Assembly: GCA_903910645.1 (NCBI GenBank)
Contig: CAIWAD010000124.1
Location: forward strand, 16,445 to 80,444
Origin: an uncultured bacterium
GTDB lineage: Bacteria > CAIWAD01
DNA: 64,000 nucleotides
Direction of reading: 5' to 3'
The translations under genes were made by a program, and so were the position numbers. Positions 1-64,000 of this stretch are shown one piece after another. The number at the start of each line of letters is the position of its first letter. Within the stretch, counting starts at the first letter, position 1. The notes beneath the pieces were generated by a model. The model was not told the DNA's origin. It was given only the letters and a program-made list of their open reading frames with translations, and ran no database searches.

Positions 1-1098
1 CTTCAGGGACAGAAGGCCCAGGAAGCCCAGGATGAGGGCGATGATCCAGAAGCGGATGACCACCTTGGTCTCCGCCACGCCGCGATGCTCGAAGGCGTGG
101 TGGATGGGTGCGCGATAGAAGATGCGCCGCCCCAGGATGCCGATGCCAATCTTCTCCTGGATCAGCACGCTGGCTCCTTCCAGCACAAAGACGCCGCCCA
201 CGATGAGGAAGAGCACTTCCTGGCGCAGCATGAGCATCACGGCGGAGAGCAGGCCGCCCAGGGCCATGCTGCCCGTGTCTCCCATGAAGACCTGCGCCGG
301 AAAGAAGTTGTACCACAGGAAGCCCAGACCGGCGCCGATGACCGCGCCGCTCAGCACGGCCAGTTCCCCCATGCCGGGCACATAGGTGAATTGCAGGTAG
401 CCGCTCAGCACCTCGTTGCCCAGCACATAGGCGAAAATGGCGTAGACCATGAAGGAGATGGAGGCGGGCACCACGGCCAGGCCGTCCATGCCATCGGCGA
501 AGTTCATGCTGTTGGAGACGCTCAGGAAGACCATTACCACCCATGGCACGGCCAGCCATCCCAGATCCAGCACCGGCCCTTTCACAAAGGGCAGCATGAG
601 CTGGCTGCGCAAATCCTCCGGCAAGGGCGAGGCCGCGGAGATGAGCCAGACACCAAAAGCGGCGCCATAGGCCCCCTGTAGCCCGAGTTTGGACAACTGG
701 GAAAGGCCATGCTTGCCGCTGCCACCCTTCAGCTTGCCCCAGTCGTCCAGCATGCCCACGCCGCCAAACCACAACAGGGCCGAGACCGCCGCCCAGGCGA
801 ATGGGCTGTCCGGGGTCAGCCACAACAGGTAGCCACCCAGGATGGCCAGGATCATCATCAGGCCGCCCATGGTGGGAGTGCCTCGCTTGTTGGAGACATC
901 AATGACCCCGTAATCCTCCACCACATCGCGGATGCGCTTGCGGTGCAGGAAAAGGATCACCCGGCGGCCGATGAGCAGGCTTACAAGGAAAGTGGTCAAC
1001 GCGGCCATCACGGCGCGGAAAGTCAGGTAGTGCACCAGGCGCAGGAAACCGGGGCCGCCCAGCTCCTCACGCAGGAGGTCCGCCAGCCAGATCAGCAT
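1..1098 (-). CDS. mraY: Phospho-N-acetylmuramoyl-pentapeptide transferase MraY; the 3' end runs off the window edge
   Basis: Absent from the ORF track because it is open at position 1. My minus-strand translation from the ATG at 1098-1096 reads MLIWLADLLREELGGPGFLRLVHYLTFRAV...NKRGTPTMGG...NFADGMDGLA...FMGDTGSMALGG...APIHHAFE. The start overlaps the murG stop by 7 nt. Confidence 0.9.
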   Translation of the reverse strand, partial: MLIWLADLLREELGGPGFLRLVHYLTFRAVMAALTTFLVSLLIGRRVILFLHRKRIRDVVEDYGVIDVSNKRGTPTMGGLMMILAILGGYLLWLTPDSPFAWAAVSALLWFGGVGMLDDWGKLKGGSGKHGLSQLSKLGLQGAYGAAFGVWLISAASPLPEDLRSQLMLPFVKGPVLDLGWLAVPWVVMVFLSVSNSMNFADGMDGLAVVPASISFMVYAIFAYVLGNEVLSGYLQFTYVPGMGELAVLSGAVIGAGLGFLWYNFFPAQVFMGDTGSMALGGLLSAVMLMLRQEVLFLIVGGVFVLEGASVLIQEKIGIGILGRRIFYRAPIHHAFEHRGVAETKVVIRFWIIALILGFLGLLSLK

Positions 1099-3074
1099 GT
1101 TTCCTCCGCTTTCTGGCCGGCCAGATCCCGCATGGCCTGTTTCAAGGGAAAGCGTGGGCGGAAATGTGTGCTGGTGAGCAGGAAGCTGTCCAGCTCGCCT
1201 TTCAGATCCGCCAGGGGAAGCTCGCCACCATGCACGCGCAAGTCCAGCGCCCGGATGGCCGCCTCACGCACGCGGCAATTGGCGTGTCGCGCCAGTGGCA
1301 GAATCCACTCCCGCCAGGATGCGGCCGGCATGCAGGCCGCCCACCACCACGCCACGGCCTGCGCCTCCTCGAAATTGCCCTTGAGGCGGAAGCGGGCCAT
1401 GTGCCGCACCACAGCCTCCGTGGCCTCAGCCTTCAGGACCCCCAGGCTGCGGATGGCCTCCACCCGCGCTTCCCAGTAGGGATCCTTCAGCGCCGCTCCC
1501 AGCACGCGCGCCGAATCCGCCGTCAGCGGCAATTCCGCCAGGGCCGTGCACAGGTTGCGGCGGATGAAGCCGTTCTGACGGTGGCGCTCGCCCATCAGGC
1601 GTGGCAGCAAGCCAGGCCTTCCCTTGTCCTCCGCCAGACGCACCAGCAGGGGCAGGGCATCCTGAAGCCCAAGGCGGCCCGCCAGTTTGATGCCGGCGTT
1701 GCGTTCCAGCCAGGAAGGACTGCAGAGGGCCGCCAGACAGCGGTATTCCACATAGCGCACATCGTGGGGATCCGTCAGGCGCGGCAGCCGCTGCAGAAGC
1801 TGTTCCGTGCCCAGACGCTCCAGCGTGGCGCCCGCGGGCACCTGCCCCGCGCCATCCAGGGTCGGCAGCGTGCCAATGGCCAGCACCGAGGCCAGCCGAC
1901 CCAAGCGCTCGCGGGCATCGGCGTGGAAACCGGATCGCGCGCCGCGCGAGAGCCCCTCCCGACGCTCCTTGTCCTCCAGCAAGGCCAGCAAGGCTTCCAG
2001 CAGACGCTCCGGCCGCACACCCGCCTCGATGCCATGGCCCTCCACCAGTGGCTCCTCCAGCAGCAACTCCGCGGCTCCCGCGCGCTCCGCGCTACGGGCA
2101 TTGGCCGTTTGGTGGTCTCCCGGAAGGCCCATTTTGGGAATCAGCAGTGCGGGCCGCCCCATGGCAAGCAGTTCAAAGATGGCGCCTGCGCCAGCCCGGC
2201 AACACACCAGATCCGCCGCTCCATAGGCCAGCTGGATGCGGTCGAAATAGGGCCTGGCGTGATACAGGGGCGCCAGCTCCGCCCAGTCGGGAACTTCACG
2301 AAACAGGCGGCCCAGCTGTTCGGCGTGCTCCGCGGTGGCGTCCCATGCCGTTCCCGCCGACATGCCGGTGCCGTGCAGCACCTGGATGCCCTTGCGCAGG
2401 AGTTGGGGCAGGATGTGGTACAAGGCGCGGTTGATGGCCCGGGCCCCCTGGGATCCGCCGAAGACGAACAGCACGGGGCGGGCGGGATCCAGTCCCAGTT
2501 CGCGGCAGGCTTCCACGCGGTCGGGCAGCTGCTCCAGCCCCGCACGCACGGGATAGCCCACGGTGTGGGTGCGGCAACCCGGCAAATGGCCGGCGGACTC
2601 GGGGAAGGTAAGGGCCACCAGATCCGCCACGCGGCCCGCCATGCGGTTCATCAACCCGGCGCTGGCGTTCTGCTCATGGATGAGAATGCCGCAGCGCAAC
2701 AGGCGCAGTTTGCGCAACAGCGCGGCGGCGAAAACCGTGGGCGCGGCGGCGTAGCCTCCGGTGGCCACCACCACCTGCGGCCGGAAACGCAGCAGGTGCA
2801 GGGAGGCCTGGGCCACGCCCAGGATCAGCTTCGCAATGAAGAGGGGAAGGCGCGGCGAGCGCAGTCCGGGAAAACCCACGGCGGGGGCGGACTGAAAGGG
2901 CAAGTCCAGCTGGCCGCTCTCCTGCAAGCCGCGCAGGATGCGCTCCTCCGCCCTTCCGCGCGTGCCAATGTACAGGCCCTTCCACGAGCCATCCGCCAGC
3001 AAGGCCTGGGCCACCGCAAGCGCCGGGTAGACATGTCCACCCGTCCCGCCGCCAGTGAACACCACCCGCTTCAC
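1092..3074 (-). CDS. murG: MurG (GT28 UDP-GlcNAc:lipid I transferase) fused to a C-terminal HEAT/PBS-lyase-like repeat region of about 270 aa
   Basis: VVFTGGGTGGHVYPALAVAQAL, ILIHEQNA and GGSQGARAINRA are MurG motifs. The tail carries HEAT-like repeats (DPYWEARVEAIRSLG, NCRVREAAIRALD). I chose the GTG start at 3074, which forms a GTGA overlap with the upstream stop; the 713-aa ORF-track version is an Arg/Pro-rich extension. Confidence 0.85.
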   Translation of the reverse strand: MKRVVFTGGGTGGHVYPALAVAQALLADGSWKGLYIGTRGRAEERILRGLQESGQLDLPFQSAPAVGFPGLRSPRLPLFIAKLILGVAQASLHLLRFRPQVVVATGGYAAAPTVFAAALLRKLRLLRCGILIHEQNASAGLMNRMAGRVADLVALTFPESAGHLPGCRTHTVGYPVRAGLEQLPDRVEACRELGLDPARPVLFVFGGSQGARAINRALYHILPQLLRKGIQVLHGTGMSAGTAWDATAEHAEQLGRLFREVPDWAELAPLYHARPYFDRIQLAYGAADLVCCRAGAGAIFELLAMGRPALLIPKMGLPGDHQTANARSAERAGAAELLLEEPLVEGHGIEAGVRPERLLEALLALLEDKERREGLSRGARSGFHADARERLGRLASVLAIGTLPTLDGAGQVPAGATLERLGTEQLLQRLPRLTDPHDVRYVEYRCLAALCSPSWLERNAGIKLAGRLGLQDALPLLVRLAEDKGRPGLLPRLMGERHRQNGFIRRNLCTALAELPLTADSARVLGAALKDPYWEARVEAIRSLGVLKAEATEAVVRHMARFRLKGNFEEAQAVAWWWAACMPAASWREWILPLARHANCRVREAAIRALDLRVHGGELPLADLKGELDSFLLTSTHFRPRFPLKQAMRDLAGQKAEETC

Positions 3075-4147
3075 GCGTGGGCCTCGCGCAGGCGATCCAG
3101 CGCGCCGCCCTGGACTTCGCGCCGGGCCGCGTCGCACACCCGGCGCAACTCCGGACAATTGTGGAAGGCGGGGTTTTCCAGCAGCTCCAGCAGGTGATCC
3201 AGCGCCGTCGGCACATGCTGCAGGAACCACCACTTCCCTTTCACCCGGCTGAGCAGGCCATAAGCGCCAAGGGCCTGCATCATGCGATGGGCGGCCACCA
3301 GCGGGTATAGAGCCAGAAAAGAGGCGGCGCTCTCCAGTCCGCGCTCCTCGCGGCGAAGGGCGTAGCCCTCCAGCAGCTGGGCCCGGGTGGCGGAAGGCAG
3401 CCGCAGGTAGGGATCGTTGATGAAGGAGGCCACATCGTACTGTGGCGGACCCAGGCGGGCGCCCTGGAAGTCAATGATGCGCCAGCGTCCCGCCGTGCGC
3501 AGCACATTGGTGCTCTGGAAATCCCGGAAGAGGATGCCCCAGCGCGTCTGGGTCTCCACTTGGCGCGCCAGCGCGTCGCACTCCGCATGGAAGGCCGCGC
3601 GGTCCAGCGGCAGGCCCATCAGGCCATCCACGAAACGCTCACGGAAATAGCCGGATTCCCACACCGTCATCAGCTCATGGTCATAGGGAAGTGCGTGGAC
3701 GCGGCTTGGGTCGAATTGGCCGTGCAGGCCAGCCTGCAAATCCAGCAGAATCTCCAGCACCTCCGCCATCCACCGGGCGGTGAGTGGCGAGTCCCGACCT
3801 TCGCGCTCCACCATGGCCAGCAGGAGCTCGTCTCCCAGATCCTCCACCAGGTACCAGTGGGCGTCCAGATCGGCGTGCACCAGGCTGGGCCCATGTCCAC
3901 CCGCCTCCTGGAGCAGACCGCCCACATACCAGAAGGAGTGGTTCTCGTTCAACGGCCCACCAAAGGTCTGGGGGGTGGGGTTCTGCACCAGCACCAGGCT
4001 ATGGTCGCTGTCGCCGTGGGGCCAGATGCGGGTCATGACGCGGTCGCTGCCCCCACCCGGCATGTGCCAGGCGCGGGGCTCGCGATGTTCCAGGCCGGCC
4101 GCCGCCAGATAGGCCGCGGGCTGAAGGAGGGGATCGGGCATGCTCAT
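3071..4147 (-). CDS. AmgK-like anomeric MurNAc/GlcNAc kinase (aminoglycoside-phosphotransferase fold)
   Basis: LFRDFQSTNVL...IIDFQGARLGPPQYDVASFINDPY is the Brenner/APH catalytic region. GGGSDRVMTRIW is nucleotide-loop-like. HRMMQALGAYG lies in the C-terminal part, as in AmgK-type kinases. Confidence 0.6.
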   Translation of the reverse strand: MSMPDPLLQPAAYLAAAGLEHREPRAWHMPGGGSDRVMTRIWPHGDSDHSLVLVQNPTPQTFGGPLNENHSFWYVGGLLQEAGGHGPSLVHADLDAHWYLVEDLGDELLLAMVEREGRDSPLTARWMAEVLEILLDLQAGLHGQFDPSRVHALPYDHELMTVWESGYFRERFVDGLMGLPLDRAAFHAECDALARQVETQTRWGILFRDFQSTNVLRTAGRWRIIDFQGARLGPPQYDVASFINDPYLRLPSATRAQLLEGYALRREERGLESAASFLALYPLVAAHRMMQALGAYGLLSRVKGKWWFLQHVPTALDHLLELLENPAFHNCPELRRVCDAARREVQGGALDRLREAHA

Positions 4148-4305
4148 GCCCGAAGGTAGGGCTTTGGCGCAAAGGAGTCTGTTGGGCCTGGCTCACCTGC
4201 GGGATTGGCGCACATGCGGTGGATGTGTTTTGAAGTCCAATGCCCAGGAGATCAGCGAGAATCCTCACACAGCGGAAGTGGCATGGAGCGCCAAGTAGCC
4301 AAGCC

Positions 4306-6306
4306 TTAGCGCAAGAGACTTAATCGTTGCACGCTGCGCCCATTGGGCGTTTCCAGCACCAGCAGATAAAGTCCGCCCGCCAGGCCTTCGCCATCCAGGC
4401 GCGTCACAAATGCCCCGGCGGGACCATTGCCTTCCACCAGACGCCGCACTTCCTGACCGGCCAGGTTGAAAAGGCGCAGGCTGCGCGTGCCGGCCTGGTG
4501 GCTTTCCCAACTGATCAGGGTGGAAGGGTTGAAGGGATTGGGCCAGGCCTCCAGCAGGGGGATTTCCGTGGCGCGGGGAGGCACCACCACCGGCGGCCCG
4601 GGCTTCACATCCGTTTCATCCACTTGCAGGGCCAGCGAGCAGGTCTGACCCCCCGCAATGGCGGTAAAGCCCACATTGGGTTGGGGAACCACGCATTGAC
4701 CGTAAAGAAAATGCCCCCACGCCACCACGCTTCCGTCGCTCTTCAAGCCCATGCTGTGCAGGCTGCCACAAGCCACCGCCACAAAGTCTGTGTTGGGCTC
4801 CGGCACATCGCATTGCTGCCAGCCATTCCAGCCCCAGGCAACCACGCTGCTGTCCGCGCGCAAGGCCAGGTTGTGGTAGGGTCCGGCGGCGATGGCGGTG
4901 AAGCCCTCATTGGGGGAAGGCAGGTCGCACTGGCCGTACTCGTTGTTGCCCCAGGCCGCCAGAACTCCGCTCTGGCGCAAGCCTATGGTGTGCAGACCAC
5001 CGGCGGCCACATCCCGCCAATTGGTATTGGATCCTGACACGGTGCATTGGCCCGCCGAGTTCAGGCCCCAGCAGGAAATCATGCCGTTGCTGCGCAGTCC
5101 CACGCTGTGGGCCGTGCCGGCGTCCACTTTCAGCCACCCCATGTTGGGGCCGGGCACCACGCATTGGTTGAAGAAATTCCATCCCCAACCCACGGCCGTG
5201 CCGTCCTGCCGCAGGCCCATGCTGTGGTTACCGCCCGCCGAGACCGCATTGAAGAGCGTGGCGGCAGGCACGGAGCACTGTCCGTAGCTGTTGTCTCCCC
5301 AGGCCGCCACCGTGCCGTCCTCGTGCAGGAGCAGGCTGTGGTACTCGCCCGTGTCCACGGCGCGGGCCCACTGACCCAGCCCGCCTGGCAGGCACTGTCC
5401 ACGGGCGTTGTCCCCCCAGAGCAGGAGAGTGCCATCCTGCCGCAGGGCCAGGCTGAAGTTTCCGCCCGCGGCGATGAACACGCAATCCTGCGCCTCATCC
5501 GGCACGGCGCATTGGCCCAGGCTGTTGTCGCCCCACGCGGCCACCGTACCATCCTCCCGCAAGCCCAGGCTGTGTCGGGCGCCAGCGGCGATGGCGCTGA
5601 AGCCGCTGTTGGGCTCCGGCACCTGGCACTGGCCCTGCTCATCCCAGCCCCAGGCCACAATGGATGCATCCTGCCGCAGCAACAGGCTGTGGGCCTCGCC
5701 GGCGGCAAGGGCCAAGCCGCCGACGGCGTCTTCCGGCACCTGGCATTGGCCGTGGAGATCATTCCCCCAGGCCTGCACGCCTCCATTCTCCAAGAGCACC
5801 AGGCTGTGGAAGTGGCCCGCCGCCACGGCCCGGCAGGGTGGCAGGGAGTCCGGCACGGCGCATTGGCCTTCTGTGGACCTTCCCCAGGCCGCCACTCCGC
5901 CACTGTCCCGCAATGCCAAACCGTGGCCAATGCCGGCGGCCACGGCCACGAAGTGTTCGTTGGGCTCCGGCGTCAGGCATTGCCCCTGGGTGTTCCACCC
6001 CACTGCAAGCACGGTGCCATTGGCGCGCAGGCCAACCGTGAAGGCGTCCCCCGCCGCCACCTGAACCCAATGGGCATTGGCGCCAGGCAGGAAGCCTTGT
6101 CCCCAGGAGTTGTCTCCCCATACCACCATCACGCTGTCCGGCGTGATGCCCAGGCCGTGTCCCACGCCGCAGGCCGCCTGCGCAAGCCCGTGGGTCAGGC
6201 GCGGGGCCGGCACCAGCAGGGTGCCCCAGGCGCTCAGGGCCGCATGGTTCTGGGCAAGGGCAACAAGCGGCGCAAGTCCAAGCAGGCATCGCAGAAGGAC
6301 GGTCAT
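4306..6306 (-). CDS. Secreted RCC1-repeat beta-propeller protein with a T9SS-type C-terminal sorting domain
   Basis: Signal peptide MTVLLRCLLGLAPLVALA. I counted 13 repeats of the AWG-N-x-GQC-VP type. The C-terminus reads WPNPFNPSTLISW...LRLFNLAGQEVRRL...GLYLLVLETPNGRSVQRLSLLR. Confidence 0.85.
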   Translation of the reverse strand: MTVLLRCLLGLAPLVALAQNHAALSAWGTLLVPAPRLTHGLAQAACGVGHGLGITPDSVMVVWGDNSWGQGFLPGANAHWVQVAAGDAFTVGLRANGTVLAVGWNTQGQCLTPEPNEHFVAVAAGIGHGLALRDSGGVAAWGRSTEGQCAVPDSLPPCRAVAAGHFHSLVLLENGGVQAWGNDLHGQCQVPEDAVGGLALAAGEAHSLLLRQDASIVAWGWDEQGQCQVPEPNSGFSAIAAGARHSLGLREDGTVAAWGDNSLGQCAVPDEAQDCVFIAAGGNFSLALRQDGTLLLWGDNARGQCLPGGLGQWARAVDTGEYHSLLLHEDGTVAAWGDNSYGQCSVPAATLFNAVSAGGNHSMGLRQDGTAVGWGWNFFNQCVVPGPNMGWLKVDAGTAHSVGLRSNGMISCWGLNSAGQCTVSGSNTNWRDVAAGGLHTIGLRQSGVLAAWGNNEYGQCDLPSPNEGFTAIAAGPYHNLALRADSSVVAWGWNGWQQCDVPEPNTDFVAVACGSLHSMGLKSDGSVVAWGHFLYGQCVVPQPNVGFTAIAGGQTCSLALQVDETDVKPGPPVVVPPRATEIPLLEAWPNPFNPSTLISWESHQAGTRSLRLFNLAGQEVRRLVEGNGPAGAFVTRLDGEGLAGGLYLLVLETPNGRSVQRLSLLR

Positions 6307-6403
6307 GACAACAGTTCCTGTAGGAGGGTCGGCTGTGTGTTTGCAGGGAGCTTAGCATGCGAAGGATGGGCTGACAAGGAGAACCCGCCGCCTCCTCATC
6401 ATT

Positions 6404-6435
6404 AAAAGCCGGCCCCCCAGGTGGAGGGCCGGCTT
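6404..6435 (-). terminator. Rho-independent terminator candidate for the 6495-8135 gene
   Basis: Perfect 10-bp stem, AAGCCGGCCC (6406-6415) paired with GGGCCGGCTT (6426-6435). On the minus-strand RNA it is followed by UUUUAAU. It lies about 60 nt after the stop codon. Confidence 0.6.
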
Positions 6436-6494
6436 GTCTTCGTGCCCGCGCAGGGAGTTGCTTGTCCCTGGAGCGCGGCAATGGAGCCCGCCGT

Positions 6495-8135
6495 CTATTG
6501 TACGGCGCGCACCTGGAATACCTTCATGCCCGTGGCGGGCAGCACAAGGGAAGTACCCGTCGTGCTTCCTTCCAGGGTCATGGTGGAGTAACCCGATGTG
6601 GAGCTGTAGACATTGTAGCTGACAGCCAGGGGCACGGCCGTCCAGCTTAGCACCGCCTGTCCGCCCGTGTAGGTGATGTCCAGTCCGGGGGCGCAGAGGA
6701 AGTTGTCCCAGGCCACCGTGGGCAGGGTCACCACGGGGGTGGCATCATCCAGGGTCAGGGCGCGGTTGGCAATGCCATTCTCCCATTCCCAATTGGTGCC
6801 GTCCATGGTGTGGGTGAACTTGTACTCCACATCAAATGCCGTTCCGGCGGGGAAGACCACCGTGCCCGTCCACACGCCGTCGGCATCGCCATCGGCCAGG
6901 GCATTGGAGCCGCCCGTCCAGTCCAGGGGAGCGGCACTGCCTTGCACGGCCACGCCCGTCACGCCGCTCATGCAACCCATGTTCACGGCGAAGTCCACGC
7001 TGACATCCACCGTGGTGCCCACGGGCGGGGTCCAGTTGTTCCACAGGTCGGCGTCAAGCAGCATGAAACCGTTGTCGGCCATGCACAGGAAACGGTTGGG
7101 AGTGTCTTCCCAGCTCCACACCGTGCCGTTGCTGCGGGTGAACTTGTACTCACTGGTGTTCACGGTGCCAATGGGGAAGCTGACCGTGAGGGTGTAGACG
7201 CCGTCGTGGTTGAAATCGTTCATGGGCCGGCCGCCGGCGGTCCAGTTCAGCGGAGCGCGGCTGCCCTGCAGGGAGACGCCACCCGAATAGCTGGCGGGAT
7301 CCTGGTTGCGCATGTCCACGGCGAAGACCACCTGCTGCTGGGCCACCAGGGGATGCTCGATGCAGGGACAGACCTCCTGGTCGTTCCAGTAGCCCATGTA
7401 GCTGCCTTCCGTGGCGCCCAAGTCAATGGTGTACTCGCGGTTGGCGAAGGGACCGCCCGACAGGGATTCCCAGGCGGTGCCATTGCGGAACTTGAACTCG
7501 ATGGTGGTGGCGGAGCCAGCGGGCCAGGCGATGTCGGTGCTGTAAAGTCCACCGCCCACCGGGGTCATGGCCTGATAGTTCCAGCCGTTAAAGGAGCCGG
7601 AAATGCCCGGGCCGGGGCCATCGGGGGCCACGCAATGGAAGTCGCCGGTCACATGCAGCACGAAATTCTCCGTGGTGGCCTGCTGCACCAGATAGTAGGC
7701 CGGAGAGACTGCATTGAAGGTTCCCATGGGACTGCCCGGACGAGCCGTGAACTCCGCCGCGCCGTCGCCATCGGCGAATTCGCAGTAGAAGAACACGCTG
7801 TCACCGGTCAGGGCGCTCACGGGGATGTCGGCGAAGTACTCGTCCATGGGCGTGTAGCAGTCGCCGATGTTCAGGGTCATGGGCAGAGATGTGAAGCTGC
7901 CTTGTCCCTGGGCGCGATAGTAGAAGGTCTCGGTCATGTCGGCGCACTCCGTGCTGTCGCACATGCCGGTGCAACCGGTCTTCAGGGCGCGGGCATAAAC
8001 GCGGACGGCGTTGCCGTTGGGCACCGTGTCGCCGTTCTCCTGCCACTGCAGGTAGCTCTGCTCCACCAGGGCCGCCGCCGGCTGGGCCAGGACGGCCAGC
8101 AGGGCAGCCACTGCGGAAAAGTGAAGGACTTTCAT
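6495..8135 (-). CDS. Secreted protein with three CBM20-like (starch-binding-type) modules and a C-terminal FN3-like module
   Basis: Signal peptide MKVLHFSAVAALLAVLAQPAAA. Repeated modules read GSFNGWN...EFKFRNG, LQGSRAPLNW...DGVYT...EYKFTRSNG and VQGSAAPLDW...DGVWT...EYKFTH. The tail is LSWTAVPLAVSYNVY. Confidence 0.6.
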   Translation of the reverse strand: MKVLHFSAVAALLAVLAQPAAALVEQSYLQWQENGDTVPNGNAVRVYARALKTGCTGMCDSTECADMTETFYYRAQGQGSFTSLPMTLNIGDCYTPMDEYFADIPVSALTGDSVFFYCEFADGDGAAEFTARPGSPMGTFNAVSPAYYLVQQATTENFVLHVTGDFHCVAPDGPGPGISGSFNGWNYQAMTPVGGGLYSTDIAWPAGSATTIEFKFRNGTAWESLSGGPFANREYTIDLGATEGSYMGYWNDQEVCPCIEHPLVAQQQVVFAVDMRNQDPASYSGGVSLQGSRAPLNWTAGGRPMNDFNHDGVYTLTVSFPIGTVNTSEYKFTRSNGTVWSWEDTPNRFLCMADNGFMLLDADLWNNWTPPVGTTVDVSVDFAVNMGCMSGVTGVAVQGSAAPLDWTGGSNALADGDADGVWTGTVVFPAGTAFDVEYKFTHTMDGTNWEWENGIANRALTLDDATPVVTLPTVAWDNFLCAPGLDITYTGGQAVLSWTAVPLAVSYNVYSSTSGYSTMTLEGSTTGTSLVLPATGMKVFQVRAVQ

Positions 8136-8161
8136 GGGACACCTCTAGTTTTGTGGGTGAT

Positions 8162-11100
8162 TCACAAGCCTGTGCCGACGGCGGTGACCACGAAGCATGC
8201 GCCCGGGCCCGCCACCGGCAGAGAATGACTGGTTCCGCCCGTTTCCGCCAGGGGGGCGCCGGAGGGCGCGTCCCAGGGATGGGCCAATTGATGGATGCGA
8301 TAGGAAATGGCTCCCGGCACCACCGCCCAGCTGAGAAGCACGGTTCCATCGGGCTGCACCGATGCGCTCAGCACCGGCGCGGCGGGCGCCACCGCCACGG
8401 GATTGTTGGGCGCCACGCCCATGAGCGGCATGGGTCCGGCCAGGGGTGGCTGGGCGAAGGTCCACCAGCTGTTCAGCGTGACATTGGTGCCCACGGGATT
8501 GGCCTGGGGCCAGGCCACCACCGTTACCTGGTTGTTCTCCTGGGTGAAGTGGGCGCACAACGCCAGGCCCACGGGGTTGCCCAATTCGCTCCAGGGGATG
8601 CGCAGCTCCGTCAGCGTGTTGCCCGTCCAGCCCTCGTAACTGAGGCCCGTGTGGGTGCCGAACTGGCGGTAGGTCCAGGCGCCGGCACTCCATCGGTTGA
8701 TCTGCATGCTGTTGCCGCCGCCCTCCACCGCCACGCAGTATTCGGGGCGATGGGCCGTGGTGTAGCCCACACGGCTCCATGAGTCACGCGTGGCGCCGCT
8801 TCCCGCCACCAGATCCGTGTCGATGCCAAGAAAGAAATCCCCCAGGGAAAGGGCGCGACCGTGCCAGCCCACATAGAGTGCCTGGCTGTCCCAGGTAAGG
8901 AAAAGGCTGTCGCTGCGGGATTCCATCAGCTCCGTGGAAGGGATGAAGTCCCAGGTGCCATCCACCAGCACGCTGTGGGGCGTTGTGCCGTTGGGCACAG
9001 TGAACGCCGCCGTGTCGGCGGCGGGATCCACCAGATTCCCGGCCACATCCCGCACACCCACGGCGCGCAGGGAGCCGGACATGCCGCCGCTCAAGCCCGA
9101 CAGCCTTAGATAGACCCGCCGCGTGTAGGCCTGGCGCTCCGCTGACAGAAGGGTGACACCGCCCGGGAAGCCGCTCAGTTGCCAGCTGCCGGCAAGTTCC
9201 GCGCTGACTTCGTCCACGGCCTCATTGAAATCCACCACGGCAATGTTCGGGGCAATGAAGGCCGCCGTGCCCACCACCTGGGGGCCCTTCACATCCAGGT
9301 CCGTGGCAGCCAGGTCAAGAAGCTCGGGCACTTGTCCCTGTGCGTTGGGAGCCGTGCTGCGTCCGGCATAGAAGAGATAGCGGAAACGCCCGTCGCCGCG
9401 AATTTCGTCACCCTTCACCAGGGTGCCCTGGAAGTCCGAGGAATGCAGGGCGCCACCGTTGCCCAACACCAGCGCGGCCGTCCAGCCGGTGGTGGTGTTG
9501 CGCTGGCCCATCCAGTCGCTCTGGGGCCAGGATGCCCCGGGATCCCACAAGCGCGTGGTGCGGGCATTCCACAAAAGATCCAGGTAGTCCGGCGTGAAGC
9601 CGTGTTTCACCCAGGTCTCCGACGGCGTGTCGTAATCGCAGGTGATCCAGGGCTGGCCGGCTTGCACCGTGAAGCTCTTCACCAGCCCGCCACTGTGGAC
9701 AAGGCGCACCCGGGCGAATCCCGCGCCCAGGCTGTCAACGGTCATGGCGTAGGGATCATTCTCCGTGAGGGGGCTTACATCGCTGAAGGCCGCCACATGA
9801 TTGTTGGAGGAGCCATCGTTGAAATCACCCTCCGTGTCAACCCAGTAGGCGCTGCAGGAGCCCACCAGGCTGACGGCGTCGGTGCTGTCCTTGGCGAAGA
9901 TCCACGGGGCGCGGCCGCCGTTGGACTCGAAGACCGCCAGCACGCGATCACTGAAGAGCACCATCTCCTCCACGCCGTCGGCGTCCACATCCGCCGCCTG
10001 GGCGCCGGTGCCCTGCCAGGCCTGGCCGCCTTGCCAGCGCCCCGCCTCGGCGTAGACGCGGGCGTTCTTGATGTGCGAGGCATAGCGATGGATCCAGCCA
10101 CTCACCTCGCTGCCATCATGCCATCCGGTTTCGTAGAGATTGGTCATGAGCACATACCAGGCCAGGGTGGACAGATCGTTGTCCGGGCTGCCCATCACCC
10201 AGTTCCAGCTTTGATCCCAGCTTTGGCCGTAATTCCACTGGGGGCTGTGCAGGTCGCTGTGGCTGGGGCTTCCGGCGAAATGCCCATACCAGCTGTTGCG
10301 CGTGCCCGGGCTGAGCCAGTCCGAACCATAACCACCCCGCCCGCCCAACAGGCCGTAAGTGCCGTTCTGCAGGTTGATGGCGCCGCCGCCAAATCCGCCC
10401 AGGGCGTTGTCCAGCTTCATGGACTCCACGCTCCCCGCGGCGCCGGCGATTTGCTGCACCAGCCAGATCATGTTGTTCAACGCACTGGGGAACTGGTCCC
10501 CGAAACCCGCCACCTCCGCCACCACTTCCCAGTCCGTGCCGTAGACCAGCAGTTCATCGGCGCTGGAATCCAGGATCATGTTCCAGGCACTGCCCGCGTC
10601 CCAATGGCAGGCACCGGTGAAGGAGCCGTTGATGGGAATGACCTGCAGATCGCCCTGGCCGGGCACATTGATGGTGTAGATGTGGCGGTCGTTGGCCCAG
10701 TTGTTCTGGTAGTCGCAGTGCTCCTCCTGGTCCAGCAGCACGCCCCACACGCCGTGCGGCAGCCAGTCATCGCCAATCCAGTCCACCACATGGGGCGAAG
10801 TGTCCCAGGCGTTGCCGTCGTTGTCCGTGGGGCTTACCCACACACGCTCCGGCACCCAGGCCACATGGGGCGTGTAGCCGTAGCGCCAGGCGGTCATCTG
10901 CGCGTGGGTGTGCACGGACCAATCGTTCATGCTGTCCTGCACGAAGGGCATGATGTGCTGGGCGTAGGCGCTGGTGAGCATGCCGGCCCACCCCTCGGAC
11001 ACGCCGCGTGTGAGCCAGGCGTTCCAACCTTCCACCGCGCCGGTGGGGTAGTACCACTCCGCCGCCGTTTGCAGGGGGCCGGACACATGGAAGTTGGCGG

Positions 11101-11878
11101 GCACATTGAGCACATCGTGCAGGCCCAGGATCTCGTCGAAGCCGTTGTGGGCGCTGCCGGTGTTCAGGTAGTCCATGAAGTGCTGGCCGTGGGCGGAGGC
11201 TTCGTCCCCCCACAGCACATCCGTCCAGGTAAGGCCCTGGTTGCCGTGGTGCACAAAAGCCACATGGTGGTTGACCCGTTCGCCATCGCGGCTGGCCACA
11301 TCGTCCACCGCGGGACTGGTCACGGTGCCCTCATGCGTGCTTAGACGCAAGGGAGCCTCCACACCCAGCAGGGCCGTCCATTCAACCCAATCCGCCGGCA
11401 GCCACAGCTCCATCACGGTGGCGCCAAGGGCCCGGCGCAGATCCGGCCGCGCCTTCTCCACCGTTCGCCACTGGCCCTGTTCCAGGACCTGGCGCTCCAG
11501 ACGCTCGTCGCCATTCAACACCAGACGCGCCGCCTTGGCCCCGTCCTGCGCCTCCACCACCAGCAGGGACTTGTCCTGCCAAGCATCGCGGGTGCCCACG
11601 CGCAGCACGGCCTGACCGTCCAGCACGCCAGCGCAGGCCAGGCTCAAGTCCAGGTCCTGACGCTGCAACCCATCAACTGCGTCCAGACCCACCATGCGCA
11701 GGCCGGGCGTGAAGCCTGGAGCATTGCCCAAGGGGGCTGCATATCCACCACCAGCAAGCATACACGGAAGCAGTATGCCCAAAATCAGCTTTGCGCCTGG
11801 GTGAAAATGAATGGGGGGATGGACTGGCCGCGGCATGGAAGCCCTTTCATCATCATAGGAACCCGCGAGAGCGAGCAA
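8162..11878 (-). CDS. Large secreted GH57-like glycoside hydrolase multidomain protein (the start may be the ATG at 11836)
   Basis: VAFVHHGNQG, FHVSGPLQTAAEWYYP, AWVPERVW and LVYGTDWEVVAE resemble GH57 conserved regions. Signal-like AKLILGILLPCMLAGGG. The FN3-like tail LSWAVVPGAISYRIH is similar to that of the neighbouring gene. Confidence 0.45.
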   Translation of the reverse strand: MLALAGSYDDERASMPRPVHPPIHFHPGAKLILGILLPCMLAGGGYAAPLGNAPGFTPGLRMVGLDAVDGLQRQDLDLSLACAGVLDGQAVLRVGTRDAWQDKSLLVVEAQDGAKAARLVLNGDERLERQVLEQGQWRTVEKARPDLRRALGATVMELWLPADWVEWTALLGVEAPLRLSTHEGTVTSPAVDDVASRDGERVNHHVAFVHHGNQGLTWTDVLWGDEASAHGQHFMDYLNTGSAHNGFDEILGLHDVLNVPANFHVSGPLQTAAEWYYPTGAVEGWNAWLTRGVSEGWAGMLTSAYAQHIMPFVQDSMNDWSVHTHAQMTAWRYGYTPHVAWVPERVWVSPTDNDGNAWDTSPHVVDWIGDDWLPHGVWGVLLDQEEHCDYQNNWANDRHIYTINVPGQGDLQVIPINGSFTGACHWDAGSAWNMILDSSADELLVYGTDWEVVAEVAGFGDQFPSALNNMIWLVQQIAGAAGSVESMKLDNALGGFGGGAINLQNGTYGLLGGRGGYGSDWLSPGTRNSWYGHFAGSPSHSDLHSPQWNYGQSWDQSWNWVMGSPDNDLSTLAWYVLMTNLYETGWHDGSEVSGWIHRYASHIKNARVYAEAGRWQGGQAWQGTGAQAADVDADGVEEMVLFSDRVLAVFESNGGRAPWIFAKDSTDAVSLVGSCSAYWVDTEGDFNDGSSNNHVAAFSDVSPLTENDPYAMTVDSLGAGFARVRLVHSGGLVKSFTVQAGQPWITCDYDTPSETWVKHGFTPDYLDLLWNARTTRLWDPGASWPQSDWMGQRNTTTGWTAALVLGNGGALHSSDFQGTLVKGDEIRGDGRFRYLFYAGRSTAPNAQGQVPELLDLAATDLDVKGPQVVGTAAFIAPNIAVVDFNEAVDEVSAELAGSWQLSGFPGGVTLLSAERQAYTRRVYLRLSGLSGGMSGSLRAVGVRDVAGNLVDPAADTAAFTVPNGTTPHSVLVDGTWDFIPSTELMESRSDSLFLTWDSQALYVGWHGRALSLGDFFLGIDTDLVAGSGATRDSWSRVGYTTAHRPEYCVAVEGGGNSMQINRWSAGAWTYRQFGTHTGLSYEGWTGNTLTELRIPWSELGNPVGLALCAHFTQENNQVTVVAWPQANPVGTNVTLNSWWTFAQPPLAGPMPLMGVAPNNPVAVAPAAPVLSASVQPDGTVLLSWAVVPGAISYRIHQLAHPWDAPSGAPLAETGGTSHSLPVAGPGACFVVTAVGTGL

Positions 11879-12022
11879 AAATGACGCCAGAAGGTCGGAC
11901 AGGCTTTCTTATTGATAATCATTGGCTTGGCTTGAAAAATCCACGAAGGGATGGGAATTGCCTTGCTCATAGCGCCGGAAATTGAACAGCATGGGGGAGC
12001 AATCCAAAAGAGGGTTCAGGAG

Positions 12023-13180
12023 TCAGGATCTTTCCATCCACCACAAGCCCAGGCCGGCCACCGCCAACAAGAGGCCACTTGCCAGGAAAGCGCCGGGCAG
12101 ACCCACACCGTTCACCAGGGGAGCTGCCAGGAAGGGTGTGCAGAACTGTCCCAGGAAAATGGAGCTGCTCATCACCGCCACGGCGCGGGCGCGGGCGGCA
12201 TCGGGCACATGGGCGTTCAACCAGGCGGTGAAGTTGGGGCGGGCCAGCCCGAAACCCACGCTGGCCACTGCCAGACCGGCCAGGATGGGCCAGTAGCCCA
12301 GCGTGGTCCACACCAGCGCATAACCCAGTCCCACCAATCCAAAGCTTAGGGCGAACAAGGGTCCCACGGCCAGGCGTCGACGCAGGCGAGCGTACTGCAG
12401 CGACGCCAACCCGGCGAAGAGCGTGGCCCCACTGATGGCCCCCGCGATGGCGCCGGGGGAGTGGACACCCAGCTCGCCCAACAGGAAGGGCGTCTGCACC
12501 GGGGTGTAGTAGAACACCACCATGTGCACGAAAGCCATGGCTCCCATAAGCATCAGAAAGCCGCGCAGGCGCTTGCGGGTGGGGGCGTCCAGGGCTTTGG
12601 CGCGATCCACATGGCGCACCGGTTCCGGCAGCAGCAGGACCGCCGCAAAGGCAAGGGGCAAGGGCAGGAGGTAGACCCAGAAGGGACCGCGCCAGCCCAT
12701 GGCCTCCGCCAGGAAACCTCCCATCAGCTGGAAGGCCACGCCGCCAAAGGACATGAAGGCATTCTGCCAGCCCAGCACGCGGCGGCGCTCCTCGCCGTCC
12801 CAATACTCCAGAACCAGGGTGGTGGCGCTGGTCATGATGAGGCCCACAGCGAAACCCAGCAAGGCGCGGCCAACCAGGAGGCTGCTCAGGCTGCCCGCCC
12901 ACAGGCCCTGGGAACCGGCCAAGGCATAGAGCACCAAGCCTGGCAACAGCACCTTGCGCCGCCCGTGGCGATCCGCCAGCCAGCCAGCCAGCGGCGCCGC
13001 CAATGCCGTGAAAAGGCCTGGCAGGGTGAGAACCAGCTTGACCAGGGTGGGATCGCCGCCGAAGTGTCCACTCATCAAGCCCAGGCCAGGGGCAATGGTG
13101 GCGCCGGCCATGACGGTTAGACTGCTGGAGCAAAGCAGCGTGAGCAGTGCGCCGCGCCGCGTGATGGCCGGAGCCTTCAC
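12023..13180 (-). CDS. MFS transporter
   Basis: About 12 predicted TM segments. The loop GWLADRHGRRKVLL is the MFS signature between TM2 and TM3. Confidence 0.8.
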   Translation of the reverse strand: MKAPAITRRGALLTLLCSSSLTVMAGATIAPGLGLMSGHFGGDPTLVKLVLTLPGLFTALAAPLAGWLADRHGRRKVLLPGLVLYALAGSQGLWAGSLSSLLVGRALLGFAVGLIMTSATTLVLEYWDGEERRRVLGWQNAFMSFGGVAFQLMGGFLAEAMGWRGPFWVYLLPLPLAFAAVLLLPEPVRHVDRAKALDAPTRKRLRGFLMLMGAMAFVHMVVFYYTPVQTPFLLGELGVHSPGAIAGAISGATLFAGLASLQYARLRRRLAVGPLFALSFGLVGLGYALVWTTLGYWPILAGLAVASVGFGLARPNFTAWLNAHVPDAARARAVAVMSSSIFLGQFCTPFLAAPLVNGVGLPGAFLASGLLLAVAGLGLWWMERS

Positions 13181-13728
13181 TCATCCTCCACAAGGCGTCG
13201 AAGGCGACGCACATGGTGGATTTCCAGGGCCACCAGGGCCCAGAAGAGCAGCATGAGCAGCAGGAAGGCGCGGGTTTCCATTCCAGCGGGCCGCCACCAG
13301 TCCAGCCCCACCGGCAAAGCCAGCACCAGGGGCAACTGGGCCAGGATGTGCCAGAAAGCCTCGCCCGGCAGGCGCACCGGCTTCACGCCTCCCACCTGCA
13401 GGTCGCCGACCTGGCGCAGCTTGCGGGCCCAGGCGCGATTCTCCTGCAGAAGGTGCAGCCAGGCCAGGAGCAGAGCCAGCCAGGGGCTGGTGTGCAGGTT
13501 GAAGAAGCCATCCACCAGGGGATTCACTACCAGCAGGATGATGAGCAGGTACAGGCCCTTCACCCAGAACCGATGCCGCTCGCGCTCCAGTTGCTGGTTC
13601 AGGGCTTCATCCACCACGCACCATTCATGGCGATGAAGGGAGACCAGCCACGCGGCCCTGCCATCGGCGGAGCGGCCCTGCACCCCGGTAACTGCCGTGG
13701 GCAGTCCATCGAAGTGGAAAGGGGCCAC
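13177..13728 (-). CDS. Hypothetical membrane protein
   Basis: Hydrophobic segments (GLYLLIILLVVNPLV, FLLLMLLFWALVAL). ATGA overlap with the MFS gene, and the start abuts the kup stop. Confidence 0.5.
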   Translation of the reverse strand: MAPFHFDGLPTAVTGVQGRSADGRAAWLVSLHRHEWCVVDEALNQQLERERHRFWVKGLYLLIILLVVNPLVDGFFNLHTSPWLALLLAWLHLLQENRAWARKLRQVGDLQVGGVKPVRLPGEAFWHILAQLPLVLALPVGLDWWRPAGMETRAFLLLMLLFWALVALEIHHVRRLRRLVEDE

Positions 13729-15846
13729 CTAGATTTCGTCCTGCATGCCCAACTCCACCACCCGGCCCGTGGGGATGCCGAAGAAGGTGCGTGCGCTGCG
13801 CGCGTTGCGGGACAGGAAGATGTAGAGCATGCGCCGCCACTTGGTCAGGTAGGTGCGCCCGGAATCGATGAGCGTGATGTGCCCCAGGTAATAGCTCACA
13901 TGGTTGAGGTTGATGTGCAGGCCGGGCAGGTTCTTGAGGATGGCGGGCACGCTAACCCCTTCCATGTAGCCGTGGCGCACATCCACCTGGTAGAATCCCA
14001 TGCCCAGTTCCCGCACCGTGGCCTTTTCGTCGAAGGGGATGGTGGGGTGCCGCTCCACCATCACGCTCATCACGATCACCGTCTTGTGCAGGACCTTGGT
14101 GTGCTTCAGGTGGTGAAGCATGATGCGTGGCACGGTGCCGCTGTTCTGGGTCAGGAATACCGCCACCTCGCCCACCCGCGCTATGGGCGTTGAGCTTTCG
14201 GCCATTTCCGCCAGGAACTGCTCCATGGGCATCAGGCTGGCCTGCACGCGGCGGCGCAAGGCAAGGTTGCCGGATTTCCAGGTGGTCATCACGGCAAAGA
14301 GCACGGCGCCCATGGCCAGGGGGAACCAGCCGCCGTGGGCGATTTTGATGATGTTCCCGGCGGTGAAGATGAAGTCAATGGCCAGGAAGGCCCCGCAAAG
14401 GGCCAGCGCGCGCCACAGGGGCCAGTTCCAGCGGGCCAGGGCCACCGCGAAGAAGAGGCAGGTGGTGATGGTCATGGTGCCCATCACGGCGATGCCGTAG
14501 GCCGCCGCCAGATTGGTGCTGCTGCGGAAAATGATCACTGCCGCCAGACAGGCCGCCATGAGCAGGTAATTCACCACGGGCACATAGATCTGGCCACGCA
14601 TGCTGTGGGATGTGTGATGCACCTGAAGGCGGGGCATGTAGCCCAGCTGCATGGCCTGCTGGGCCAGACTGTAGCTGCCGGTGATAAGGGACTGGGAGGC
14701 GATGATGGCCGCGCTGGTGGAGATGAACAGCAGGGGCCAGGTGAACCAGCCGGGACTCAAGGCATAAAAGGGATTGGCCACGCCGGCGGGTTCCGCCAAC
14801 ACCGATGCGCACTGGCCGAAGTAGTTCAACAGCAGGCAGGGCATGACCAGCAAGGTCCACGAGAGTCGGATGGGCAGTCGTCCGAAGTGGCCCATGTCCG
14901 CGTACAGGGCCTCGCCACCTGTGATGCACAGCACCACGCTGCCCAACACCAGCACGCCGTGCCAGCCATAATGCTGGAAGAAGTGAAGGATGTGCAGGGG
15001 ATTCACCGCGCCAAGAATCTCGGGGCTCTGCAGGATTCCCCCCACTCCCAGCACGGCAATGGAGGCGAACCACACCAGCATCATGGGGCCGAAGACCGTG
15101 CCGATGCGGTCCGTGCCGTGGCGCTGCACCAGAAAGAGCGCAACCAGAATGAGGATGGAAACAGGCAACACCAGGGATTTCATGCCGGGCAGGGCCACAT
15201 CCAGGCCCTCCACCGCGCTGAGCACGGTGATGGCCGGGGTGATGACGCCATCCGACAAAAGCAGTGCCGTGCCCGCAATGGCCAAGCCGGAGATGAGAGC
15301 CACCGTGCGCGGCACATCTTTGCGGGACAGGGCGGCGCGGCGCTGGGCCCGACGACTGGCTTCCTGACTCAGTTTCTGGTACTTGGCCCGCAGGTGATCC
15401 GCTTTCTCCTTCTCACCCGCATCCAGCAGGGCTTGCACTTCGGCACTGCGGCGTTCCGCCAGCCGCTTGTCCGCGGCGCGGCGCTCCGCCTCGGCGGGAC
15501 GGCCGGCTTCCACGCGTTCCTTTTCCCGCACCTGATGGGCCGCAATGAGCTTCTGGACGCTGCCCGCGCTTAGGGCCAGGGCCAACAGGCTCATCATGCC
15601 GCCTTCACCCTCGTTGTCCGCCAGCAGGATGAAGCCCAGGTACTTCACCATCACCACAATGACCATGGACCAGAAAACCAGGCTCATGACGCCGAACACG
15701 GTGACGGCGTCCACCTGCAGGTTGTAGTGGGTGCCCAGGGACTCCTTGATGGTGTAAAGGGGCGAAGTGCCAATGTCGCCGAAGACCACGCCCACGGCCG
15801 TGAGGCAAAGTCCCAGCAGACCGCGGTTGGTGATGTGCTTGTCCAT
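13729..15846 (-). CDS. kup: KUP/HAK/KT potassium uptake protein with an Arg/Glu/Ala-rich insertion of about 85 aa
   Basis: GVVFGDIGTSPLYT, ADNEGEGG and VITPAITVLSAVEGL are Kup motifs. The protein is 705 aa, against about 620 aa for typical Kup. Confidence 0.9.
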   Translation of the reverse strand: MDKHITNRGLLGLCLTAVGVVFGDIGTSPLYTIKESLGTHYNLQVDAVTVFGVMSLVFWSMVIVVMVKYLGFILLADNEGEGGMMSLLALALSAGSVQKLIAAHQVREKERVEAGRPAEAERRAADKRLAERRSAEVQALLDAGEKEKADHLRAKYQKLSQEASRRAQRRAALSRKDVPRTVALISGLAIAGTALLLSDGVITPAITVLSAVEGLDVALPGMKSLVLPVSILILVALFLVQRHGTDRIGTVFGPMMLVWFASIAVLGVGGILQSPEILGAVNPLHILHFFQHYGWHGVLVLGSVVLCITGGEALYADMGHFGRLPIRLSWTLLVMPCLLLNYFGQCASVLAEPAGVANPFYALSPGWFTWPLLFISTSAAIIASQSLITGSYSLAQQAMQLGYMPRLQVHHTSHSMRGQIYVPVVNYLLMAACLAAVIIFRSSTNLAAAYGIAVMGTMTITTCLFFAVALARWNWPLWRALALCGAFLAIDFIFTAGNIIKIAHGGWFPLAMGAVLFAVMTTWKSGNLALRRRVQASLMPMEQFLAEMAESSTPIARVGEVAVFLTQNSGTVPRIMLHHLKHTKVLHKTVIVMSVMVERHPTIPFDEKATVRELGMGFYQVDVRHGYMEGVSVPAILKNLPGLHINLNHVSYYLGHITLIDSGRTYLTKWRRMLYIFLSRNARSARTFFGIPTGRVVELGMQDEI

Positions 15847-16005
15847 GGAGTGGGCGCGCCTACGCCTGGGCCGGGCAGCGCCGGCGGGGGGATGGGATCT
15901 TGGTCACGTGCTTTGCCTGTCCTTCAGCAAGACTGCGCCCGACTTTGGTGAGGAGCCGCCAAAGGTAGTCCCCCCACCGGGTCCCCACAAGGGTCAGCCA
16001 CGGCC

Positions 16006-16419
16006 CTATGCAGACTTCTCCGATGACGGGAGGAAGTTCTTGTAATGTTTCTCCGCGCAGCCCGGGCAGATGCCATGGCTGAACTCCGCCTCTGAGTGCT
16101 CCTTCACATAACTCTCCACCGGACGCCAGGTACCTGCGTCGTCCCGGATCTTGTGGCACACACAGCAGATGGAAAGCAGGCCGCGCAGGGTTTTCAAACG
16201 GTGCACCAGCGTGCGCGTGAAGAACAGCACTACCAATGCGCAGCCAATGACCATGGTGGTTTCAATCAGGCCTTCCACCCAATTGACCGGCGTGGCCTGG
16301 AATCCAAAGAGCTTGTGCGGCAGGTCCAGGACCTCGTCCAGCCACATAATGGCCACTACGGCCAGAAAACCCGCGGCTTCCAGCAAGGCCATGCGTCGCA
16401 ACAGACCTGATTCCCGCAT
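16006..16419 (-). CDS. Small membrane protein with a C-terminal Cys4/His-rich module (CxxCHKIRDD...FSHGICPGC)
   Basis: I chose the ATG at 16419, preceded by a GGAGG; the 172-aa ORF-track version overlaps the upstream gene. Two TM helices are followed by SICCVCHKIRDDAGTWRPVESYVKEHSEAEFSHGICPGCAEKHY. Confidence 0.6.
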   Translation of the reverse strand: MRESGLLRRMALLEAAGFLAVVAIMWLDEVLDLPHKLFGFQATPVNWVEGLIETTMVIGCALVVLFFTRTLVHRLKTLRGLLSICCVCHKIRDDAGTWRPVESYVKEHSEAEFSHGICPGCAEKHYKNFLPSSEKSA

Positions 16420-16487
16420 GTGAACCTCCGCTGTGCCGCCCTTGAAGCCCCCTTGCGAAGGCAGGGCCTCCCAAGACGGACGCAGGA

Positions 16488-18143
16488 TCAATAAGGTGCC
16501 GAGTCGTGGGCGTGGCCGTGGCACATCAAGGTGCAGTTGCCCTGGCTCAGGGATTGGCGCTCCACTTTCAGCCGGCCATCCAGCGGCTCAATCCAGGGTC
16601 GGTCCAGGCGCAGCAGGCCAGGCTGGTCCGGCGAGCCGTGGGGATCATGGCAGGAGGCGCAGGACAGGGCTCCGCGCCCCGTGTGCAGGTTGTGCCAGCG
16701 CCATCCTTCACCGCTGCTGAAGGAGCTTTCCTGATGGCAGGTGAAGCACAGGGCGTTCTCGCGGTCTTCACCTGTGGCGAAAGGCGAGGGATTGAAAGGC
16801 GCCTTGAGCAGGTGTTCGATGTTGGATCCGTGGGGGCCCTGGGGACCGGCGGGATCGTCGCTGCCATGGCAGTCGGAGCAGGTGATTTGGTCCAGGGCGC
16901 TCCATTCCTTTTTCAGGCTGGGCACCTCCGGATTCAGGCCGGGACCCATCACCGGATGGTAGCTACGGTTGCCCAAATCAAAATCCCGCGCCACATCGCG
17001 CTGGCCGGGAAGCGTGTTGCCCGTGAAGCCGTGGCACTTGAGGCAGATTTCGTATTCGAAGTCCGCCACATCCTTTTTCATGCCCAATCGGCTGATGCCG
17101 CTGACACCCTCCATGCTCCCCGGCATGGTGCGCACGCTGGACTGGCTGGACACAGCGTGGGGATTGTGGCAATCCGTGCAGCGCACGGCGCGGTTTTCAC
17201 GCGATCCCGCCAGGAAGCCCACAAAGCCCGACCCGTCCGGCTCCACGGTGCGGGAACCCGTGTGCACGCTCACCGGGTGGGTGAAGAGCTTGTCGAACTC
17301 CGCCCGCATGTTGTTGGGCGAAGGAATTTCCCTGGGCCCATCCACGCTGGCGTCGTGGCAACGGAAACACAGACTGTTCTCCTCCGCCAGCAGGAGGCGC
17401 GGCTGGGGTGGTGATGCGTGGATGCTGTGGCACTGGGCGCAGCTCAGTTCGCGCATCTCCGCGTAGAGGGGCTCGTCCGGGTTGGCGTGCACACTGTGGG
17501 ACCAGCCCTCCAGTCGGTGGCACTCCTGGCAAATGGCCCCCTGGGCGGACTCCACCTTCAGGAACTTGCCACGCGTGTTGTCGTGGGGGTCGTGGCAAGT
17601 GCTGCAGCGGATGCGCTCCCCGCGCAGGGTCATGCCCGAGGTGGCGCTGTCCGGTTTGGCCAGCTCGTGGTTGCGCGACCAGGTGAAGAGGTGAGTGTTC
17701 ATGTGGGTGGGCGCAATCTGCGCTCGTTCACCCAGATCCGTCTCCCGGCTGATGTGTTCGGCGGGATCCGTGGGAAAGGCCCGGGCCACGCTGCCATCGT
17801 GGCAGGCCAGACACAGTTGGCTGCCCGGATCGGCGGGGAAACCAGGCTCCAGATCATCGAGATGGGCACCCAGGGGGAAGGGCCCGCGGGGCAGGCGCCG
17901 GTCCCACAGGGGAATGAGCTGGTCGTGCACGCGGGGTCCGTGGCACACGCGGCAGAGCTGGCGCTCCATGGTGGTGTCGGAGGGCATCCCGGTGTGCCAG
18001 TGGGTCAGGTTGTGGGGTGAGGCCTGCACGCGGGAGGCTTTCACCTGGTCGGGATCGCTGGCCCCTGCCAGCAGGGCAAAGGCGCCCAGGGAAAGCGCGG
18101 GAAGGACGATCAGGGCCGCCCGGCGGAGCGAGAACATCACCAC
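16488..18143 (-). CDS. Multihaem cytochrome c (11 CxxCH plus one CX3CH)
   Basis: Signal peptide MVMFSLRRAALIVLPALSLGAFALLAGA. Motifs: CRVCH, CLACH, CSTCH, CQECH, CAQCH, CFRCH, CTDCH, CLKCH, CSDCH, CFTCH, CASCH and CTLMCH. Confidence 0.9.
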   Translation of the reverse strand: MVMFSLRRAALIVLPALSLGAFALLAGASDPDQVKASRVQASPHNLTHWHTGMPSDTTMERQLCRVCHGPRVHDQLIPLWDRRLPRGPFPLGAHLDDLEPGFPADPGSQLCLACHDGSVARAFPTDPAEHISRETDLGERAQIAPTHMNTHLFTWSRNHELAKPDSATSGMTLRGERIRCSTCHDPHDNTRGKFLKVESAQGAICQECHRLEGWSHSVHANPDEPLYAEMRELSCAQCHSIHASPPQPRLLLAEENSLCFRCHDASVDGPREIPSPNNMRAEFDKLFTHPVSVHTGSRTVEPDGSGFVGFLAGSRENRAVRCTDCHNPHAVSSQSSVRTMPGSMEGVSGISRLGMKKDVADFEYEICLKCHGFTGNTLPGQRDVARDFDLGNRSYHPVMGPGLNPEVPSLKKEWSALDQITCSDCHGSDDPAGPQGPHGSNIEHLLKAPFNPSPFATGEDRENALCFTCHQESSFSSGEGWRWHNLHTGRGALSCASCHDPHGSPDQPGLLRLDRPWIEPLDGRLKVERQSLSQGNCTLMCHGHAHDSAPY

Positions 18144-19930
18144 AGTCTCCTCAGCACATGGATCCAGGCCTCCGTGTCCTTCCGTCCAAAGTGGTCGGGA
18201 TCGCCCACGAAGCGCAGGTCGGTGGTCAGGGTCAGCTTGTTCAGTTCAAACTCCACGAAGGAGCGCAGCCACATGCGCTCGGACAACTGGTCCCGGCCAG
18301 GCCGCCAGGTGCCGCGCACATTCAGCGAGGCAAGACGCAGCGGCTGCCAGCGCAGATGCATGGACAGGCGGTGTTCCAGGTCCACCAGATCCGCCGCCAC
18401 CAGGTGCTGCAATGCCATGGCGCTCAACTGGGCCTGCAAGCGATGGCCCCGGGCTTTCACCCACACTTCGTTCTTCAGCGTGTTGCGCAAAGTGTCGTCG
18501 CTGTAGACCAAATGGCTGCCCACATGGCGGCGCCACTCCAGACGATGTCCGCCCTGCAGGGTGCCATGGGGATTCAGTGTGCTGTTGAAGCTGGTCAACT
18601 GATCCAGCTCCTTCTGGGAAGGATCGGCCCAGGGGGCCACTGTTTCCCGGTCTTGCATGCGGAAGAGCTCCGCTCGCTGCAGGGCGCGCATGCTGAAGCC
18701 CAGCCAGGGCAGGGGCTCCACCGGCGCGATCATCTCCACCGTGGCCCGTCCCACCAGCCCGCGGCCATATTCGCGCGTCTCCGCCCAGCCGCCGCCCAGG
18801 TCGCCGCGCAGGGACAGATTGCGCTTCAACCACAGGGAGCGATCCATGAACCGGGACCAGGACTGGTGTTGGCCCGCGGCCTCCACCGCCGCCGCCATAC
18901 GCGCCAGGGGCTTCACCTGGAAGACCGCCAGGGCCAGCACATCCCGCCTGTGGACAAGATCCTCGTCCGTGATGCGCACGCGCTCGGTGGAGGCGCGCAG
19001 TTCGGCGCCCACTTCCTCCAAGGGCATCCAGCGCCAGGAGGCGTCGGCGTGACGGCGCAGCACATCCCGCTCCTCCAGCTCGGTGAAATCCGCGCCGGCA
19101 TTGATGGACAGGCGATGCTTCCCCCACAAGGTGGTGCGCAGGCGGTTCTGCCCCAGCACGCGGCGCACGCCCTTGCGCTGCACCAAAGCCGAGTTGCTGT
19201 GGACATCCACGCCACCAGGCAGCTCACCCGCCATGCTCAAGCCCGCAAGGCTGCGCTGAAGATCGAAGTCAAGGCTGTCCGCCAGGCCATACCAGGAGCT
19301 CTCGCCCCAGGCACGCGCCACGAACTGGTGCCAGGCGGGCACGCGGTGCTCCACCTCGGCCCGCATGAATCGATGGTCCGAGATGGCCTCGCCATTGAGC
19401 ACGCGACGGTTGCCCGCCACCACTCCCAGCTCGGTGGTGGGCATGGGACGCAGGGCCAGGCGCCCGCCCACGATCAGGTCGCGCAGGCGCAGGCTGTCGA
19501 TGAGGAAGGCATTGGGACGCCGCCAGCCGTGACGGGCGAAGAGTCCCAGTTCCACTCCGCCCAGGGGCGTCCAACCCAGGTCCGCCTGGAACTCGGGCGT
19601 GTAGATGCGCTGCTCGTAAAGACTGTTCTGTGCCATGGTGGCGCCGGTGCGCAGCAGCCAGTCCAGGCCGCCGGCCTTTTGCACCTGGCCATGGGCACCC
19701 ACCACCACCCGCGCCGTGTGCAGGCGCAGGTCCTCCCCGTAGGCCCCGGCGTAGCTGGAATCACTGACCCAGGTGCTGGTGTGGTCAATCCAGCCGTCCA
19801 GGGTGAAGGATCGCGACGGCTGATAGGCGGGCGCCTGCACCCATGTCGGAACCTGGAACGCGCCCAGCGCCGAACCGACAAGGGAAAGGGCGAAGAGCAA
19901 GGCGCAACGCATGTGGCGGGATCCTCTCAT
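18137..19930 (-). CDS. Predicted outer-membrane beta-barrel (porin-like) protein
   Basis: I chose the ATG at 19930, which forms an ATGA overlap with the upstream stop. Signal peptide MRGSRHMRCALLFALSLVGSALGA. The body is rich in alternating aromatic/polar segments. The C-terminus ...WIHVLRRLW ends in an aromatic residue. Confidence 0.55.
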   Translation of the reverse strand: MRGSRHMRCALLFALSLVGSALGAFQVPTWVQAPAYQPSRSFTLDGWIDHTSTWVSDSSYAGAYGEDLRLHTARVVVGAHGQVQKAGGLDWLLRTGATMAQNSLYEQRIYTPEFQADLGWTPLGGVELGLFARHGWRRPNAFLIDSLRLRDLIVGGRLALRPMPTTELGVVAGNRRVLNGEAISDHRFMRAEVEHRVPAWHQFVARAWGESSWYGLADSLDFDLQRSLAGLSMAGELPGGVDVHSNSALVQRKGVRRVLGQNRLRTTLWGKHRLSINAGADFTELEERDVLRRHADASWRWMPLEEVGAELRASTERVRITDEDLVHRRDVLALAVFQVKPLARMAAAVEAAGQHQSWSRFMDRSLWLKRNLSLRGDLGGGWAETREYGRGLVGRATVEMIAPVEPLPWLGFSMRALQRAELFRMQDRETVAPWADPSQKELDQLTSFNSTLNPHGTLQGGHRLEWRRHVGSHLVYSDDTLRNTLKNEVWVKARGHRLQAQLSAMALQHLVAADLVDLEHRLSMHLRWQPLRLASLNVRGTWRPGRDQLSERMWLRSFVEFELNKLTLTTDLRFVGDPDHFGRKDTEAWIHVLRRLW

Positions 19931-20955
19931 GGCGCCACCTCCCCGGCCGGAAGTTCCGCCGACAGGTAGGGCAGATAGCGATAGGCCTGCACGCGCCGGT
20001 TGTACTGATCCACGATGTAGAGGTGGTCCCCGTGGAAGCAGAGCGCGCTGGGCAGCAGGAACTGGTCGCCCGCCCTGCCCGTGCCGCCGAACCAGTACAA
20101 AAGGGCGCCGCTGCGGCTGAAGACCTGGATGCGGCTGAAGGCGGCATCGCTCACATAAAGATTGCCGTCGCCATCGAAGGCCAGTCCCTTGGGAAACATG
20201 AAACCGCCCGGCGAGTGGTCGTAGACTCCGAAGGAGAACAGGAAGTCGCCCTGGGCGTTGAAGCACTGCACGCGATGGTTCAGGGCGTCCAGCACCCACA
20301 GTTGACCGTCGGGATCGCTGGCCACCGCCACGGGATGCAGGAACTGGCCCTGCGCGCCGCCTTCTCCACCCAGGGTGCGCTGCCAGCGGCCCTGGCCGTC
20401 GAAGCTCTCCACCACATGGCGGCCCGCATCCACGATGTGCAGCAGCGAGCCATCCCAGTGCATCTGTCCCGGCCTCTTCCATCCCTTGGGCGAAGACAGT
20501 TCGCCCTTCACATTGCCGGATCCGGACTCCAACAGGAAGACCTTGCCCCGGCCCGCGTCGCTCATGGCGATGCCGGCGGGAAAGGCGGCCACGCCCGTGG
20601 GCGTGGCGAACAAGGGCGAGGCCATCACTTCGAACGGTCGGGGCGAGCAGCCCTCGGGGCTAAGTCGCAGAAGGCGGGACAAATCGCCGTCGCACACCAG
20701 CACGCGGCCATCTGCATCCACATCCACATCGGTGGGGCGTCCCACGCTGGCGGTGGCGCAGCTGCCCGTCACCAGGCGCAGGGCCTTCATGCCCAGGCCT
20801 CCGTCCAGTCGCACCTGGGAAAGGACATCCCCCTCCTGCAGGTAGAGCGTGTCCGTGCCGGCGGCCACCAGGGGTCGCGGCCCCTGATGCGTCACCGTGG
20901 CGCATCCCGCCGCCAGGAGCAGGGAAAGGAAAAGGACAGGCAGGCGTCGCCTCAT
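19927..20955 (-). CDS. NHL-repeat beta-propeller lipoprotein
   Basis: I chose the ATG at 20955 (ATGA overlap). Lipobox MRRRLPVLFLSLLLAAGC. NHL repeats: GQFLHPVAVASDPDGQLWVLDALNHRVQCF, FMFPKGLAFDGDGNLYVSDAAFSRIQVF and FLLPSALCFHGDHLYIVDQYNRRVQAY. Confidence 0.85.
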   Translation of the reverse strand: MRRRLPVLFLSLLLAAGCATVTHQGPRPLVAAGTDTLYLQEGDVLSQVRLDGGLGMKALRLVTGSCATASVGRPTDVDVDADGRVLVCDGDLSRLLRLSPEGCSPRPFEVMASPLFATPTGVAAFPAGIAMSDAGRGKVFLLESGSGNVKGELSSPKGWKRPGQMHWDGSLLHIVDAGRHVVESFDGQGRWQRTLGGEGGAQGQFLHPVAVASDPDGQLWVLDALNHRVQCFNAQGDFLFSFGVYDHSPGGFMFPKGLAFDGDGNLYVSDAAFSRIQVFSRSGALLYWFGGTGRAGDQFLLPSALCFHGDHLYIVDQYNRRVQAYRYLPYLSAELPAGEVAP

Positions 20956-23165
20956 GGCAGCACCCGCTTCTCGCTTGAGTGGTAATAGCGGTACTTCCAC
21001 AGGGCCTTGTCTCCATGGCAATCGGCGCAGACGGCCTCGCTTGTCTCCTGGCGCAGGAAGTCCGGCGAATGTTCGCCGCCTCCCTCGGGGTGGGCCACAT
21101 GGGGGTTGTGGCAACTGGTGCAGTCCACGCGTCCAATGGCGCCGTCCGTGCGGCCCTCGGCATCGAAGAGCGGCATGGTGCGTCCGTCGGGTCGCGTCTG
21201 GCCCGCAAGGGTCATGTACTTCTGCGGATGGCCCCACGCCTCGGGTACATGGCTGCTGGCGCCCTGCTCGCGGTGGCAGGAGAGGCAGTGCCGGGCGCCC
21301 GGACTCCAGTTCTCCGCCTTGCGCTCCAGGCTTCCATCCGGCCGCACGGCGGCCACGCTGTCCATCTGGGCATTGTCCAGGCTGCTGGCGATGATGGCCC
21401 AATCCGACACGGCGCGGTGGGTGGTGTGGCAGGCCCGGCAGGCGCTCTCGTTGGGCCTGGTCTCGCTCAAGTCGTGGGCGCTTCCCAATACACGGGTCTC
21501 GCCGGAGTGGCAGGCGGAACAGAGTTGCGCGCCGGAGTTGGCCATGCGCAGGAAGGAGCTGTTGTCGTCGCCCTTGGCGTTGGCCTGCCAGGTGGGCGGT
21601 CCGGCGGGATTCCAGTGATGTGGCTCGTGGCAGGACTCGCAGCCCACCAGCAGATCGGCCGGTTCGGGTGTGCCGTCCGCAGGTCTCCAGGTGCGCAGGT
21701 TCTCTGCGCGGTAACCCGGCAGCTTGCTGCCCTTGGGCATGGCCCTGCCCACCGGATGGCCGTGCTGGCCCAGGGTGGTGGCCCCGTGCTTGCCGGTGCC
21801 CTCGTGGCAGCTCAGGCACAGGCTGGTGAACTCGGATGCTTCCGTCCGGGCATGGCCATCGCCAAATGCCTGCTGCTTGTGCGTGTTGTGGCAGGAAGTG
21901 CATTGGCCCCGGCTGGGCTCGCTCCAGTTGAAGGAGTTGTGGTCGGAGACCAGGGTTTGGGCCTGCTCGTTGTGGCAGTTGATGCACAGTCGGCCGTTTT
22001 CGTCATCGGGCAGGCGCAGGAAGCTGCCCAGGGCATCCCCATCCTCATTGCCCGGGCCCGGCTTGTGCCCTGGCATGGCGCTCCAGCGGTGGGGGTCGTG
22101 GCAGGTGGTGCAGCTCATGCCGCCCTCACGCAGGGGAAGGCGCACATTCTGCTCCTTCACCGGACGGTCCAGGGGATGGCCGTGCCCCACCCAGCTGATG
22201 GCGCCCGCCGCGCCCTTTTCCTGGTGGCAACTAAGGCAACGGGCGTCCACGCCATCCTTCACCACATCCGCGCCACGCCCGCCGGGCAGGGGCCAGGCCC
22301 ACATGGCCGGACCATTGCCGCCATGGGTCACATGGCAGGATGCGCAGGCGTCGCTTTGCCCGGCCGTGCGCCTCGTGTTGCCAATAGGCAGATTCCCGTG
22401 TTCTTCCTTCAGGTGGTGGTCGCTTTGCAGCACGGCGAAACTGGGCTCGTGGCAGCTGCGGCACAATTGGGTGCGGTCGGCGCCATCCACCAGCTTGGCC
22501 CGCTTGTCGCTGTGCATGTTGTGGCAACTAAGGCATTCCACCGTGCCTGTGGACACATGGCGTCCGGCCAGCTCCTGTGGCAGTGCCTGCTCCAGCTTGG
22601 CATGCAGGGGATGGTCTGTGTTGCGACGGGCGTGGTCCGCGTGGCACTTCAGGCACAAGGCGGAATTGTCCGCTTCCGCGCGCAAGAAGGGCACATACTG
22701 GAACTCGCGCTCCATGCGGTTCATGTGGGGCGTGTGGCAGCTGCCGCAGTAGATGTCCCCCTTGCGATCCAGGGGAAGGCCGCTGGCGGACACCGCCGCG
22801 CCATTGCTGGGCTTGTGGAAATGCGGATCGTCCTTCTGGAAGAAGCGCCGGCTGTCCCCCACATAACCGTCGTGGCAGGACCAGCACATGTCGCGGCTGG
22901 CCACGCGGGCTTCGCGGCCGTCGATCATCACAGGATGATCCACCGGCGGCAGCAGGACGGCCATCTTCTCATAGCCTTCACCCCACTCCACATGGCAGAT
23001 CACGCACTCCTTGGAGCGGTCCATGTGCAACTGGGCGTCCGCGCGACCGGCTGGGCCCAATCCAAGGGCAAGCCACAGGCCCGCGACTCCGCAGGCCAAG
23101 GTGGCGCGAAGCAGGCGGGCTTTCAGTCTCCGGGAGTCAAGATCCATGGGCGAAAATCCATTCAT
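20952..23165 (-). CDS. Multihaem cytochrome c (18 CxxCH)
   Basis: I chose the ATG at 23165 (MNGFSPMDLDSRRLKARLLRATLACGVAGLWLALGLGPAGRADA). I counted 18 CxxCH motifs from CVICH to CADCH. Confidence 0.9.
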   Translation of the reverse strand: MNGFSPMDLDSRRLKARLLRATLACGVAGLWLALGLGPAGRADAQLHMDRSKECVICHVEWGEGYEKMAVLLPPVDHPVMIDGREARVASRDMCWSCHDGYVGDSRRFFQKDDPHFHKPSNGAAVSASGLPLDRKGDIYCGSCHTPHMNRMEREFQYVPFLRAEADNSALCLKCHADHARRNTDHPLHAKLEQALPQELAGRHVSTGTVECLSCHNMHSDKRAKLVDGADRTQLCRSCHEPSFAVLQSDHHLKEEHGNLPIGNTRRTAGQSDACASCHVTHGGNGPAMWAWPLPGGRGADVVKDGVDARCLSCHQEKGAAGAISWVGHGHPLDRPVKEQNVRLPLREGGMSCTTCHDPHRWSAMPGHKPGPGNEDGDALGSFLRLPDDENGRLCINCHNEQAQTLVSDHNSFNWSEPSRGQCTSCHNTHKQQAFGDGHARTEASEFTSLCLSCHEGTGKHGATTLGQHGHPVGRAMPKGSKLPGYRAENLRTWRPADGTPEPADLLVGCESCHEPHHWNPAGPPTWQANAKGDDNSSFLRMANSGAQLCSACHSGETRVLGSAHDLSETRPNESACRACHTTHRAVSDWAIIASSLDNAQMDSVAAVRPDGSLERKAENWSPGARHCLSCHREQGASSHVPEAWGHPQKYMTLAGQTRPDGRTMPLFDAEGRTDGAIGRVDCTSCHNPHVAHPEGGGEHSPDFLRQETSEAVCADCHGDKALWKYRYYHSSEKRVLP

Positions 23166-23188
23166 GGGGCCCTCCGGCGCGGGCTGTG

Positions 23189-24133
23189 TCAGGGAATGTC
23201 GAAGCGGATGATGCGGCTGGCGCGGCTGTCCACCACCCACCACGAAGCTCCGCAACACACAATGGCCGTGGGACCCTGGAGTTGCCAGGGCTTGCCCTTC
23301 AGCATCAACTGGCCCTGGCTCTGGGCGTACTCGTCATAGGCGTGCACCATGCCCAGGTAGCTGTCGGTGATGAGCAGGCCCTTGCCGTTCCAGCAGGCGC
23401 AGGCGCCCTTGGGACGATAGAGACGCTCGCCATCGGTGCCAAAAGAGCCCACCATGCGGTCAAAGTTCCCCAAGCGCGTGTAGGCCTGGATGCGGCCGCC
23501 CAGCACATCAATCACCATGAAGCCGTTCATGTGGCGGGACAGGATGCCCGGAAACTTGAACTCCTCCACGCGATCGCCCGGCTTGCCGTCGGGCAGGCTC
23601 ATGCCCGCCATGCGACGCATGGGGCGGATCTCGTCGGCGCCCCGGCCAATCACTTTCAACAGGGCGCCGTCGTAGCTGATCATCAGCAGGCGATGGTTGT
23701 CGTTGTCGGAGACCACCAGCTTGTCCTCCAGCGCCAGCACATCCACCGGATCGCAATTGGCCGGAAGCTTGATGGTCTGCACGGGACGCCCGTCCAGGGT
23801 GGTGACGAAAATGGAGCCGGCATCCGGATCGCTCACATAAAGGCGGTCCTTCCAGATATCGTTGCCCACCGGGTTCACAAAACCATCGTGGCGGATTTCA
23901 CGCATCAGGGCGCCCTGGGGGCTGATGACCACCACGCGCTTGTTCAGGCCGTCCACCACATAGGCGTTGCCGCGCTCGTCGGCCGCCAGGTCCGTGGGAT
24001 AAGTGGTGCCGGCGGCCACATCCTCCAGAATGCGCACATCCACCGCGCCGGCCACGCCGGCCAGCATCAGAAGCAGGATCGGGAGGAGCAGGGCTCTCCG
24101 ATCAGTACGCGGGCGGCAGGAAGAAGACTTCAT
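23189..24133 (-). CDS. NHL-repeat beta-propeller protein, secreted
   Basis: Signal peptide ...RRALLLPILLLMLAGVAGA. Repeats: PTDLAADERGNAYVVDGLNKRVVVI, NPVGNDIWKDRLYVSDPDAGSIFV and VLALEDKLVVSDNDNHRLLMI. Confidence 0.8.
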   Translation of the reverse strand: MKSSSCRPRTDRRALLLPILLLMLAGVAGAVDVRILEDVAAGTTYPTDLAADERGNAYVVDGLNKRVVVISPQGALMREIRHDGFVNPVGNDIWKDRLYVSDPDAGSIFVTTLDGRPVQTIKLPANCDPVDVLALEDKLVVSDNDNHRLLMISYDGALLKVIGRGADEIRPMRRMAGMSLPDGKPGDRVEEFKFPGILSRHMNGFMVIDVLGGRIQAYTRLGNFDRMVGSFGTDGERLYRPKGACACWNGKGLLITDSYLGMVHAYDEYAQSQGQLMLKGKPWQLQGPTAIVCCGASWWVVDSRASRIIRFDIP

Positions 24134-26681
24134 TGTCGGTCACACTCGCGGTTATGGCGCTGCTGCGCAGTTGGCGAATCCGCTCCTCGTCGAAGCCCAC
24201 GCCGTGGAAGTCCACCAGCCCACCCTCGGGCACATGGCATTCTCCACAGGTGGCGCCCGTGCCTTCGCCGGACTGGATGCGATCGTGGAAGCGGTCCTTG
24301 GTGTCCTTCATGCGTGCCTGGGTCATGGGCGCGGAATTCTGCCGGTACTCCTCGGCACGAGGGCTGTCCAGATCGGCATAAAGCGGCTTTCCGCCCACCT
24401 TCAAGCCCAGCAGGCTGGTGTAATTGTCCAGCCCGGTGAAGGGCGGTGTGCCGGTCAACTTATAGGGAGCCTTGGGCTCGCCCTGGGGCTGGCGGCGGAG
24501 ATCCAGCCAGCTCCACTCCGCGCCCTTGCGGTCGGCCTCCTTGGCGTGGCAGGTCTCGCAGGTCATGAAGCGGCTGTGCAGGTTCAAGTAGGCCCGCGTC
24601 TTGCGGTCGTTCTGGTGCGGCAACATGGCGTGGCAGAGCAGGCACTCGCTTTGGCGCAGGGTGGAATCCGCCGTCACCACCGGCTCGGCATCGTGGAAGC
24701 GTCTGTGGCGCCAATCCACATCCTCGTTGGCGACACGCAAGGGATAACTGGGATCCGCCAGCGCCGCCTCCTTGTCCGCCAGCGGGCGCTTGCACCACTG
24801 GGCCACCACATCGGCGGCGGCCGGAGCCTTGTCCACTCCCAGGTAGAGGCGGAAGGACCACACCATGGCGGCGCAGGTGACAATGGTGAGAAACAGAAAG
24901 GACCATCCCAGGGTGCGGGCCAGGGTGTCGCGCGTGCTGCGGCGACGCTCCCGGGCCCCGGTGACCTCGTTCACCAGGATGGGGCCGAACTTCTCCACGG
25001 CATCCGGCTCCATGAGCGCGCCGTGCTCCTCCTCCATGTCCTCTTCGCCCATTTTGCCGTCAATCCACACCTCGCTCATGGGCCAGCGGCTGGGCTTCCA
25101 GTGCACGTTCCAGAAATGCCACACCACGATGGCCGCCACGGCAAGGATGGCCTCCAGCGAATGCACCAGGCGGGCCAGGTCCACGATGAACTTGCTGCCC
25201 AGGTGCTCCATCCACAGGATGATGCCCGTTCCTGTCATCACCACGGAGCCCCAGGCGAAGGCCCAGTACTCCATTTTCTCGCCATAGTTGAAGAAGCCGA
25301 AGGCCGGGCGATCCTTCCGCAGGCCCAACATGAAGCTGATGTTGTGGCTGATGAGCTTCATGTCCGATGGGCCGGGGAGCATGGCCCACATCAGGGCCCT
25401 GCCGCGCTTGCTGAACACCGCATAGCCCAGGTGGTAGAAACTCACCAGCGTGAGCAGGATGGCCGCCACGCGATGGCTCCAGTCACGCACGGGCATGAAG
25501 TATTCCCACCGCACAAGGGTGCCGAAGCGCTCCGGCGGAATCCACAGCATGACGCCTGTCAGAGCCAGCAGGGTGAAGCTGGTGAACATGACCACATGAC
25601 TGATGCGCTCCGCTGGGCTCAGGCGGCGGAAGACACGACGCACGGCGCCTTCGGGCTTTTGGTGGTGGGCCGCTGCGTGCGCCTTTCGATGGCGACGCCA
25701 GGCGATGTAGTCCAGCAGATTGTGGCCCAGCATGCCGCCAATGGTGAGCAGGATGATCCAGATGTAAATGCGCTTCACCCACACCAGGGCCTGCACCTTG
25801 GTGCCCTGGTAAAGGTTGTGCATGCTGCCGGCGGTGGCGAAAGACACCGTGGCGCCATCGTGGCAACCGGTTGTGCTGCAGGTTTTCTGCAGGTTCGCCG
25901 GGTTGATCATGGACTTGGAATCCTGATGGCTCAGGATGTTGTGGTGGCCATGGCAGTCGGCGCACACGGGGCTGCGCTTGTCCCCGAAGTTGAAGCCGCG
26001 GCCATGGAAGGACTCCAGGAAGCTGGAGACCATGGTGCCATCGATGAGCAAGGTTTCAAGGCTGTCGGACACCAGCTCGTTGTCCGTGTGGCAGCGGATG
26101 CAGGCCTCGAAGTTCTGCTGATGCCTCCAGTACTCGTCCTCGCTGATGTGCAGGGCCAGGTGCTTGAAGTCCTCGTCCAGGGCGTTGTAGTTCTCGTGGC
26201 AGGTGAGGCACTTGGCCTTGGCGCGCTCCATGTCCTCCGGAAGCTTCTGCCAGTAGACGCTGTTGAAGTGGCAGTCCTTGCACACCGGCTTGCGGTGGTC
26301 GTAGGGGCCCTTCCCCGTCTTGCCATGCACGCTGGCCGCCAGGTCCCTGGCCATTTTCTGATGGGAGTAATCGGCGCCGGTGTAGGGATCGATTACATGG
26401 CAGGCCACGCTGCAGTCCACCTTTTTCACCGGCGCGCGGTGGGGCACCTGATCGATGTCCGTGTGGCACTGGCGGCAGGCGAAGCGGCCATGGATGCTGC
26501 TTTTATGGACGCCTTCGTCGATGGTGAAATTGCGCACGCCCGCGCTGTCGCTGACGGCCATCCAGGGCTTGCCATGGCAGAAGAGGCAATTCTCGGGATC
26601 GAAGGTGCTGTCCTGGGCCACGGCCAGTGTGGCCAGCAGCAGTCCCGCCAGGGCAAGGATCTTCCGCAGGGGATCCATCAT
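24102..26681 (-). CDS. Fused inner-membrane redox protein: N-terminal multihaem c domain, FdnI/PhsC-like cytochrome b domain, TM segment and C-terminal trihaem c domain
   Basis: I chose the ATG at 26681 (MMDPLRKILALAGLLLATLAVA; ATGA overlap). N-domain: CLFCH, CRQCH, CSVACH, CKDCH, CLTCH, CIRCH, CADCH, CSTTGCH. b-domain: RISHVVMFTSFTLLALTG...WSHRVAAILL...EYWAFAWGSVVMTGTG...HSLEAILAVAAIVVWHFWNVH. C-domain: CLLCH, CETCH, CGECH. Confidence 0.85.
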   Translation of the reverse strand: MMDPLRKILALAGLLLATLAVAQDSTFDPENCLFCHGKPWMAVSDSAGVRNFTIDEGVHKSSIHGRFACRQCHTDIDQVPHRAPVKKVDCSVACHVIDPYTGADYSHQKMARDLAASVHGKTGKGPYDHRKPVCKDCHFNSVYWQKLPEDMERAKAKCLTCHENYNALDEDFKHLALHISEDEYWRHQQNFEACIRCHTDNELVSDSLETLLIDGTMVSSFLESFHGRGFNFGDKRSPVCADCHGHHNILSHQDSKSMINPANLQKTCSTTGCHDGATVSFATAGSMHNLYQGTKVQALVWVKRIYIWIILLTIGGMLGHNLLDYIAWRRHRKAHAAAHHQKPEGAVRRVFRRLSPAERISHVVMFTSFTLLALTGVMLWIPPERFGTLVRWEYFMPVRDWSHRVAAILLTLVSFYHLGYAVFSKRGRALMWAMLPGPSDMKLISHNISFMLGLRKDRPAFGFFNYGEKMEYWAFAWGSVVMTGTGIILWMEHLGSKFIVDLARLVHSLEAILAVAAIVVWHFWNVHWKPSRWPMSEVWIDGKMGEEDMEEEHGALMEPDAVEKFGPILVNEVTGARERRRSTRDTLARTLGWSFLFLTIVTCAAMVWSFRLYLGVDKAPAAADVVAQWCKRPLADKEAALADPSYPLRVANEDVDWRHRRFHDAEPVVTADSTLRQSECLLCHAMLPHQNDRKTRAYLNLHSRFMTCETCHAKEADRKGAEWSWLDLRRQPQGEPKAPYKLTGTPPFTGLDNYTSLLGLKVGGKPLYADLDSPRAEEYRQNSAPMTQARMKDTKDRFHDRIQSGEGTGATCGECHVPEGGLVDFHGVGFDEERIRQLRSSAITASVTDNEVFFLPPAY

Positions 26682-27481
26682 TCCTCCAGCATGGGGAAGT
26701 GGAAGGGTTCGTAATTCTCCACCATGCCCACGGCGGCGGAGTGCGTCAATTCGTGGATGCGCGGTTGGCTGAAGCCCAGCGCGACCCATGGGAAAGCGGC
26801 TTCCGGCGTGTGGCAGGCCAGGCAGGCGCTGGGCGTTTTGCCCACATGCTCCTCGGCGAACTCGCGGAACTGGGCCTCGTCGATCTCCAGCCCGCTCAGC
26901 GCGTCGGCGCGGAACTGCTTGTAGCGCTGGTCATCGTAGGGCGTGAACAGCAGGGTGTTGCCGCCTGCCGCCGTGAGCACAGGGACGATGCGGCTGATGA
27001 AGTTGTGCCGCCCGGACAGGACGCCATCCTTCCCCCGCTCAAGTCCATAGGGGCCCAGGGCCGTGACCGTGTTGTCCGTGTCGAAGGAGGTCCACTCCAG
27101 CGAGGTGCGCGCGCGCATGGTGTCGTCCAGATGGCAGGCCAGACAGCTCATGAAATGGCTGTGCTGGTTGTAGAAGGCACGGCGCTTGGGATCCTTGGTG
27201 TGCGGGAAAAGCGGGTGGCATGTCAGGCAGGCCTCCTGCTGGCCCAGGGGCAGCAGGCTGTGCACCTCGATGTTGTGGAAGTGCTGCTCCTGGTTGCGGT
27301 AGTCCTCGAACCAGGTCTCCAGCTGCTCCACATGGTCCGTGAAGTGGCGCCTTCCCTGCTTTTCCTCCTCGTGGGCCTTGTGGGGACGGTTGGTCATCCA
27401 CACCAGCCAGGCGGACACAGCGCTGCCGATGACCAGGGCCGTAAGGCCGTAGGCCACCCGGCTGAAGGTTCTCATGCTCAT
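26678..27481 (-). CDS. Membrane-anchored trihaem cytochrome c, homologous to the C-terminal domain of the 24102-26681 product
   Basis: N-terminal TM segment VAYGLTALVIGSAVSAWLVW. Motifs CLTCHPLFPHTKD, CLACHLDD and CLACHTPE align with CLLCHAMLPHQND, CETCHAKE and CGECHVPE. Confidence 0.85.
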   Translation of the reverse strand: MSMRTFSRVAYGLTALVIGSAVSAWLVWMTNRPHKAHEEEKQGRRHFTDHVEQLETWFEDYRNQEQHFHNIEVHSLLPLGQQEACLTCHPLFPHTKDPKRRAFYNQHSHFMSCLACHLDDTMRARTSLEWTSFDTDNTVTALGPYGLERGKDGVLSGRHNFISRIVPVLTAAGGNTLLFTPYDDQRYKQFRADALSGLEIDEAQFREFAEEHVGKTPSACLACHTPEAAFPWVALGFSQPRIHELTHSAAVGMVENYEPFHFPMLEE

Positions 27482-28263
27482 GCGTCACCATCCCGGCCGG
27501 CGGCGCCGTCCTGCTTGTCGTCGTCGTCGTGGCGTCGCACACGGCCACGCTTCAACTGCTCAAGGATGTCCTCCAGCTCGCGGGGATGCTCGTGCATCAT
27601 CTCCTCTTCGCTAAGGGTGCCGCGGTACCACACCTTGTTGGCGGGCCACACGCGGGGATTGAAGTGCACGTTGTAGAAGTGCCAGATGACAATGGCCAGG
27701 AAGGCCAGCAGGGCCTCGTCACTGTGGGCCACATAGGCGATCTGGATGACCTCTGAGGGGAACCACTGGCCGCTGGCCTCCGGATACCACAGCAACAGGC
27801 CGCTGCCCGCCATGATGAACATGCCCCAGAACACCGCCCAGTAGTCGAATTTTTCGATGTAGGAGAAGCGGTGGAAGCGGGGACGCTCCTCACTCAGGAA
27901 AAGGAAGTAGCGGATGTTCGTGGCAATGTCCCGGGCATCCTGCAGGTTCGGCAGCAGATGCATGCCGGAAAGGGGCGTGCGGTTGCGCACGATGTTGAAG
28001 AACACATAGAACACATGGACGGCGAAATCGGCGATCATCACCACCGCGGCCACGCGATGAATGGTGCGCACCGTGTCGATGCCCCCGAAAAGGTTGATGG
28101 AGTGCGACCAGAAGGCGGTGTCCGGGAACTTGATGGGGAAGCCCGTCACCACCAGGACAATGAATGGCACAAACATGAAGATGTGCTGCAGGCGCTGGCT
28201 GAGCGAGAAACGCACATACTCCCGCCTTCCCCCCACCACGCGAATGCGATCACTCACTCTCAT
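27478..28263 (-). CDS. Cytochrome b subunit (FdnI / Ni-Fe hydrogenase b-type / PhsC-like)
   Basis: I chose the ATG at 28263 (MRVSDRIRVV...). RLQHIFMFVPFIVLVVTG, TIHRVAAVVMIADFAVHVFYV, DYWAVFWGMFIMAGSG and HSDEALLAFLAIVIWHFYNVHFNP. The ATGA overlap is with the downstream gene. Confidence 0.85.
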   Translation of the reverse strand: MRVSDRIRVVGGRREYVRFSLSQRLQHIFMFVPFIVLVVTGFPIKFPDTAFWSHSINLFGGIDTVRTIHRVAAVVMIADFAVHVFYVFFNIVRNRTPLSGMHLLPNLQDARDIATNIRYFLFLSEERPRFHRFSYIEKFDYWAVFWGMFIMAGSGLLLWYPEASGQWFPSEVIQIAYVAHSDEALLAFLAIVIWHFYNVHFNPRVWPANKVWYRGTLSEEEMMHEHPRELEDILEQLKRGRVRRHDDDDKQDGAAGRDGDA

Positions 28264-29296
28264 GGCGGCCTCCTCCCGAGAAGCGCCCGTGGACCCAGCG
28301 GCCGAAGTCCAGCAGGATGTGGCTGAAGAGCAGGGCCATGGTGATGGCCGTGAGCAGGATGAAGCCCCAGGTGACCACATAGACCACCGGATTGCTCTCC
28401 ATGGTGGGCTTGCTGTGGATGGCCGAGCGCGCGAACTCAATGCTGGGGCTGATGTGGCAGCCCGTGGTGCCGCAGGTCTGGCGGATGTTCGCCGTGGACA
28501 GCGTGGAGGCCGGGTCGTCCTGGGGCAGCACAAGATGACTGGTGTGGCAATCCGCGCAGTTGGCCACGCCATCCAGGCCGCGCCGCATGGCCTTGCCATG
28601 GAAGTGGTGCTGGAAGCCTTCCACCTGCGTGCTGCTCACATTCACGCTCTCCATCAGCGTGGCGTCGCCGTGACAGCTTGAGCACAAGCGCACGATGTCC
28701 AGCGAGTTCTCCGCGCTGCGGTGGGAAGTGTGGCGGTCAATGTGCTGGATGACGCCTTCCAGGGACTTGCCGTCGTGGCAGTTGGCGCAGTGCTTGGCCT
28801 GCTCCTGCACGCGCTGGTCCGGGGCCGCCATGCGATGGCTGCCGTGGCAGTACTTGCAGCCGGGCTTGGCGGCGTTGGTTTCGGGATCGTCCTTGGGATT
28901 CTGCCCGTGCACGCTCATGGCGTGGGCTTCCACTTCGCCGCGGTGGGAGAACACCGTCAGCTCGAAGGGGCGGTTCACATGGCAGGTCTTGCCGCAGTCC
29001 ACCTTCTGCACCACCTGTGGATGCGGAAACGCATCGATGTCCGCGTGGCAGTCCCGGCAGCCGATGCCCTTGTGGGAGCTGTGCATCACGGTCTCGGCGC
29101 TCACCTCGTAGAGGCGGAAACGGCCCTTGTCGTCGTGGCGCGACAACAGGGGCAGCCCATGGCAGAGTTCGCAGTTCTCCGAATCCGCCAGACGCGGATT
29201 GGCCAGCGAAGACGCCAGCGGCAGCAAGGCGAGAAGGGCCGGGAGCAGGCCCCTGGCCAGAGAGGCCAAGGCGCCCCTACAGGTCGTGACAGGCAT
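28250..29296 (-). CDS. Multihaem cytochrome c with a C-terminal membrane anchor (6 CxxCH, one CX3CH, one CX4CH)
   Basis: Signal peptide ...LLPALLALLPLASSLA. Motifs: CELCH, CRDCH, CGKTCH, CKYCH, CANCH, CSSCH, CADCH, CGTTGCH. C-terminal TM segment VVYVVTWGFILLTAITMALLF. Confidence 0.9.
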   Translation of the reverse strand: MPVTTCRGALASLARGLLPALLALLPLASSLANPRLADSENCELCHGLPLLSRHDDKGRFRLYEVSAETVMHSSHKGIGCRDCHADIDAFPHPQVVQKVDCGKTCHVNRPFELTVFSHRGEVEAHAMSVHGQNPKDDPETNAAKPGCKYCHGSHRMAAPDQRVQEQAKHCANCHDGKSLEGVIQHIDRHTSHRSAENSLDIVRLCSSCHGDATLMESVNVSSTQVEGFQHHFHGKAMRRGLDGVANCADCHTSHLVLPQDDPASTLSTANIRQTCGTTGCHISPSIEFARSAIHSKPTMESNPVVYVVTWGFILLTAITMALLFSHILLDFGRWVHGRFSGGGRHESE

Positions 29297-30215
29297 AGCA
29301 GATCCGCTCTTTTGCCGCCCGCAGGAGCTTGGAGGCGGGGGCGCCTCCGCCCGAGCAGGCGGGATTTGGGCTGTGACAGGTGGCGCAGGCCACCGTTCCC
29401 CCGGGTCCCAGGGGCAGGATCACGCCGCTCTGGGCCTGGAACCGTTCCAGCGCGGCGGCGGTGTTCATCTTCAATCTGTTGTGCAGCACGGAGCGTCCCA
29501 CATGCTCCCGCTCATGCTTCACATCCTTGTGGCACTTCAGGCACAGTTCGCCCTGGGGCAGCTGAAGGCCCTTGCCGGGCTGGGCCGCATCGCCGCCCTC
29601 CGCGCTGTGGCAGTACCAGCAGGCCTTGTTGTCCTCGGACTGGCCGTGGGGATAGGTCTGCTTGTAGAGTTCGCGCGTGTGGCACTGGTAGCAGAAGTCC
29701 GTCTCCCGGGGCCATGGTCCGCCACGCAGCATGCTGCGGTTCTCCCGCGCCACGCGATAGCTGGTGGTCTCGTCGCAGTTGATGGCGTGGCAGGTCAGGC
29801 AAGTGCCACGGCCTTCCTTCAGGCGCGCATTGGCCGGACTGGGCGCCTTGGAGCTTGCCCCGGAGAAATCCGTGGGATGGATTTCACGCAAATGGGCCTG
29901 GGGGTCGTGGCATTCCACACAAGCGCCGTCCCGCCAGTTGGCCGCCGCCGGAGTCTGCCCGGGCGTGTGGCATTGGTCGCAACGGTTGGGCCGGCCGTGG
30001 GGGTTGTCCTTGCCAGGCAGAGTCAGGTGCTGCTTCTGGGCGGGCCTGGGTGCCGGGGCCGCCGCACGCGCGGGCACGGGTGGCTTGCACAAGCCACAGG
30101 ACGGTTTGGCGCAGTCATCATGGGTGGCCGGGGCAGGAGCCGCTCCCAGCTGGGCACCAAGCAGCAGCGCCAGCAAACCGACAACCCAGGAACCTGACCA
30201 CGAGCGTTGAACCAT
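29277..30215 (-). CDS. Periplasmic octahaem cytochrome c
   Basis: I chose the ATG at 30215 (MVQRSWSGSWVVGLLALLLGAQLGAA). Motifs: CDQCH, CVECH, CLTCH, CYQCH, CWYCH, CLKCH, CATCH, CYACH. Confidence 0.9.
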   Translation of the reverse strand: MVQRSWSGSWVVGLLALLLGAQLGAAPAPATHDDCAKPSCGLCKPPVPARAAAPAPRPAQKQHLTLPGKDNPHGRPNRCDQCHTPGQTPAAANWRDGACVECHDPQAHLREIHPTDFSGASSKAPSPANARLKEGRGTCLTCHAINCDETTSYRVARENRSMLRGGPWPRETDFCYQCHTRELYKQTYPHGQSEDNKACWYCHSAEGGDAAQPGKGLQLPQGELCLKCHKDVKHEREHVGRSVLHNRLKMNTAAALERFQAQSGVILPLGPGGTVACATCHSPNPACSGGGAPASKLLRAAKERICYACHDL

Positions 30216-30222
30216 CACGCCA

Positions 30223-31410
30223 TCACTCCAGCGGATAGGATAGGCCTTGCTCCTCCCAGCGATTGGGAAGGGGCAGGTCGTCATGGATGAGCGCATTGGC
30301 GCCGAAGCGCAGGCTGAGCAGGTCGTAGCCCAGCACATTGAGGTAGAAACCCACGAAGGCGCTGGTCTGGCCCGTCCAGCAGTAGAGGACATTGGTGTTG
30401 GCCGGATGCAGGGCGCTCAGGTCCTGATTGGTGGTCAGGCTGCCCGGGCTAAGCTGATAGGCGCCCTGGACATGGCCGTACGTGAAGTAGTCGTCCTGCA
30501 GCCAGTAGTTGTGGATGATGAAGGAGCCGGGGTTGTCCATGACCTCGTAGGCGTTCACAGCGTTGGCCGTGAAGCCCTCCGCCAACACCGCCGACACCCG
30601 CGCCTGCAGAATGGCCTGCCCCGAGGCCAGTCCCGTGGACAGCTCGGGCCAGTCGAAGGTGGGAAGGGCGGGACTGTTGCCGTAGCTCATCACCGATTCG
30701 TATGCGTTGCTGATGCCTGCATTCCAGGGCCCTGCCAGCAGGTCGTTCCACCCCGCCATGCCCCATTGCAGACTGAAGGCGTCGTGGCCCAACATGCGCA
30801 ATGCCATGGTGGCGAAGGCCGCCACCTGTCCCGTGTCACAAGCCAGCAGCACCGGCAGGCCGCCACTGTTCTGCCCTTCCACCGTGGACACCAGCGTGGT
30901 AAGGCTGGCATTGCGAGCGCCGGGAATGTGCCCTGCCAGGAAGGCCTGGCTGCTGCGGAGATCCACCACGAAGTACTGGCCCAGATTGGCGTTCACCGTG
31001 GTGGCAGGCAGGATCCAGTTGGTGGCCCAGGTGGCGAACTGGGCGTCCGTGATGGCCGCCAGGCGGTTGAATTCCCCGCGCACGGAGATGGAGGTGGAAC
31101 GGCTGGCGCTGTCCACGCCATCGCTGACCTCCACCAGGATCGTCACCTGCCCGGAAGCCGGTGCCTGCCACTGGATGTTGGCCGTGCTGCCAATGGCCAG
31201 ACCATCAACTGTCCAGGCATAGGTCAAGGCGTCGCCATCGGCGTCGCTGGCCGTGCAGGCAAGAGTGATGGTCTCGCCGGGATCGGGGGTGGGATCGCTG
31301 GCGGTGACACCGCTGATGACAGGCGGGCTGTTGCCCTCCTCAGAAGAGGAACAGCCACCCAAAATGAGGGCGGCCATCAGGCCCGTGACGAAAATGCGTG
31401 CGCGACCCAT
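30223..31410 (-). CDS. Lipoprotein with a PKD/Ig-like domain and tandem rhodanese domains
   Basis: Lipobox LMAALILGGCSSSEEG. PKD-like segment ITLACTASDADGDALTYAWTV. Rhodanese motifs: LAGHIPGARNA, the loop CDTGQV, YGHVQGAYQL and the loop CWTGQTS. Confidence 0.8.
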   Translation of the reverse strand: MGRARIFVTGLMAALILGGCSSSEEGNSPPVISGVTASDPTPDPGETITLACTASDADGDALTYAWTVDGLAIGSTANIQWQAPASGQVTILVEVSDGVDSASRSTSISVRGEFNRLAAITDAQFATWATNWILPATTVNANLGQYFVVDLRSSQAFLAGHIPGARNASLTTLVSTVEGQNSGGLPVLLACDTGQVAAFATMALRMLGHDAFSLQWGMAGWNDLLAGPWNAGISNAYESVMSYGNSPALPTFDWPELSTGLASGQAILQARVSAVLAEGFTANAVNAYEVMDNPGSFIIHNYWLQDDYFTYGHVQGAYQLSPGSLTTNQDLSALHPANTNVLYCWTGQTSAFVGFYLNVLGYDLLSLRFGANALIHDDLPLPNRWEEQGLSYPLE

Positions 31411-31471
31411 GGCCGATCCTTTCCGGAAATGAATCCGGGCCGCCCGAGGGCGGCCCGGACACGAGGTGGAC

Positions 31472-32431
31472 TTAGTTGGTTTCCAGCTCGTAGTTGAAGC
31501 CGGTGGCGGCCCAGGCGTTGGCCGGCATGGTGTCGTGGTACAGCGCGTTGGCGCCGTACTTCAGGCTAAGCACATCATAGCCCAGGGCGTTCAGGTAGAA
31601 ACCCACCAGGGCGCTGGTCTGGCCCGTGTAGCAGTAGAGCACCTGCTGGTCGGCGGGATCCAGGGCGTCCAGGTCCGTGGTGGTGGTCAGGTTGCCCGGA
31701 GTCAGCTGGTAGGCGCCGTCGATGTGGCCAACGGCGTAGTGGGCGGCGCTCCAGTAGTTGAAGATCTGGTAGTCACCCGGAGTGGCCATTACGGTGGCTG
31801 CGGTGACGATGTTGGGCGTCAGGCCTTCAGCCAGGATGGCGTTCACGCGGGCCTCCAGGATGGCCTGGCCATCGGTGAGGCCGGTGTTCAGTGCAGGGAA
31901 CTCGAAGGTGCCCAGGGCGGGGCTGGCGCTGGTGACCATGTTGCCCACATAGGCGTTGCTGATGCCCGTGGCCCAGCTGGTGTTCAAGGCGTCATTCCAA
32001 CCGCCCATGCCCCACTTCACGGAGAAGGCGTCCGTCCAGCCCAGCATGCGCAGAGCCATGGTGGCGAAGGCCGAAGTCTGGCCCGTGTAGCACACCACCG
32101 CCACCGGCAGGTCGCTGGTGTTGTTGGTGGCGATGTTGTCGGCCATGGTGGTCAGCGTGGCGTTGTGGGCGCCGGGGATGTGGCCGGCAGCGTAGTCCGT
32201 GGCGCTGCGCAGGTCCACCACATAAAGGTTGGCCAGGTTGGTGTGGACATAGTCCGCGCCCTGCACCCAGCCCGTGGTCCAGCCGGCGAAGCCCGTGTCC
32301 GTGAGCTCGCTCATGAGGGCGAACTCGTCCACCGGTGTGGTATTGTCGTCGTCGTCATCCTCGGAGCAGCCGGTGAAGACGGAAAGGGTGAGCGCCACGG
32401 ACAAAGCCAAGGCGAGCTTCTGGAACTTCAT
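31472..32431 (-). CDS. Lipoprotein with tandem rhodanese domains, both with a CYTGQTS active-site loop
   Basis: I chose the ATG at 32431, preceded by a GGAG. Lipobox LTLSVFTGCSEDDDDDNTT. Motifs: AAGHIPGAHNA, VVCYTGQTSAFATMALRMLGW and LYCYTGQTSALVGFYLNALGY. Confidence 0.85.
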   Translation of the reverse strand: MKFQKLALALSVALTLSVFTGCSEDDDDDNTTPVDEFALMSELTDTGFAGWTTGWVQGADYVHTNLANLYVVDLRSATDYAAGHIPGAHNATLTTMADNIATNNTSDLPVAVVCYTGQTSAFATMALRMLGWTDAFSVKWGMGGWNDALNTSWATGISNAYVGNMVTSASPALGTFEFPALNTGLTDGQAILEARVNAILAEGLTPNIVTAATVMATPGDYQIFNYWSAAHYAVGHIDGAYQLTPGNLTTTTDLDALDPADQQVLYCYTGQTSALVGFYLNALGYDVLSLKYGANALYHDTMPANAWAATGFNYELETN

Positions 32432-32531
32432 GCGAACTCCTGTGTTTTGGAAAGTTGGGTCCATTGACCCATTGGTGACGCGCCCGTGGCCGCCGACCCT
32501 CCCAAGCCCGCGGCCCGACCCGTTTCAACCA

Positions 32532-33860
32532 TCAATGTCTGTTCCAATACCTCGTGATGCTGTCGTCCACTGCAGTGGCCCGGTTGGCCCGCACATACTC
32601 GTCGGGGTCCTCCAGACCCGTGACGGACGACTTCAAACTGTCCAGATGGCTCAGCCACAGGAAGCGCCTGGCGTTGGCCTCCTCGTGCGGGCCCTGGACA
32701 TGGCAGCTCATCCAGCAGTCTCCCATGCTGTAGGCAGGGTTGGACAGCGCCACGGCCGTCTGGGGCGTGAAGCGCTGGATGTTGTGGGGACTGGAGTACT
32801 CCCAGGTGGGGAAGGAGGACCAGTTCTGCAGACTGGGCCAGCCCCACTCGCGAAAGCCATCCTTGATCACCGGGATGTGGCGCACGGTGACCCACTCCTC
32901 ATGCTCCACCGGATGGGTGGAAATTGCGCCTGTGTTGCGACCAATGCGGAAGTCAGTGTACTCAGAATACCCCTCGGGGTCTCCACTGTTCCACACGCCG
33001 CCGGAGTGGCAATTCAGGCAGTTGGTGTAGGGCTGGCTGTGGCACACGGTGCAGGACAGGCCCTCTTCCATGGAGCCTTCCCCCGGCCAGTGATAGGCGT
33101 GGAAAAGGTTGTCCTCCGCCGCCAGGCTGTGGCAGTTGGTGCAGCGCGGCATGCCTTCCACTTCATAACGGCTGGTGTAGTCCGTGCGGCCGTCCCCGTG
33201 CAGATTCTCCTGGTGGCAGAAGAAACAGTCGAAGCCCAGCTCATTGTGCACATCGGGGCGATTGCCCTCGTGGTGGCCGTTGTAGTCGTTGCCCACGCGG
33301 CTGCCATGGCAGGCGGTGCAGTTGTTTTCAATGTCAGGCGTGCGCTTGAAGCGATGGCTGTCCAGCAGGCCGCCCTTCACACTGGTGGGACGGGACACAT
33401 GGCATTGGCCGCAGGTGGCGTGGCAGCTGGAACATTCCCGCGCATGGCCTTCCTTGAGCAGCTCGGGACAATCCTCCCAGCTTTCGTAGCCGGCGCGCAG
33501 GGCGATCTTCGCCTTTTCGCCCCACAGCTGGCTGTGCATGGACGTGGCATGCAGGTCCACGATCTGGGCATGGCAACCCGTGCCGTTGCAATTCAGCTCC
33601 GGCTGGGTGCTGGGATCCCGCGTGATGCCCTTCACCGTGGGCTTTTCACGAATGACGCGCCCGTTGCTGGTGTAGCGCACCTCGAACTGGTGGGCCGCCG
33701 CCATGGCCACCCACAAATCATCCCGCGAGCCACTGGCCGCCACCACCTGATCCACGCCGCCGTGGCAGGTGACACATCCCACAGCCGCATGGTTGGGGTC
33801 AACTTCGGCGTAGCTGTCGGCGTCGATGAACACTTTTGCATAAGGCTCCAACGGAGCCAC
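32532..33860 (-). CDS. Multihaem cytochrome c body (8 CxxCH plus CX4CH and CX3CH variants) with no signal peptide of its own
   Basis: Motifs: CVTCH, CNGTGCH, CSSCH, CGQCH, CTACH, CFFCH, CTNCH, CTVCH, CLNCH, CWMSCH. The N-terminus (GTG start) V/MAPLEPYAKVFIDADSYAEVD is acidic and not signal-like. The gene is in the same frame as 33870-34094. Confidence 0.8.
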   Translation of the reverse strand: MAPLEPYAKVFIDADSYAEVDPNHAAVGCVTCHGGVDQVVAASGSRDDLWVAMAAAHQFEVRYTSNGRVIREKPTVKGITRDPSTQPELNCNGTGCHAQIVDLHATSMHSQLWGEKAKIALRAGYESWEDCPELLKEGHARECSSCHATCGQCHVSRPTSVKGGLLDSHRFKRTPDIENNCTACHGSRVGNDYNGHHEGNRPDVHNELGFDCFFCHQENLHGDGRTDYTSRYEVEGMPRCTNCHSLAAEDNLFHAYHWPGEGSMEEGLSCTVCHSQPYTNCLNCHSGGVWNSGDPEGYSEYTDFRIGRNTGAISTHPVEHEEWVTVRHIPVIKDGFREWGWPSLQNWSSFPTWEYSSPHNIQRFTPQTAVALSNPAYSMGDCWMSCHVQGPHEEANARRFLWLSHLDSLKSSVTGLEDPDEYVRANRATAVDDSITRYWNRH

Positions 33861-33869
33861 GGCGCCGCC

Positions 33870-34094
33870 TCAGCCACCACCCGCGCTTTCACTGGCCGCC
33901 TCTTCCACCGCCAACAGACGCAGATAGTCCCGGTTGGTGTGGCAGCTCTCGCAGCTAAGGGTCACCGCGTCGCCCGACGAGGCGGGATCCGCGGTGATGG
34001 GGTCGATGCGTTCGCACCCCTGCTGCAAGGCGGCAAAGAGGCTCCCCCACAACAGAAGGCGCCACCATGCCTGTGAAAATGCGCTTGTCGTCAT
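33870..34094 (-). CDS. Short signal-peptide/lipoprotein-like ORF with one CxxCH; probably the N-terminus of the 32532-33860 cytochrome, interrupted by an in-frame TGA
   Basis: MTTSAFSQAWWRLLLWGSLFAALQQGC...LSCESCH...ESAGGG, then TGA at 33872-33870. It is in frame (234 nt, or 78 codons, between the two starts) with the next ORF. Confidence 0.55.
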   Translation of the reverse strand: MTTSAFSQAWWRLLLWGSLFAALQQGCERIDPITADPASSGDAVTLSCESCHTNRDYLRLLAVEEAASESAGGG

Positions 34095-34349
34095 GACATC
34101 GTCCCGATGTTAGGTCCTTGACACAGCCTCAAGTGGCTGAGCGCGTGCGCGAAAGGGGCTTTCGTTTTCACAATCAAGGACTTGCGCTTTCGTTGATCCG
34201 CCAGCACAGCAAATCAGGTCTCACGACTGAACCACTCGCGGCGACTCAAATCAGGTTCAGATCCTAAACTGTTAGCACTTTGACAATATAGGCGGCGAAG
34301 GCGCAGAGTCAAGCCTGCGGGGGAGGCAAAAGTTGGCCCCTCTTCCTCT
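34095..34349 (-). promoter_or_regulatory. Relatively AT-rich leader/promoter region of the cytochrome operon, containing direct and inverted repeats
   Basis: GCTTTCGTT at 34158-34166 and 34186-34194. CAAATCAGGT at 34210-34219 and 34247-34256. Inverted repeat CTGAACC (34226-34232) with GGTTCAG (34254-34260). No coding ORF here is supported. Confidence 0.45.
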
Positions 34350-36557
34350 TTACTGGATGCGAATCCTGGAGCTGGACACGCTTTCGTTGCCCAGGCGATC
34401 CCGCACGCGCAGCTCGAGATCGTGGACTCCCGCCGGCAGCCGTTGGTCAAGGGGAAAACGAGCCAAGTGGGTGTCTGGCTCGTAGGGTGGATAGAATCGG
34501 CGTCCCGCCAGGCGCAGCTCCACATCGGCGATGCCGGAGGGATCCCCGCCCACGTCCCAGACCAGGACAGCGTTGTCTGCATAGAATTCCGCCGGAACGG
34601 TCCGCCACCGGGCGCGACGGCCCTTGCCCTTGCGTTTCACCTTGATGGGCGGCGCTTTGCGCAGGGAGATGCCAGGTCCATGCGTGTCGGCATGCAGGAC
34701 ATAGCTGCCAGCCTTCCCCACCATGACTTTCAGGCGATCGCCGTCCCTGCGCCCACCAATCAGGGCGATGGGGCCGCCACCAGCGCCCGCCTGGAACAGG
34801 GCCACCTTGTCACGCAGGTGCTCTGGAAAAGTGGAAAGGCTGATCTCCAGCTCCAGGTCCATCTCCAATTGGAGGTCCGAAGGGCCCAGGGTGAAGACCC
34901 GGCCATCCTTGCCGCGCTTGAAGGAGAGAAAGCTGAAATCCTCCACGGTGCGGCGCTGGCTGTAGACCACCACGGCGGGATCCTGCCTGGCATCGCGCCA
35001 GACCTGTTCCCGGCCGGGGTCCAGCCACCACCCGTCCAGGCGCAAACCCGGTGAGGCGGGAAGATTGGCCACGCGCAGCTCGCCCTTGGTCTGGGGAGGC
35101 AGGATCCACTCCCAGCCCCTGGCCCTCAGCTGGCCCCAGACGGACAGCGTGTCGCCATCCGCCACCAGCACGGGCCTAAGTTCCGCGGCGTGGGCGGGCA
35201 AAGGGGCCAGACGCACATGGAAGCCGTCGGCCAGGGTGAAGCGACTCCATTCCGGATCCGGCGCAGGGGCCGGTCTGGGCACCCGGCTGTTCTTCCTGCG
35301 CCCCTTGGTTCGCCTGGCCTTGGCGGGTTTTGGACTGGGTGCCGCCGTGGCCTTCAGCTCCGCCACCGCCATGCTGTCCAGGGGAGCGAAAGCGGCCGTG
35401 GGCGGGCTTGCGGGCAACAGGCGCAGCACCAGATCCAGCCGGCTCAAATTCAGGTTCTCGTCGCGCACCAGGATCTGAAGTCTGCGCAGGGGCTTTCCAT
35501 TCACAGGCCGCAGACGGCCGCGCCAGCCCTCCTCATCCACCGGACCGCTCCACAGATCCAGGGGGCCGCCGCGATTCCACAGCCGCAGCCAGGGATCACC
35601 GCTCATGTGCTGCAGCCAGCGCTGGTAAATGCGACCGCTGTGGTCGTTCCAGGCCAGGGGGAACGCATCCAGCCGCTGGCGGAAGAGTGTGTCGCCCTCC
35701 TCCACCACCTCCACCTGCCAGGGAATGGGCGCCGCACCATTGTCGGGAAGACGCTCCAGGGCGTGCAGGGCCAGGGCCACCGGACCGCGGCATGCCAGCG
35801 TATCCATCACGCGCCACTGGCTGCTTCCCCCATCCTGTGGTTTCAGGCGCATGGGAAGCAAACCGCCCTCCACCATGGCGCCAGCCTCAAGTGGAAGCAG
35901 GGCCAATCCCAAAATGCGCGGCGGAAGCCTGTCTTCCAGACGCAATCCATGGCGTCGTGGATTGAAGCACAGGTCCTCTTCGGCGGCCCGCAGCTCGTAG
36001 TGCAGGTGGGGCGGCCCATTGCCCGTGTCGCCACTTAGGCCAATGACCTCGCCGCGCTGCACGGGAAACTCCCCTGTGGCGAAGTGCAGCACATGCACAT
36101 AGCGGCCACTGTCCTGACGGGCCTGCTCCAGCCTGATTGCCAGATCGTCACGGAAAGCACTCAGGTGGGCGAAGAGGTGGCGGCGGCCCAGGGAGTCCGT
36201 CACCATGAGCTGGAGGCCATAGCCGGTGTAATCCGCCGCAAGCCGGGAAATCCAGCCTCCCGCCGGTGACAGCACGGGCATGCCCTTCTCGCGGTTGGTG
36301 CTGAAATCGATGCCCGCGTGGAGACGCAGGGCGCGGGGCTCGCCAAAGCCGGATGTGAAGCGCGTGGATTCGCCCAGCAAGGGTCCAATGGGCGCCACGG
36401 GCAATGTGTTTCGCGATGCGCTGTTGGCGCGGCTGGGTTCTTTCAGGAGCGGCCAGGCCAAGAGAATGGCGACCAGCGCGGACAGCAGGAAGGTCCTCAA
36501 CAGGCGTCGGTGGAAGCCCCCCGCCCGCAATCCGACAGGACGGCTCACGGCCGGCAA
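34350..36557 (-). CDS. Large M23-family (LytM-type) peptidase domain protein
   Basis: LHAGIDFS and LSGDTGNGPPHLHYELR are M23 Zn-ligand motifs. There is an N-terminal TM segment and a long beta-rich C-terminal region. Confidence 0.8.
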   Translation of the reverse strand: MPAVSRPVGLRAGGFHRRLLRTFLLSALVAILLAWPLLKEPSRANSASRNTLPVAPIGPLLGESTRFTSGFGEPRALRLHAGIDFSTNREKGMPVLSPAGGWISRLAADYTGYGLQLMVTDSLGRRHLFAHLSAFRDDLAIRLEQARQDSGRYVHVLHFATGEFPVQRGEVIGLSGDTGNGPPHLHYELRAAEEDLCFNPRRHGLRLEDRLPPRILGLALLPLEAGAMVEGGLLPMRLKPQDGGSSQWRVMDTLACRGPVALALHALERLPDNGAAPIPWQVEVVEEGDTLFRQRLDAFPLAWNDHSGRIYQRWLQHMSGDPWLRLWNRGGPLDLWSGPVDEEGWRGRLRPVNGKPLRRLQILVRDENLNLSRLDLVLRLLPASPPTAAFAPLDSMAVAELKATAAPSPKPAKARRTKGRRKNSRVPRPAPAPDPEWSRFTLADGFHVRLAPLPAHAAELRPVLVADGDTLSVWGQLRARGWEWILPPQTKGELRVANLPASPGLRLDGWWLDPGREQVWRDARQDPAVVVYSQRRTVEDFSFLSFKRGKDGRVFTLGPSDLQLEMDLELEISLSTFPEHLRDKVALFQAGAGGGPIALIGGRRDGDRLKVMVGKAGSYVLHADTHGPGISLRKAPPIKVKRKGKGRRARWRTVPAEFYADNAVLVWDVGGDPSGIADVELRLAGRRFYPPYEPDTHLARFPLDQRLPAGVHDLELRVRDRLGNESVSSSRIRIQ

Positions 36558-37003
36558 CGCTCCAGCATGCGCTTGGCGCGAGGTGCACTGGCGCCTGCGG
36601 GAAAGCGGCCCAACAGGGCGCGGGCCTCGGAACAGGCACGATCCCGCTCACCCAGATTCTGCCAGCACAGGGCCAATTTCAGGCGGGCATCCTCTTCCTT
36701 GTTGGACTCCTCGTGCTCCAGCACTTTCAGGAAGCAACCAAGGGCATCCTGCCAGGCCTCGCGGGCATAGTGGGACTCGCCAAGCCAGTAGTAGCAGTTG
36801 TCCTGCAAGTCGGCGGGCAGGGAGGCGTCCTGCAAGAGACTCTCAAAAGACTTGCGGGCGCGATCGTTCCGGTGGGCATCGAAATCCGCCACCGCCTGCT
36901 CATAGCGGGCCAAGGCCGTGTTTCCCTTCACGGCGGGCGTGGCGGCATGGGATTCCACCATCAACATGGCGGCAATCGATAGGAGGAGCACATGGTGACG
37001 CAT
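36545..37003 (-). CDS. TPR-repeat periplasmic protein (CpoB/YbgF-like)
   Basis: I chose the ATG at 37003 (MRHHVLLLSIAAMLMVESHA). TPR-like segments: YEQAVADFDAHRNDRARKSFESLL and NCYYWLGESHYAREAWQDALGCFLKVL. Confidence 0.6.
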   Translation of the reverse strand: MRHHVLLLSIAAMLMVESHAATPAVKGNTALARYEQAVADFDAHRNDRARKSFESLLQDASLPADLQDNCYYWLGESHYAREAWQDALGCFLKVLEHEESNKEEDARLKLALCWQNLGERDRACSEARALLGRFPAGASAPRAKRMLERCRP

Positions 37004-37570
37004 GGGTTCAACCAAAGGAAGCCGGGGCTCATCCGCAAGCTGAAATGCCTGCTTTTGCTTCCAATGCTGGGCCTGGGCTGCGTGTATTCCATCCAGCCCT
37101 GGCACCGGGCGGGCACCGGCGGCGGGGATCCGGCCCTGCTGGGCGTGTGGGTGGAGGTGGACAAAAGCAACACCTGGGTCTTCACCCAACAGGGGGATTC
37201 GCTCTCCGTGCTCTACCAGGCGGACAAAGAGCTGGCGCGCTTCAACGGGGCCAGTTTCACCAGCGGCGCCTGGTCATTCCTGGATCTGTGCCCGGCGGAC
37301 GGCTCCTGTGGAGAAGGGGTGGCGGCGTGGTACCTGTTGCCCTTGCATGGATTGCATCGCTGGGAGATGCGGGGCGACACCTTGCTGCTGGCATCGTTGA
37401 AGGCCCAGGCGCTGGACAGCCTGATGAGCGGAGTGGACCATCCGCCGCTGGACCGCGGCAGCGACCGCTGGGTGTTCACGGGAAACCGTGAAGAGATGGC
37501 GGCTTTCCTGGATCGCCACCTGCTGGACTTGGGTCTCTACGACAGTCCAACGGTGCTGGTGAGGCCCTGA
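36992..37570 (+). CDS. Hypothetical lipoprotein (start uncertain)
   Basis: LLLLPMLGLGC is a lipobox-like sequence. No motif recognised. The 5' end as listed overlaps the divergent gene start, so the true start is probably internal. Confidence 0.4.
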   Translation: MVTHGFNQRKPGLIRKLKCLLLLPMLGLGCVYSIQPWHRAGTGGGDPALLGVWVEVDKSNTWVFTQQGDSLSVLYQADKELARFNGASFTSGAWSFLDLCPADGSCGEGVAAWYLLPLHGLHRWEMRGDTLLLASLKAQALDSLMSGVDHPPLDRGSDRWVFTGNREEMAAFLDRHLLDLGLYDSPTVLVRP

Positions 37571-37574
37571 GGAG

Positions 37575-38198
37575 TCAGCGACTGCCTTCCAACTCCAGCA
37601 GCGCCTGCTTTCGCGGCAGACCTCCGGCATAGCCCACCAGTGTCCCCGAGGCGCCCACAACCCGATGGCAGGGCACCACCAGGGCCACGCGATTGCGCCC
37701 GTTGGCGCCGGCCACGGCCCGGGAAGCGGTGGGTTGGCCCACCTTGTCCGCCAGTTGGGCGTAACTGATGGTGGTCCCCAGGGGAATACGGCGCAGCTCC
37801 GCCCACACCTTCTCCTCAAAAGGCGTGCCGGGAAGGCAGAGGGGCACGGAAAAGCCCTTTCCCTGGCCGGCGAAGTAGGAAGCCAGCTCCTTCTCCAATT
37901 GGGCGATCAACGGGTGGGTGGAGGCCTGGAAAGCGGCATCCATGCGGCGCACAAGCGTGGCCAGCTGGCCTTCCAGGTTGTGGCGTCCATGGAACTCCAG
38001 GAGACAGACGCCCTGGTCCACGGCGCCCGCCAGAAGCGGTCCCATGGGACTGGACAGGCAGCACAAGTGGATTGTGGTGGCAGGTGAGGCGGGAGCGGAA
38101 ATGGCCTCCACAGTGGCCTGGAAGGGGCCAAGGGCGCGGAAGTCCGCGCGGAATTGGTTTGCCAAGGGGATCCTCCTTTGCCCGTAGGGACACGACAT
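37575..38198 (-). CDS. ogt: Methylated-DNA--protein-cysteine methyltransferase (Ogt/MGMT)
   Basis: IPLGTTISYAQLA...RAVAGANGRNRVALVVPCHRVVGASG contains the PCHR active site. The N-terminus is uncertain because the listed ATG sits at the centre of a 28-bp palindrome. Confidence 0.85.
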   Translation of the reverse strand: MSCPYGQRRIPLANQFRADFRALGPFQATVEAISAPASPATTIHLCCLSSPMGPLLAGAVDQGVCLLEFHGRHNLEGQLATLVRRMDAAFQASTHPLIAQLEKELASYFAGQGKGFSVPLCLPGTPFEEKVWAELRRIPLGTTISYAQLADKVGQPTASRAVAGANGRNRVALVVPCHRVVGASGTLVGYAGGLPRKQALLELEGSR

Positions 38199-38211
38199 GT
38201 CGTGTCCCTAC
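38184..38211. repeat. Perfect 28-bp palindrome GTAGGGACACGACA|TGTCGTGTCCCTAC at the icmF-stop/ogt-start junction
   Basis: Read directly: the reverse complement of 38184-38197 equals 38198-38211. It spans the icmF TAG (38208-38210) and the listed ogt ATG (38196-38198). Confidence 0.9.
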
Positions 38212-41200
38212 ATGTTGCGCCGATACTGCCCGCCCACCTCGAAGAGCGCCCGCGTGATCTGCCCCAGGCTGGCCACCCGCACAGTCTCCATCAGTTCCGC
38301 GAAAAGGTTGCCCCCCTCCGCCGCCACGCATCGCAAGCGCGCCAGCGCCTCCGGTGTCTGCGCGGCATGCCGCGCCTGGAAGTCGCGCAGGCGGGTCACC
38401 TGCAGCTGCTTCTCCTCGTCCGTGGCCCGGGCCAGCTCCAGGTGTTCGGGCACATCCGATCCCCCCGGACGCAGGAAGCTGTTCACGCCCATGATGGGCA
38501 GCTCGCCGGACTGCTTCTTCAGCTCGTAGAGCATGGACTCTTCCTGGATGCGGCCGCGCTGGTACTGCGTCTCCATGGCGCCCAGCACGCCGCCGCGCTC
38601 GCTCAGGCGCACGAACTCCGCCAGCACCGCCTCCTCCACCAGCTCCGTCAACTCGTCCATGATGAACGAGCCCTGCAGGGGGTTCTCATTCTTCGTCACG
38701 CCGAATTCGTGGCTCACGATGAGCTGGATGGCCAGGGCACGGCGCACGCTCTCTTCCGTGGGCGTGGTCACCGCTTCGTCGTAGGCGTTGGTGTGCAGGC
38801 TGTTGCAGTTGTCGTAGATGGCCAGCAGGGCCTGCAGTGTGGTGCGGATGTCGTTGAAGTCCATCTCCTGGGCGTGCAGGCTGCGACCGCTGGTCTGGAT
38901 GTGGTACTTCAGCTTCTGGCTGCGCTCGTCCCCATGGTACAGGTCGCGCATGGCCACCGCCCAGATGCGTCGGGCCACGCGCCCGATGACGCTGTACTCC
39001 GGATCCAGCCCATTGCTGAAGAAGAAGGAGAGGTTGGGCGCGAAGTCGTCAATGCGCATGCCCCGGCTCAGGTAGTACTCCACATAAGTGAAGCCGTTGG
39101 CCAGGGTGAAGGCCAGCTGCGAGATGGGGTTGGCCCCCGCCTCGGCGATGTGGTAGCCGCTGATGGACACGCTGTAGTAGTTGCGCACGCGGTTGGAAAT
39201 GAACCACTCCTGGATGTCGCCCATGAGCTTCAGCGCGAACTCCGTGGAGAAGATGCAGGTGTTCTGCGCCTGGTCCTCCTTCAGGATGTCCGCCTGCACC
39301 GTGCCGCGCACGGCGGAGAGCGTGGTCGCGCGCAGCTCCCCCGCCTCCACGGCACTGGGATCGCGGCCCTCCCGCTGGCGGAACGCATCCAGGGCGAAGT
39401 CCACCGCCGTGTTCAGGTACATGGCCAGAATCATGGGGGCCGGCCCGTTGATGGTCATGCTCACGCTGGTGGTAGGGCTGCTCAGATCAAAGCCGTCATA
39501 GAGCCGCTTCATGTCGTCCAGGGTGCAGATGCTCACGCCGCTCTCGCCCACCTTTCCGAAGATGTCCGGGCGCTCCTCCGGGTCCTCGCCGTAGAGGGTC
39601 ACGCTGTCGAAAGCGGTGGAGAGCCGTTTGGCCGCGCTGTCCCTGGACAGGTAGTGGAAGCGGCGGTTGGTGCGCTCCGGCGGTCCCTCGCCGGCGAACT
39701 GCCGCGTGGGGTCCTCGCCCTGGCGCTTGAAGGGGAAGACCCCGGCCGTGTAGGGGAAGAATCCCGGCAGGTTCTCCAGCGCCACGAAGCGGTAGAGATC
39801 CCCCACATCCCCAAAGCGCGGCAGAGCCACCCGTGGAATGGCCGACCCGGACAGGCTGGTGCGCGTCAGCTCCTGACGATGCACCTGGCCGCGCACCGTG
39901 TATTCGTAGAACTCGCCCGTGTAACAGGCCGCCGTGGCCTGATAGGCCTCCAGCGCGGACAGGGCCCCCGCATGCAGGGCCAGGGCCAACTCCCGCCGCT
40001 TCGCCTCCAGGAGATCCGCCGCCTCGCACGGGCCCAATTCAGACACCGCGGTGGCCAGGTGGGCGCAACGGCTCAGGCGGTCGGCATCCTGGCGCACGCG
40101 GGTCTTGTAGTCTCGCACGGTGCGTGAGATTTCCGCCAGGTAACCCACGCGGTCTTCCGGTATCAACTGCCGGCGCAGCACGCGGTTGTCCGCGGCCAGC
40201 GGCGTGGTGGCGAAACCGCCGCCGAAGCGCGCCTCCAGCGCCTGCATGAAGCGGTCGAAGAACCAGTTGGTACCGTTGCAGTCGAAGCGGCTGGCCACCG
40301 TGCCGAACACGGGCAGCTCCTCGTCGGGCACATCCCAGGAGATGCCGCGGGCCCGGCGCACTTGCCGCCGCACATCGCGCAGGGCGTCCTCGCTGCCGCG
40401 CTTCTCGTACTTGTTGAGCACCACCATGTCGGCATAGTCCAGCATGTCGATCTTCTCGAGTTGGCTGGCCGCGCCATACTCGGCGGTCATGGCGTAGATG
40501 CTGAAGTCCGCCAGGTCCACCACCGCGCTGCTGCCCTGACCGATGCCGCTGGTCTCCAGCAGGATGAGGTCGAAGCCCGCCACCTTCAGCAGGGCCACGC
40601 TGTCCGCCGTGGCGGCGCTGAGCTCGCTGCCGCTCTGCCGGGTGGCCAGACTGCGCAGGAAGACCTTCTCGCCGCTCAGGCTGTTCACGCGGATGCGGTC
40701 ACCCAACAGGGCGCCGCCGCTCTTGCGCTTGGTGGGATCCACACTCACCACCGCCGCGCTCTTGCCCGGATGCACCGCCTGGAAGCGGCGCAGGATCTCA
40801 TCGGTCAGGCTACTCTTGCCGGCGCCCCCCGTCCCCGTGATGCCCACCACCGGGGCTCCGCCGGCGCGGCCCATTTCCAGCAACTCGTGCAGCGCCGCTG
40901 GGGCCTGGGCTCCGGCGGCCTTGCGCTCGCACCAGGTAAGGGCGCGACCCAGCGCCATTTCTTGGCGGGCCAGCACACCGGCCTTCAAATCGTCCAGGGG
41001 AAGCTGGGAAGGATCGAAGTCGCTGGCGTTCAAAGCCAGCTGAATCATGCCCTCCAGGCCCAGCTCCGCACCGTCCTGGGGGCTGAAGATGCGATCGATG
41101 CCCGCGGCGTGCAGCTCCTCGATCTCATCCCGCACAATCACGCCGCCGCCGCCGCCAAAGATCTTCACATGGCCCGCGCCTCGCTCAGCCAACAGCTCCT

Positions 41201-41444
41201 TCATGTACTTGAAGAAGCGCACATGGCCGCCCTGGTAGCTGGAGACGGCCACGGCCTGGGCGTCCTCCTGCACGGCGGCGCGCACAATGTCCAGCACGCT
41301 GCGATTGTGGCCCAGGTGGATCACCTCCGCCCCGGCGGCCTGGAAGACCCGACGCATGATGTTGATGGCGGCGTCGTGGCCGTCGTAGAGGCTGGCGGCG
41401 GTGACCACGCGGACGGGATGTTGCAGGCGGTGTTCCTGGGCCAT
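38208..41444 (-). CDS. icmF: Fused isobutyryl-CoA mutase IcmF (B12-binding domain, MeaB-like GTPase and mutase catalytic domain)
   Basis: I chose the ATG at 41444 (MAQEHRLQHPVRVVTAASLYDGHDAAINIM, containing the DxHxxG-type B12 motif). P-loop GITGTGGAGKSSL. Large C-terminal mutase domain (FPYTAGVFPFKR, SISGYHIAEAGA). Confidence 0.9.
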   Translation of the reverse strand: MAQEHRLQHPVRVVTAASLYDGHDAAINIMRRVFQAAGAEVIHLGHNRSVLDIVRAAVQEDAQAVAVSSYQGGHVRFFKYMKELLAERGAGHVKIFGGGGGVIVRDEIEELHAAGIDRIFSPQDGAELGLEGMIQLALNASDFDPSQLPLDDLKAGVLARQEMALGRALTWCERKAAGAQAPAALHELLEMGRAGGAPVVGITGTGGAGKSSLTDEILRRFQAVHPGKSAAVVSVDPTKRKSGGALLGDRIRVNSLSGEKVFLRSLATRQSGSELSAATADSVALLKVAGFDLILLETSGIGQGSSAVVDLADFSIYAMTAEYGAASQLEKIDMLDYADMVVLNKYEKRGSEDALRDVRRQVRRARGISWDVPDEELPVFGTVASRFDCNGTNWFFDRFMQALEARFGGGFATTPLAADNRVLRRQLIPEDRVGYLAEISRTVRDYKTRVRQDADRLSRCAHLATAVSELGPCEAADLLEAKRRELALALHAGALSALEAYQATAACYTGEFYEYTVRGQVHRQELTRTSLSGSAIPRVALPRFGDVGDLYRFVALENLPGFFPYTAGVFPFKRQGEDPTRQFAGEGPPERTNRRFHYLSRDSAAKRLSTAFDSVTLYGEDPEERPDIFGKVGESGVSICTLDDMKRLYDGFDLSSPTTSVSMTINGPAPMILAMYLNTAVDFALDAFRQREGRDPSAVEAGELRATTLSAVRGTVQADILKEDQAQNTCIFSTEFALKLMGDIQEWFISNRVRNYYSVSISGYHIAEAGANPISQLAFTLANGFTYVEYYLSRGMRIDDFAPNLSFFFSNGLDPEYSVIGRVARRIWAVAMRDLYHGDERSQKLKYHIQTSGRSLHAQEMDFNDIRTTLQALLAIYDNCNSLHTNAYDEAVTTPTEESVRRALAIQLIVSHEFGVTKNENPLQGSFIMDELTELVEEAVLAEFVRLSERGGVLGAMETQYQRGRIQEESMLYELKKQSGELPIMGVNSFLRPGGSDVPEHLELARATDEEKQLQVTRLRDFQARHAAQTPEALARLRCVAAEGGNLFAELMETVRVASLGQITRALFEVGGQYRRNM

Positions 41445-41571
41445 GGATGATCTCACGCTTGGTTGAACGACCGGTGAATCTACCACTGCCACCGGCAAGT
41501 GGACCCACAAGTGGAAGGGGCCACCGCGGCGGCCCCTTCCAAAGATGCAGGCATCGTCAACGCCGCTCGAG

Positions 41572-42615
41572 TCAACGCTCCTCGCGCCAACGCAGCAGCC
41601 AGGCCGCCAGCATGTATCCCGCCACTCCCAGGGCCACTCCCGACAGCAAGTCCATGGGAGAGATCAGCGCGTCCGCACCCCAGGCTTCCCCCTTCCAGTA
41701 GGCCACTTCGTGGAAGGTGCCCAGGAATCCCCCCGGGGCCCATCCAGGAGGGAGCAGGTGGCGTCCCAGCCATTGGAGGAATGCGCCATGGCTCAGGTAC
41801 AGGTCGTCGGCGATACCCGCGGCGAAGAGCAGACCCGCCGCCGCCAGCCTGCGTCCGGGGTTCCAGACGTTCAATGCGGCCAGCAGGCCCATGGTCGGCA
41901 GAAAGGCCAGGAAGTCCACCACCAGATTGGACAGCGTGCCGCCCCACAGGCGCAGGAAAGGGGTGGGCGCCCACAACAGATCCACCGCGTCCATGCCGTT
42001 GGCCCAGGCCGCACCCATGAACATCAGCAGGGGCACGACCTGCACCACCAGCACCGTGAGGGCCATCAGGAGCAGGAGCAAAGGGCCAGCCACCAGCGCC
42101 TTGGACAGCACCTGGAGGCCTTCACGCACCGGCATGGCCTTGTGAAAGGCGATGCTGCGGTCCAGGATCTCCTTACGCCACGCGCCAAGGGCGAGCAGGG
42201 CCGCCAGGAATCCCAGAGGCAACAGGGCCATCCGCCCCGTGACCATCATGACAAAGAGCAGGATCTGGCCGCGCACGACATCCGGCAACTTGCCGAAGAA
42301 GTCCAGCAGGTTGGCCAGGCTGACTTCGCCCAACTCCAGCCGGACGCCGCTGCCCACCATGCCGGGGATGAGCTGGGTCAGCGTGCTGTCCTGTCCGTCC
42401 ACCCGCAGCGCCAGATGCTCCCCTTGGCCCAGATTCGCGTCCAGACGATCGGGCAGGATGAGGGCCAGGGCGCTGATGACGAGCGTCAGGCCCACCAGGG
42501 TCAGGGGCATCCAGCGCAGGGTCCGGTGCTCCCACCACTCCCTGCGCACCAGGGCAATCAGCTGCCGAGTCGCCGACTTGCCGCTCGTCGGCTGGTTCCA
42601 GGAAAGGGGCTTCAT
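41572..42615 (-). CDS. Polytopic membrane protein, putative ABC-2-type permease component (paralog of 42612-43616)
   Basis: I chose the ATG at 42615 (ATGA overlap). LIALVRREWWEHRTLRWMPL parallels FTVLVRREFWEHRSLLWLPV in the neighbouring gene. Multiple TM segments. Confidence 0.5.
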   Translation of the reverse strand: MKPLSWNQPTSGKSATRQLIALVRREWWEHRTLRWMPLTLVGLTLVISALALILPDRLDANLGQGEHLALRVDGQDSTLTQLIPGMVGSGVRLELGEVSLANLLDFFGKLPDVVRGQILLFVMMVTGRMALLPLGFLAALLALGAWRKEILDRSIAFHKAMPVREGLQVLSKALVAGPLLLLLMALTVLVVQVVPLLMFMGAAWANGMDAVDLLWAPTPFLRLWGGTLSNLVVDFLAFLPTMGLLAALNVWNPGRRLAAAGLLFAAGIADDLYLSHGAFLQWLGRHLLPPGWAPGGFLGTFHEVAYWKGEAWGADALISPMDLLSGVALGVAGYMLAAWLLRWREER

Positions 42616-43616
42616 GTCTCCTCCCGCCAATGCAGGGCCCTGGCCGCGGCCACGAGCAGGAGCAAGCCCAACACCATGCCGAGAACGAGATCGGCCCCTT
42701 CACCCAGAGCGGGCGCCTTGCCCTGCGCGGCCCGCAATGCGTCCAGCCCCCGATCCTCCCAATTGATACCGGGAGGCGGCAGGTGACGGGTCATCCACAG
42801 CCACAATCCCCCGCCGGTCAGGTACAAGCGGTCCACCACCGTGGCCACCACAGCGCCCATCAGCAGCACGCCGAAGCGCCCGCCCCTTCCCGACCAGCCC
42901 AGGCTTGCCATCAGGGCGATGCTGCCGAAGAGGGGCAGGGCCCACAGGGTGTCCACCAGCAATTGGGCTCCCAGCAGGGCCCACAGGCGGAACACGTGGG
43001 AAGGCCCCCACACCAGATCCACCGCCGCGTGCCCGTGCGCCCACGCCGTTGCGCTGATCACCAGCAGACCCAGCGTCTGGGAAATCACCACAGTCCCCCA
43101 CAACAGGACCAGCGCAAGGGCTCCGGTGGCCATCTTGCCACCCAGGTAGGTCCAGGGGTTCAGGGGCATGGAGAGGAAGAACAGGCTGCTGCGATTCTCC
43201 CGCTCTCGGTTCAGCATCACGCTGAAGAGACCCATCACGAGAAAGGAGCCCACGGCCGCCAACAGATGCGCGTGCCCCAGCAACAACCTGTCCAGCAGGC
43301 CTCCCCGCTCCTCCGGCGGCGTGGCGGCCGCCAGGTCCAGCAGGCTGGCGGTGGACATGCGATTCCAGTTCAGGCTGGTGCTCTCCACCTGGGTGCCGGG
43401 CGTACCGCCCAGGCTGTCGGCCACGGTCAATTGCTCGCTGCGCACTTCCACCTGGAGGTTCATGCCATTCCGCGGCACCAGCACCAGGGCCAGGGCCAGG
43501 ATGAAGTGCAGGACGCACACGGCCACGGGCAGCCACAGCAAGGAACGGTGCTCCCAGAACTCCCGGCGCACCAGCACTGTGAAGCGCTTCCAGCCGCCTT
43601 GATATGCGCTGTTCAT
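42612..43616 (-). CDS. Polytopic membrane protein, putative ABC-2-type permease component
   Basis: I chose the ATG at 43616 (MNSAYQGGWKRFTVLVRREFWEHRSL), which forms an ATGA overlap with the ATPase stop. Confidence 0.5.
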   Translation of the reverse strand: MNSAYQGGWKRFTVLVRREFWEHRSLLWLPVAVCVLHFILALALVLVPRNGMNLQVEVRSEQLTVADSLGGTPGTQVESTSLNWNRMSTASLLDLAAATPPEERGGLLDRLLLGHAHLLAAVGSFLVMGLFSVMLNRERENRSSLFFLSMPLNPWTYLGGKMATGALALVLLWGTVVISQTLGLLVISATAWAHGHAAVDLVWGPSHVFRLWALLGAQLLVDTLWALPLFGSIALMASLGWSGRGGRFGVLLMGAVVATVVDRLYLTGGGLWLWMTRHLPPPGINWEDRGLDALRAAQGKAPALGEGADLVLGMVLGLLLLVAAARALHWREET

Positions 43617-44473
43617 GCCCTCTCCTCCCGACCCATCATGGCCACGAAGAGATCCGCCACCCCAGGCGTGCGGAGCTCGCCCAGGGACTCCAGCCGCTCC
43701 CTCTCCACACCGTCGAAGAGGAAGACATGGCGACCGAAGAAGCTCTCCTCGCGCAGGGGCGCCAGGGCGCGCGCTGCAGCAGCCTGTTCCGGCGCGCAGG
43801 AGAGCTGGGCGAAGCGGTCTGCCACTTCGTCCATGGGCAGGTTGAGCAGGATGCGTCCCTGGCGGATGAAGATCAGGTCCGTGAGGATGTGCTCCACCTC
43901 CTCCACCTGGTGCGTGCTGATGAGGATGGTGCGGTCCTCGTCGAAGAAGTCCGTCACCAGACTGCTGTGAAAGGCCTTTCGGTACAGGATGTCCAGGCCC
44001 AGCGTGGGTTCGTCCAGCACCAGCAGGCGCGCGTCCACGGCCATGGCCAGGGCCAGGTGCAATTGGGTTTTCATGCCTTTGGAAAGCCGGGACACCTTGA
44101 AGGAGGGTTGCAGATCCGTGCGCGCCAGGAAGGCTTCCGCCATGGGACGACGGAAGCGCGGATGAACGCCTTCGCAGTAAGTCAGCAGCTGGTCCACGCG
44201 CATCCAGTCGGGCAGGGTGGCCACATCGGCGATGTAAGAGAGCTGCTCCAGCATGCGCGCCCTGTCCCGGTGGGGATCCAGGCCCAGCACCTCCAGCCCG
44301 CCATCGAAGCGCAGCAGGCCCATCAGACACTTGAGGAAGGTGGACTTGCCCGCTCCATTGGGCCCAATGAGACCCACAATGCGTCCCGCCGGCAGCACCA
44401 GACTCACATCCGTGAGGGCCTGCACCTTGCCATAGCGCTTGCCCAGGCCTTTGGCCTTCACCAGCTCAACCAC
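43613..44473 (-). CDS. ABC transporter ATP-binding protein
   Basis: Walker A GPNGAGKST, signature LSKGMKTQ and Walker B LLVLDEPTLGLD. Confidence 0.9.
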   Translation of the reverse strand: MVELVKAKGLGKRYGKVQALTDVSLVLPAGRIVGLIGPNGAGKSTFLKCLMGLLRFDGGLEVLGLDPHRDRARMLEQLSYIADVATLPDWMRVDQLLTYCEGVHPRFRRPMAEAFLARTDLQPSFKVSRLSKGMKTQLHLALAMAVDARLLVLDEPTLGLDILYRKAFHSSLVTDFFDEDRTILISTHQVEEVEHILTDLIFIRQGRILLNLPMDEVADRFAQLSCAPEQAAAARALAPLREESFFGRHVFLFDGVERERLESLGELRTPGVADLFVAMMGREERA

Positions 44474-44870
44474 GGGACACCTCCGCTTCCTTGCCCTCCG
44501 CCGGGACGGGCAGATCCTTGGTCAACTCCTGCACCGAGAGGCCCAGCGCCGTGATGCGCTGGCGGATGCGCGGCCACTCGCTTTCCAGAAACTGCCGCCG
44601 CTCCTGATCCATCAACCGCGTCCAGGCGCCTTCCTTGATGAACATGCCCAGCCCCCTGCGTTTCTCCAGCACGCCCTCGTCCACCAAGAGCTGGTAGGCC
44701 TTCATCACCGTGATGGGATTGACGGCCAATTCCGCCGCCACCTGGCGGACGCTGGGCAGCTGCTCTTCCACCTTCAGACTCCCCCCCAGCACCAGGCGCA
44801 CAATGCGATCCCGGATTTGCAGGAAAATGGGGTCTCGATCATTCCAGTTGCTCGCCATGGGTGGATCCAT
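44466..44870 (-). CDS. GntR-family (YtrA-subfamily-sized) transcriptional regulator
   Basis: LPSVRQVAAELAVNPITVMKAYQLLVDEGVLEKRRGLGMFI is a winged-helix GntR motif. At 134 aa, and placed upstream of an ABC ATPase, it fits the YtrA layout. Confidence 0.85.
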   Translation of the reverse strand: MDPPMASNWNDRDPIFLQIRDRIVRLVLGGSLKVEEQLPSVRQVAAELAVNPITVMKAYQLLVDEGVLEKRRGLGMFIKEGAWTRLMDQERRQFLESEWPRIRQRITALGLSVQELTKDLPVPAEGKEAEVSRG

Positions 44871-44874
44871 GTTT

Positions 44875-44897
44875 TGGTGTTGTATCGAACTACACCA
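44875..44897. promoter_or_regulatory. Candidate GntR/YtrA operator, TGGTGT-N11-ACACCA
   Basis: The inverted repeat was read directly. It lies 5 nt upstream of the GntR start codon at 44870. A separate 12-bp palindrome, TTTTCATGAAAA, is at 44945-44956. Confidence 0.4.
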
Positions 44898-45059
44898 CTA
44901 AAACACGCAAACAGCCAAGGAAAGGTCAAGGGCTTGCTGATCATTTTTCATGAAAATCCGACAACGCGTGGCATCAATAGAAGCGAGAGTTTTCCTATTG
45001 ATCTTCAACAGGTTTGCCTGGACCGGGCGCAGAATTTGAGATGTGCCATGTGGGCGCCC

Positions 45060-45554
45060 TCAGGCGGGGCGGCGGAATCGGCCATAGAGCAGGCCCACCC
45101 ACAGGGCGGTGAAGAGCAGGTAAATGCCCAGACTCCAATTGGAATGTCCCAAGGCGCTGGCCGATCCCGTGGCCACTTTCACCGATTGTGCCAGCAGATC
45201 CATCATGAGCAACTGGGTGGCGCAGCCCATCCACCGCATGTGGGAGGCCAGGCTCTCAAGCGTGGACTGACGCCGGGCGGGTGCCAGCCAGTAGTCCTTG
45301 TTGGGCAGGTTGATGAGATCGTCCGGCAGGCGGGCCATCAGCCAGGGCAGGGCCAGGAAAAGAGCAGCATTGAAGGCCAGCAGCACCCAGTTGAGGATGA
45401 TCAGGGCCGCGCGGCTGCCATGGGAGTCCGGCGTGCCGTCAAAGCTGAAATGCAGGGGCACCTGCTCCGGCAACACCCAGGCGGCGTGCAGGAGTTGGGC
45501 CACGGACAGGGCGCACACCAACAGGAAGCCCAGCAGGCTGAGTCGTCGCATCAT
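45060..45554 (-). CDS. DUF1648/SdpI-like membrane protein
   Basis: VPLHFSFDGTPDSHGSRAALIILNWVLL plus four hydrophobic segments. Confidence 0.5.
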   Translation of the reverse strand: MMRRLSLLGFLLVCALSVAQLLHAAWVLPEQVPLHFSFDGTPDSHGSRAALIILNWVLLAFNAALFLALPWLMARLPDDLINLPNKDYWLAPARRQSTLESLASHMRWMGCATQLLMMDLLAQSVKVATGSASALGHSNWSLGIYLLFTALWVGLLYGRFRRPA

Positions 45555-45563
45555 GAAGACTCC

Positions 45564-45947
45564 TCAGGACAGCCATTTCCCCAGCGCCAGCCCTGCCACC
45601 GCGGCGCCCAGGCCCAGCAGGGCGCTGCCTGCCAGATAGCCCAGGGAGTTCAGCCATTCACCGCGTTCCAGGAGGCCCAAACCTTCCCATGCGAAGGTGG
45701 AAAAGGTGGTGTAGCCGCCCAGCAAGCCCACTCCCAGGAACAGGCGCAAGCCGTGGGAAGCCTCGTGGCGCTGCAGGCCCAGGCCCATCAACAGGGCCAG
45801 CACGAAAGCGCCGCTGAGGTTGATGGCCATGGTATGCCAGGGGTAGGCCTCGCCCACCCGCTGCTGGATCCATTGCCCCATCAGGTGGCGCAAGCCGCCG
45901 CCCAAACCGGCGCCCGCCATCACCAGCCAGAGCTGGGTGGATCCCAT
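45564..45947 (-). CDS. crcB: Fluoride ion channel CrcB/FluC
   Basis: I chose the ATG at 45947 (MGSTQLWLVMAGAGLGGGLRH...). AINLSGAFVLALLMG and LGGYTTFSTFAWE are the CrcB signature. The junction with the recD stop is TGATG. Confidence 0.85.
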   Translation of the reverse strand: MGSTQLWLVMAGAGLGGGLRHLMGQWIQQRVGEAYPWHTMAINLSGAFVLALLMGLGLQRHEASHGLRLFLGVGLLGGYTTFSTFAWEGLGLLERGEWLNSLGYLAGSALLGLGAAVAGLALGKWLS

Positions 45948-47668
45948 CAGCACTCTCCTTCCGCAGCGGCAAACGCCACCTGCAGTTTTCCCGCCAAGCC
46001 GCTGCTGCGGCGTGTCACATTCCCAAGGGCCTGGCGCAGGGCCGCTTCCGAGGCCACCAGCACCAGCTTCTTGCGGGCGCGGGTAAGACCGGTGTAGAGC
46101 AGTTCGCGGCACAGGAGGGGCGACGCTTCCTCCGGCAGGACCAGCAGAAGCTCATCCGCCTCCGATCCCTGGCTCTGGTGCACGGTGATGGCCCATGCCT
46201 CATCGTGGGGCGGCACCTGGGCCTCGTCCAGGGACAGGGCCTGCGTATCGCCGGTGTGAAAATGGAACTTTCCTGTTCCCGGCGCATGCTCCCGCACTCC
46301 GCTGTCGCCATTGGCCAAGCCCAGCACATGGTCGTTCACGCGGATGAGCACGGGGCTGAAACTTCCCATCCCACTTTCCTGAAACTGGCGACGGCACCAC
46401 GAATTCACCGCCTCCACGCCCTGGGGACCGCTGCGACGCCCGCAAATGGTGCGGAAAGTGTCCAGGGCGGCCAGCGCCTCAGCAGCGCTCCCCGCCTTGA
46501 TAAAGGGATCCAATCCCTTGCGCAGGGCCTCGCTGAACGCGACCCCGGACCGGGCATCCCCACGCTGGATCCATTCCACTTCGCCGCCACCGCGCAGGGC
46601 GGCCATGGCGGCCTCACCATCTCCAGTTCTTACCGCCAGGGCCAATCGGCCAATGGCGCTGTCCTGCCCAAAGCGCCGGCTTGCCATCAGCGTGGTGACC
46701 ATAGGGGTCGGCGCTCCGCCTTCGTCCACCCGACGGCCCGCCAGACCCTCCACCACATGATGGAGCACGGCACCGGCGTCCACGGACGCCAGCTGATCCG
46801 CATCCCCCACCAACAACAGTCGGGCATGGGGCGGAAGAAAGGCCAGCACACGGTCCATCAAGCCCAGGTCCACCATGGAGGCTTCGTCCACCACCAGCCA
46901 GTCCAGGGGTGGCGCCTCGTGCAGCAGGCGATGCAGCGTGCTGGCCCGTGGCAATGTTGAAAGGGCCTGGCGCAGCTCCTGGGGCAGCCAGCCCAGACTT
47001 TCACCCAGGGCCTCCTGCAGACGGGCGGCAGCTTTTCCGGTGGGCGCGGCCAGCCGAATGCGCAGCCCGGGCTCCAGGGCCAGCGCCACCGCCAGCATGC
47101 GGCCCACTGTGCTGGTCTTGCCCGTTCCCGGGCCACCGGTGAGCACATGGAAGGGGCGCTGGAACACCGCCTCCACCGCCTGCCGTTGCAAAGGATCGCC
47201 GTCCTGGGGCGCCACCCGCTCCAGGAGCTCGGCCAATCCCGCTGGCGGTTCCAACGGGCGCATGCGGAACAGCAGGGCCTGCGCCACCCGGCCTTCCGCG
47301 GCATGCATGCGCTGCAGATAGAGGCGGCCAGCCTCCAGTACAAGGGGTTGCGGCGCCCCGCCATTTCCCTCGTGGGCCACCACGCCGCTTTCCCGCAACT
47401 CCGCCAGCCAGTCTTCCAGGTTCGGACAGGTCCCGGGCATGGACAGTGCACCATGCGCCGACTCCCGGCCCAGCAAGCCATGCTCCCGCCCGGCCCATTC
47501 CTCCAGCAACAAGCAGGGATGCCCCACCCGCCGCTGCCGACTGGCCAGGGCCGCCGCCAGCGCCACTCCACCCTGTGGGTGCGGAGCCCCCTTGGTCAAC
47601 AAATGGGCCAGTTCAAGATCCACAAGGCTGAAGCCCTCGGCCGCGCCGTCTTCCTTGCGCAATGTCAT
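45947..47668 (-). CDS. recD: Exodeoxyribonuclease V alpha subunit RecD
   Basis: VLTGGPGTGKTSTV, LAAPTGKAAARL, LVVDEASMVDL, ITVHQSQGSE and LLYTGLTRARKKLVLV. Confidence 0.9.
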   Translation of the reverse strand: MTLRKEDGAAEGFSLVDLELAHLLTKGAPHPQGGVALAAALASRQRRVGHPCLLLEEWAGREHGLLGRESAHGALSMPGTCPNLEDWLAELRESGVVAHEGNGGAPQPLVLEAGRLYLQRMHAAEGRVAQALLFRMRPLEPPAGLAELLERVAPQDGDPLQRQAVEAVFQRPFHVLTGGPGTGKTSTVGRMLAVALALEPGLRIRLAAPTGKAAARLQEALGESLGWLPQELRQALSTLPRASTLHRLLHEAPPLDWLVVDEASMVDLGLMDRVLAFLPPHARLLLVGDADQLASVDAGAVLHHVVEGLAGRRVDEGGAPTPMVTTLMASRRFGQDSAIGRLALAVRTGDGEAAMAALRGGGEVEWIQRGDARSGVAFSEALRKGLDPFIKAGSAAEALAALDTFRTICGRRSGPQGVEAVNSWCRRQFQESGMGSFSPVLIRVNDHVLGLANGDSGVREHAPGTGKFHFHTGDTQALSLDEAQVPPHDEAWAITVHQSQGSEADELLLVLPEEASPLLCRELLYTGLTRARKKLVLVASEAALRQALGNVTRRSSGLAGKLQVAFAAAEGEC

Positions 47669-50600
47669 GCCAGCCTCCCCAACTCCTGGTCCAACTCCAG
47701 GATCAACTCCACCGGCAGGATGTCCGTGAGCACGCCGCTGTCAGGATCCTCCTGGCGCAAGCCGCGCAGATAGACATAGCGCAGGCCTCCCAGATGGCGC
47801 CAGGGATCGTGGTCCTTGTCCACCCGCTTCAGATGCCGGTGCAGGGCCGTCAGGTAGAGCAGGGCCTGCAGGAAGTAGCCGGACTCCGCCATGGAGCGCA
47901 CCATGCGTTCCCTGGTGTAGGCGGCGGCATTGGGTGCCAGGCGGTTGGATTTCCAGTCCACCACCCACCACCGGCCCTCCCAGCACAGGCACAGATCCAT
48001 GAAGCCTTTCAGGAATCCGGGCGCCATGGGCCTGGCCTCCCGGCGCGTGGCCAATTCCAGCGCCGCCAGCGTGTCCGGCTCCTTCACCCCCAATCGCCCG
48101 GCATTGTGCAGCAAATGACTCTGGCACAGCTCCCGCAGTCGGGCCCCCGAGATTCCTTTCGTGGAAAGATGAAAGGCCAGCTCCGTGGCGCGCAGTCCGG
48201 CTTCCACATCCAGGGGAACGGGACCTCCCCCCCCCAAGGGCCGATGCAGCACGGCGTCCAGACGAGGCGCCAGGAAGGCGGCATGTTCCTTTCCCAGCCC
48301 GGCGGATTGCAACTCCTCCTCGCAGAGGCGCACCGTGACACCACCCTGGTCGAGGCCCGTTTCCAACAGCGCGTGCAGGCAGATTCCCGCTCCCGTGCCG
48401 GCGGGGAACTTGGCCCAGGCATCGCGCCCGGCGGAAGTGGCATCCTCCAGGTCCGCATCCCCGCCTTCACTTGGGCTGTCCTGCGCGGCGAACCACTCAT
48501 CCACGCGCTCGTCGGCATGGGCGTCCCGCAGAAGACTTGTGAAGGAGGAGCTGCTCTCCCGCTCCTCCAGACTGCCCTGGAATGTGCGCACAGGCAGGGC
48601 GGTCTCAACCGAGGCCTGCTCATTGCCGGGCATGGAAGGCGAATCCTCGTCCAGGCACAAGGGCTCCACCGCAACGCCCTCGCCTGCCGCCTCCAGCGCG
48701 CGCCATTGCTGCAGCTGGGCCTCAGCCCCCTGCTCCTTGAAGGCCTTCCACGGATCCTTCTCGCCGGGATGCGCGCAGTCCCCCAGCCCTCCGCCCAGCA
48801 GGAGCCAGTCCAGCGGAGAGGGAAAAAGCTTGTCATGATTGGTGAACGCACTGTAGCAGAAGAGCTGGGAGCGCGCCCGTGTCAGGGCCACATAAGCCAG
48901 CCGCAGAGACTCCGCCAGACTGGCGTCGGCCAGGACGCTCTTCTCCTCACCCTCAAGGGGCATCCCTGGTGAGGCAAACAGGCGCCGCTCCCCCTGGGTG
49001 GAGGGCAGGCGCAGCTGGGCGAAAGTCTCCACCCTGGCGTCTCCGGCCCACAGGAAGGGGCAGAACACCAATGGATACTCCAAACCCTTGCTCTTGTGCA
49101 TGGTGACAATGCGCACCAGGTTGTCCTCGCTCTCCAGCCGCTGCTCCCACTCGGCGGATGGCCGGGACTCCTGCGCCTTGACCTGCGCCAAACGCGCCAT
49201 GGCGCCGGGATCCACGCGCCGCAGGGTCTCCTCCTGGCGAAGCAGTTCCAACAGGTGGTTCCAGTTCACCACGCGCCGCTCACCCATGGGACGGGCGAGC
49301 ATGGCCTCGCGCCAATGGGTGCGGCCAAGGAACTGATCCAGAGCAGCGGCCAAGGAGCCCGTCTGGGCCCGCGCCCGCGCCAGATGCAGTTCCGTTTGCG
49401 CAAGCAGGAGCAAGTCCGGCTGGTGAAGGGTATCCAAGGCCGTGCCGCCCAAGGCCCGGGCGAGGCCCCCGGCCAGCAACGCACGCGCCAGTCCGCTGTC
49501 ATCGGGACGCTCCATGGCCTTCAACAGCACCACCAGCTGGCCCGCCTCCGCGCTTGACCACACGGACTCGCGTCCCCCCTGGATGCAGGCCAGACCGCGC
49601 TCCGCCAGTGCCTGGGCCACCAGTTGGCCCTGCCGACTGGTGCGTACCAGAATGGCCACCTCACGGCCTATGATGCTCTGCAGGTCCTCGCCTGTGCCGC
49701 GACGAACCCAACAGGCCCCGGGACCCAGCAGGCGCTCCACCATTTGCGCCACATGCCGGCAGATGCGCTCCTCCGCCAGCCCTTTGGAAATGCCGGATTG
49801 CTCCTCCTGCACCACATGGAAGGCGCGCAGGATTGCGCCATGCAATTTCACGGCGCGGTTGTCGGGCTTGGGACAGGCTTTCACCGGCGCGAAGGCCACG
49901 CCACTGTGCAGGAAGGGCCCCTGACCGGGAAAGCGCTCCTGCTGGAAGAGCTGATTCACGGCCGCCACCAGGGGCGGATCCGAGCGCCAGTTGGTGTACA
50001 AGGCGCGCTGGGTATCGGCGGACGCGGCAACCTTCAGATAGGCATCCAGGTCCGCGCCGCGGAAACCGTAAATGGCCTGCTTGGGATCGCCCACCAGCAC
50101 CAGGGGATGCCCCACTTCGCGGAAGATCTGGTGGAAGATCTCCGTCTGCAGGGGATCCGTGTCCTGGAACTCGTCCAGCATGGCCATGGACCAGCGTTGC
50201 TGCAGAAGGTCCTTCAAGCGGGCGCCCTGGGGACCCAGCAAAGCCTTCAGCACCATGCTCAGCAGGTCGCTGAAATCGAGGCGGCGCTCCTGCAGCCTTA
50301 GGTCGGCGGCACGGGCCGGCCAGGTGGCCACCGCCTCCTCTTGCAGGGCGCGCAGCAAGCGGGCAAAGGCTTCGGCCAGGTCGCCACAGGCCTGCTCCAA
50401 CGCGTCCATGGCATCGAAGAAGGGATGGGGACCCAGCGGTGGCGCGCCCTTCCGCTGCTTTCCCCGCAGATGGGTTGAGGTGAAATACCAGGCCCCATCG
50501 CCCGTGCGCTTGGGCATCTGGTCGCAGGACGCGCCCGTCTGCAGCCAGGCTCCCAGGTCCTCCAGCAAGGAGGTGAAGTGTTCCTGCTTATAGGATCCGG

Positions 50601-51381
50601 CATTCAGGCTCAGCCCCTGCAACTCCTCCCGCAGGGCCGAGACGCCCAGCATGTCAAAGGCGATGCAACAGGTCTCAAGGCATTGGCGCTGTTTCAGAAT
50701 GAGCTGTGCTGCGTGCCAGACCGCCTGATTCACCGCCTGGGGAAAATCCCCCTCCAGGGCGCCCACCCGGCCTTCTCCGGCCTTGCTGGCCATGGCCGCC
50801 CACAGGGCGGGCTCGAGCAGGCTCCGGGACTGGCGGCCCCCGCCAGCTTTCTGCCCCCCCAGCCAATCCATGAAGGCGTCTGGCAGTTGGGTCCACCAGC
50901 GACGCAGTTGATCCATGGCCACGCGTTCCATGGCCTCGCCAGCCTCATCGCCCAACTCCACCTTGCCGCTCAGTCCGGCGCCCAGTCCGGCTTCTCCCAG
51001 GACGCGACGGCAGAAGCCGTGGATGGTGAAGATGGAGGCCTCGTCGAACTGGGCCAGGGCGCGACGCAAGCGCTTCCGCGCGTTCTCCTCATCCACCATG
51101 CCTGCGGCCACCATGTCCCGCAGCAGTTCGTCCTCCTTCACGCCGGGCACCTTCTCCAAGCTGGCCAGGGCCTCCTCCAGCCTGTGCCGCATGCGCTCGC
51201 GCAGGTCGGCGGTGGCGGCCTCTGTGAACGTGAGGATGAGGATCTGCGGCAGCTCCCGCCCTTCCGCCAGGCATCGCACCAGCAGGGCGCCAATGGTCCA
51301 GGTCTTGCCTGTGCCCGCGCTGGCCTCCACCAGCAGCGTGCCCTTGATGGGCGTGGCGAGCACATCCATGGTGGGGATCAT
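47665..51381 (-). CDS. recB: Exodeoxyribonuclease V beta subunit RecB
   Basis: I chose the ATG at 51381 (MIPTMDVLATPIKGTLLVEASAGTGKTWTI), which forms an ATGA overlap with recC. UvrD-type helicase motifs. C-terminal nuclease segment GFMDLCLCWEGRWWVVDWKSN. Confidence 0.9.
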   Translation of the reverse strand: MIPTMDVLATPIKGTLLVEASAGTGKTWTIGALLVRCLAEGRELPQILILTFTEAATADLRERMRHRLEEALASLEKVPGVKEDELLRDMVAAGMVDEENARKRLRRALAQFDEASIFTIHGFCRRVLGEAGLGAGLSGKVELGDEAGEAMERVAMDQLRRWWTQLPDAFMDWLGGQKAGGGRQSRSLLEPALWAAMASKAGEGRVGALEGDFPQAVNQAVWHAAQLILKQRQCLETCCIAFDMLGVSALREELQGLSLNAGSYKQEHFTSLLEDLGAWLQTGASCDQMPKRTGDGAWYFTSTHLRGKQRKGAPPLGPHPFFDAMDALEQACGDLAEAFARLLRALQEEAVATWPARAADLRLQERRLDFSDLLSMVLKALLGPQGARLKDLLQQRWSMAMLDEFQDTDPLQTEIFHQIFREVGHPLVLVGDPKQAIYGFRGADLDAYLKVAASADTQRALYTNWRSDPPLVAAVNQLFQQERFPGQGPFLHSGVAFAPVKACPKPDNRAVKLHGAILRAFHVVQEEQSGISKGLAEERICRHVAQMVERLLGPGACWVRRGTGEDLQSIIGREVAILVRTSRQGQLVAQALAERGLACIQGGRESVWSSAEAGQLVVLLKAMERPDDSGLARALLAGGLARALGGTALDTLHQPDLLLLAQTELHLARARAQTGSLAAALDQFLGRTHWREAMLARPMGERRVVNWNHLLELLRQEETLRRVDPGAMARLAQVKAQESRPSAEWEQRLESEDNLVRIVTMHKSKGLEYPLVFCPFLWAGDARVETFAQLRLPSTQGERRLFASPGMPLEGEEKSVLADASLAESLRLAYVALTRARSQLFCYSAFTNHDKLFPSPLDWLLLGGGLGDCAHPGEKDPWKAFKEQGAEAQLQQWRALEAAGEGVAVEPLCLDEDSPSMPGNEQASVETALPVRTFQGSLEERESSSSFTSLLRDAHADERVDEWFAAQDSPSEGGDADLEDATSAGRDAWAKFPAGTGAGICLHALLETGLDQGGVTVRLCEEELQSAGLGKEHAAFLAPRLDAVLHRPLGGGGPVPLDVEAGLRATELAFHLSTKGISGARLRELCQSHLLHNAGRLGVKEPDTLAALELATRREARPMAPGFLKGFMDLCLCWEGRWWVVDWKSNRLAPNAAAYTRERMVRSMAESGYFLQALLYLTALHRHLKRVDKDHDPWRHLGGLRYVYLRGLRQEDPDSGVLTDILPVELILELDQELGRLA

Positions 51382-54300
51382 GCCGCACCTCGCTTTCCGG
51401 AAGCCTTCTTCGGAGGCAAAAGGGCACCCAGACCACAGGCCAGATCCAGCACCTGCGTCGCCAGGCCGGGGTGACAAAGGGGATCCGTCCCATCCAGCAC
51501 CAACTGCACCCAGGCGTCCTCCAGCAGATATTCCCTGCCCTGGAACCAGTCCCTGGACTGCAGGAGACCAGGCTCCCTGTCCTTCCCTTCCGCCGCCGCT
51601 TGGGCCATTTCCTCGCTTGCACGCTGAAACCATGGCATCCAGCGGTGTTGCCCCAGCCGCCACACCGCAAGGATTTCGCGCAACTGGGCCAGGGCATCTT
51701 CAGGCCCCGGCAGCTCCTCCACCTTGGCCGCGCCCTTGTCCAGGGTGATCAACACGGCACGGCGCGCCCCAATGGGAGGGCCTGACTGTGCCAGCTGCCA
51801 GGCCAGATGCTGAATCCAGCCGGGCAGGCGCTGGCGGGAGGAGTCGGACCCCAGCGCGGTCAGCACCAGCGTGCCCGCGCCCTGCCAGACTTCGCCCTTC
51901 AAAGTCAAGGCGTCCACCGCCGTGGTGGTGGTGGTCCTTTCCAGCGGAGCGCCACAGGCTTCCCGCGCCGCACCAAGCGCACTCTCCACGTCATGCTGCA
52001 ACTCCTCCAGCTGACGCTGCCCCGGCCGCCCCCAGGGCAACAGGCCTTCAGCACGCAGCACCTTCTCCTCCCGCGCCGCATCCCGCCCTTCCAGCCTGGC
52101 TTGCAACAAGCGGTTGCGCAGCATGCCCCGCGTCAAATGGTCCAGGAAGAAGGGTTCGTGCCGAGGAGGCACCTGTCCGTCCCAGGGAAGGCGCACACCG
52201 GCGCGGCGCAGGAAACTCCTGGCAGGATTGCGATAGAAGGACAACAGCTGGGCCAATTCCAATTCCTGTGGAAGCTCGGTCTCCGGCAGGGTGGCCTGCC
52301 ACAGGCGGAAATCCGCGTCCGCCCTGGGTCGTCCGGCTGCCCGGAATCCCTTCAGGGCATTGGCCATGCGGTGCCGTCCCATGTGGAAGGAAGCCTCGTC
52401 GCTGGTGTCATAGGCCCGTTCGCTGAAGCCCTGCATGGGATGCTGGCGGGGCCTCACGGCTTTCAAATCCGGAGAGGAGTCCTCCGTCCCTTCGCTCTCG
52501 GGCATGATCCTGCGCGTGCACCTTTCCAGCCAGGTGGTGACTTCACCCACCACCACGGAGGGTGGCCGCACCCGTCCTTCACGAGGATCCAGGCCCTGCC
52601 AGAAAATGAGCAAGGCATCCTGTGCCGCGCAGATGGCGTCCAGGAACTGGCCGCGATCCTGCTCCCGGGGCTGGCGGTCTCCCAGGATTGTCTCCAGTTG
52701 GCACAAGTCCAGCTCGTCCCGCCGGGCCGCCCGGGGAAAGGCCTGATCGTCCAGCCCGAACAGCACCACCACCCGCGCGGGCAGGCCTCGCCCCGCCAGC
52801 ATGGGCAGCATGGTCAGGCGACCATCCAGCCCCGCCACGGCCCCATCCTCCGGCTGCAAGAGCTCGCGCAGGGCATCCAGGGCCACAGGCCAGCCGACGC
52901 TGCCACAGGATCCCGCCGCCGCCACTTTTCGCTGGCCCTCGGAGATGCGCCGTCGCAGGGCGTCCAACTCGCGTTTCTCGCCATCCCCGAAAGGCTCCAA
53001 CAACCGGGGAAGCAATAGCAGGAGCCAGTCCATCCACTGGGCGGGCTCCCGCTCCACCTGCACATCCAGGCGCAGCGCCACCAAGGCATGATGCCAGGCC
53101 AGCAGCGCCTCCAGCAAGGCGTGGCGTCCCGCCACCTCATCCACAGGGAGATGAGTGGAATCCCCGCCGCCGGCCTCCATGGCGTGGCCCAGCACCAGGC
53201 GATCCAAACCGGCGCGCCAGCTGTGCTCATCCGTGGGCGGCAATTCCAGCCGCTCCCGGTGTTGCGCGTCCAGCCCCCACACAATGCCCGCCAGGCGGCA
53301 CCAATCTGCCAGCAGGGGCAGGTCGGCGGCTTCCAGCCCCAGCTTGCGCCTGAGCGGCGCGCAGGCCAGCGGGGCCAGCACCTCGTCCACCTGCCAGCGG
53401 CCCAGAAGAAGTTCCAGCACGCCCAGCAGGCTTTCCTGCACATCACTTCTTCCCTGTCGAGCCATGGCCCAGGGTATCCGCCGGCCCTCCTCCTGGCTGC
53501 CGAACACCGACTCCAGCGCCGGGCGGGCAGCATCAATGTCCGCGCACAGCACCAATACATCGCCGGGGGCCAGGTCTGGATGGCGCTGGAAGAGGTCCAG
53601 AAGACGATCGTGCAGGACTTCGGCCTGTCGCAACGGGCTGTGGCAGGCGTGGAGCTGCAGACTGGAGTCCAGCGGCCCCACGGGCATGGGGCCCAACTCA
53701 GCCAGGCTGTGCTGCAGCCGGTGCAGCAGTTGGCCCTTCTTCCTTTCATCCAGTGCATCCAGCGGCGCATCAAAGGTGGCCTCCACCTCCAACAGCTGGT
53801 CAATCCACTGTCCCAACTCCTGACCATTGGCCTGGATCAACGGGGCCTCATCCACATCCAGGGCTTCCCGCCGCCGCCGTTTGCAGGCCAGATCCGTCCA
53901 GTAATAAGTGGGTGAAGGATTGGCCAGATAGAAATCCACCTGCCGCCACTGGGACAGGCGTTCCACCAGCTTCAATTGGGCTGGCGGAAGGCCGCGCAAA
54001 TTGAAGAAGCCGATGCGACGCGGCAGCGCCTTCACATCCTGTTCCGTGGACTCCAGGAGCCAGCGGGCCATCAAATCGGCACGGGTGGGCGCGGGAGTCT
54101 GTTCACGCAGCCGAAGCCAGAGACGCTTCTGCCAGGGCGCTTTCAGGGCGGCCTCCTGCGCTTTGAGCGCCCCCGGGAAGTCCGCGTGGGGCCCGCCTTG
54201 CCAGGCAAGCAGCATGCCGGGACGAAAAACCAGGTACTGGTCGAAGAGATCCGCCAGCCGCTGGCCCAAGTCCCGCGCGGCCCGCTCCCCACCCATTTTT

Positions 54301-54644
54301 CGCAGAAGGGTCTCGCCTGGGCCCGCCAGGGCAGGCTCCTCCGCCAACAGTGCGCAGATGCGCCACGCCAGGGCCTCCTTGCCCCAGGGCGAGGGGTGTT
54401 CCAGCCCTCCTTCGGCAAAGGGCAGGAGGAGGGAATCCCAAATGAAGGCCGCCGGCATGGGCATGTGAAGACGGGCTGTGGCGCCCAGCAGGCGTGTCAG
54501 CTCCAGCGGCAGGCGCCGGGCCAGGCCCCGGGACTCCACCACCACCACCTCCCTTTCCATGGGAGCCAGAGGGTCCGCTTCCATTTGACTGGCAAGCGCT
54601 TCCATGAGAGGATGAATGTGATGGGCCTGGTGGACCTTGAACAT
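51378..54644 (-). CDS. recC: Exodeoxyribonuclease V gamma subunit RecC
   Basis: I chose the ATG at 54644 (MFKVHQAHHIHPLMEALASQ...VVVVESRGLARRL). The size (1088 aa) and its position upstream of recB-recD fit RecC. Confidence 0.85.
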   Translation of the reverse strand: MFKVHQAHHIHPLMEALASQMEADPLAPMEREVVVVESRGLARRLPLELTRLLGATARLHMPMPAAFIWDSLLLPFAEGGLEHPSPWGKEALAWRICALLAEEPALAGPGETLLRKMGGERAARDLGQRLADLFDQYLVFRPGMLLAWQGGPHADFPGALKAQEAALKAPWQKRLWLRLREQTPAPTRADLMARWLLESTEQDVKALPRRIGFFNLRGLPPAQLKLVERLSQWRQVDFYLANPSPTYYWTDLACKRRRREALDVDEAPLIQANGQELGQWIDQLLEVEATFDAPLDALDERKKGQLLHRLQHSLAELGPMPVGPLDSSLQLHACHSPLRQAEVLHDRLLDLFQRHPDLAPGDVLVLCADIDAARPALESVFGSQEEGRRIPWAMARQGRSDVQESLLGVLELLLGRWQVDEVLAPLACAPLRRKLGLEAADLPLLADWCRLAGIVWGLDAQHRERLELPPTDEHSWRAGLDRLVLGHAMEAGGGDSTHLPVDEVAGRHALLEALLAWHHALVALRLDVQVEREPAQWMDWLLLLLPRLLEPFGDGEKRELDALRRRISEGQRKVAAAGSCGSVGWPVALDALRELLQPEDGAVAGLDGRLTMLPMLAGRGLPARVVVLFGLDDQAFPRAARRDELDLCQLETILGDRQPREQDRGQFLDAICAAQDALLIFWQGLDPREGRVRPPSVVVGEVTTWLERCTRRIMPESEGTEDSSPDLKAVRPRQHPMQGFSERAYDTSDEASFHMGRHRMANALKGFRAAGRPRADADFRLWQATLPETELPQELELAQLLSFYRNPARSFLRRAGVRLPWDGQVPPRHEPFFLDHLTRGMLRNRLLQARLEGRDAAREEKVLRAEGLLPWGRPGQRQLEELQHDVESALGAAREACGAPLERTTTTTAVDALTLKGEVWQGAGTLVLTALGSDSSRQRLPGWIQHLAWQLAQSGPPIGARRAVLITLDKGAAKVEELPGPEDALAQLREILAVWRLGQHRWMPWFQRASEEMAQAAAEGKDREPGLLQSRDWFQGREYLLEDAWVQLVLDGTDPLCHPGLATQVLDLACGLGALLPPKKASGKRGAA

Positions 54645-54759
54645 GGGGCCTCCGGATAGTGCGCATGGAAGATACAGGGGCTTGGGACATGCCGCGAGCC
54701 GCATGGGGAAATGGCCGCCCCATTGGCCCTACATTGGCGCAGCCACCAAGAGGTACCCC

Positions 54760-56493
54760 ATGCCCCGTCGCAATCTGCGCCGTCTGTTGAAAGATGAATT
54801 CACCGGCTACAGCTTGCCCGTCTTCCGCCAGGATCTCATGGCGGGGCTGACCGTGGCGGCGGTGGCCCTGCCCTTGGCCCTGGCCTTCGGCGTGGCCAGC
54901 GGCGCCAGCGCGGCGGCGGGATTGGTCACCGCCATTGTGGCGGGCCTGCTCATTGGCGGACTTTCCGGCGCGCCCTATCAGATCAGCGGGCCCACGGGCG
55001 CCATGAGCGCCGTGCTCATTGTGCTGGCACAGCGCTACGGGCTGGAAGGCGTGTGGGTGGCGGGCCTGCTCAGCGGCCTGCTGCTCCTGCTCATCGGCCT
55101 CCTGCGCATGGGACGCTTCATCTCCTTCATCCCCGCGCCGGTGATCACCGGCTTCACCAGCGGCATCGGGCTGATTATTGCCATTGGCCAGCTGGACAAC
55201 TTCCTGGGCGTGCACACGCCCGCCCACGACAAGGCGCTGCACAAGCTGGTGGCCTACTTCCAGGTGCCGTGGACGCCGGACGGGCCCACGCTGGCCCTGG
55301 GCCTGATGGTGGTGGGTCTGATGATCCTTTGGCCGCCCAAGTGGGGCGCCCGCATGCCCGCCAGCCTTGTGGGACTGGTGCTGACCACGGCCCTGGCTCA
55401 GCTGGCCGGCTGGGATGTGGCCACCATTGGCAGCATCCCCACCTCGCCCATCCTGGCGGAGCGCCTGCGACTGGACGCCGTGCCCTGGCAGCATCTGGGG
55501 GACTTCATCTACCCCACCCTCACCATCACGGCGCTGGGCGCGGTGGAATCCCTGCTCTGCGGCATGGCGGCCTCCAACATGACCGGCGTGCGCCTGCAGG
55601 CCAATCAGGAGCTGGTGGCCCAGGGTCTGGGCAACATGCTCATCCCCTTCCTGGGCGGCGTTCCCGCCACCGCGGCCATTGCGCGCACCAGCGTGGGCAT
55701 TCGCAGCGGTGGGCGCACACGCATGACGGGCATCCTCCACGCCGTGGGTCTCTTGCTCAGCATGCTATTGCTGGCGCCGGTGATGGGACGCATTCCCCTG
55801 GCCGCCCTGGCGGGCATTCTCATGGTCACGGCCTGGCGCATGAACGAATGGGCGGCCATCCGCTTCATGTTCTCCCACCGTTTCAAAACCGCCATGCTGG
55901 CTTTCACCGTCACCTTGCTGGCCACCATCACACTGGATCTGACCCAGGCCATCCTCATCAGCACCTTCCTGGCGGGCGCCATATTCCTTAGCCAGATCGC
56001 CAGCCTGGACATCGAGCGCCAACCCGTGGACGCTGCCAAGCTGCGTCAGCGCGGTCTGGAGATCTCCAGCGAATGCCCCCATGTGGAAGTGGCCTTCATC
56101 ACAGGCCCGCTCTTCTTCGCCGCCGTGGGCAATTTCAATGAGGCCTTCGCCGGCGGGCGCCCCACCCAGGCCCTCATTCTCTCCATGCGTGGCGTGCCCC
56201 TCATCGACACGGCGGGCCTGGAGGCCATCATGCAGCTGAAGGAGCACCTGCACCGCGCGGGAGGGCACTTGATGCTGGCGGGCGTGAATCCCCGCGTTCG
56301 GGTGATGATGGAGCGCGGGGGCATTGTGGACGCCATCGGTCGTGAGAATTTTTTCTGGGGCAGTGACGAGGCCATTGTGGAAGCCGACCGCCGGGGCTGC
56401 CCCTTCTGCGCCCGACCCGCACGCATGGCCTGGCCGCGCGGCGCGGCAGATGAGGCATTCACGCCGGTGGACGGCGAAGAGGACAAGGACTGA
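54760..56493 (+). CDS. SulP-family anion transporter with a C-terminal STAS domain
   Basis: I chose the ATG at 54760 (MPRRNLRRLLKDEFTGYSLPVFRQDLMAGLTVAAVALPLALAFG). The C-terminal segment LILSMRGVPLIDTAGLEAIMQL is STAS-like. Confidence 0.85.
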   Translation: MPRRNLRRLLKDEFTGYSLPVFRQDLMAGLTVAAVALPLALAFGVASGASAAAGLVTAIVAGLLIGGLSGAPYQISGPTGAMSAVLIVLAQRYGLEGVWVAGLLSGLLLLLIGLLRMGRFISFIPAPVITGFTSGIGLIIAIGQLDNFLGVHTPAHDKALHKLVAYFQVPWTPDGPTLALGLMVVGLMILWPPKWGARMPASLVGLVLTTALAQLAGWDVATIGSIPTSPILAERLRLDAVPWQHLGDFIYPTLTITALGAVESLLCGMAASNMTGVRLQANQELVAQGLGNMLIPFLGGVPATAAIARTSVGIRSGGRTRMTGILHAVGLLLSMLLLAPVMGRIPLAALAGILMVTAWRMNEWAAIRFMFSHRFKTAMLAFTVTLLATITLDLTQAILISTFLAGAIFLSQIASLDIERQPVDAAKLRQRGLEISSECPHVEVAFITGPLFFAAVGNFNEAFAGGRPTQALILSMRGVPLIDTAGLEAIMQLKEHLHRAGGHLMLAGVNPRVRVMMERGGIVDAIGRENFFWGSDEAIVEADRRGCPFCARPARMAWPRGAADEAFTPVDGEEDKD

Positions 56494-56514
56494 ATTCCCA
56501 GGCTCCCCCTGCCG

Positions 56515-57213
56515 ATGAGGGCCTCGGCCACGCATGCCCGGCTGGCCGAAAGGGGGATCCCCATGGTGTTGACGCGCACTCCGCGACTTTTGCTTGCCGC
56601 CGCCCTGCTGGTGGTCTGGTTTCCCAGGTTCAGCTCAGCCGCCCGTCCCTTCACGACAGAGGATGCCGGCACCGCCGGAAGCCGGGTGACCGAACTGGAG
56701 GCAGCGCTGGACATGACCCACGAGAGCGCCTGCAGTGGCTTTGCACTGAGCCGGGGCTTGAGCGGGAGGCTGGATGTCGGTCTTGCCTTTTGTCTGGAGC
56801 ATCGGGACGGCGGCAGCGCCTACGATGGCGCTGAAGCCTCCTTCAAGCTGGCCTTGTGGCCGGAACATGTGGCCCTGGCGGGGGTGGCGGCCTTGAACGC
56901 GCCGGGACGCGGCCTGACCCTGGCCTGGTCCCAGGGCCTGGGCACCCTGCAATTGGATGCCAGCCTGGGATCCTTCCTGGAACTGGGAGGCAACGCGCAT
57001 GGCGAGTGGGGTCTGGCGCTGAGTGGCGCAAGGGGCTCCATTGGCATGGGTGCGGAACTGCACGGCCTGCAGGACGAGGCGGCCACCTGGCTGGTGGGAC
57101 TGACGGCGCCCATGGGCGCACTGGCCTTGGATGTGGGACTGGGAGGCGGCTTCCATCCCGGCCGGGACCTGACGGTGGTGGCCGGCATGACCCTGCCGCT
57201 CAACCCGCGCTGA
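56515..57213 (+). CDS. Putative small outer-membrane beta-barrel (MetA/transporter-like family); the start may be internal (MVLTRTPRLLLAAALLVVW)
   Basis: The signal-like N-terminus is followed by ARPFTTEDAGTAGSRVTELE and repeated Gly/Leu/Ala beta-strand-like segments. Confidence 0.4.
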   Translation: MRASATHARLAERGIPMVLTRTPRLLLAAALLVVWFPRFSSAARPFTTEDAGTAGSRVTELEAALDMTHESACSGFALSRGLSGRLDVGLAFCLEHRDGGSAYDGAEASFKLALWPEHVALAGVAALNAPGRGLTLAWSQGLGTLQLDASLGSFLELGGNAHGEWGLALSGARGSIGMGAELHGLQDEAATWLVGLTAPMGALALDVGLGGGFHPGRDLTVVAGMTLPLNPR

Positions 57214-57225
57214 AGCGCGGCCGCA

Positions 57226-57894
57226 TCAGCCCTGTTGCTTCAGCCCGGCGCTCTCCCGCCGGGCTTTCAGGTATTCCACCACCGGTGGCACGCAGCTGAG
57301 CACGATGATGGCCAGGATGACGAGCTTGAAATTGCGCTGCACGAAGGGCAACTGGCCGAAGGTGTGCCCGCCGTAGACGAATAGACCCACCCAGGACAGG
57401 CCGCCCACCACATTGTAGGCCAGGAAGTGGCGGTAGCTCATGGCGCCCACGCCAGCCACGAAGGGCGCGAAAGTGCGGATGATGGGCACGAAACGCGCCA
57501 GGATGATGGTCTTGCCGCCGTGGCGCTCAAAGAAGGCGTGGGTGCGCTCCAGGTGCTGGCGGTTGAACAAGCGCGAGGCCTCCCCGCGGAAGACGCGCGG
57601 GCCAATGAGATGGCCAATCCAATAGTTGAGCGTGTCGCCCAGGATGGCGGCCACGCTGAGCAGCAGGAAAAGGGTGTGGACATCCAGGCTGGAGCCAGGC
57701 GCCGCCGCCAGGGAACCAGCGGCGAAGAGCAGGGAGTCGCCAGGTAACAGCGGCAGGAAAACCAGACCTGTTTCGCAAAAAATGATGGCGAAGAGGATGC
57801 CGTAGAGCCAGGTCCCGTACTGTGCCGCCAGACTGACCAGATGCGTGTCGATGTGCAGGATGAAATCCACCAGGCTCTTCAGCAGCTCAATCAC
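57226..57894 (-). CDS. DedA-family (VTT domain) membrane protein
   Basis: [22 protein letters not shown] and [16 protein letters not shown]. Confidence 0.85.
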
Positions 57895-57906
57895 CAGGCT
57901 CCCTTT

Positions 57907-58365
57907 CTATTTGCCGAATGCGATGTCGTCGGACAGCTCGTTCACATCGTCGGCTTGGTGGGGGAAATGCCGCCCCAGATGGTCGCCCACGGCCAACACG
58001 GCCTCCGCCAGGCCATCCGCGAAGCGGTCTTCGCGAAAGTGCCGGGCCATGGCCTGGGCGGTTTGCTGCCAGAAGGCATCGCCCACCCGCTTGTGCAACT
58101 CTTCATCACCCACAATGGCGAAGCGCTGGGAGCGCGTGGCCAAATAGACGAGCACGCCGTTGCGCTGGACCGTGTTGTGCATGCCAAGGCCGGCAAAAAT
58201 CTGCCGGGCGCGCCGATAGGGATCCCGGCGGAAAAGGGGCAGACGCCCTTCCAGATAAACGCGGATCTCCGCGCTGGTGCCCGCTTCGGCTTTCTCCACC
58301 GCGGACTTCACCTGGTCCTGCTCCTCCTGGCTCAGGAAGAGGGCGGGCCGTTTGTGCCGTGTCAT
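57907..58365 (-). CDS. TPM-domain protein
   Basis: I chose the ATG at 58365 (MTRHKRPALFLSQEEQDQVKSAVEKAEAGTSAEIRVYL...NGVLVYLATRSQRFAIVGD). Confidence 0.7.
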   Translation of the reverse strand: MTRHKRPALFLSQEEQDQVKSAVEKAEAGTSAEIRVYLEGRLPLFRRDPYRRARQIFAGLGMHNTVQRNGVLVYLATRSQRFAIVGDEELHKRVGDAFWQQTAQAMARHFREDRFADGLAEAVLAVGDHLGRHFPHQADDVNELSDDIAFGK

Positions 58366-58366
58366 G

Positions 58367-59122
58367 CTACCACCCTCCACTGGCGCCACCGCCACCCGAG
58401 AAGCCTCCGCCGCCGGAGAAGCCGCCTCCACCCCCACCACCGAAGCCACCGCCGCCAAAGCCACCGCCCCGGCTGGCCGAGCCAAGGATGCTGCCAATGA
58501 TGAGCGGCGTCATGCCGCCTCCCCTGCCCCGTCCACCAAAAAGTGCCACCAGCGCCACCAGGGCCAGGAATCCAAACAAGCCTCCGCCACGGGAGCGTCC
58601 ACCGCGCCGGGACTGGGTTTGCGCAACCTCTCCCTTGGCCAGGGGATCATCCGGCGCCACACGACGCGCCACCTCCACCATCAGGAACTTGAAGCGCGCG
58701 CTGGCGGGATCCCGGGGAATCTGCAGCATCTCGCGGATGATGCGGCCCGCCTGGATGTCCGGCAGGCTCTCCTCCAGTCCGTAGCCCACCTCGATGCGCG
58801 AGGCCTTGGCATTGGGCAAGACCAGGGCCAGCACGCCGCGCTGGGTGTCCTTGTTGCCAATCTTCCAATGCTGGTAGAGCCGGTTGGTGTAATCGGTGAT
58901 CTCCGCGTCCGCCTCCGGCAACACGGCAATGAGGAACTGGATGCCCGTGCGCTGTTCGAAGGCGTAGAGCTGATCCGCCAGGACCCGGGCGTCATCCGCC
59001 GACACAATGCCCACAAAGTCCTCAAAATGGCGGGTGGGTGCGGGCGGCAATTCGCCCGCGGCAAAAACCCGGCCCAGCGTGAGGAACAGCAGGGCCAGCA
59101 GAAAGAGGCGGGCGCGTCTCAT
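58367..59122 (-). CDS. TPM-domain protein (YgcG-like) with a TM segment and a Gly-rich C-terminal tail
   Basis: Signal peptide MRRARLFLLALLFLTLG. HFEDFVGIVSADDARVLADQLYAFEQRTGIQFLIAVL...RGVLALVLPNAKASRIEVGYGLE. Tail GGGFGGGGFGGGGGGGFSGGGG. Confidence 0.75.
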   Translation of the reverse strand: MRRARLFLLALLFLTLGRVFAAGELPPAPTRHFEDFVGIVSADDARVLADQLYAFEQRTGIQFLIAVLPEADAEITDYTNRLYQHWKIGNKDTQRGVLALVLPNAKASRIEVGYGLEESLPDIQAGRIIREMLQIPRDPASARFKFLMVEVARRVAPDDPLAKGEVAQTQSRRGGRSRGGGLFGFLALVALVALFGGRGRGGGMTPLIIGSILGSASRGGGFGGGGFGGGGGGGFSGGGGFSGGGGASGGW

Positions 59123-59159
59123 GGACGGCCTCCTGCGCTAAGGGACACGGATAGGGCCG

Positions 59160-59765
59160 CTATTTCTCGAAGCTCACTTTGGGGGCCTTCTCGGCACCCT
59201 CGTCGGCCTGGAAGTACTCGTGCTTCTGCAGTCCGGCAATGCCCGCAATGATGTTGGCGGGGAAGCGGCGGATGCCCGCGTTGAAGTCTTTGGCCATGTC
59301 GTTGAAGCGGCGGCGCTCCACGGCGATGCGGTTCTCCGTGCCTTCCAGCTGGGTCTGCAGATCCAGGAAGTTCTGATTGGCCTTCAGGTCGGGATACTTC
59401 TCCACCACCACCATCAGGCGGCCCAGCGCGCTGCTCAGCTCACCCTGGGCGGCCTGGAACTTCTGCAGGGCCTGCGGATTGTTCAGGGCCTCCGGCGTCA
59501 ACTCGGCGGTCACCTGGGTGGCCTTGGCCCGCGCCTGCACCACACCCTCCAGCGTTTCGCGCTCATGAACGGCGTAGCCCTTCACCGTCTCCACCAGATT
59601 GGGGATAAGGTCCGCCCGCCGCTGGTAGACGTTTTCCACATTCGCCCACTGCCCCGTGACGCCCTCATCCAGGCTCACCAGGGTGTTGTACTTGCCAATG
59701 CTGCCGAAAACCAGCAACACCAGGAGCAGCACCACGCCGCCCACGATCATCAGGGTCTTGCTCAT
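59160..59765 (-). CDS. lemA: LemA family protein
   Basis: I chose the ATG at 59765 (MSKTLMIVGGVVLLLVLLVFGSIGKYNTLVSLDEGVTGQWANVENVYQRRADLIPNLV). Confidence 0.85.
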   Translation of the reverse strand: MSKTLMIVGGVVLLLVLLVFGSIGKYNTLVSLDEGVTGQWANVENVYQRRADLIPNLVETVKGYAVHERETLEGVVQARAKATQVTAELTPEALNNPQALQKFQAAQGELSSALGRLMVVVEKYPDLKANQNFLDLQTQLEGTENRIAVERRRFNDMAKDFNAGIRRFPANIIAGIAGLQKHEYFQADEGAEKAPKVSFEK

Positions 59766-59923
59766 GTTGTCCTCTCTTTTTCCACCGCGTGGGGCCGACA
59801 ATATCCACAAGGTGGGCGAGACCTGCCCCGCATTTCTTCAGGGGGCGGCCTTGGCCTCCAACCGGTGAAAGGGATGTCGGCAGGCCTTCCCTTGTCCAGC
59901 CAGGAAGCCGCCCGGCACCAGGC

Positions 59924-60442
59924 TCAGGCCAGCAGCTTGCGACCAATGGTGGCGAAGTCCCGGGCAAAGAGCGCCAGGCGCTCCTCCAGGGCCGGCACCG
60001 GCGCCCCGTCTTCAGGCAGGTCCCTCTCCAGCGCGTAGACCACTCGGGGCAGCTGGATCATGCGCCACTCGTTCATGCACATCTGCGTCAGGTGCATGGT
60101 GCTCAAATAGCTCTTCTCGCCACCTGCGGCGCACAAGATGCCGAAGAACTTGTCCTCGCAGCCCTTCATGCAGGTGTCCAGCACCATTTTCAAGCCATCG
60201 TTCACCGTGTAGCAGTGCACGCCCATGCCGAAGACATAGTTGTCCGACTCGGCCACCAGGTCGGCCAGGGCGCGCATGCTGTCTGTTTTGCCCAGATGGC
60301 AGGGACGCAGTTCGATATCGCGCAGGTCCACCCAGCGAGTGTCCACTTCATGCTCCGTGCGCAGCAGCTCGTCAACACGCTGGCACAGCCGTCGGGAGCG
60401 GGAGGCGGGGTTAAGGGAACTGGAAAGCACCAGAGTGCGCAT
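59924..60442 (-). CDS. NADPH-dependent FMN reductase-like flavoprotein
   Basis: I chose the ATG at 60442 (MRTLVLSSSLNPASRSR...). The size (172 aa) and the flavodoxin-like N-terminal loop fit this family. Confidence 0.5.
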   Translation of the reverse strand: MRTLVLSSSLNPASRSRRLCQRVDELLRTEHEVDTRWVDLRDIELRPCHLGKTDSMRALADLVAESDNYVFGMGVHCYTVNDGLKMVLDTCMKGCEDKFFGILCAAGGEKSYLSTMHLTQMCMNEWRMIQLPRVVYALERDLPEDGAPVPALEERLALFARDFATIGRKLLA

Positions 60443-60590
60443 GGATGTCTTCTCCAATGATGAGCGCTTTGTTGTGAAGGAATAAACCTGGGGATCTTGA
60501 TGCTTGTCATGGCGCGGGTCACCCGGAAACTCCATCCTTCAGTGTCCAGCGCGGCTCAGGCATCGCCGGATCCCACACCAGCCAAAGAAC

Positions 60591-62609
60591 ATGAAAAGCC
60601 GGGAGTTTGCCATGACCATGCCTTGGCGCGGGCAGCCACTTGCCCTCCTGTGCGTGCTGGCCCTGTGCCACGCCGCTGCCGCGGTGCAGATCTTCAACCA
60701 GCCCCACAACGGCACCGGAACCTTGTACCAATCCTCCTGGCTGGAACCCGATGGCAGCAATAGCGACCAGTTCGCCTATGACTCTTTCCAAATGGCCAGC
60801 TCACAGGCCATCACGGAAATCCACTGGCGCGGCGGCCACGATCCAGCGTTCGTGTGGTGGAGCACGCCGGTGCTCAGCTTCCGCGTGGACATCTACGGCA
60901 ACAACGGCAACCTCATGCAACCCGATGTGGTTCACCCGCCTCTGGTGAGCTACACCAGCACAGATGCCTGCGGTGAGAGCCCGGTTGGGGTCTTCGGCGG
61001 CACCACCTTGCACGACTACCACTTCACCCTGCCCTCGCCTTTTCAGGCCGTGGGTGGAACGCGCTACTGGGTGCAGATCACCGCGGAGCAGCATGGCATT
61101 CCGGACTGGGGATTCGCCGCCGCCAGCGGAGGCAATGGCAGCCATTTCCGGCGCCTCTCCGAGTACCAGTTCCAGAGCATTTCCGGGGATTGCGCCTTCA
61201 GCCTGTACACCAGTGCCGATCCCACCGCCCTCATCAGCGCCACGGTGGAGCCCGTCGGCACCGGCAGCGTGATGGGCGCGGGACTCTATCCCCTGGGCAG
61301 CAGCGCCACCCTGGTGGCCACGGCAGAGGCGGGCTTCGGCTTCCAGCAGTGGACAGAGAACGGCCAGCCCGTCAGCCAGAACAGCCGCTACACCTTCAGC
61401 GTCACGGCCAACCGCAGTTTGGTGGCCCACTTCCTGCCCACCCATTCCCTGGTTCTGGAGCGCTGGCCCGCCACCGGGGGCCATGTGCAGGGCGGAGGCG
61501 TGTTCAATACCGGCAGCGCGGTGGGCATCCTGGCCACTCCCAGCCCGGGCCATCACTTCGTGGCTTGGCTGGACGGTGGCAGCACTTTCATGGGAAGCAA
61601 TCCGGACACCACCCTGATCCTGGACAGCGATCGCTTTGTGGCGGCCCAGTTCGAGGCGGATCCCGCCACCGCCGTCTTTGATTTCGACAACGCTTACCCC
61701 CCCGTCTATCCCCACCAGACCATGCCGTCCGTGCAGAGCCAGGCCGGCCTGTCCTGCAACTTCACGGCGCGCTCCGGCTTCTGGTCGGTGCAGAACACCA
61801 TCTATGGCTGGACGCCATTGGATTTCGGCGGGAACTTCCTGTACCCCTCCACTTCCTGGAGCTCGCTGGCCTTCAACTTCGATGCTCCCCTGACGGAGCT
61901 GGCGCTGGACTTCTGCACCAGCGAGATCGCCGCCGAGTTCGACATGGGATCCCTGTTGCGCCTGCGGGCATATGCCACCTCGGAGACCGGCCCTGTGCTG
62001 GCGGAGTGCAGCGGGCGTGGCCAGTGGGTGGGACTAATGTACCCGGAGGGCCGCCTGCATCTGGTGTCGGCGGAACCCTTCCAGACCGTGGTGGTGGACT
62101 TTGGGCCTGCCCAGGGTGGTCCTTTGGGCGATCTCTTCTGGGTGGACAATCTCATTGCCGTGCGCGCCTCCGCGCCTCCCCAGCTCCTGACCCTGGATGC
62201 CTGGCCGCCGGAAGGTGGCACGCTGGAGGGAGCCGGCTTGTGGGATGCGGGACTGGAAGTCCTGGCCACGGCCTGGGCCGCGCCTGGCTTCCAGTTCTCC
62301 CATTGGGAAGAGTATGGAGTCCTGCGCTCCTCCGCCAATCCCCTTGCCGTGACCATGGACCAGACCCACGCCCTTACCGCCGTGTTCGCCCCCGTGTTGG
62401 AAGCATTGGTGGACACGGGGGCCGATCCAGTCCAGGCCTGGCTGCGCTGGCCGGATTCCACGGGCAGCTGGATGCTGGAGCAGTCTCCGGGCACCTATCC
62501 GCCCGCCTGGGTTCCCGTGGACGCGCCGGTGAGCGGCGTTGAGGGATGGAACGAACTCTATCTGCCTGTCACCCAGGGCGCCGTGCTGTATCGCTTGCGG
62601 AGGCCATGA
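60591..62609 (+). CDS. Secreted protein with divergent InlB B-repeat-type modules
   Basis: I chose the ATG at 60591 (MKSREFAMTMPWRGQPLALLCVLALCHAAAA). Repeats: GSVMGAGLYPLGSSATLVATAEAGFGFQQWTENG, GHVQGGGVFNTGSAVGILATPSPGHHFVAWLDGG and GTLEGAGLWDAGLEVLATAWAAPGFQFSHWEEYG. Confidence 0.6.
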   Translation: MKSREFAMTMPWRGQPLALLCVLALCHAAAAVQIFNQPHNGTGTLYQSSWLEPDGSNSDQFAYDSFQMASSQAITEIHWRGGHDPAFVWWSTPVLSFRVDIYGNNGNLMQPDVVHPPLVSYTSTDACGESPVGVFGGTTLHDYHFTLPSPFQAVGGTRYWVQITAEQHGIPDWGFAAASGGNGSHFRRLSEYQFQSISGDCAFSLYTSADPTALISATVEPVGTGSVMGAGLYPLGSSATLVATAEAGFGFQQWTENGQPVSQNSRYTFSVTANRSLVAHFLPTHSLVLERWPATGGHVQGGGVFNTGSAVGILATPSPGHHFVAWLDGGSTFMGSNPDTTLILDSDRFVAAQFEADPATAVFDFDNAYPPVYPHQTMPSVQSQAGLSCNFTARSGFWSVQNTIYGWTPLDFGGNFLYPSTSWSSLAFNFDAPLTELALDFCTSEIAAEFDMGSLLRLRAYATSETGPVLAECSGRGQWVGLMYPEGRLHLVSAEPFQTVVVDFGPAQGGPLGDLFWVDNLIAVRASAPPQLLTLDAWPPEGGTLEGAGLWDAGLEVLATAWAAPGFQFSHWEEYGVLRSSANPLAVTMDQTHALTAVFAPVLEALVDTGADPVQAWLRWPDSTGSWMLEQSPGTYPPAWVPVDAPVSGVEGWNELYLPVTQGAVLYRLRRP

Positions 62610-62774
62610 TCCACCTGCGTGCGGCAAGGCATGCTCTTCAATGCCACTTCGCATAGTTTTGTTCGTATTTCCGAATTCAAGACAAATCAAGTCCGAGAAA
62701 TCTCCTCTCCCGCGCCTCCTCTCCTTGCATGCCCTTTAGGGGAGAACTAGCTTGTCGGCCAATGACTAAAATCA

Positions 62775-62797
62775 GAACCACTTAGGTTCTACTTAGG
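62775..62797. promoter_or_regulatory. Candidate Rrf2 operator upstream of the rrf2-suf genes
   Basis: Inverted repeat GAACC-N5-GGTTC (62775-62789), plus the direct repeat ACTTAGG at 62780-62786 and 62791-62797. It lies just upstream of the AGGAAGG and the GTG start at 62809. Confidence 0.35.
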
Positions 62798-62808
62798 AAG
62801 GACGCCCC

Positions 62809-63297
62809 GTGCTGCGCATCACCAAGCAAAGTGATTACGGCATCCTCTTGATGACCCTTATCGCCACCCGACCCGAATCCGGCTCGCACAGCGCGCGGGA
62901 TCTGGCGGATGAAACCGGCCTTCCCCTGCCCATGGTGGGCAAAATCCTGAAGCTGCTGGTGCGGGACGGCCTTCTGGTCAGCCAGCGCGGCGCCAAGGGC
63001 GGATACCGGCTAAGCAAGTCGCCGGCGGGCATCACGGTGGAAGACATTGTGCGCTCACTTGAAGGGCCCATCGCCATCACCGAGTGCTCGGAGACGGGTC
63101 CCGGCGGCTGTCGCTTCACTGGCGCCTGCACCCTGCAACCCAATTGGATGCGCATCAATCGAGCCCTGCGCAAGGCCCTGCAAGGCATCACCCTGATGGA
63201 CATGATGCCCGCGGATGGCAAGCTGGACGGCGTGTCCTGCGCAGGCATGACCCGCGCCGCCGAGGCCTTGGAGCGCATGGCCGGAGCAGGCGCATGA
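62809..63297 (+). CDS. Rrf2-family transcriptional regulator (IscR/SufR-like, with Cys ligands)
   Basis: MLRITKQSDYGILLMTLIA...LVSQRGAKGGYRL is the Rrf2 HTH. The cysteine cluster is CSETGPGGCRFTGAC. ATGA overlap with sufB. Confidence 0.85.
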   Translation: MLRITKQSDYGILLMTLIATRPESGSHSARDLADETGLPLPMVGKILKLLVRDGLLVSQRGAKGGYRLSKSPAGITVEDIVRSLEGPIAITECSETGPGGCRFTGACTLQPNWMRINRALRKALQGITLMDMMPADGKLDGVSCAGMTRAAEALERMAGAGA

Positions 63298-64000
63298 CAG
63301 AAGAGAAACGGCAGATCCACGAACTGGCCCAGCAGGACTACAAGTACGGCTTCGTCAGCGCCATTGACGCCGACACCTTCCCCGCCGGGCTAAGTGAAGA
63401 GATTGTGGCGGCCATCTCCCACCGCAAGGATGAGCCGGCCTACATGCTGGATTGGCGCATCAAGGCATTTCGCGCCTGGCGGGACATGCGCCTGCCCAAT
63501 TGGGCCTACCTCACCATTCCGCCCATCGATTTCCAGGCCATCTCCTATTACAGCGCCCCCCGCAAGAAGGAAGGCCCCGCCAGCCTGGACGATGTGGATC
63601 CGGACCTGCTGGAGACCTTTGAAAAGCTGGGCATCCCGTTGGGCGAGCGCGCCCGTCTGGCCGGCGTGGCGGTGGACGCGGTATTCGACAGTGAAAGTGT
63701 GAAGACCACTTACAAGGAAGAGCTGGCCGCCAAGGGCGTCATCTTCTGCTCCATGAGCGAGGCCCTGCGCGAGCATCCGGATCTGGTTCGCCGCCACCTG
63801 GGCAGCGTGGTGCCCGTGCGAGACAACTTCTACGCCGCGCTCAACTCCGCCGTCTTCAGTGACGGCTCCTTTGTCTACATCCCGCGCGGCGTGCGCTGCC
63901 CCATGGAATTGTCCACCTACTTCCGCATCAACGCGGCCGGCACGGGGCAGTTCGAGCGCACGCTCATCGTGGCGGATGAAGGCTCCCATGTGAGCTATCT
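63294..64000 (+). CDS. sufB: Fe-S cluster assembly protein SufB (5' part; continues beyond the window)
   Basis: Absent from the ORF track because it is open-ended. My translation from the ATG at 63294 reads MTEEKRQIHELAQQDYKYGFVSAIDADTFPAGLSEEIV...MLDWRIKAFRAW...FYAALNSAVFSDGSFVYIPRGVRCPMELSTYFRIN. Confidence 0.9.
   Translation, partial: MTEEKRQIHELAQQDYKYGFVSAIDADTFPAGLSEEIVAAISHRKDEPAYMLDWRIKAFRAWRDMRLPNWAYLTIPPIDFQAISYYSAPRKKEGPASLDDVDPDLLETFEKLGIPLGERARLAGVAVDAVFDSESVKTTYKEELAAKGVIFCSMSEALREHPDLVRRHLGSVVPVRDNFYAALNSAVFSDGSFVYIPRGVRCPMELSTYFRINAAGTGQFERTLIVADEGSHVSY

Follow-up and report, generated by a model that had tools for sequence, protein, structure and literature searches.

Why does one operon of this uncultured bacterium carry a c-b-c membrane cytochrome unit twice, once as three proteins (A, B and C) and once as a single chain? 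The arrangement could record a gene rearrangement still under way, or it could be a stable pair of which each member has its own history. We analyzed the operon within the window, i.e., the whole stretch of 64,000 nucleotides that was available. Our favored answer, to which we assign a probability of roughly 0.7, is that the two sets are paralogs that diverged long ago from a single modular bc cytochrome of the inner membrane and are located side by side in a Pcc-like EET operon. The host is probably a member of the FCB group similar to Delongbacteria.

Two versions of one cytochrome module

The four open reading frames of the first-pass annotation were confirmed at unchanged coordinates, all on the minus strand. 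Subunit A (28250..29296, 348 aa) has a Sec signal peptide, and its 8-haem c domain, which is periplasmic, is held by a TM anchor at the C terminus. Subunit B (27478..28263, 261 aa) is a four-TM cytochrome b of the FdnI/HydC type, and subunit C (26678..27481, 267 aa) is anchored by an N-terminal TM helix of the signal-anchor type, beyond which it forms a trihaem c domain in the periplasm. The fused c-b-c gene (24102..26681) encodes 859 aa, or 858 aa if translated from the ATG at 26678. This second ATG is the start in the relatives and in the database copy P0001 (858 aa), and with either candidate start, the fused gene overlaps the stop codon of C or lies directly next to it. Residues 1-295 of the fused gene (25794..26678) comprise the signal peptide and the 8-haem c domain and are homologous to A. 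Residues 296-565 (24984..25793) contain the anchor helix TM0, an Arg/Lys-rich cytoplasmic linker and a four-TM FdnI-type b domain, and residues 566-858 (24105..24983), homologous to C, contain the cytoplasmic linker RERRRSTRD, TM5 and the periplasmic trihaem c domain.

A tblastn search of the window found no further copies of the module beyond these two. The 10-haem-motif protein encoded at 32532-33860, which also has a Cx3CH and a Cx4CH motif, was considered as a third copy of the c8 domain and rejected, as it showed no tblastn similarity.

That the trio might be a single frameshifted gene, or the fused gene a misassembly or read-through, can practically be dismissed: we found nothing in favor of it apart from ORF-end overlaps of 14, 4 and 4 nt that look superficially frameshift-like, whereas the same gene boundaries are present in assemblies that are independent and come from different samples and lineages (L002-L005, L009, L017, L020 and the P0008 locus), B has a strong Shine-Dalgarno sequence (GGGAGGAGG) ahead of its start ATG and more than 1000 homologs (the best 120 listed all being stand-alone b subunits), full-length fused proteins form about 17 clusters with identities down to 46%, and purifying selection acts on all four genes (dN/dS 0.16-0.27; 0.16 for A versus L003, 0.22 for the fused gene).

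Homology of the split and fused sets

The first-pass annotation had described the split set as colinear with the product of 24102-26681, with identical haem-motif counts, and both statements were borne out. In a global alignment, the fused protein and the concatenated A, B and C sequences were 32.1% identical over 823 aligned pairs. In BLASTP searches, the fused protein matched A with 32% identity over 307 aa (E = 4e-43; residues 28-328 of the fused protein), B with 37% over 231 aa (E = 3e-40) and C with 28% over 210 aa (E = 2e-19). The two junctions map to linkers that are predicted to be cytoplasmic and are located past TM0 and ahead of TM5, respectively; these linkers are intact in the fused copy, and the gene boundaries of the trio lie exactly in them.

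Subunit A has 6 CxxCH motifs together with CGKTCH (Cx3CH) and CGTTGCH (Cx4CH), and the N-terminal part of the fused protein has 6 CxxCH motifs together with CSVACH and CSTTGCH, all within residues 30-275. Three CxxCH motifs each are present in C and in the C-terminal part of the fused protein, and none in B. Among the sequences sampled, the 6+1+1 formula was found only in the c-b-c clade, in c-b proteins of Marinimicrobia and in trio-type A proteins.

The similarity is not limited to the CxxCH motifs, an objection that the first-pass annotation had itself raised. With all CxnCH motifs masked, the fused protein still matched A with E = 4e-13 and C with E = 8e-8, and comparison with shuffled sequences in which the Cys and His positions were kept fixed gave z = 19 for A and z = 21 for C. 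Judged by their sequences, the two sets are genuinely paralogous in all three parts of the module.

The b domain, its histidines and membrane topology

Pfam family PF01292 was recognized in subunit B (E = 2.6e-16) and in residues 355-522 of the fused protein (E = 7e-13). The AF2 model of the fused protein had a mean pLDDT of 74.8, with values mostly above 90 in the membrane part. Its best Foldseek match was FdnI (1kqf_C; TM-score 0.74, rmsd 3.4, 211 columns), followed by HyaC (4gd3). A sequence search of the PDB gave weak matches to FdnI only and no solved close relative. With the NCBIfam equivalog model TIGR01583, the fused protein scored 50 bits and B 42 bits, far short of the cut-off of 115.85, and the cluster contains no genes for catalytic molybdopterin, Fe-S or NiFe subunits. 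The source annotation 'formate dehydrogenase subunit gamma' is therefore misleading.

The conserved histidines of subunit B are H27, H69, H83, H180 and H195. The five b-domain histidines are kept across all groups examined, four of them in 147/147 sequences and the TM1 histidine (H27) in 146/147. In the fused protein, H319 is located in TM0, and H361, H402, H416, H506 and H521 are located in the b domain; across 92 sequences, each of these candidate b-haem histidines is either invariant or conserved to at least 90%. The TM4 pair aligns to His155/His169 of FdnI. The anchor-helix histidine of A (LFSHILLDFGRW) is present in 5/5 trio-type A proteins examined and in at least 90% of the fusions, and is missing in the Zixibacteria relatives L019_c1 and L019_c2.

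The signal peptide of the fused protein ends at AVA-QD and is followed by six TM helices with Arg/Lys-rich cytoplasmic linkers. In the split set, the C-terminal TM helix of A is predicted at residues 311-329, and B has four TM helices. Because of the signal peptide, the six TM helices and the positive-inside loops, both c domains are predicted to face the periplasm, as the first-pass reading had implied.

In subunit C, the first CxxCH is located 58 residues past the TM helix, and the three motifs are accompanied by three conserved distal histidines. Assignment of C to the NapC/NirT/NrfH quinol dehydrogenases, which are expected to have four CxxCH motifs, the first of them soon after an N-terminal TM helix, was rejected in view of its three motifs and a TIGR03153 score of 19.9 bits versus a cut-off of 134.2. 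Derivation of C from NrfH/NapC stays a weak lead, because the AF2 model of C alone (from a 15-sequence alignment) had a pLDDT of 48 and was unusable for fold comparison. The C family is small, with 204 representatives among 1.84 billion.

Gene junctions and probable assembly of the split subunits

Subunits A and B are encoded with an overlap of 14 nt, the C gene shares 4-nt ATGA overlaps with both B and the fused gene, and the upstream gene for an 8-haem cytochrome extends with its 3' end 20 nt into A. As read from the nucleotide sequence, A, B, C and the fused gene are translationally coupled in this order.

The first-pass annotation had also proposed that the three split products form one complex. 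We agree that they very probably do, because a fused counterpart and all intermediate architectures (c-b plus c, b-c and c-b-c) exist, and because of the translational coupling, the complementary membrane topologies and the conserved histidine in the anchor helix of A. The A/B/C assembly would have the same architecture as the fused chain. Each module consists of a periplasmic 8-haem c domain held by TM0, a four-helix dihaem b domain of the FdnI/HydC type, and TM5 with a periplasmic trihaem c domain. Subunit A may be regarded as the counterpart of FdnH for FdnI, or of the hydrogenase small subunit for HyaC, with a haem wire instead of Fe-S clusters.

Age and distribution of the pair

In the first-pass annotation, the locus was taken for a gene fission or fusion event caught beside its paralog. 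A tandem duplication would then have occurred recently in this lineage, followed by fission or fusion, and the locus would show the event in progress. The two sets are indeed adjacent and colinear, with equal haem-motif counts, and the C-type trihaem domain is a rarity that the loci examined show only together with trio-type modules or with the fused / c-b-plus-c lineage. However, the copies are only about 32% identical to each other (28-37%), whereas orthologs of each share 62-80% identity across the genomes that have both. In the b-domain tree, the deepest split (91/100 bootstraps) separates subunit B from the fused b domain, which argues against a local recent duplication. The nearest relatives of B are stand-alone b subunits from many phyla, and its mean identity is 51% to stand-alone b subunits with other c partners versus 34% to the fused b domain.

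The c8 domain gives the same picture. We considered that it might tie A to the fused N-domain more closely than the b domains are tied to each other, and rejected this, as A is about as similar to other c subunits (30% identity to L019_c2, 26% to P0020) as to the fused N-domain. In Marinimicrobia, moreover, either module type is found on its own. A recent duplication is thus very improbable, and the idea of a caught event could not be upheld. According to the tree and the identities, the pair is one of old, separately conserved paralogs, long co-inherited and lost piecemeal in some lineages. The nearest relatives of the fused protein outside the c-b-c group are c-b proteins of 650-750 aa. Monophyly of the c-b-c proteins versus the Marinimicrobia c-b plus c forms reached only 36/100 bootstraps, so that the C-terminal junction may have been fused first or split first.

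The arrangement of trio and fused gene recurs on independent contigs, with fused-protein identities of 77%, 65% and 62%. At other loci, the module types are interchangeable within the same conserved porin-cytochrome-like cluster, and only one is present. The fused gene alone was found in L006 (79% identity), L007 (50%) and the P0014 locus, and in L008 it is part of a reduced cluster without the trio. L017 has the trio only, and L010 and L011 combine a c-b gene with c as a gene of its own. The C-type domain was also found in b-c fusions. The gene that follows b in L018 and L019 encodes a canonical NapC/NrfH-like protein that is not homologous to C. Since several close relatives are without the trio (L006, L007), the second module is dispensable in some lineages.

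This distribution bears on two further explanations. The fused chain and A, B and C might co-assemble as a hetero-oligomer rather than act in parallel. FdnI-type b subunits oligomerize in the trimeric formate dehydrogenase-N (1KQF), and translational coupling of all four genes in the order A, B, C, fused would suit such a mixed supercomplex. Each module is, however, found alone in otherwise identical clusters, and nothing in the data points to an interface, which makes co-assembly improbable. Alternatively, both modules might do the same job, their co-occurrence being transient and heading to loss of one, with no specialization. The many single-module lineages listed above and the clean loss of the trio in L006 speak for such redundancy. 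Against it, both modules are co-retained down to 62% fused-protein identity and co-conserved in several genomes, orthologous divergence is alike in the two sets, dN/dS is about 0.2 in both, and neither copy has lost any of the haem-c motifs or of the conserved b-domain histidines. We consider redundancy unlikely.

Comparison with known inner-membrane cytochromes

The old paralogs resemble several described systems. Members of the CbcL/MtrH/MtoC family are known from 15 phyla, from metal reducers as well as metal oxidizers (PMC6295460), and their genes are located in EET clusters, with proposed coupling to the quinone pool (10.1101/2021.04.15.440034; PMC6295460). CbcL of Geobacter sulfurreducens, MtoC of Gallionella and Dechloromonas and MtrH of Rhodoferax have the same plan as residues 1 to ~565 of the fused protein, i.e., a periplasmic multihaem c domain, a TM helix and a HydC/FdnI-like dihaem b domain, with candidate b-haem histidines in the anchor, TM1, TM2 and the last helix. 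The likeness to CbcL is one of architecture; the fused protein has 8 haem motifs including Cx3CH and Cx4CH, whereas CbcL has nine CxxCH (PMC6295460). The sampled c-b relatives have 6-19 haem motifs, mostly 11-13. Compared with this class, the trio keeps c and b as separate genes; the fused gene has both on one polypeptide and adds a sixth TM helix and a C-terminal periplasmic trihaem domain, which the papers cited here do not describe.

A split form is also known. CbcL is a fused c-b menaquinol oxidase, and CbcBA represents the split form; the anchor helix of CbcA has been proposed to provide a histidine to a b haem, and cbcB-cbcA fusions have been reported in Chloroflexi (10.1101/2021.04.15.440034). 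Subunits A and B resemble CbcBA (Cbc5) in that a multihaem c protein with a C-terminal TM anchor, including the conserved histidine, is encoded beside a stand-alone four-TM b protein. The trio differs from CbcBA by the additional N-terminally anchored trihaem subunit C, and A has 8 haem motifs, not 7. As CbcB and CbcL are reported to share no sequence homology (10.1101/2021.04.15.440034), the architectural likeness of B to CbcB does not establish orthology.

Dester_0351 and Theam_0871 of the Aquificae Desulfurobacterium and Thermovibrio are described as cytochromes of the cytoplasmic membrane that have six CX2CH and two CX3-5CH motifs and similarity to formate dehydrogenase b subunits, and are encoded beside porin-cytochrome genes (PMC4245776). 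Compared by description, they match the N-terminal part of the fused protein and the Marinimicrobia c-b genes in motif formula and context; they are described as c-b only, with no mention of a C-terminal trihaem domain or of a split paralog. FdnI/FdnH and HyaC/HyaA share with the modules the FdnI-fold b subunit, the TM4 histidine pair and a periplasmic wire subunit with a C-terminal anchor ahead of b. Unlike these, the modules have a haem c wire rather than Fe-S clusters, an extra invariant histidine in TM2 (HX13H) and a further cytochrome domain in the periplasm. Cytbc of the Gallionellaceae KS culture, a b561 domain fused to a C-terminal dihaem c domain (He et al., 2017, PMC5566968), has b-c order in an EET operon, like the b-c fusions of the C-type domain, but is dihaem and not trihaem.

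Surrounding gene cluster and proposed function

All neighboring genes discussed here are on the minus strand. The upstream set (30223..33860) starts, in operon order, with the 10-haem-motif cytochrome already mentioned, followed by two rhodanese-domain lipoproteins (31472-32431 and 30223-31410), which are kept inside the cluster in nearly all relatives. Next is the 8-haem soluble cytochrome c (29277..30215, 312 aa), which adjoins the fused gene directly in relatives without the trio. The downstream set (16488..24067) comprises an NHL-repeat protein (23189-24067), an 18-haem cytochrome (20952-23165), a second NHL-repeat protein (19927-20955), a putative porin (18137-19912, 591 aa) and finally a 12-haem cytochrome (16488-18137, 549 aa, 12 motifs). 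The candidate porin has a signal peptide and a C-terminal aromatic residue (...RRLW); because this protein has no Pfam hit or other family match, the outer-membrane conduit is putative. The gene content of 8-haem, putative porin and 12-haem proteins resembles the Pcc pattern of Shi et al. (2014, PMC4245776), and thereby Pcc clusters of the OmaB/OmbB/OmcB type. In the literature, we found no description of this cluster in Marinimicrobia or Delongbacteria, and nothing relevant on rhodanese proteins with multihaem cytochromes, including in a peat EET preprint.

Going by homology to FdnI/HyaC and by analogy with CbcL, each module would link the menaquinone pool via two b haems to the periplasmic c haems. 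The onward route may lead through the 8-haem soluble cytochrome to the 18-haem, porin-like and 12-haem outer-membrane components, with electron flow in either direction.

The cluster might also serve sulfur chemistry instead of metal or electrode respiration, with the modules connecting the quinone pool to conversions of sulfur compounds in the periplasm or outside the cell, again in either direction. The conserved rhodanese-domain lipoproteins hint at a sulfur species as substrate, and the name of the nearest genome locus (L006) is SulCav, which may refer to a sulfidic cave. On the other hand, no sulfur-specific catalytic cytochrome family (MccA, octahaem tetrathionate reductase, Sox) matched above cut-off in the cluster, and the gene content resembles the published Pcc pattern. 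We regard this explanation as rather unlikely; in any case, it concerns the substrate and not the nature of the two modules.

As ancient paralogs in a Pcc-like operon, the two modules are probably alternative entry or exit points with non-identical roles, the candidate differences including potentials, partners or directions. Tuning to different redox potentials as in ImcH/CbcL/CbcBA, which had been suggested earlier, is a reasonable analogy. A bolder proposal, doubtful though quite possible, is that c8-b-c3 units are a distinct, undescribed subclass of bc-type oxidoreductases of the quinone pool, with a dihaem b between two periplasmic haem wires that are each anchored on their own. Delongbacteria-like bacteria would keep the split and fused forms in one operon as non-equivalent gates (by potential window, by direction, i.e., quinol oxidation or quinone reduction, or by partner). 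If so, the c8-b-c3 pair would be a compact natural analogue of the potential-switching ImcH/CbcL/CbcBA set of Geobacter, and a ready-made pair for probing how covalent subunit linkage affects electron gating.

Implications

No new principle is involved, as fused and split bc cytochromes, and parallel inner-membrane cytochromes in one organism, have already been documented. Two features are new: a TM-anchored trihaem domain at the C terminus, and the prolonged joint retention of both versions by Delongbacteria-like genomes. The finding also has consequences for annotation, as more than 1000 stand-alone b subunits annotated as 'formate dehydrogenase gamma' adjoin multihaem cytochromes. By the Rosetta-stone argument, because of the fused paralog and the intermediate fusions, these b subunits are probably parts of CbcL-like modules that connect the quinone pool to the periplasm, rather than parts of formate dehydrogenases. 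The CbcL/CbcBA theme of several inner-membrane gates to one EET pathway would thereby extend to an uncultured FCB lineage and to Marinimicrobia.

A split and a fused cytochrome module in tandem

The first-pass annotation described four genes, which are consecutive on the minus strand, and its coordinates and haem motif counts agree with those obtained here. Three of them form a split trio: A (28250-29296, 348 aa) carries six CxxCH motifs plus CGKTCH and CGTTGCH, B (27478-28263, 261 aa) contains no haem c motif, and C (26678-27481, 267 aa) has three CxxCH. The fourth gene (24102-26681, 859 aa) encodes a fused chain with six CxxCH, CSVACH and CSTTGCH, followed by a b domain and three CxxCH; in relatives, the start corresponds to the second ATG (26678), which gives 858 aa. 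Around the four genes, G+C content is 65% and nearly every gene lies on the minus strand. In Pfam, the FdnI/HydC-type cytochrome b family (PF01292) matched B and residues 355-522 of the fused protein, and the haem c parts matched generic c3/c7-type families only.

The proposed colinearity of trio and fused protein was confirmed by three colinear BLASTP alignments of the fused protein with A, B and C (32%, 37% and 28% identity; E = 4e-43, 3e-40 and 2e-19) and by a global alignment with the concatenated trio (32% identity, 823 pairs). The similarity is not limited to the CxxCH motifs. With all haem motifs masked, the c-domain matches persisted (E = 4e-13 for A and 8e-8 for C), and they also remained significant against shuffles with fixed Cys and His positions (z = 19 for A and 21 for C). 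The 64-kb window holds only these two copies of the module.

That the trio is a frameshifted single gene, or the fused gene a misassembly, was not borne out. A Logan contig from SRR15198247 matches the window, and the same four genes are present in a second sample (SRR15198253). Trio and fused gene also occur with identical gene boundaries in relatives from JGI, Logan, ENA and GTDB assemblies, with fused proteins 77%, 65% and 62% identical. Against the 77% relative, dN/dS was 0.16 for A, 0.21 for B, 0.27 for C and 0.22 for the fused gene (0.15-0.35 for the remaining cluster genes). The junctions look like sites of coupled translation: B overlaps the end of A by 14 nt, with GGGAGGAGG preceding its ATG, the B/C and C/fused junctions are ATGA overlaps, and A overlaps the upstream 8-haem gene by 20 nt.

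Topology and conserved histidines

Hydropathy and charge predict for the fused chain a signal peptide, a periplasmic 8-haem c domain (c8), an anchor helix (TM0), an Arg/Lys-rich linker, the four b helices, a linker that is acidic and then Arg-rich, a further helix (TM5) and the trihaem c domain. This topology is self-consistent: haem attachment requires both c domains to be periplasmic, and they are separated by six TM helices. In the alignment, the A/B and B/C boundaries fall within the two predicted cytoplasmic linkers of the fused protein. Both A and C are predicted to be membrane-anchored cytochromes, A being secreted with its anchor at the C-terminus and C having a signal anchor, and B to span the membrane four times with cytoplasmic termini.

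For the fused chain, AF2 gave a model with a confidently predicted membrane part. Among PDB structures, this model matches FdnI best (1kqf_C, TM-score 0.74) and HyaC next, and His155 and His169 of FdnI align with the TM4 histidines of B. Five b-domain histidines are kept in every group examined, one in TM1, an HX13H pair in TM2 and an HX14H pair in TM4 (the TM1 residue in 146/147 sequences, the other four in 147/147). A sixth, at the cytoplasmic end of TM0, is found in at least 90% of the fusions and in 5/5 trio-type A proteins, and is missing in two Zixibacteria relatives. This pattern agrees with descriptions of two Geobacter systems, the fused c-b menaquinol oxidase CbcL, which has extra candidate histidines, and the split bc cytochrome CbcBA, in which a histidine is proposed to come from the c-subunit anchor helix (10.1101/2021.04.15.440034).

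A variable slot in a conserved cluster

The order of the surrounding cluster is kept across relatives: a cytochrome with about 10 haem motifs, one or more rhodanese lipoproteins, an 8-haem cytochrome, the inner-membrane module(s), an NHL protein, an 18-haem cytochrome, another NHL protein, a protein of about 590 aa and a 12-haem cytochrome. The content of the inner-membrane slot differs. Trio and fused gene are both present in the window, in the relatives' loci L003-5, L009 and L020 (a contig labelled Delongbacteria_CAIWAD01) and at the locus of homolog P0008. Only the fused gene, abutting the 8-haem gene, is found in L006 (79% identical), L007 and the P0014 locus, and it is also alone in L008, a reduced cluster without the upstream cytochromes. 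L010 and L011 (Marinimicrobia) have a c-b protein and a separate c, and L017 (Marinimicrobia) has only the trio, without the 8-haem gene. In L009, identities are 62% for A, 70% for B and 49% for C versus 62% for the fused gene. Because trio divergence tracks fused divergence, we infer that the pair has been inherited together and that the trio was lost secondarily in L006.

The 8-haem gene of the window (29277-30215, minus) encodes a soluble cytochrome with a CxxCH at its extreme C-terminus (…CYACHDL*), and A starts within its last codons. In relatives, the gene goes with modules of the fused or c-b type; the trio-only cluster lacks it, and in L008 none was found upstream of the fused gene. 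Two rhodanese-domain lipoproteins (30223-31410 and 31472-32431, minus) are encoded within the cytochrome cluster. Each aligns with one and the same C-terminal segment of a single 606-687-aa rhodanese protein in relatives (L003, L006, L020, P0008 and P0014 loci), so the window apparently holds a tandem rhodanese duplicate instead of one long gene. Almost all versions of the cluster include rhodanese genes, a hint of a link to sulfur.

A 442-aa cytochrome (32532-33860, minus) with eight CxxCH, one Cx3CH and one Cx4CH has no confident Pfam family, and shows no similarity to the c8 domain in either A or the fused protein, although both atypical motifs are present. Its gene is preceded by a conserved 74-aa ORF (33870-34094, minus). 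Two NHL-repeat proteins (19927-20955 and 23189-24067, minus) flank the 18-haem cytochrome on both sides and, like a 591-aa protein (18137-19912, minus), are kept in every relative's cluster. The 591-aa protein has no Pfam match; its signal peptide and C-terminal …RRLW make it a candidate outer-membrane barrel, possibly a porin. A conserved 137-aa protein (16006-16419, minus; about 53% identity in L003 and L006), which has one CxxCH and a TM segment, is encoded directly downstream of the 12-haem gene.

Unrelated neighbours (38208-41510, 47665-54704 and 54637-56493) comprise an IcmF-like fusion of B12-binding, MeaB GTPase and methylmalonyl-CoA mutase domains (1100 aa), RecB-like (UvrD helicase plus PD-(D/E)XK nuclease) and RecC genes, and a SulP/STAS anion transporter. 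A 1238-aa ORF (8162-11878, minus) has coding-like GC3 and no Pfam match at E <= 1e-5.

Distribution of split and fused forms

Full c-b-c fusions are few: clustering at 90% identity leaves about 17 groups, none below 46% identity to the query. Beyond these come hundreds of c-b proteins (650-750 aa) that align with about 61% of the query and have 6-19 CxxCH (mostly 11-13) and no Cx3CH. Only A proteins, Marinimicrobia c-b proteins and members of the c-b-c clade have the 6+1+1 motif formula. Homologs of B number more than 1000. Each of the best 120 is a stand-alone b subunit (192-426 aa, mostly 229-350), and among their sources are Marinimicrobia, Delongbacteria, Latescibacteria, Zixibacteria, Gemmatimonadota and Firmicutes. 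Proteins with the C-type trihaem domain are rare, with 204 representatives in 1.84 billion. The domain occurs alone (about 260 aa), forms the C-terminal half of b-c fusions (about 500-580 aa) that begin with PF01292, or ends proteins of about 800-1015 aa, mostly c-b-c fusions. All cut and joined states of the two linkers thus exist in nature, and mainly for this reason A, B and C probably work as one complex, as previously suggested.

For many stand-alone b subunits and c-b fusions, the source annotation reads 'formate dehydrogenase subunit gamma'. Their scores are far short of the NCBIfam equivalog cut-off, and FdnGH neighbours are absent from the loci examined, so the naming looks like systematic misannotation. 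Other arrangements include two tandem split modules on a contig from a distant Zixibacteria relative (Ga0104751_1000123, L019, 5020-11005; c411, b227, c347, b319, c682), where the final cytochrome is NapC/NrfH-like and the anchor-helix His is absent, and c295, b250, a 37-aa TM peptide and a NapC-like c361 in Calderihabitans maritimus (L018).

Fused (CbcL) and split (CbcBA) bc cytochromes as well as cbcB-cbcA fusions are known (10.1101/2021.04.15.440034), as are pcc-associated c-b proteins with a 6+2 motif formula (PMC4245776). Several inner-membrane cytochromes in parallel within one organism are also known. We found no description in the literature of the TM-anchored trihaem third part, of the full set of split and fused permutations, or of side-by-side split and fused retention, conserved in Delongbacteria-like genomes.

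Ancient divergence of the two modules

The b domains were compared in a neighbour-joining tree (147 domains; 100 bootstraps on 59 taxa), which is distance-based and midpoint-rooted. In this tree, B and the fused b domain fall on opposite sides of the deepest split. B groups with stand-alone b subunits (91/100), and the c-b-c and Marinimicrobia c-b forms group together (100/100); the link of this group to the large c-b clade has only 56/100. Mean b-domain identity is 51% between trio B and other stand-alone b subunits versus 34% between trio B and the fused b domain, and 37% between the fused b domain and the CbcL-like c-b clade. A resembles the fused N-domain about as closely as it does the c subunits from other members of the family. 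Together, these observations indicate that the two modules are, as judged from their sequences, ancient paralogs.

The paralogy proposed in the first-pass annotation holds; the local fission or fusion event does not. Duplication with fission or fusion in this lineage, caught beside its paralog, was rejected because B is nearer to stand-alone b subunits than to the fused b domain, across an old divergence.

Possible function

By analogy with CbcL/MtoC and homology with FdnI/HyaC, each module would exchange electrons with menaquinone/menaquinol at its b domain and carry them to or from its c haems in the periplasm. The remaining cluster resembles the 8-haem, porin-like and 12-haem pattern of the porin-cytochrome (Pcc) pathway (PMC4245776). 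Either direction of electron flow is possible, since the CbcL/MtrH/MtoC family is found in metal reducers and metal oxidisers alike, without distinguishing features (PMC6295460). Given the conserved rhodanese lipoproteins, the substrate may be sulfur-related. Potential window, partner or direction may differ between the two modules. One or the other module was lost repeatedly, which shows that neither is indispensable; their long co-retention under purifying selection nevertheless argues against the two being simply redundant.

What the first reader, a model, noticed from the sequence alone, without database searches (positions are those of the whole stretch)
30223..32431. Two paralogous tandem-rhodanese lipoproteins embedded in the cytochrome operon
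**Seen in the sequence**
- Adjacent genes each encode a lipobox followed by two rhodanese domains.
- Three of the four active-site loops fit the catalytic Cys-x-x-G-x-R/T form: CYTGQT twice and CWTGQT. The fourth is CDTGQV.
- The second gene adds a PKD/Ig-like domain.
- The two genes share DNA-level blocks, for example GCGCTGGTCTGGCCCGT near 30358 and 31608, so they are a tandem duplication.

**Established knowledge**
- Rhodanese domains carry persulfide or perselenide sulfane atoms.
- The periplasmic Sud protein feeds polysulfide-sulfur to the Wolinella polysulfide reductase.
- In Geobacter, a rhodanese-like lipoprotein (ExtH) belongs to the extHIJKL conduit, which is linked to selenite/tellurite reduction.

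**Inference**
- Here the rhodaneses may hand sulfur or selenium species to the multihaem proteins, or take them from those proteins.
- That would suggest the conduit's substrate is a chalcogen (S0, polysulfide, thiosulfate or selenite) rather than, or as well as, metals.
Basis: partly seen in the sequence, partly recalled or inferred. Interest (0 to 1): 0.65.

Follow-up and report, generated by a model that had tools for sequence, protein, structure and literature searches.

The report
Rhodanese lipoproteins partnered with selenocysteine multihaem cytochrome
The two rhodanese lipoprotein genes are real, and they are the conserved partners of the gene just upstream, an unannotated selenocysteine-containing 11-haem cytochrome; together they look like a widespread, molybdenum-free enzyme module for respiring sulfur (or selenium) compounds.

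Summary
RhoA (31472-32431, minus strand) and RhoB (30223-31410, minus strand) are adjacent paralogous lipoproteins, 53% identical. Each has two rhodanese domains and a cysteine in every active-site loop.

The upstream cytochrome gene runs 34094-32532 and reads through an in-frame UGA at 33872-33870.
- That UGA aligns with an invariant Cys (54 Cys, 14 UGA) in a G-G-[U/C]-G-G loop.
- It is followed by a hairpin with strong covariation, which fits a selenocysteine-insertion (SECIS) element.
- Gene callers split this gene into 74-aa and 442-aa pieces.

The 11-haem Sec/Cys cytochrome and a multi-domain rhodanese lipoprotein are neighbours nearly everywhere:
- in 70 of 73 genome loci found through the rhodanese;
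- in 46 of 48 metagenome loci found through the UGA motif.

Three relatives that lost the Sec/Cys lack a rhodanese gene; two of them sit in otherwise syntenic clusters.

The cytochrome's only structural match is the Shewanella octahaem tetrathionate reductase. It is not detectably related to Geobacter ExtKL/MccSep, the closest analogue.

Most likely the rhodaneses relay sulfane sulfur to the Sec/Cys cytochrome, which reduces it. Substrate and direction are inferred, not shown.

The parts
32532..34094 (-). Gene for an 11-haem lipoprotein cytochrome with selenocysteine at residue 75 (520 codons). It has a signal peptide with lipobox Cys27, 9 CXXCH motifs, one CX4CH and one CX3CH.
   Evidence: - Reading frame and in-frame TGA.
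- 68-sequence alignment: the Sec column holds 14 U and 54 C; all 11 haem motifs and Cys27 are conserved.
- Gene callers split it into 74-aa and 442-aa products.
33870..33872 (-). In-frame UGA read as selenocysteine, within the motif ESAGGG-U-GGAVAPLEPY.
   Evidence: - It aligns with an invariant Cys in G-G-C-G-G of 54 homologues, and with UGA in 14 others (15 counting L004).
- TGA is the ordinary stop codon of 13 of 19 genes checked in the window, so the genetic code is not reassigned.
33844..33858 (-). SECIS-like hairpin GGCUCC-GUU-GGAGCC. It starts at the 15th base counted from the U of the UGA, after an 11-nt spacer.
   Evidence: - In 123 sequences, 94.3% of cells are paired, against 55% or less when the partner is slid.
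- 5 of 6 pairs show compensatory changes (63 cells), and 0 of 500 shuffles reach the observed values.
- The stem positions were left as N in the search pattern, so the result is not built in.
31472..32431 (-). RhoA: a lipoprotein with two rhodanese domains, both with active-site loop CYTGQT (at 32075-32092 and 31616-31633).
30223..31410 (-). RhoB: a paralogous lipoprotein with an N-terminal PKD/Ig-like domain (about 31081-31332) and two rhodanese domains. Loops are CDTGQV (30823-30840) and CWTGQT (30364-30381).
   Evidence: -.
- Orthologues P0009 and P0010 keep the CDTGQV loop.
24102..30215 (-). Likely electron-input genes:
- 8-haem cytochrome, 29277-30215
- cytochrome with a C-terminal hydrophobic segment (6 CXXCH plus 2 CX3-4CH motifs), 28250-29296
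- cytochrome b, 27478-28263
- 3-haem c7-like protein, 26678-27481
- 858-aa fusion of a multihaem cytochrome and cytochrome b, 24102-26678
   Evidence: - Pfam and NCBIfam hits.
- Gene calls on near-identical contigs.
- Haem motif counts.
- Their link to the core module is inferred from gene order only.
16488..24133 (-). Downstream sub-cluster resembling a porin-cytochrome conduit:
- NHL-repeat protein, 23189-24133
- 18-haem cytochrome, 20952-23258
- NHL-repeat lipoprotein, 19927-20955
- 590-aa protein with no family match that ends in Trp, possibly an outer-membrane barrel, 18137-19912
- 11-12-haem cytochrome, 16488-18143
   Evidence: -.
- The barrel assignment is an inference from the signal peptide and the C-terminal aromatic residue only.
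- This sub-cluster may be functionally separate from the rhodanese module.

Best explanation
**What it is**
RhoA and RhoB are the sulfur-carrier subunits of a two-part terminal reductase. Its catalytic subunit is the 11-haem lipoprotein cytochrome encoded immediately upstream. That cytochrome carries a selenocysteine (a cysteine in many relatives) on a glycine-rich loop.

**Proposed mechanism (every step is inferred)**
1. The rhodanese cysteines take up sulfane sulfur from polysulfide, elemental sulfur or thiosulfate, and hold it as persulfides.
2. They present it to the Sec/Cys of the cytochrome, forming a Se-S (or S-S) intermediate next to a haem.
3. Electrons arrive from quinol through the downstream cytochrome b and multihaem proteins.
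4. These electrons release the sulfur as sulfide.

**Shown here**
- The gene anatomy.
- The selenocysteine codon and its SECIS hairpin.
- The near-obligate pairing of the two genes.
- The loss of the rhodanese in most relatives that lost the Sec/Cys.

**Inferred**
- The substrate, the direction of electron flow and the relay chemistry.
For: **1. The rhodanese domains look catalytic**
- Each has a six-residue loop starting with Cys. The Cys is conserved in 82 of 84 family members in both domains, and the lipobox Cys in 78 of 84.

**2. The partner cytochrome is a selenoprotein**
- The in-frame UGA aligns with 54 Cys.
- The SECIS hairpin covaries: 5 of 6 pairs are compensated and 0 of 500 shuffles match.
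- In pair 16-28, G-C changes to C-G, which swaps Ala/Pro for Pro/Ala in the protein.

**3. The pairing holds from both directions**
- The cytochrome lies directly upstream of the tandem rhodanese in 70 of 73 testable loci, from MAGs labelled as Bacteroidota, Ignavibacteria, Calditrichaceae, Marinimicrobia and other lineages.
- A rhodanese gene is adjacent in 46 of 48 metagenome loci found through the UGA motif alone. Its architecture varies: two-domain, or four-domain with CASGHR loops.

**4. Co-loss**
- Homologues with Asp, His or Ser/Ala in place of Sec/Cys have no rhodanese gene; two of the three sit in clusters syntenic with the window.
- A Cys-type member of the same clade keeps a short rhodanese lipoprotein gene.

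**5. Sulfur context**
- The two rhodanese loci without the cytochrome have YeeE/YedE sulfur-transport genes instead.
- DsrE, DsrC and a pyridine-nucleotide-disulfide oxidoreductase-family gene (Pyr_redox_2, weak match) lie nearby in a metagenome contig encoding P0090, which NCBI labels Candidatus Marinimicrobia.

**6. Fold**

**7. Haem ligands**
- There are 11 haem motifs but only 9-10 conserved non-motif histidines. This leaves at least one haem without a bis-His partner.

**8. Precedents in the literature**
- Geobacter ExtH (a rhodanese lipoprotein) sits with ExtKL/MccSep, a selenocysteine polysulfide reductase essential for S0 respiration (PMC13510729, PMC5877670, PMC6148476).
- In Dethiobacter alkaliphilus, which lacks Dsr and molybdopterin sulfur reductases, a 10-haem cytochrome next to a 34.8-kDa rhodanese protein is upregulated on thiosulfate (PMC10376724).

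**9. Regulation**
- 41 loci carry a conserved ~231-aa gene, mostly divergently transcribed, just upstream of the cytochrome; its sequenced representative is a Crp/Fnr-type regulator with an N-terminal Cys cluster. This suggests anaerobic control.
Against: - There is no biochemical or expression data for this family itself.
- Homology of the Dethiobacter pair to this one was not tested directly.
- The cytochrome model is only moderately confident (pLDDT 66.6), and the Sec/Cys loop is below 50, so its position relative to a haem is unknown.
- Foldseek found nothing in the PDB. The tetrathionate reductase match is distant (16% identity), and the family model TIGR04315 does not match.
- No tRNA-Sec was found in the 64-kb window, and selA, selB and selD were not specifically searched for.
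- One Sec/Cys-less homologue (P0135) still has a rhodanese neighbour.
- Many Bacteroidales loci have no obvious quinol-oxidising partner next to the pair.
- The operon also holds genes resembling a porin-cytochrome conduit, so a metal-related role cannot be excluded.
Confidence: 0.55

Rival explanations
1. Same module, opposite direction. The rhodaneses collect sulfane sulfur from sulfide, polysulfide or thiosulfate, and the Sec/Cys cytochrome oxidises it, much as the His/Cys-haem enzymes TsdA and SoxAX do. Electrons then pass to the quinone pool or out through the downstream cytochromes.
For: - TsdA and tetrathionate reductases are reversible and use Cys at a haem (discussed in PMC13510729; PMC5146829, listed).
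- DsrE/DsrC-type sulfur-relay genes lie near one Marinimicrobia-type locus.
- The operon holds large cytochromes that could carry electrons outward.
Against: - Many carriers are MAGs labelled Bacteroidales, Marinilabiliales or Ignavibacteriales; that these groups are largely anaerobic fermenters or respirers is general knowledge, not tested here.
- Many loci (41) have a conserved Crp/Fnr-type regulator gene upstream.
- The closest analogues with data (MccSep, and the Dethiobacter cluster on thiosulfate) act reductively (PMC13510729, PMC10376724).
- None of this is decisive.
Confidence: 0.15
2. The physiological substrate is selenium. The rhodaneses bind selenium as perselenide, and the cytochrome reduces selenite or handles selenium for detoxification or trafficking.
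For: - Deleting extI in the Geobacter ext cluster impairs selenite and tellurite reduction (PMC5877670).
- MccSep supports selenite-dependent methyl viologen oxidation.
- In one Tenuifilaceae genome, genes with SelD-type (AIRS), Se_S_carrier, TusA and cysteine-desulfurase-type (Aminotran_5) Pfam matches lie immediately upstream of the Cys-type module.
- Rhodanese can carry selenium (Ogasawara et al. 2001, cited in PMC5877670).
Against: - Neighbours in other loci are sulfur-related: YeeE/YedE, DsrE and DsrC.
- The selenium-gene adjacency was seen in one locus only.
- Selenium is scarce compared with sulfur in the sulfidic and sediment habitats implied by some record names.
Confidence: 0.1
3. 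The rhodaneses are maturation or repair factors. They would persulfidate, or remove sulfur from, the Sec/Cys haem-proximal residue of the cytochrome, rather than deliver substrate turnover after turnover.
For: - The tight coupling between the Sec/Cys and the rhodanese, including the co-loss, fits this equally well.
- Haem-ligating cysteines in SoxAX and TsdA are often found persulfurated (own knowledge).
Against: - Up to four active rhodanese domains per protein, or two paralogous proteins, all lipid-anchored, is a lot for a maturation factor.
- The acidic stretch after the lipobox Cys resembles a surface-export signal of Bacteroidota lipoproteins (own knowledge). That would suggest exposure to the environment.
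Confidence: 0.08
4. The cluster is a metal or extracellular electron-transfer conduit, and the rhodanese proteins are non-catalytic surface components with no role in sulfur or selenium chemistry.
For: - The operon holds an 18-haem cytochrome, NHL-repeat proteins and a barrel-like protein.
- ExtH was first described as a replacement for an extracellular cytochrome in a conduit (PMC6148476).
Against: - Both catalytic cysteines are conserved in 82 of 84 members.
- The pairing is with one specific Sec/Cys cytochrome, even in loci with no other cytochromes.
- The rhodanese is lost together with the Sec/Cys.
- Sulfur-transporter genes appear in the exceptional loci.
Confidence: 0.05

Closest known systems
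Geobacter sulfurreducens ExtH with ExtKL (MccSep), within extHIJKLMNOPQS
   Same: - A rhodanese-like lipoprotein is encoded in one cluster with a selenocysteine-containing multihaem cytochrome, further multihaem cytochromes and a cytochrome b.
- The selenoprotein gene is split by annotation at the UGA.
- MccSep is a polysulfide reductase essential for S0 respiration (PMC13510729, PMC5877670, PMC6148476).
   Different: - MccSep has 5 haems, with Sec at residue 325 and a haem-ligating Cys239. This cytochrome has 11 haem motifs, with Sec at residue 75 in a G-G-U-G-G loop.
- No detectable sequence relationship: PDB 9wt8 scores E=0.66 against the family profile, and the ExtKL model NF040886 does not match.
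- The rhodanese here is directly adjacent and near-obligate.
- No role for ExtH in sulfur reduction has been demonstrated.
- Lineages differ: Bacteroidota-, Ignavibacteria-, Calditrichaceae- and Marinimicrobia-labelled MAGs here, against Desulfobacterota and Nitrospirota.
Shewanella oneidensis octahaem tetrathionate reductase (OTR, PDB 1sp3)
   Same: - It is a multihaem enzyme acting on a sulfur compound, with an unusual haem ligand (Lys56; PMC3769277).
- The OTR family is listed as having selenoprotein members (PMC13188914).
   Different: - 8 haems against 11.
- 16% identity, and the family model TIGR04315 does not match.
- No lipoprotein anchor or rhodanese partner is known to me for OTR.
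- The model used for the comparison has only moderate confidence.
Wolinella succinogenes Sud with polysulfide reductase PsrABC
   Same: In concept: a periplasmic rhodanese-type protein binds polysulfide sulfur on a cysteine and hands it to a respiratory reductase (established knowledge).
   Different: - Sud is a soluble single-domain homodimer serving a molybdenum enzyme. RhoA and RhoB are lipid-anchored two-domain proteins serving a haem/selenocysteine enzyme.
- Sud (1qxn) matches the family profile only weakly, E=0.003.
- No molybdopterin enzyme was found among the cluster genes scanned.
Dethiobacter alkaliphilus cluster DealDRAFT_1917/1918
   Same: - A 10-haem cytochrome lies next to a 34.8-kDa rhodanese-domain protein and a helix-turn-helix regulator.
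- The cytochrome was earlier misnamed 'thiosulfate sulfurtransferase', the same misnomer JGI gives several homologues here.
- It is upregulated in thiosulfate-grown cells of an organism without Dsr or molybdopterin sulfur reductases (PMC10376724).
   Different: - It is a Firmicute.
- No Sec/Cys residue or obligate pairing was reported.
Tandem rhodanese with two active sites (Desulfitobacterium hafniense PhsE; PDB 6mxv from Francisella)
   Same: - Two rhodanese domains, each with its own catalytic cysteine.
- 6mxv is the best PDB match by sequence (E=3e-19) and by fold.
- PhsE is cited in PMC6148476 (reference 76) as an unusual two-active-site rhodanese.
   Different: - Low identity (about 18%).
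- The arrangement of the two domains differs (TM-score about 0.3 over the whole chain).
- No cytochrome partner is known for these.

Membership tests
Rhodanese / sulfurtransferase superfamily (PF00581) | Rhodanese-fold domain | tested here: met
   - Pfam E=1e-22 for RhoA (two stretches) and 4e-18 for RhoB.
- The AlphaFold model (pLDDT 90.8) matches solved rhodaneses.
Rhodanese / sulfurtransferase superfamily (PF00581) | Catalytic Cys opening a six-residue active-site loop (not the seven-residue CX5R loop of Cdc25/arsenate-reductase types) | tested here: met
   - All four loops start with Cys and read C-x-T-G-Q-T/V, followed by S or A.
- The Cys is conserved in 82 of 84 members in each domain.
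Rhodanese / sulfurtransferase superfamily (PF00581) | Sulfurtransferase activity or persulfide formation | not testable with these tools
   This needs a biochemical assay.
Bacterial selenoprotein | In-frame UGA with conserved coding sequence on both sides | tested here: met
   - A signal peptide and the first CXXCH lie upstream of the UGA, and ten haem motifs lie downstream in the same frame.
- The same layout occurs in 15 genome loci, and in 113 of 120 metagenome loci.
Bacterial selenoprotein | Homologues with Cys aligned to the UGA | tested here: met
   54 Cys and 14 UGA share one alignment column, within G-G-[U/C]-G-G.
Bacterial selenoprotein | SECIS stem-loop shortly downstream of the UGA | tested here: met
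   - The hairpin starts after an 11-nt spacer and has a GUU loop.
- 94.3% of cells are paired, 5 of 6 pairs are compensated, and 0 of 500 shuffles match.
Bacterial selenoprotein | Selenocysteine machinery (selA, selB, selC, selD) in the genome | not testable with these tools
   - No tRNA gene was found in the window.
- selA, selB and selD were not specifically searched for, and the rest of the genome is not available.
ExtKL / MccSep multihaem selenoprotein (NF040886) | Sequence membership: five haems, Sec near residue 325, haem-ligating Cys239 | tested here: not met
   - No NCBIfam match.
- MccSep chains 9wt8 and 9wt9 score E=0.66 against the family profile.
- This protein has 11 haem motifs and Sec at residue 75.
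ExtH rhodanese-like lipoprotein | Rhodanese lipoprotein encoded with a Sec-containing multihaem cytochrome | tested here: met
   This holds as an architectural feature. Descriptions of ExtH are from PMC6148476 and PMC5877670.
ExtH rhodanese-like lipoprotein | Sequence orthology to GSU2940 | not tested
- No NCBIfam family reached its cut-off for RhoA or RhoB.
- Sizes differ: ExtH is 49 kDa, while RhoA is 319 aa and RhoB 395 aa.
Sud polysulfide-sulfur transferase | Soluble single-domain rhodanese serving the molybdenum enzyme PsrABC | tested here: not met
   - RhoA and RhoB are two-domain lipoproteins.
- Sud (1qxn) matches at only E=0.003.
- No molybdopterin enzyme was found among the cluster genes scanned.
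Octahaem tetrathionate reductase family (TIGR04315) | Match to the family model; eight haems | tested here: not met
   No match at E up to 1, and the protein has 11 haem motifs.
Octahaem tetrathionate reductase family (TIGR04315) | Shared fold | tested here: inconclusive
   - The model's pLDDT is 66.6, and Foldseek found nothing.

The most novel reading that the evidence does not exclude
The cytochrome is a previously unrecognised selenoprotein family: an 11-haem lipoprotein with Sec (or Cys) in a G-G-U-G-G loop. Together with an obligate multi-domain rhodanese lipoprotein it forms a widespread, molybdenum-independent respiratory reductase for sulfane sulfur, thiosulfate or selenium. It occurs in MAGs labelled Bacteroidota, Ignavibacteria, Calditrichaceae and Marinimicrobia, in relatives labelled Candidatus Delongbacteria, and in other lineages. 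The rhodanese persulfide would be handed directly to the selenol.
Probability: 0.45. Interest if true: 0.85.

Novelty: new variant of a known kind. Interest (0 to 1): 0.75.

Why it matters
**Sulfur respiration without the canonical enzymes**
- Many anaerobes reduce or disproportionate elemental sulfur and thiosulfate without the canonical Psr, Phs or Dsr enzymes.
- The first haem/selenocysteine polysulfide reductase (MccSep) was reported only in 2026, and only for Desulfobacterota and Nitrospirota.
- This module would be a second, unrelated solution built on the same logic: a rhodanese carrier plus a Sec/Cys multihaem enzyme.
- It is present in hundreds of genomes and metagenome contigs, from MAGs labelled Bacteroidota, Ignavibacteria, Calditrichaceae, Marinimicrobia and others.

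**Annotation**
- It adds a selenoprotein family that annotation pipelines currently cut in two at the UGA.
- JGI labels some homologues 'thiosulfate sulfurtransferase'.

**A testable prediction**
- The co-loss pattern predicts that the rhodanese cysteines and the Sec/Cys act on the same substrate atom.

Tried and rejected
- **UGA reassignment (Gly or Trp codes):** rejected. TGA ends 13 of 19 genes checked in the window, and the aligned residue in homologues is Cys, not Gly.
- **Folding the 76 nt after the UGA as a whole:** not better than shuffles (z=-0.84). The signal is a short local hairpin, shown only by comparison across sequences.
- **First count of rhodanese next to metagenome Sec-cytochromes:** this gave 5 of 46. 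It was an artefact of a motif that was too narrow (C[YW]TGQ). A rhodanese HMM gave 46 of 48, including four-domain proteins with CASGHR loops and genes placed upstream.
- **Sequence searches for the cytochrome:** Pfam hits are sub-threshold only, and NCBIfam and the PDB give nothing.
- **Structure searches:** Foldseek against the PDB found no hit. The AlphaFold database library was not available, so structural relatives such as ExtH could not be looked for.
- **RNA searches:** no Rfam family and no tRNA in the window.
The Cys-type homologue P0147 was modelled instead.
- **The Ogt gene at 37575-38198:** it belongs to a family that has selenoprotein members, but here it carries the ordinary PCHRV cysteine.
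- **Literature searches** for this cytochrome-rhodanese pair in Marinimicrobia or Ignavibacteria found nothing relevant.
- **Not testable from a 64-kb window:** whether the genome lacks Psr, Phs, Sox or Dsr.


Full report
**1. The observation**

The window is GC-rich (65.6%). Its closest protein relatives carry the labels Candidatus Delongbacteria (78% identity) and Cloacimonetes. A run of minus-strand genes from about 34.1 kb down to 16.0 kb is dominated by c-type cytochromes.

- RhoA is 31472-32431 (319 aa) and RhoB is 30223-31410 (395 aa).
- Both begin with a signal peptide ending in a lipobox cysteine: VFTGC and ILGGC.
- Both contain two rhodanese domains (Pfam E=1e-22 and 4e-18; two matched stretches in NCBIfam).
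- They are 53% identical over both domains.
- The four active-site loops read CYTGQT, CYTGQT, CDTGQV and CWTGQT, as reported.
- RhoB's extra N-terminal domain gives only sub-threshold PKD/Ig hits.
- The shared 17-mer is exact at 30359 and 31611 and encodes part of the second loop.
- An AlphaFold model of RhoA is confident (pLDDT 90.8). It finds tandem rhodaneses and thiosulfate/mercaptopyruvate sulfurtransferases in the PDB, with a different arrangement of the two domains.

The duplication is old, because RhoB-type orthologues in relatives keep the CDTGQV loop.

**2. The family and its invariant neighbour**

RhoA has more than 1,000 homologues. Most are lipoproteins of about 330 aa at about 40% identity, and those with a source name are labelled Bacteroidota, Bacteroidales, Tenuifilaceae or Marinimicrobia. 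No curated NCBIfam family reaches its cut-off.
- In a sample of 37 sequences, the lipobox Cys and both loop cysteines are invariant.
- In 84 members from species-representative genomes, each loop Cys is present in 82.

I fetched 80 genomic loci. Nearly all have a cytochrome of about 450 aa with 8-10 CXXCH motifs immediately upstream on the same strand.
- Counting only loci with enough upstream sequence, this holds in 70 of 73.
- Two of the three exceptions have YeeE/YedE sulfur-transport genes and extra rhodanese genes in that place.
- A third gene family, mostly divergently transcribed, recurs upstream in 41 loci; its representative is a Crp/Fnr-type regulator.

**3. The neighbour is a selenoprotein**

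In the window, the listed ORF of this cytochrome (32532-33860) has no signal peptide. Reading upstream in the same frame crosses a single TGA at 33872-33870. It continues to an ATG at 34094, through a signal peptide, a lipobox Cys and a first CXXCH. The full protein has 520 residues, with the UGA at position 75 in the sequence ESAGGG-U-GGAVAPLEPY.

Evidence that this UGA encodes selenocysteine:
- The same in-frame TGA occurs in 15 of the genome loci. In 54 others the aligned residue is Cys, always within G-G-C-G-G.
- TGA is the normal stop codon of 13 of 19 genes checked in the window, so the genetic code is not reassigned.
- After an 11-nt spacer downstream of the UGA lies the hairpin GGCUCC-GUU-GGAGCC.
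- In the 123-sequence alignment the stem is 94.3% paired, against 55% or less when the partner is slid. Five of six pairs show compensatory changes in 63 cells, and no shuffle out of 500 reaches the observed values.
- One pair switches between G-C (78 sequences) and C-G (40 sequences). This changes Ala...Pro to Pro...Ala in the protein, so the RNA structure is being preserved at the expense of the protein sequence.

An in-frame UGA, Cys homologues and a covarying hairpin are the standard signature of a bacterial selenoprotein. Gene callers split the gene into 74-aa and 442-aa products. Most database homologues begin just after the UGA.

**4. What kind of cytochrome**

Across 68 sequences, 11 haem-binding motifs and the lipobox Cys are conserved. 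In the window the motifs are 9 CXXCH, one CX4CH and one CX3CH. Only 9-10 non-motif histidines are conserved, so at least one haem probably lacks a bis-His partner.

Comparison with known families:
- The protein matches no NCBIfam family. That includes the ExtKL model and the tetrathionate-reductase model.
- A profile of the family does not find MccSep in the PDB (9wt8, E=0.66).
- An AlphaFold model of a Cys-type homologue has moderate confidence (pLDDT 66.6; the Sec/Cys loop is below 50).
- Foldseek finds nothing for it.
- A 2026 review of prokaryotic selenoproteins lists only three cytochrome-type families: ExtKL, GSU2204 and the tetrathionate-reductase family (PMC13188914). I found no description of this one.

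**5. The coupling, tested from the other side**

The metagenome loci were found through the UGA motif, independently of any rhodanese.
- A rhodanese HMM finds an adjacent rhodanese-domain gene in 46 of 48 loci with at least 1 kb downstream, and in 26 of 27 with both flanks present.
- The architecture varies. Some have a tandem protein of about 330 aa, downstream or upstream. Others have a four-domain lipoprotein of 573-607 aa with loops CASGHR (three) and CKSGHR.
- The electron-input genes vary too. They include cytochrome b with multihaem proteins (the window), a Tat-exported Fe-S protein with cytochrome b, an HdrD-like membrane Fe-S/CCG protein, or Fe-S with NrfD.
- So the constant core is the Sec/Cys cytochrome plus a multi-rhodanese lipoprotein.

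**6. Co-loss**

A few homologues have lost the Sec/Cys.
- P0199 (Asp) and P0197 (His) sit in clusters otherwise syntenic with the window, in the order cytochrome, further cytochrome and cytochrome b genes, NHL-repeat protein, large cytochrome (P0197 also has a MerR regulator upstream). They have no rhodanese gene.
- P0142 (Ser/Ala) also has none.
- P0147, a Cys-type member of the same clade, keeps a short 142-aa rhodanese lipoprotein gene directly downstream.
- One exception, P0135, lacks the loop but keeps a rhodanese.

Such clusters exist, but they are those whose cytochrome has lost the residue the rhodanese presumably serves.

**7. Interpretation**

The best-supported reading is a two-part chalcogen reductase.
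- The lipid-anchored rhodaneses bind sulfane sulfur as persulfide.
- They pass it to the Sec/Cys of the cytochrome, which reduces it with electrons from the quinol-oxidising genes downstream.

Support from the literature:
- Geobacter ExtH is a rhodanese lipoprotein encoded with ExtKL/MccSep, a selenocysteine, five-haem polysulfide reductase essential for S0 respiration (PMC13510729; PMC5877670; PMC6148476).
- Dethiobacter alkaliphilus lacks Dsr and molybdopterin sulfur reductases. It has a 10-haem cytochrome next to a 34.8-kDa rhodanese protein and a regulator, and the cytochrome is upregulated on thiosulfate (PMC10376724). That cytochrome was once misnamed a thiosulfate sulfurtransferase, the same misnomer JGI applies to homologues here.
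- I could not test its homology directly.

The substrate, the direction and the relay chemistry are inferences. Rival readings are oxidation rather than reduction, selenium as the true substrate, a maturation role for the rhodaneses, or a purely metal-directed conduit. Only the last is clearly disfavoured.

**8. Verdict**

The finding is real and more interesting than written.
- It is not a member of the ExtKL, Sud or OTR families by sequence, but it works on the same plan. I therefore rate it a new variant of a known kind.
- The selenoprotein assignment is solid by comparative criteria.
- The functional assignment has about even odds and is directly testable.

Noticed in passing
window 16488-24133 (minus strand): A sub-cluster downstream of the rhodanese module: two NHL-repeat proteins (one a lipoprotein), an 18-haem cytochrome, an 11-12-haem cytochrome, and a 590-aa protein with no family match. 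That protein has a signal peptide and ends in ...RRLW, as outer-membrane barrels often do. It resembles a porin-cytochrome conduit.
   Followed up: partly
window 24102-26678 (minus strand): An 858-aa fusion protein: a multihaem cytochrome, a cytochrome b561-type membrane domain and a weak NapC/NirT-like match at the C-terminal end. It probably oxidises quinol. A separate 261-aa cytochrome b lies at 27478-28263.
   Followed up: partly
L084 827-5576 (Tenuifilaceae genome JBGGIO010000002.1): Immediately upstream of a Cys-type cytochrome-rhodanese pair lie selenium/sulfur-trafficking-type genes by Pfam: Aminotran_5 (cysteine-desulfurase type), TusA, Se_S_carrier, AIRS/AIRS_C (SelD type) and an NTP_transf_3 protein. 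Downstream follow a DUF5777 beta-barrel, a cytochrome, cytochrome b, an Fe-S protein and NrfD.
   Followed up: no
L077 8028-9881: In a locus where the tandem rhodanese lacks the cytochrome, two upstream proteins both end in ...VSGGC. One is a YeeE/YedE-rhodanese fusion of 417 aa, the other a 200-aa rhodanese. The shared C-terminal Gly-Gly-Cys tail is reminiscent of sulfur-carrier proteins.
   Followed up: no
L087, L095, L129, L184 (metagenome contigs): A different branch of the Sec-cytochrome family is followed by a four-domain rhodanese lipoprotein (573-607 aa; four CxSGxR-type loops, e.g. CASGHR/CGSGHR and CKSGHR) and a LysR regulator. In L095, and apparently in L087 and L184, a membrane HdrD-like Fe-S/CCG protein of about 664 aa follows.
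   Followed up: partly
L033 8760 and L058 2157: A variant Sec context, GVT-U-GDAG instead of GGG-U-GG, with a different downstream hairpin (AUUCCUGA-GGU-UCAGGAAU). L006, from a MAG assigned to Caldithrix abyssi, also has its own hairpin.
   Followed up: no
P0135, P0153, P0178, P0182, P0187, P0217: JGI names these haem proteins 'thiosulfate/3-mercaptopyruvate sulfurtransferase', although they have no rhodanese domain. The same misannotation was noted for Dethiobacter DealDRAFT_1917.
   Followed up: partly
window 38208-41510 and 37575-38198 (minus strand): Flanking genes unrelated to the finding: an IcmF-type fused isobutyryl/methylmalonyl-CoA mutase with a MeaB GTPase (1100-aa ORF), and an O6-methylguanine methyltransferase with the ordinary PCHRV cysteine.
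   Followed up: yes
RhoA residues 22-30 and the matching region in 37 homologues (alignment A1): The lipobox Cys is followed by a strongly acidic stretch (CSEDDDDD, CSDDDD, CQKEDE and similar). The cytochrome in Bacteroidales shows C-x-K-D-D/E. This resembles the surface-export signal of Bacteroidota lipoproteins (own knowledge), and would put both proteins on the cell surface.
   Followed up: no

Follow-up and report, generated by a model that had tools for sequence, protein, structure and literature searches.

The window, by which we mean the whole 64-kb stretch of DNA analysed here, carries on its minus strand (34094–32532) a multihaem cytochrome gene made up of two open reading frames (ORFs) joined by a single TGA at 33872–33870, followed by a run of rhodanese and cytochrome genes (Table 1). 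The upstream ORF (34094–33873, 74 aa) is of signal/lipoprotein type, begins MTTSAFSQAWWRLLLWGSLFAALQQGC and holds one CxxCH motif (CESCH); the downstream ORF (442 aa) is opened by a GTG at 33860, ends at 32532 and has no signal peptide. After the TGA come the codons GGC GGC GCC and then the GTG. The ORF starts are 234 nt apart, which places both in the same frame, and the peptide read through the TGA runs ...ESAGGG-U-GGAVAPLEPYAKVFIDAD... (spanning residue 75 of the fused protein as LLAVEEAASESAGGG-U-GGAVAPLEPYAK). An initial annotation of this DNA had described two same-frame ORFs split by one TGA and three codons, the signal-less one with at least eight haem motifs. The sequence bears out this arrangement, and our count for the 442-aa ORF is ten motifs: eight CxxCH, one CX4CH (C169–H175) and one CX3CH (C460–H465), in fused numbering. 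The N-terminal CESCH brings the total for the fused protein to 11.

Within the 64 kb, no other in-frame TGA joins two coding-like ORFs on a true coding strand. As an ordinary stop codon TGA is used more often in the window than any other, and because it ends 27 of the 43 predicted genes, genome-wide reassignment of UGA is excluded, as had been argued before. An exact look-up of the window's 442-aa protein returned no record; an independent JGI metagenome contig, 99% identical (relative P0001), has the same split into 74 and 442 aa. Towards the N-terminus, the lipobox Cys27 is conserved in 72 of 81 sequences (LQQGC in the window, which is atypical; homologues show the canonical L-x-[GAS]-C), and the residues of haem motif 1 (C48, C51 and H52) in 79 of 81.

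Table 1 Positions of the cytochrome gene, its elements and the genes downstream of it in the window
Feature	Position	Strand	Evidence
Eleven-haem c-type cytochrome lipoprotein with predicted selenocysteine, 520 aa, one gene	32532..34094 (incl. terminal stop)	-	Frame and sequence; homologue codons; JGI contig
Signal peptide ending at Cys27	34014..34094	-	Sequence; C27 and hydrophobic stretch conserved
Haem motif 1, CESCH, residues 48–52, only haem motif 5' of the Sec codon	33939..33953	-	Sequence
Predicted Sec-UGA codon, residue 75, motif G-U-G-G	33870..33872	-	TGA/Cys conservation across loci
SECIS-like hairpin, 6 perfect bp here (33844–33858)	33842..33860	-	Covariation; covariance model; folding
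Rhodanese lipoprotein 1, two rhodanese domains, CYTGQTS active-site loop in each	31472..32464	-	PF00581 E 1e-22, two stretches
Rhodanese lipoprotein 2, N-terminal Ig/PKD-like domain	30223..31410	-	PF00581 E 4e-18; weak Big_9/PKD matches
Periplasmic multihaem cytochrome	29277..30392	-	Paired_CXXCH_1, Cytochrome_C7; 312-aa call on JGI contig
Multihaem cytochrome, C-terminal membrane anchor	28250..29296	-	Homologues downstream in 20 loci
Cytochrome b membrane subunit, FdnI/HydC type	27478..28263	-	TIGR01583 and TIGR02125 E about 1e-10, below curated cut-offs; PF01292; 15 loci
Small membrane-anchored NapC/NrfH-like cytochrome c	26678..27481	-	Sequence; weak TIGR03153; 7 loci
895-aa fusion: multihaem cytochrome c, cytochrome b and NapC/NirT-like region	24102..26789	-	PF01292, PF14522, PF03264

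Conservation of the TGA codon and its alternation with cysteine

The comparison set consisted of 80 species-representative loci (L001–L080) from at least eight phylum-level lineages, plus the window. Aligning orthologues at the TGA, which the initial annotation had proposed as a check, gave TGA in 54 of the 80 loci, a Cys codon (TGC/TGT) in 21 and neither in five, with TAA or TAG in none. The codon stands in the context G-[U/C]-G-G, in which the flanking G74, G76 and G77 are nearly invariant, and five full-length homologues (P0017, P0105, P0109, P0117 and P0119) place Cys opposite the TGA, as G-C-G-G. All family members have 11 haem motifs and an N-terminal signal, the upstream in-frame signal and CxxCH being found throughout. 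The family spans Marinimicrobia, Calditrichota, Delongbacteria, Eisenbacteria, KSB1, Bacteroidota/Ignavibacteriota and some Desulfobacterota, with Bacteroidota/Ignavibacteriota forming the Cys-type clade. Residue 75 (U/C75) is the only conserved Cys/Sec outside the haem motifs; non-motif His are conserved at only nine positions for the 11 haems, and no Lys is conserved at ≥85%.

Most database homologues begin immediately after the TGA position, and homologue starts just past such a codon are the usual sign of gene callers splitting a selenoprotein gene. Hundreds of entries for this family are shortened "hypothetical proteins" that lack the signal, or carry the wrong name "thiosulfate sulfurtransferase"; recognition of the Sec codon restores the complete exported enzyme. 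That the two ORFs make one interrupted protein, as first proposed, is supported by the orthologues with Cys, which are single uninterrupted ORFs, and these comparisons show 34094–32532 to be a single gene. The gene callers' version, a small monohaem lipoprotein ending at the TGA and a separate ten-haem protein exported another way, can point to the GTG three codons past the TGA. That GTG is not a conserved start, however, and sits inside a conserved G-G-x-V-x-P peptide; in every Sec-type locus the downstream ORF lacks a signal peptide, although c-type haem attachment requires export; and Cys-type and other orthologues are uninterrupted ORFs with a matching N-terminal domain. We consider two separate genes extremely improbable.

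The same holds for a pseudogene or a sequencing or assembly error, that is, a nonsense change in an ordinary cytochrome gene. A single window cannot separate a nonsense codon from a Sec-UGA, and in this one the hairpin is not significant alone and Sec machinery was not found. Yet TGA occupies the aligned codon in most of the species sampled, across many phyla, and is never replaced by TAA or TAG; the JGI contig, from an independent metagenome, carries the same split; and the composition of both halves is still of coding type, with the haem motifs invariant. Genuine decay looks different, as in a duplicate at L011 with a TAA and many further stops. The initial annotation had left recoding, error and recent nonsense mutation side by side: recoding as Sec is strongly supported by the conserved TGA and the hairpin, and the error and pseudogene options are refuted because the TGA is conserved and an independent contig shows the same split. 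Neither pattern named there as speaking against recoding, namely orthologues that are uniformly uninterrupted or two genes each with its own signal peptide, was seen.

At the level of aligned codons, the alternation of Sec75 with Cys shows a Sec/Cys pair, and the TGA almost certainly encodes selenocysteine. Selenium would be incorporated at residue 75, and Sec appears to be the ancestral state in the family.

A covarying hairpin downstream of the UGA

It had been noted before that the TGA is followed on the mRNA by 11 nt (GGCGGCGCCGU) and then by GGCUCC-GUU-GGAGCC (plus-strand 33844–33858), a perfect 6-bp stem with a GUU loop. A SECIS element had been put forward as a hypothesis, with the caution that GC-rich hairpins can arise by chance. 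The stem is as described, and the caution was apt: taken by itself, the window hairpin (dG −10.3 kcal/mol, 17 nt from UGA to loop) is indistinguishable from chance (z = −0.5 against shuffles, 86-nt region folded; not significant), so that only the comparison with other genomes makes it significant.

That comparison is clear. Across the family the helix pairs mRNA positions 13–20 with 24–31, counted from the U of UGA, around a loop at 21–23 (GUU in the window). In TGA genes 84.8% of cells in these columns are paired, a level reached by 0 of 500 shuffles, with slid controls at 38–51%; compensatory changes occur at seven of the eight helix pairs, with double changes in 51 cells. Identical columns in Cys-type genes are 36.9% paired and show no covariation. 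Loop residues G21 (55/55) and U23 are invariant across Sec-type sites, and pairing is kept although the encoded residues shift (A..E-P, V..E-P, E..A-P, V..V-L). Local MFE was −9.7 kcal/mol for Sec genes versus −2.5 kcal/mol for Cys genes (p = 3.6e − 8), and 71% of the family reached −7.5 kcal/mol in a 25-nt local fold. A covariance model, searched against 886 kb, scored all 55 Sec sites at 40.8–74 bits (54 of these at ≥46; window hairpin 60.8) and Cys sites at ≤23.

The bSECIS model calls for an apical loop of 3–9 nt with G in the first two loop positions, an upper stem of 4–16 bp, a UGA–loop distance of 16–37 nt and an MFE ≤ −7.5 kcal/mol (PMC13188914). The window hairpin agrees with each constraint: its 3-nt loop GUU starts with G, its stem has 6 bp, the loop lies 17 nt from the UGA and dG is −10.3. 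An Rfam scan of the window at gathering thresholds matched no family. Taken together, the comparisons show a hairpin downstream of the UGA that is conserved with covariation and specific to TGA genes, and they give strong support to the SECIS hypothesis. The conserved peptide in which the SECIS is embedded co-varies with the RNA helix, a clear case of dual coding constraint.

Searches of the 64 kb and of all fetched flanks turned up none of selA, selB, selD and tRNA-Sec: the E. coli proteins SelA, SelB and SelD had no tblastn match in the window or in any of the 80 loci, and ARAGORN found nothing in the window. That the source organism can decode Sec is therefore an assumption. This leaves some room for reading through the UGA without selenium, a near-cognate tRNA inserting Cys, Trp, Arg or Gly and the hairpin acting as a generic stimulator; L023, where the site is CGG (Arg) and the hairpin model nevertheless gives 44.5 bits, would fit such a scheme. 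On the other hand, Cys at 21 of the 26 non-TGA loci is the classic Sec/Cys pattern, and the hairpin obeys SelB-type bSECIS rules, including the loop G and the 17-nt spacing. The TGA-bearing lineages Desulfobacterota, Marinimicrobia and Calditrichota are Sec users, and retention of TGA across phyla for a leaky, low-yield respiratory enzyme is implausible. Selenium-free read-through is thus very unlikely, and decoding as selenocysteine is the reading we carry forward.

Linkage to rhodanese and electron-transfer genes

The gene directly downstream of the cytochrome encodes a two-domain rhodanese lipoprotein, whose true start is probably the Met at 32431 (its counterpart on the JGI contig is called as 319 aa). 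The true start of the periplasmic multihaem cytochrome further along is probably near 30215. Among the Sec- and Cys-type loci with room for a neighbour, a two-domain rhodanese gene adjoins the cytochrome gene on the same strand in 65 of 73 (Cys-type 21/21, Sec-type 44/52), directly downstream in 64 and just upstream in L025; among loci without Sec/Cys the count is 0 of 4 (Fisher p = 3.7e − 4). Two homologues are natural cytochrome–double-rhodanese fusions. These data show genetic linkage of the cytochrome to rhodanese, natural fusions included. The coupling of Sec to rhodanese is not absolute, because eight Sec-type loci, mostly Desulfobacterota, have no adjoining rhodanese and the rhodanese fusion P0196 seemingly has Tyr, not Sec/Cys, at the site. 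Cytochrome b and multihaem genes lie downstream in 15–20 loci, and the cytochrome b subunit of the window is likely a quinol-interacting module.

Relation to known haem enzymes and proposed function

To our knowledge, MccSep is the only characterised haem–Sec enzyme. Also known as ExtKL (Geobacter sulfurreducens GSU2937–2936, NCBIfam NF040886, PDB 9wt8/9wt9; Mihara et al., Sci Adv 2026, PMC13510729), this multihaem enzyme reduces polysulfide and selenite and is encoded in the extHIJKLMNOPQS cluster together with the rhodanese-like lipoprotein ExtH (PMC13510729, PMC5877670); in 2026 it was shown to be essential for sulfur respiration in Geobacter (PMC13510729). Both it and the cytochrome described here are periplasmic multihaem cytochromes c in whose genes an in-frame Sec-UGA links two annotated ORFs and is followed at once by a SECIS-like hairpin. 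Both occur in Sec and Cys forms with Sec apparently ancestral, and both lie in clusters with a rhodanese-like lipoprotein, cytochrome b and multihaem electron-transfer genes. In MccSep, a demonstrated polysulfide and selenite reductase, Sec sits on a mobile Gly-containing loop.

The differences are nevertheless substantial. MccSep has five haems and a C-terminal Ig-like domain, as against 11 haem motifs and no Ig-like domain here. Its Sec325 lies in D-G-U-P near the C-terminus, unlike Sec75 in G-U-G-G near the N-terminus, and is paired with a conserved haem-ligating Cys239, whereas our family has no second conserved Cys. MccSep is found mainly in Desulfobacterota and Nitrospirota, and the taxa of the eleven-haem family differ. 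NF040886 was not matched among the families listed (25 of 29) for 70 members, nor in seven further members, and phmmer/profile searches found no similarity to 9wt8/9wt9, both present in the PDB set searched. Membership in MccSep/ExtKL, in octahaem tetrathionate reductase (OTR, TIGR04315) and in the GSU2204 family was rejected on HMM and PDB searches. What the operons share is best described as analogous organisation and does not amount to homology of the cytochromes. C209 was considered as a resolving Cys for a selenenylsulfide and rejected, as just 27 of the 55 Sec types have it and loci lacking Sec have it too; since no partner Cys is conserved, an MccSep-like pair of Sec and Cys-ligated haem is not supported by the sequences.

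A selenoprotein catalogue of May 2026 contains only three cytochrome-related selenoprotein families. Among the families listed for the members scanned, the eleven-haem cytochrome matches none of their models and so adds a selenoprotein family, one that is widespread, rhodanese-partnered and absent from the selenoprotein lists compared. That a non-homologous cytochrome follows the same logic (Sec, multiple haems, rhodanese, quinol-linked chain) suggests convergence in using selenium for chalcogen–chalcogen bond chemistry.

The nearest structural relative is OTR of Shewanella oneidensis (PDB 1sp3), whose fold the eleven-haem cytochrome shares in an AF2 model of the Cys-type homologue P0017; the Cys region of that model has a pLDDT of about 50, and Foldseek against PDB returned nothing. 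Identity to OTR is 18%. OTR has eight haems, as opposed to 11 haem motifs on a lipoprotein with a rhodanese partner; the catalytic haem of OTR is Lys-ligated. TIGR04315 (cut-off 375 bits), some members of which are annotated as selenoproteins in GenBank (PMC13188914), was not matched among the families listed (25 of 29) for the 70 members, nor in the seven further ones.

A functional parallel comes from TsdA, SoxAX and DsrJ, in which a single Cys by or on the haem iron does thiosulfate, tetrathionate or sulfane chemistry. Here, similarly, U/C75 is the sole conserved spare chalcogen residue in a protein with 11 haems and nine conserved distal His. No homology to these proteins was detected; one member gave E = 0.045 against SoxA (TIGR04484). 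That U/C75 ligates a haem is a conjecture.

The best overall explanation, to which we assign a probability of about 0.9, is that the locus holds one Sec-UGA cytochrome gene, decoded under direction of a SECIS, whose product would carry out chalcogen redox chemistry with rhodanese. During translation the UGA would be decoded as selenocysteine, directed by the hairpin that starts 9–11 nt downstream within the coding sequence (V-A-P-L-E-P). The product would be an eleven-haem-motif cytochrome c, exported by the Sec route and anchored by a lipid, with residue 75 in a glycine-rich loop (G-U-G-G) just past haem motif 1. It would form the catalytic end of an extracytoplasmic electron-transfer chain, with the cytochrome b and multihaem cytochromes encoded downstream as partners, and would work with the adjacent two-domain rhodanese lipoproteins on sulfane sulfur or a related chalcogen substrate. 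Its most likely role is respiratory redox of sulfur or selenium compounds with Sec as nucleophile: the selenolate would accept or attack the chalcogen, with electrons provided or taken up by the haems. Candidate substrates are polysulfide/S0, thiosulfate, tetrathionate and possibly selenite. Selenium incorporation itself, like the choice of substrate, the direction in which electrons flow and the placing of Sec relative to the haems, is an inference.

In a genuine selenoprotein, Sec75 might instead be redox-sensing, structural or an axial haem ligand in an electron-transfer (extracellular metal-reducing) cytochrome, not a catalyst acting with rhodanese. MtrC/OmcA-like and DmsE-like multihaem cytochromes abound in the operon, eight Sec-type loci have no adjoining rhodanese and the Sec loop is poorly modelled, all of which would suit such a role. 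It is harder to reconcile with a rhodanese neighbour at most Sec/Cys loci, fused in two homologues and adjoining none of the loci without Sec/Cys, or with a closest fold that is a sulfur-compound reductase; moreover, known selenoproteins use Sec catalytically (PMC13188914). We regard a non-catalytic Sec75 as unlikely, though it deserves serious attention.

Extending the catalytic reading, we tentatively entertain a second, independently evolved haem–selenium centre, a possibility that we regard as less likely than not. In this OTR-like eleven-haem enzyme, Sec would be carried on a glycine-rich N-terminal arm, ligating or lying over a haem without distal His, with sulfane sulfur (or selenium) passing directly between this Sec and its dedicated rhodanese partner, giving a Mo-free respiratory reductase or oxidase for sulfur, polysulfide or thiosulfate. 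We know of no precedent for a natural His/Sec-ligated haem c. If true, such a Mo-free respiratory enzyme would serve Marinimicrobia, Calditrichota, Delongbacteria, Ignavibacteriota and others. More generally, the cytochrome offers a candidate, open to testing, for how abundant uncultured lineages without obvious molybdoenzyme routes might respire sulfur compounds.

Two further cytochromes bear comparison. DealDRAFT_1917 / OMD50_RS07060 of Dethiobacter alkaliphilus has ten haems and no signal peptide, lies beside a rhodanese and shows higher expression on thiosulfate (PMC10376724); it did not turn up in cluster look-ups, and its membership of the eleven-haem family is an unverified lead. ExtM (NF040943), a cytochrome of the Geobacter selenite/tellurite reduction operon, which is of the same type as that of the eleven-haem cytochrome, gave weak matches to 28 of 70 members (best 44 bits, in two short stretches). 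These scores fall far under the 800-bit cut-off, and the similarity may amount to shared multihaem motifs only.

An in-frame TGA within one cytochrome gene

Reading of the minus strand confirmed exactly the arrangement described in the initial annotation, with two in-frame ORFs parted by a single TGA and a hairpin downstream. The 442-aa ORF contains eight CxxCH motifs, one CX4CH and one CX3CH and has no signal peptide, while the read-through peptide across the TGA is ...ESAGGG-U-GGAVAPLEPYAKVFI.... No other in-frame TGA junction in the 64-kb window joins two coding-like ORFs on a real coding strand. The same 74-aa and 442-aa split, with the same neighbours, recurs on a 99%-identical contig from an independent JGI metagenome. 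Searches of the window for tRNAs and Rfam families found none.

Features of the cytochrome locus and other genes in the window
Feature	Position	Strand	Description
Upstream ORF, 74 aa	34094-33873	minus	Hydrophobic signal sequence ending LQQGC; one haem motif, CESCH
TGA ending the 74-aa ORF	33872-33870	minus	Read from the minus strand
Hairpin	33858-33844	mRNA	GGCUCC-GUU-GGAGCC, 11 nt after the TGA
Downstream ORF, 442 aa	33860-32532	minus	GTG start three codons past the TGA, in frame
First and second genes downstream		minus	Two rhodanese lipoproteins; the first is a two-domain rhodanese with the active-site loop CYTGQTS in both domains
Third downstream		minus	Periplasmic multihaem cytochrome
Fourth downstream		minus	Multihaem cytochrome, membrane-anchored
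Fifth downstream		minus	Cytochrome b, FdnI/HydC-type
Sixth downstream		minus	NapC/NrfH-like cytochrome
Seventh downstream, 895 aa	24102-26789	minus	Cytochrome c / cytochrome b fusion: N-terminal multihaem cytochrome c, central FdnI/HydC-type cytochrome b membrane domain, NapC/NirT-like region in the C-terminal part
Beyond the 895-aa fusion		minus	More large multihaem cytochromes
Separate genes just upstream of the 895-aa gene	28250-29296, 27478-28263, 26678-27481		Resemble a paralogous set in unfused form
781-aa protein	18137-20482	minus	Flanked by two large multihaem cytochromes; unmatched in Pfam and NCBIfam
1,238-aa protein	8162-11878	minus	No Pfam or NCBIfam match
IcmF-type fused mutase, 1,100 aa	38208-41510	minus	B12-binding, MeaB GTPase and methylmalonyl-CoA mutase domains
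Methylated-DNA-protein-cysteine methyltransferase-like gene	37575-38198	minus	PCHRVV motif

Queried with the fused sequence, a set of 5.8 billion proteins gave 1,324 homologues. Among the best 120, most are ~440 aa long and cover only the 85% of the query that lies past the TGA, so family members are as a rule "split". In the few that run full length, a Cys within G-C-G-G aligns to the TGA. At the DNA level, the ortholog comparison proposed in the initial annotation covered 80 species-representative loci, with TGA at the aligned codon in 54, a Cys codon in 21 (TGC in 13, TGT in 8), neither Sec nor Cys in five, and TAA or TAG in none. In every TGA locus the same frame ahead of this codon encodes a signal peptide, in most cases bearing a canonical lipobox, together with the first CxxCH. 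TGA forms were found in Neomarinimicrobiota, Calditrichota, Eisenbacteria, KSB1, Krumholzibacteriia, Fibrobacterota-labelled MAGs, Thermodesulfobacteriota (including one Desulfuromonadaceae MAG) and Delongbacteria/Acetofilamentum relatives, the last being closest to the window. Cys forms make up one clade (Bacteroidota, Ignavibacteriota, Kapabacteria), and parsimony on a neighbour-joining tree gives Sec as the ancestral state, with five changes.

A sequencing error or a recent nonsense mutation could likewise interrupt a single gene; both are excluded by the conservation of the TGA across loci together with the identical split on the independent contig. Genome-wide UGA reassignment is thereby excluded as well, as had been argued earlier from ordinary stops: TGA is the most frequent of these in the window, ending 27 of its 43 predicted genes. 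What emerges is one gene, with Sec and Cys alternating at the TGA codon.

The hairpin downstream of the TGA

Taken alone, the hairpin is unremarkable (z = -0.5 for the folded 86-nt region). We compared 48 nt from the TGA or Cys codon in gapless alignments of 55 Sec-type and 21 Cys-type sequences, numbering columns from the U of UGA and testing for a helix between columns 13-20 and 24-31.

Support for the helix in Sec-type and Cys-type sequences
Measure	Sec-type	Cys-type
Cells paired	84.8%	36.9%
Pairs changed on both sides	7/8 (51 cells)	2/8 (4 cells)
Shuffles reaching observed values	0/500	at least 325/500
Cells paired, slid-partner controls	38-51%	20-39%
Mean local MFE	-9.7 kcal/mol	-2.5 kcal/mol
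Covariance model score	40.8-74 bits	up to 23 bits

Local MFE differed between the two types (Mann-Whitney p = 3.6e-8). Loop positions G21 and U23 are invariant in the Sec-type alignment, with GUU (n = 43), GGU (n = 6) and GCU (n = 6) as loop sequences. Changes that compensate for one another in the stem often replace amino acids while the stem is kept (V-A-P-L-E-P, V-V-P-L-E-P, V-E-P-L-A-P, A-V-P-L-V-L), so that peptide and RNA vary together: the amino acids encoded by the stem follow the helix (A..E-P, V..E-P, E..A-P, V..V-L). Here Cys-type genes encode another peptide, E-x-P-H-I-E-P-Y-D-R. Protein sequence at this element appears to be shaped by the RNA structure. Searched against 886 kb, the covariance model built from the Sec-type alignment picked up each of the 55 Sec sites; in a minority clade (loci L027, L058, L044, L059, L060 and L068) the hairpin is shifted by a few nucleotides. 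The window's own element agrees with the bacterial SECIS constraints summarised in a 2026 review (PMC13188914) in its loop (3 nt, starting with G), stem (6 bp), UGA-to-loop spacing (17 nt) and dG (-10.3 kcal/mol).

Judged from these alignments, the hairpin is a SECIS under selection. The TGA/Cys comparison across the 80 loci and the conservation of the hairpin in Sec-type genes support the recoding interpretation first offered for this TGA, and we put at about 90% the probability that the cytochrome gene truly encodes a selenoprotein, what doubt is left lying with the Sec machinery.

Two loci carry the element beside a different codon. At L011:2515-2562, ~900 nt upstream of that locus's intact gene, part of the N-terminal region recurs as a decayed duplicate reading ...ACDPGHETIDLSDPSTCEG*NTSESTLK*YAPGSAIESTGGG*GGEVVPLEPLGKVF..., with TAA in place of the Sec-TGA and several more stops; it still scores 42 bits against the SECIS model and shows what real pseudogenisation of the cytochrome gene looks like. 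In the family member at L023:5111-5158 the Sec codon is replaced by CGG (Arg; GEI-R-GGTVTPLEPWEKV), yet its hairpin scores 44.5 bits; this locus lacks a neighbouring rhodanese.

The eleven-haem protein and its rhodanese partners

The gene product is an exported eleven-haem lipoprotein, all family members having eleven haem motifs. Nine non-motif His are invariant or nearly so (H102, H135, H187, H247, H283, H299, H332, H335, H437), so at least two haems have no conserved His as distal ligand. Leaving aside the haem motifs and lipobox, the one conserved Cys position is U/C75; C209, considered as its partner Cys, is not consistently present. A predicted model of the Cys-type homologue P0017 has a fold like that of octahaem tetrathionate reductase (OTR).

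The family is of moderate size, comprising at 50% identity 307 clusters with E <= 1e-3 and 89 with E <= 1e-30. No Pfam model matched at gathering score, and none of the 77 members scanned reached the cut-off of any NCBIfam model. The only recurrent weak NCBIfam matches were to the Geobacter selenite/tellurite reduction operon, namely ExtM (best 44 bits, cut-off 800) and also ExtN, ExtO and ExtS, a hint that, beyond ExtKL, loci of this type are distantly related to the ext cluster.

The cytochrome is tightly coupled genetically to rhodanese. A rhodanese gene adjoins it on the same strand in all 21 Cys-type loci and in 44 of the 52 Sec-type loci with room on the contig, and in none of the four loci with room and neither residue (Fisher p = 3.7e-4 for adjacency against Sec/Cys state). 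It lies directly downstream except in L025, where it is just upstream. Cytochrome b and multihaem modules stand beside the pair in 15-20 loci. Two distant homologues, P0155 (652 aa) and P0196 (715 aa), are natural cytochrome fusions with two C-terminal rhodanese domains, the first inactive and the second with a catalytic Cys; P0155 starts exactly past the Sec codon, and P0196 apparently has Tyr at that site.

The 895-aa protein is an unusual single-polypeptide quinol-to-periplasm module. The 781-aa protein, with a homologue in locus L002 only, could be an outer-membrane conduit component. The mutase and methyltransferase-like genes are unrelated to the cytochrome and are conserved beside it on the JGI contig.

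Precedents, proposed activity and misnaming

The closest functional precedent is MccSep (ExtKL) of Geobacter, which likewise consists of two annotated ORFs joined by UGA (PMC13510729), is a proven reductase of polysulfide and selenite (PMC13510729), and has a rhodanese-like lipoprotein encoded in its gene cluster. It differs in being a pentahaem protein with an Ig-like domain, in having Sec325 within D-G-U-P, and in a haem ligated by Cys239; no sequence or profile similarity to the present family was found, MccSep structures being in the searched PDB copy. A May 2026 review (PMC13188914) names ExtKL (NF040886), the GSU2204 family (NF041027) and the OTR family (TIGR04315) as its three cytochrome-related selenoprotein families, none of which was reported as matching the members scanned. 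The family is absent from the selenoprotein lists and models checked, and literature on selenocysteine with multihaem proteins, rhodanese or the relevant taxa, incompletely covered, yielded no description of it. A multihaem cytochrome c selenoprotein with a rhodanese partner is an already-known kind, and the recoding itself is conventional.

In the mechanism we propose, SelB and Sec-tRNA(Sec) would decode the UGA, and the catalytic nucleophile would be the residue-75 selenolate, carried on a flexible arm rich in G. It might pick up sulfane sulfur that the rhodanese carries as a persulfide; alternatively, its target might be polysulfide, thiosulfate, tetrathionate or selenite. Electrons would be supplied by the haem chain, itself drawing on the quinol pool by way of cytochrome b and multihaem proteins; were the enzyme to run oxidatively, the haem chain would accept electrons instead. 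For selenium-dependent respiration of sulfur compounds in major uncultured lineages, the family provides a candidate open to direct testing.

Widespread as it is, the family is probably misannotated wherever present. JGI names many of its cytochromes "thiosulfate/3-mercaptopyruvate sulfurtransferase" (P0013, P0059, P0063, P0067, P0094, P0103, P0267, P0303). The same misnomer, thiosulfate sulfurtransferase, was formerly given to DealDRAFT_1917 of Dethiobacter alkaliphilus, a ten-haem protein without signal peptide whose gene adjoins a rhodanese gene and is up-regulated in thiosulfate-respiring cells (PMC10376724). DealDRAFT_1917 looks like a candidate downstream half of a Sec-type family member.
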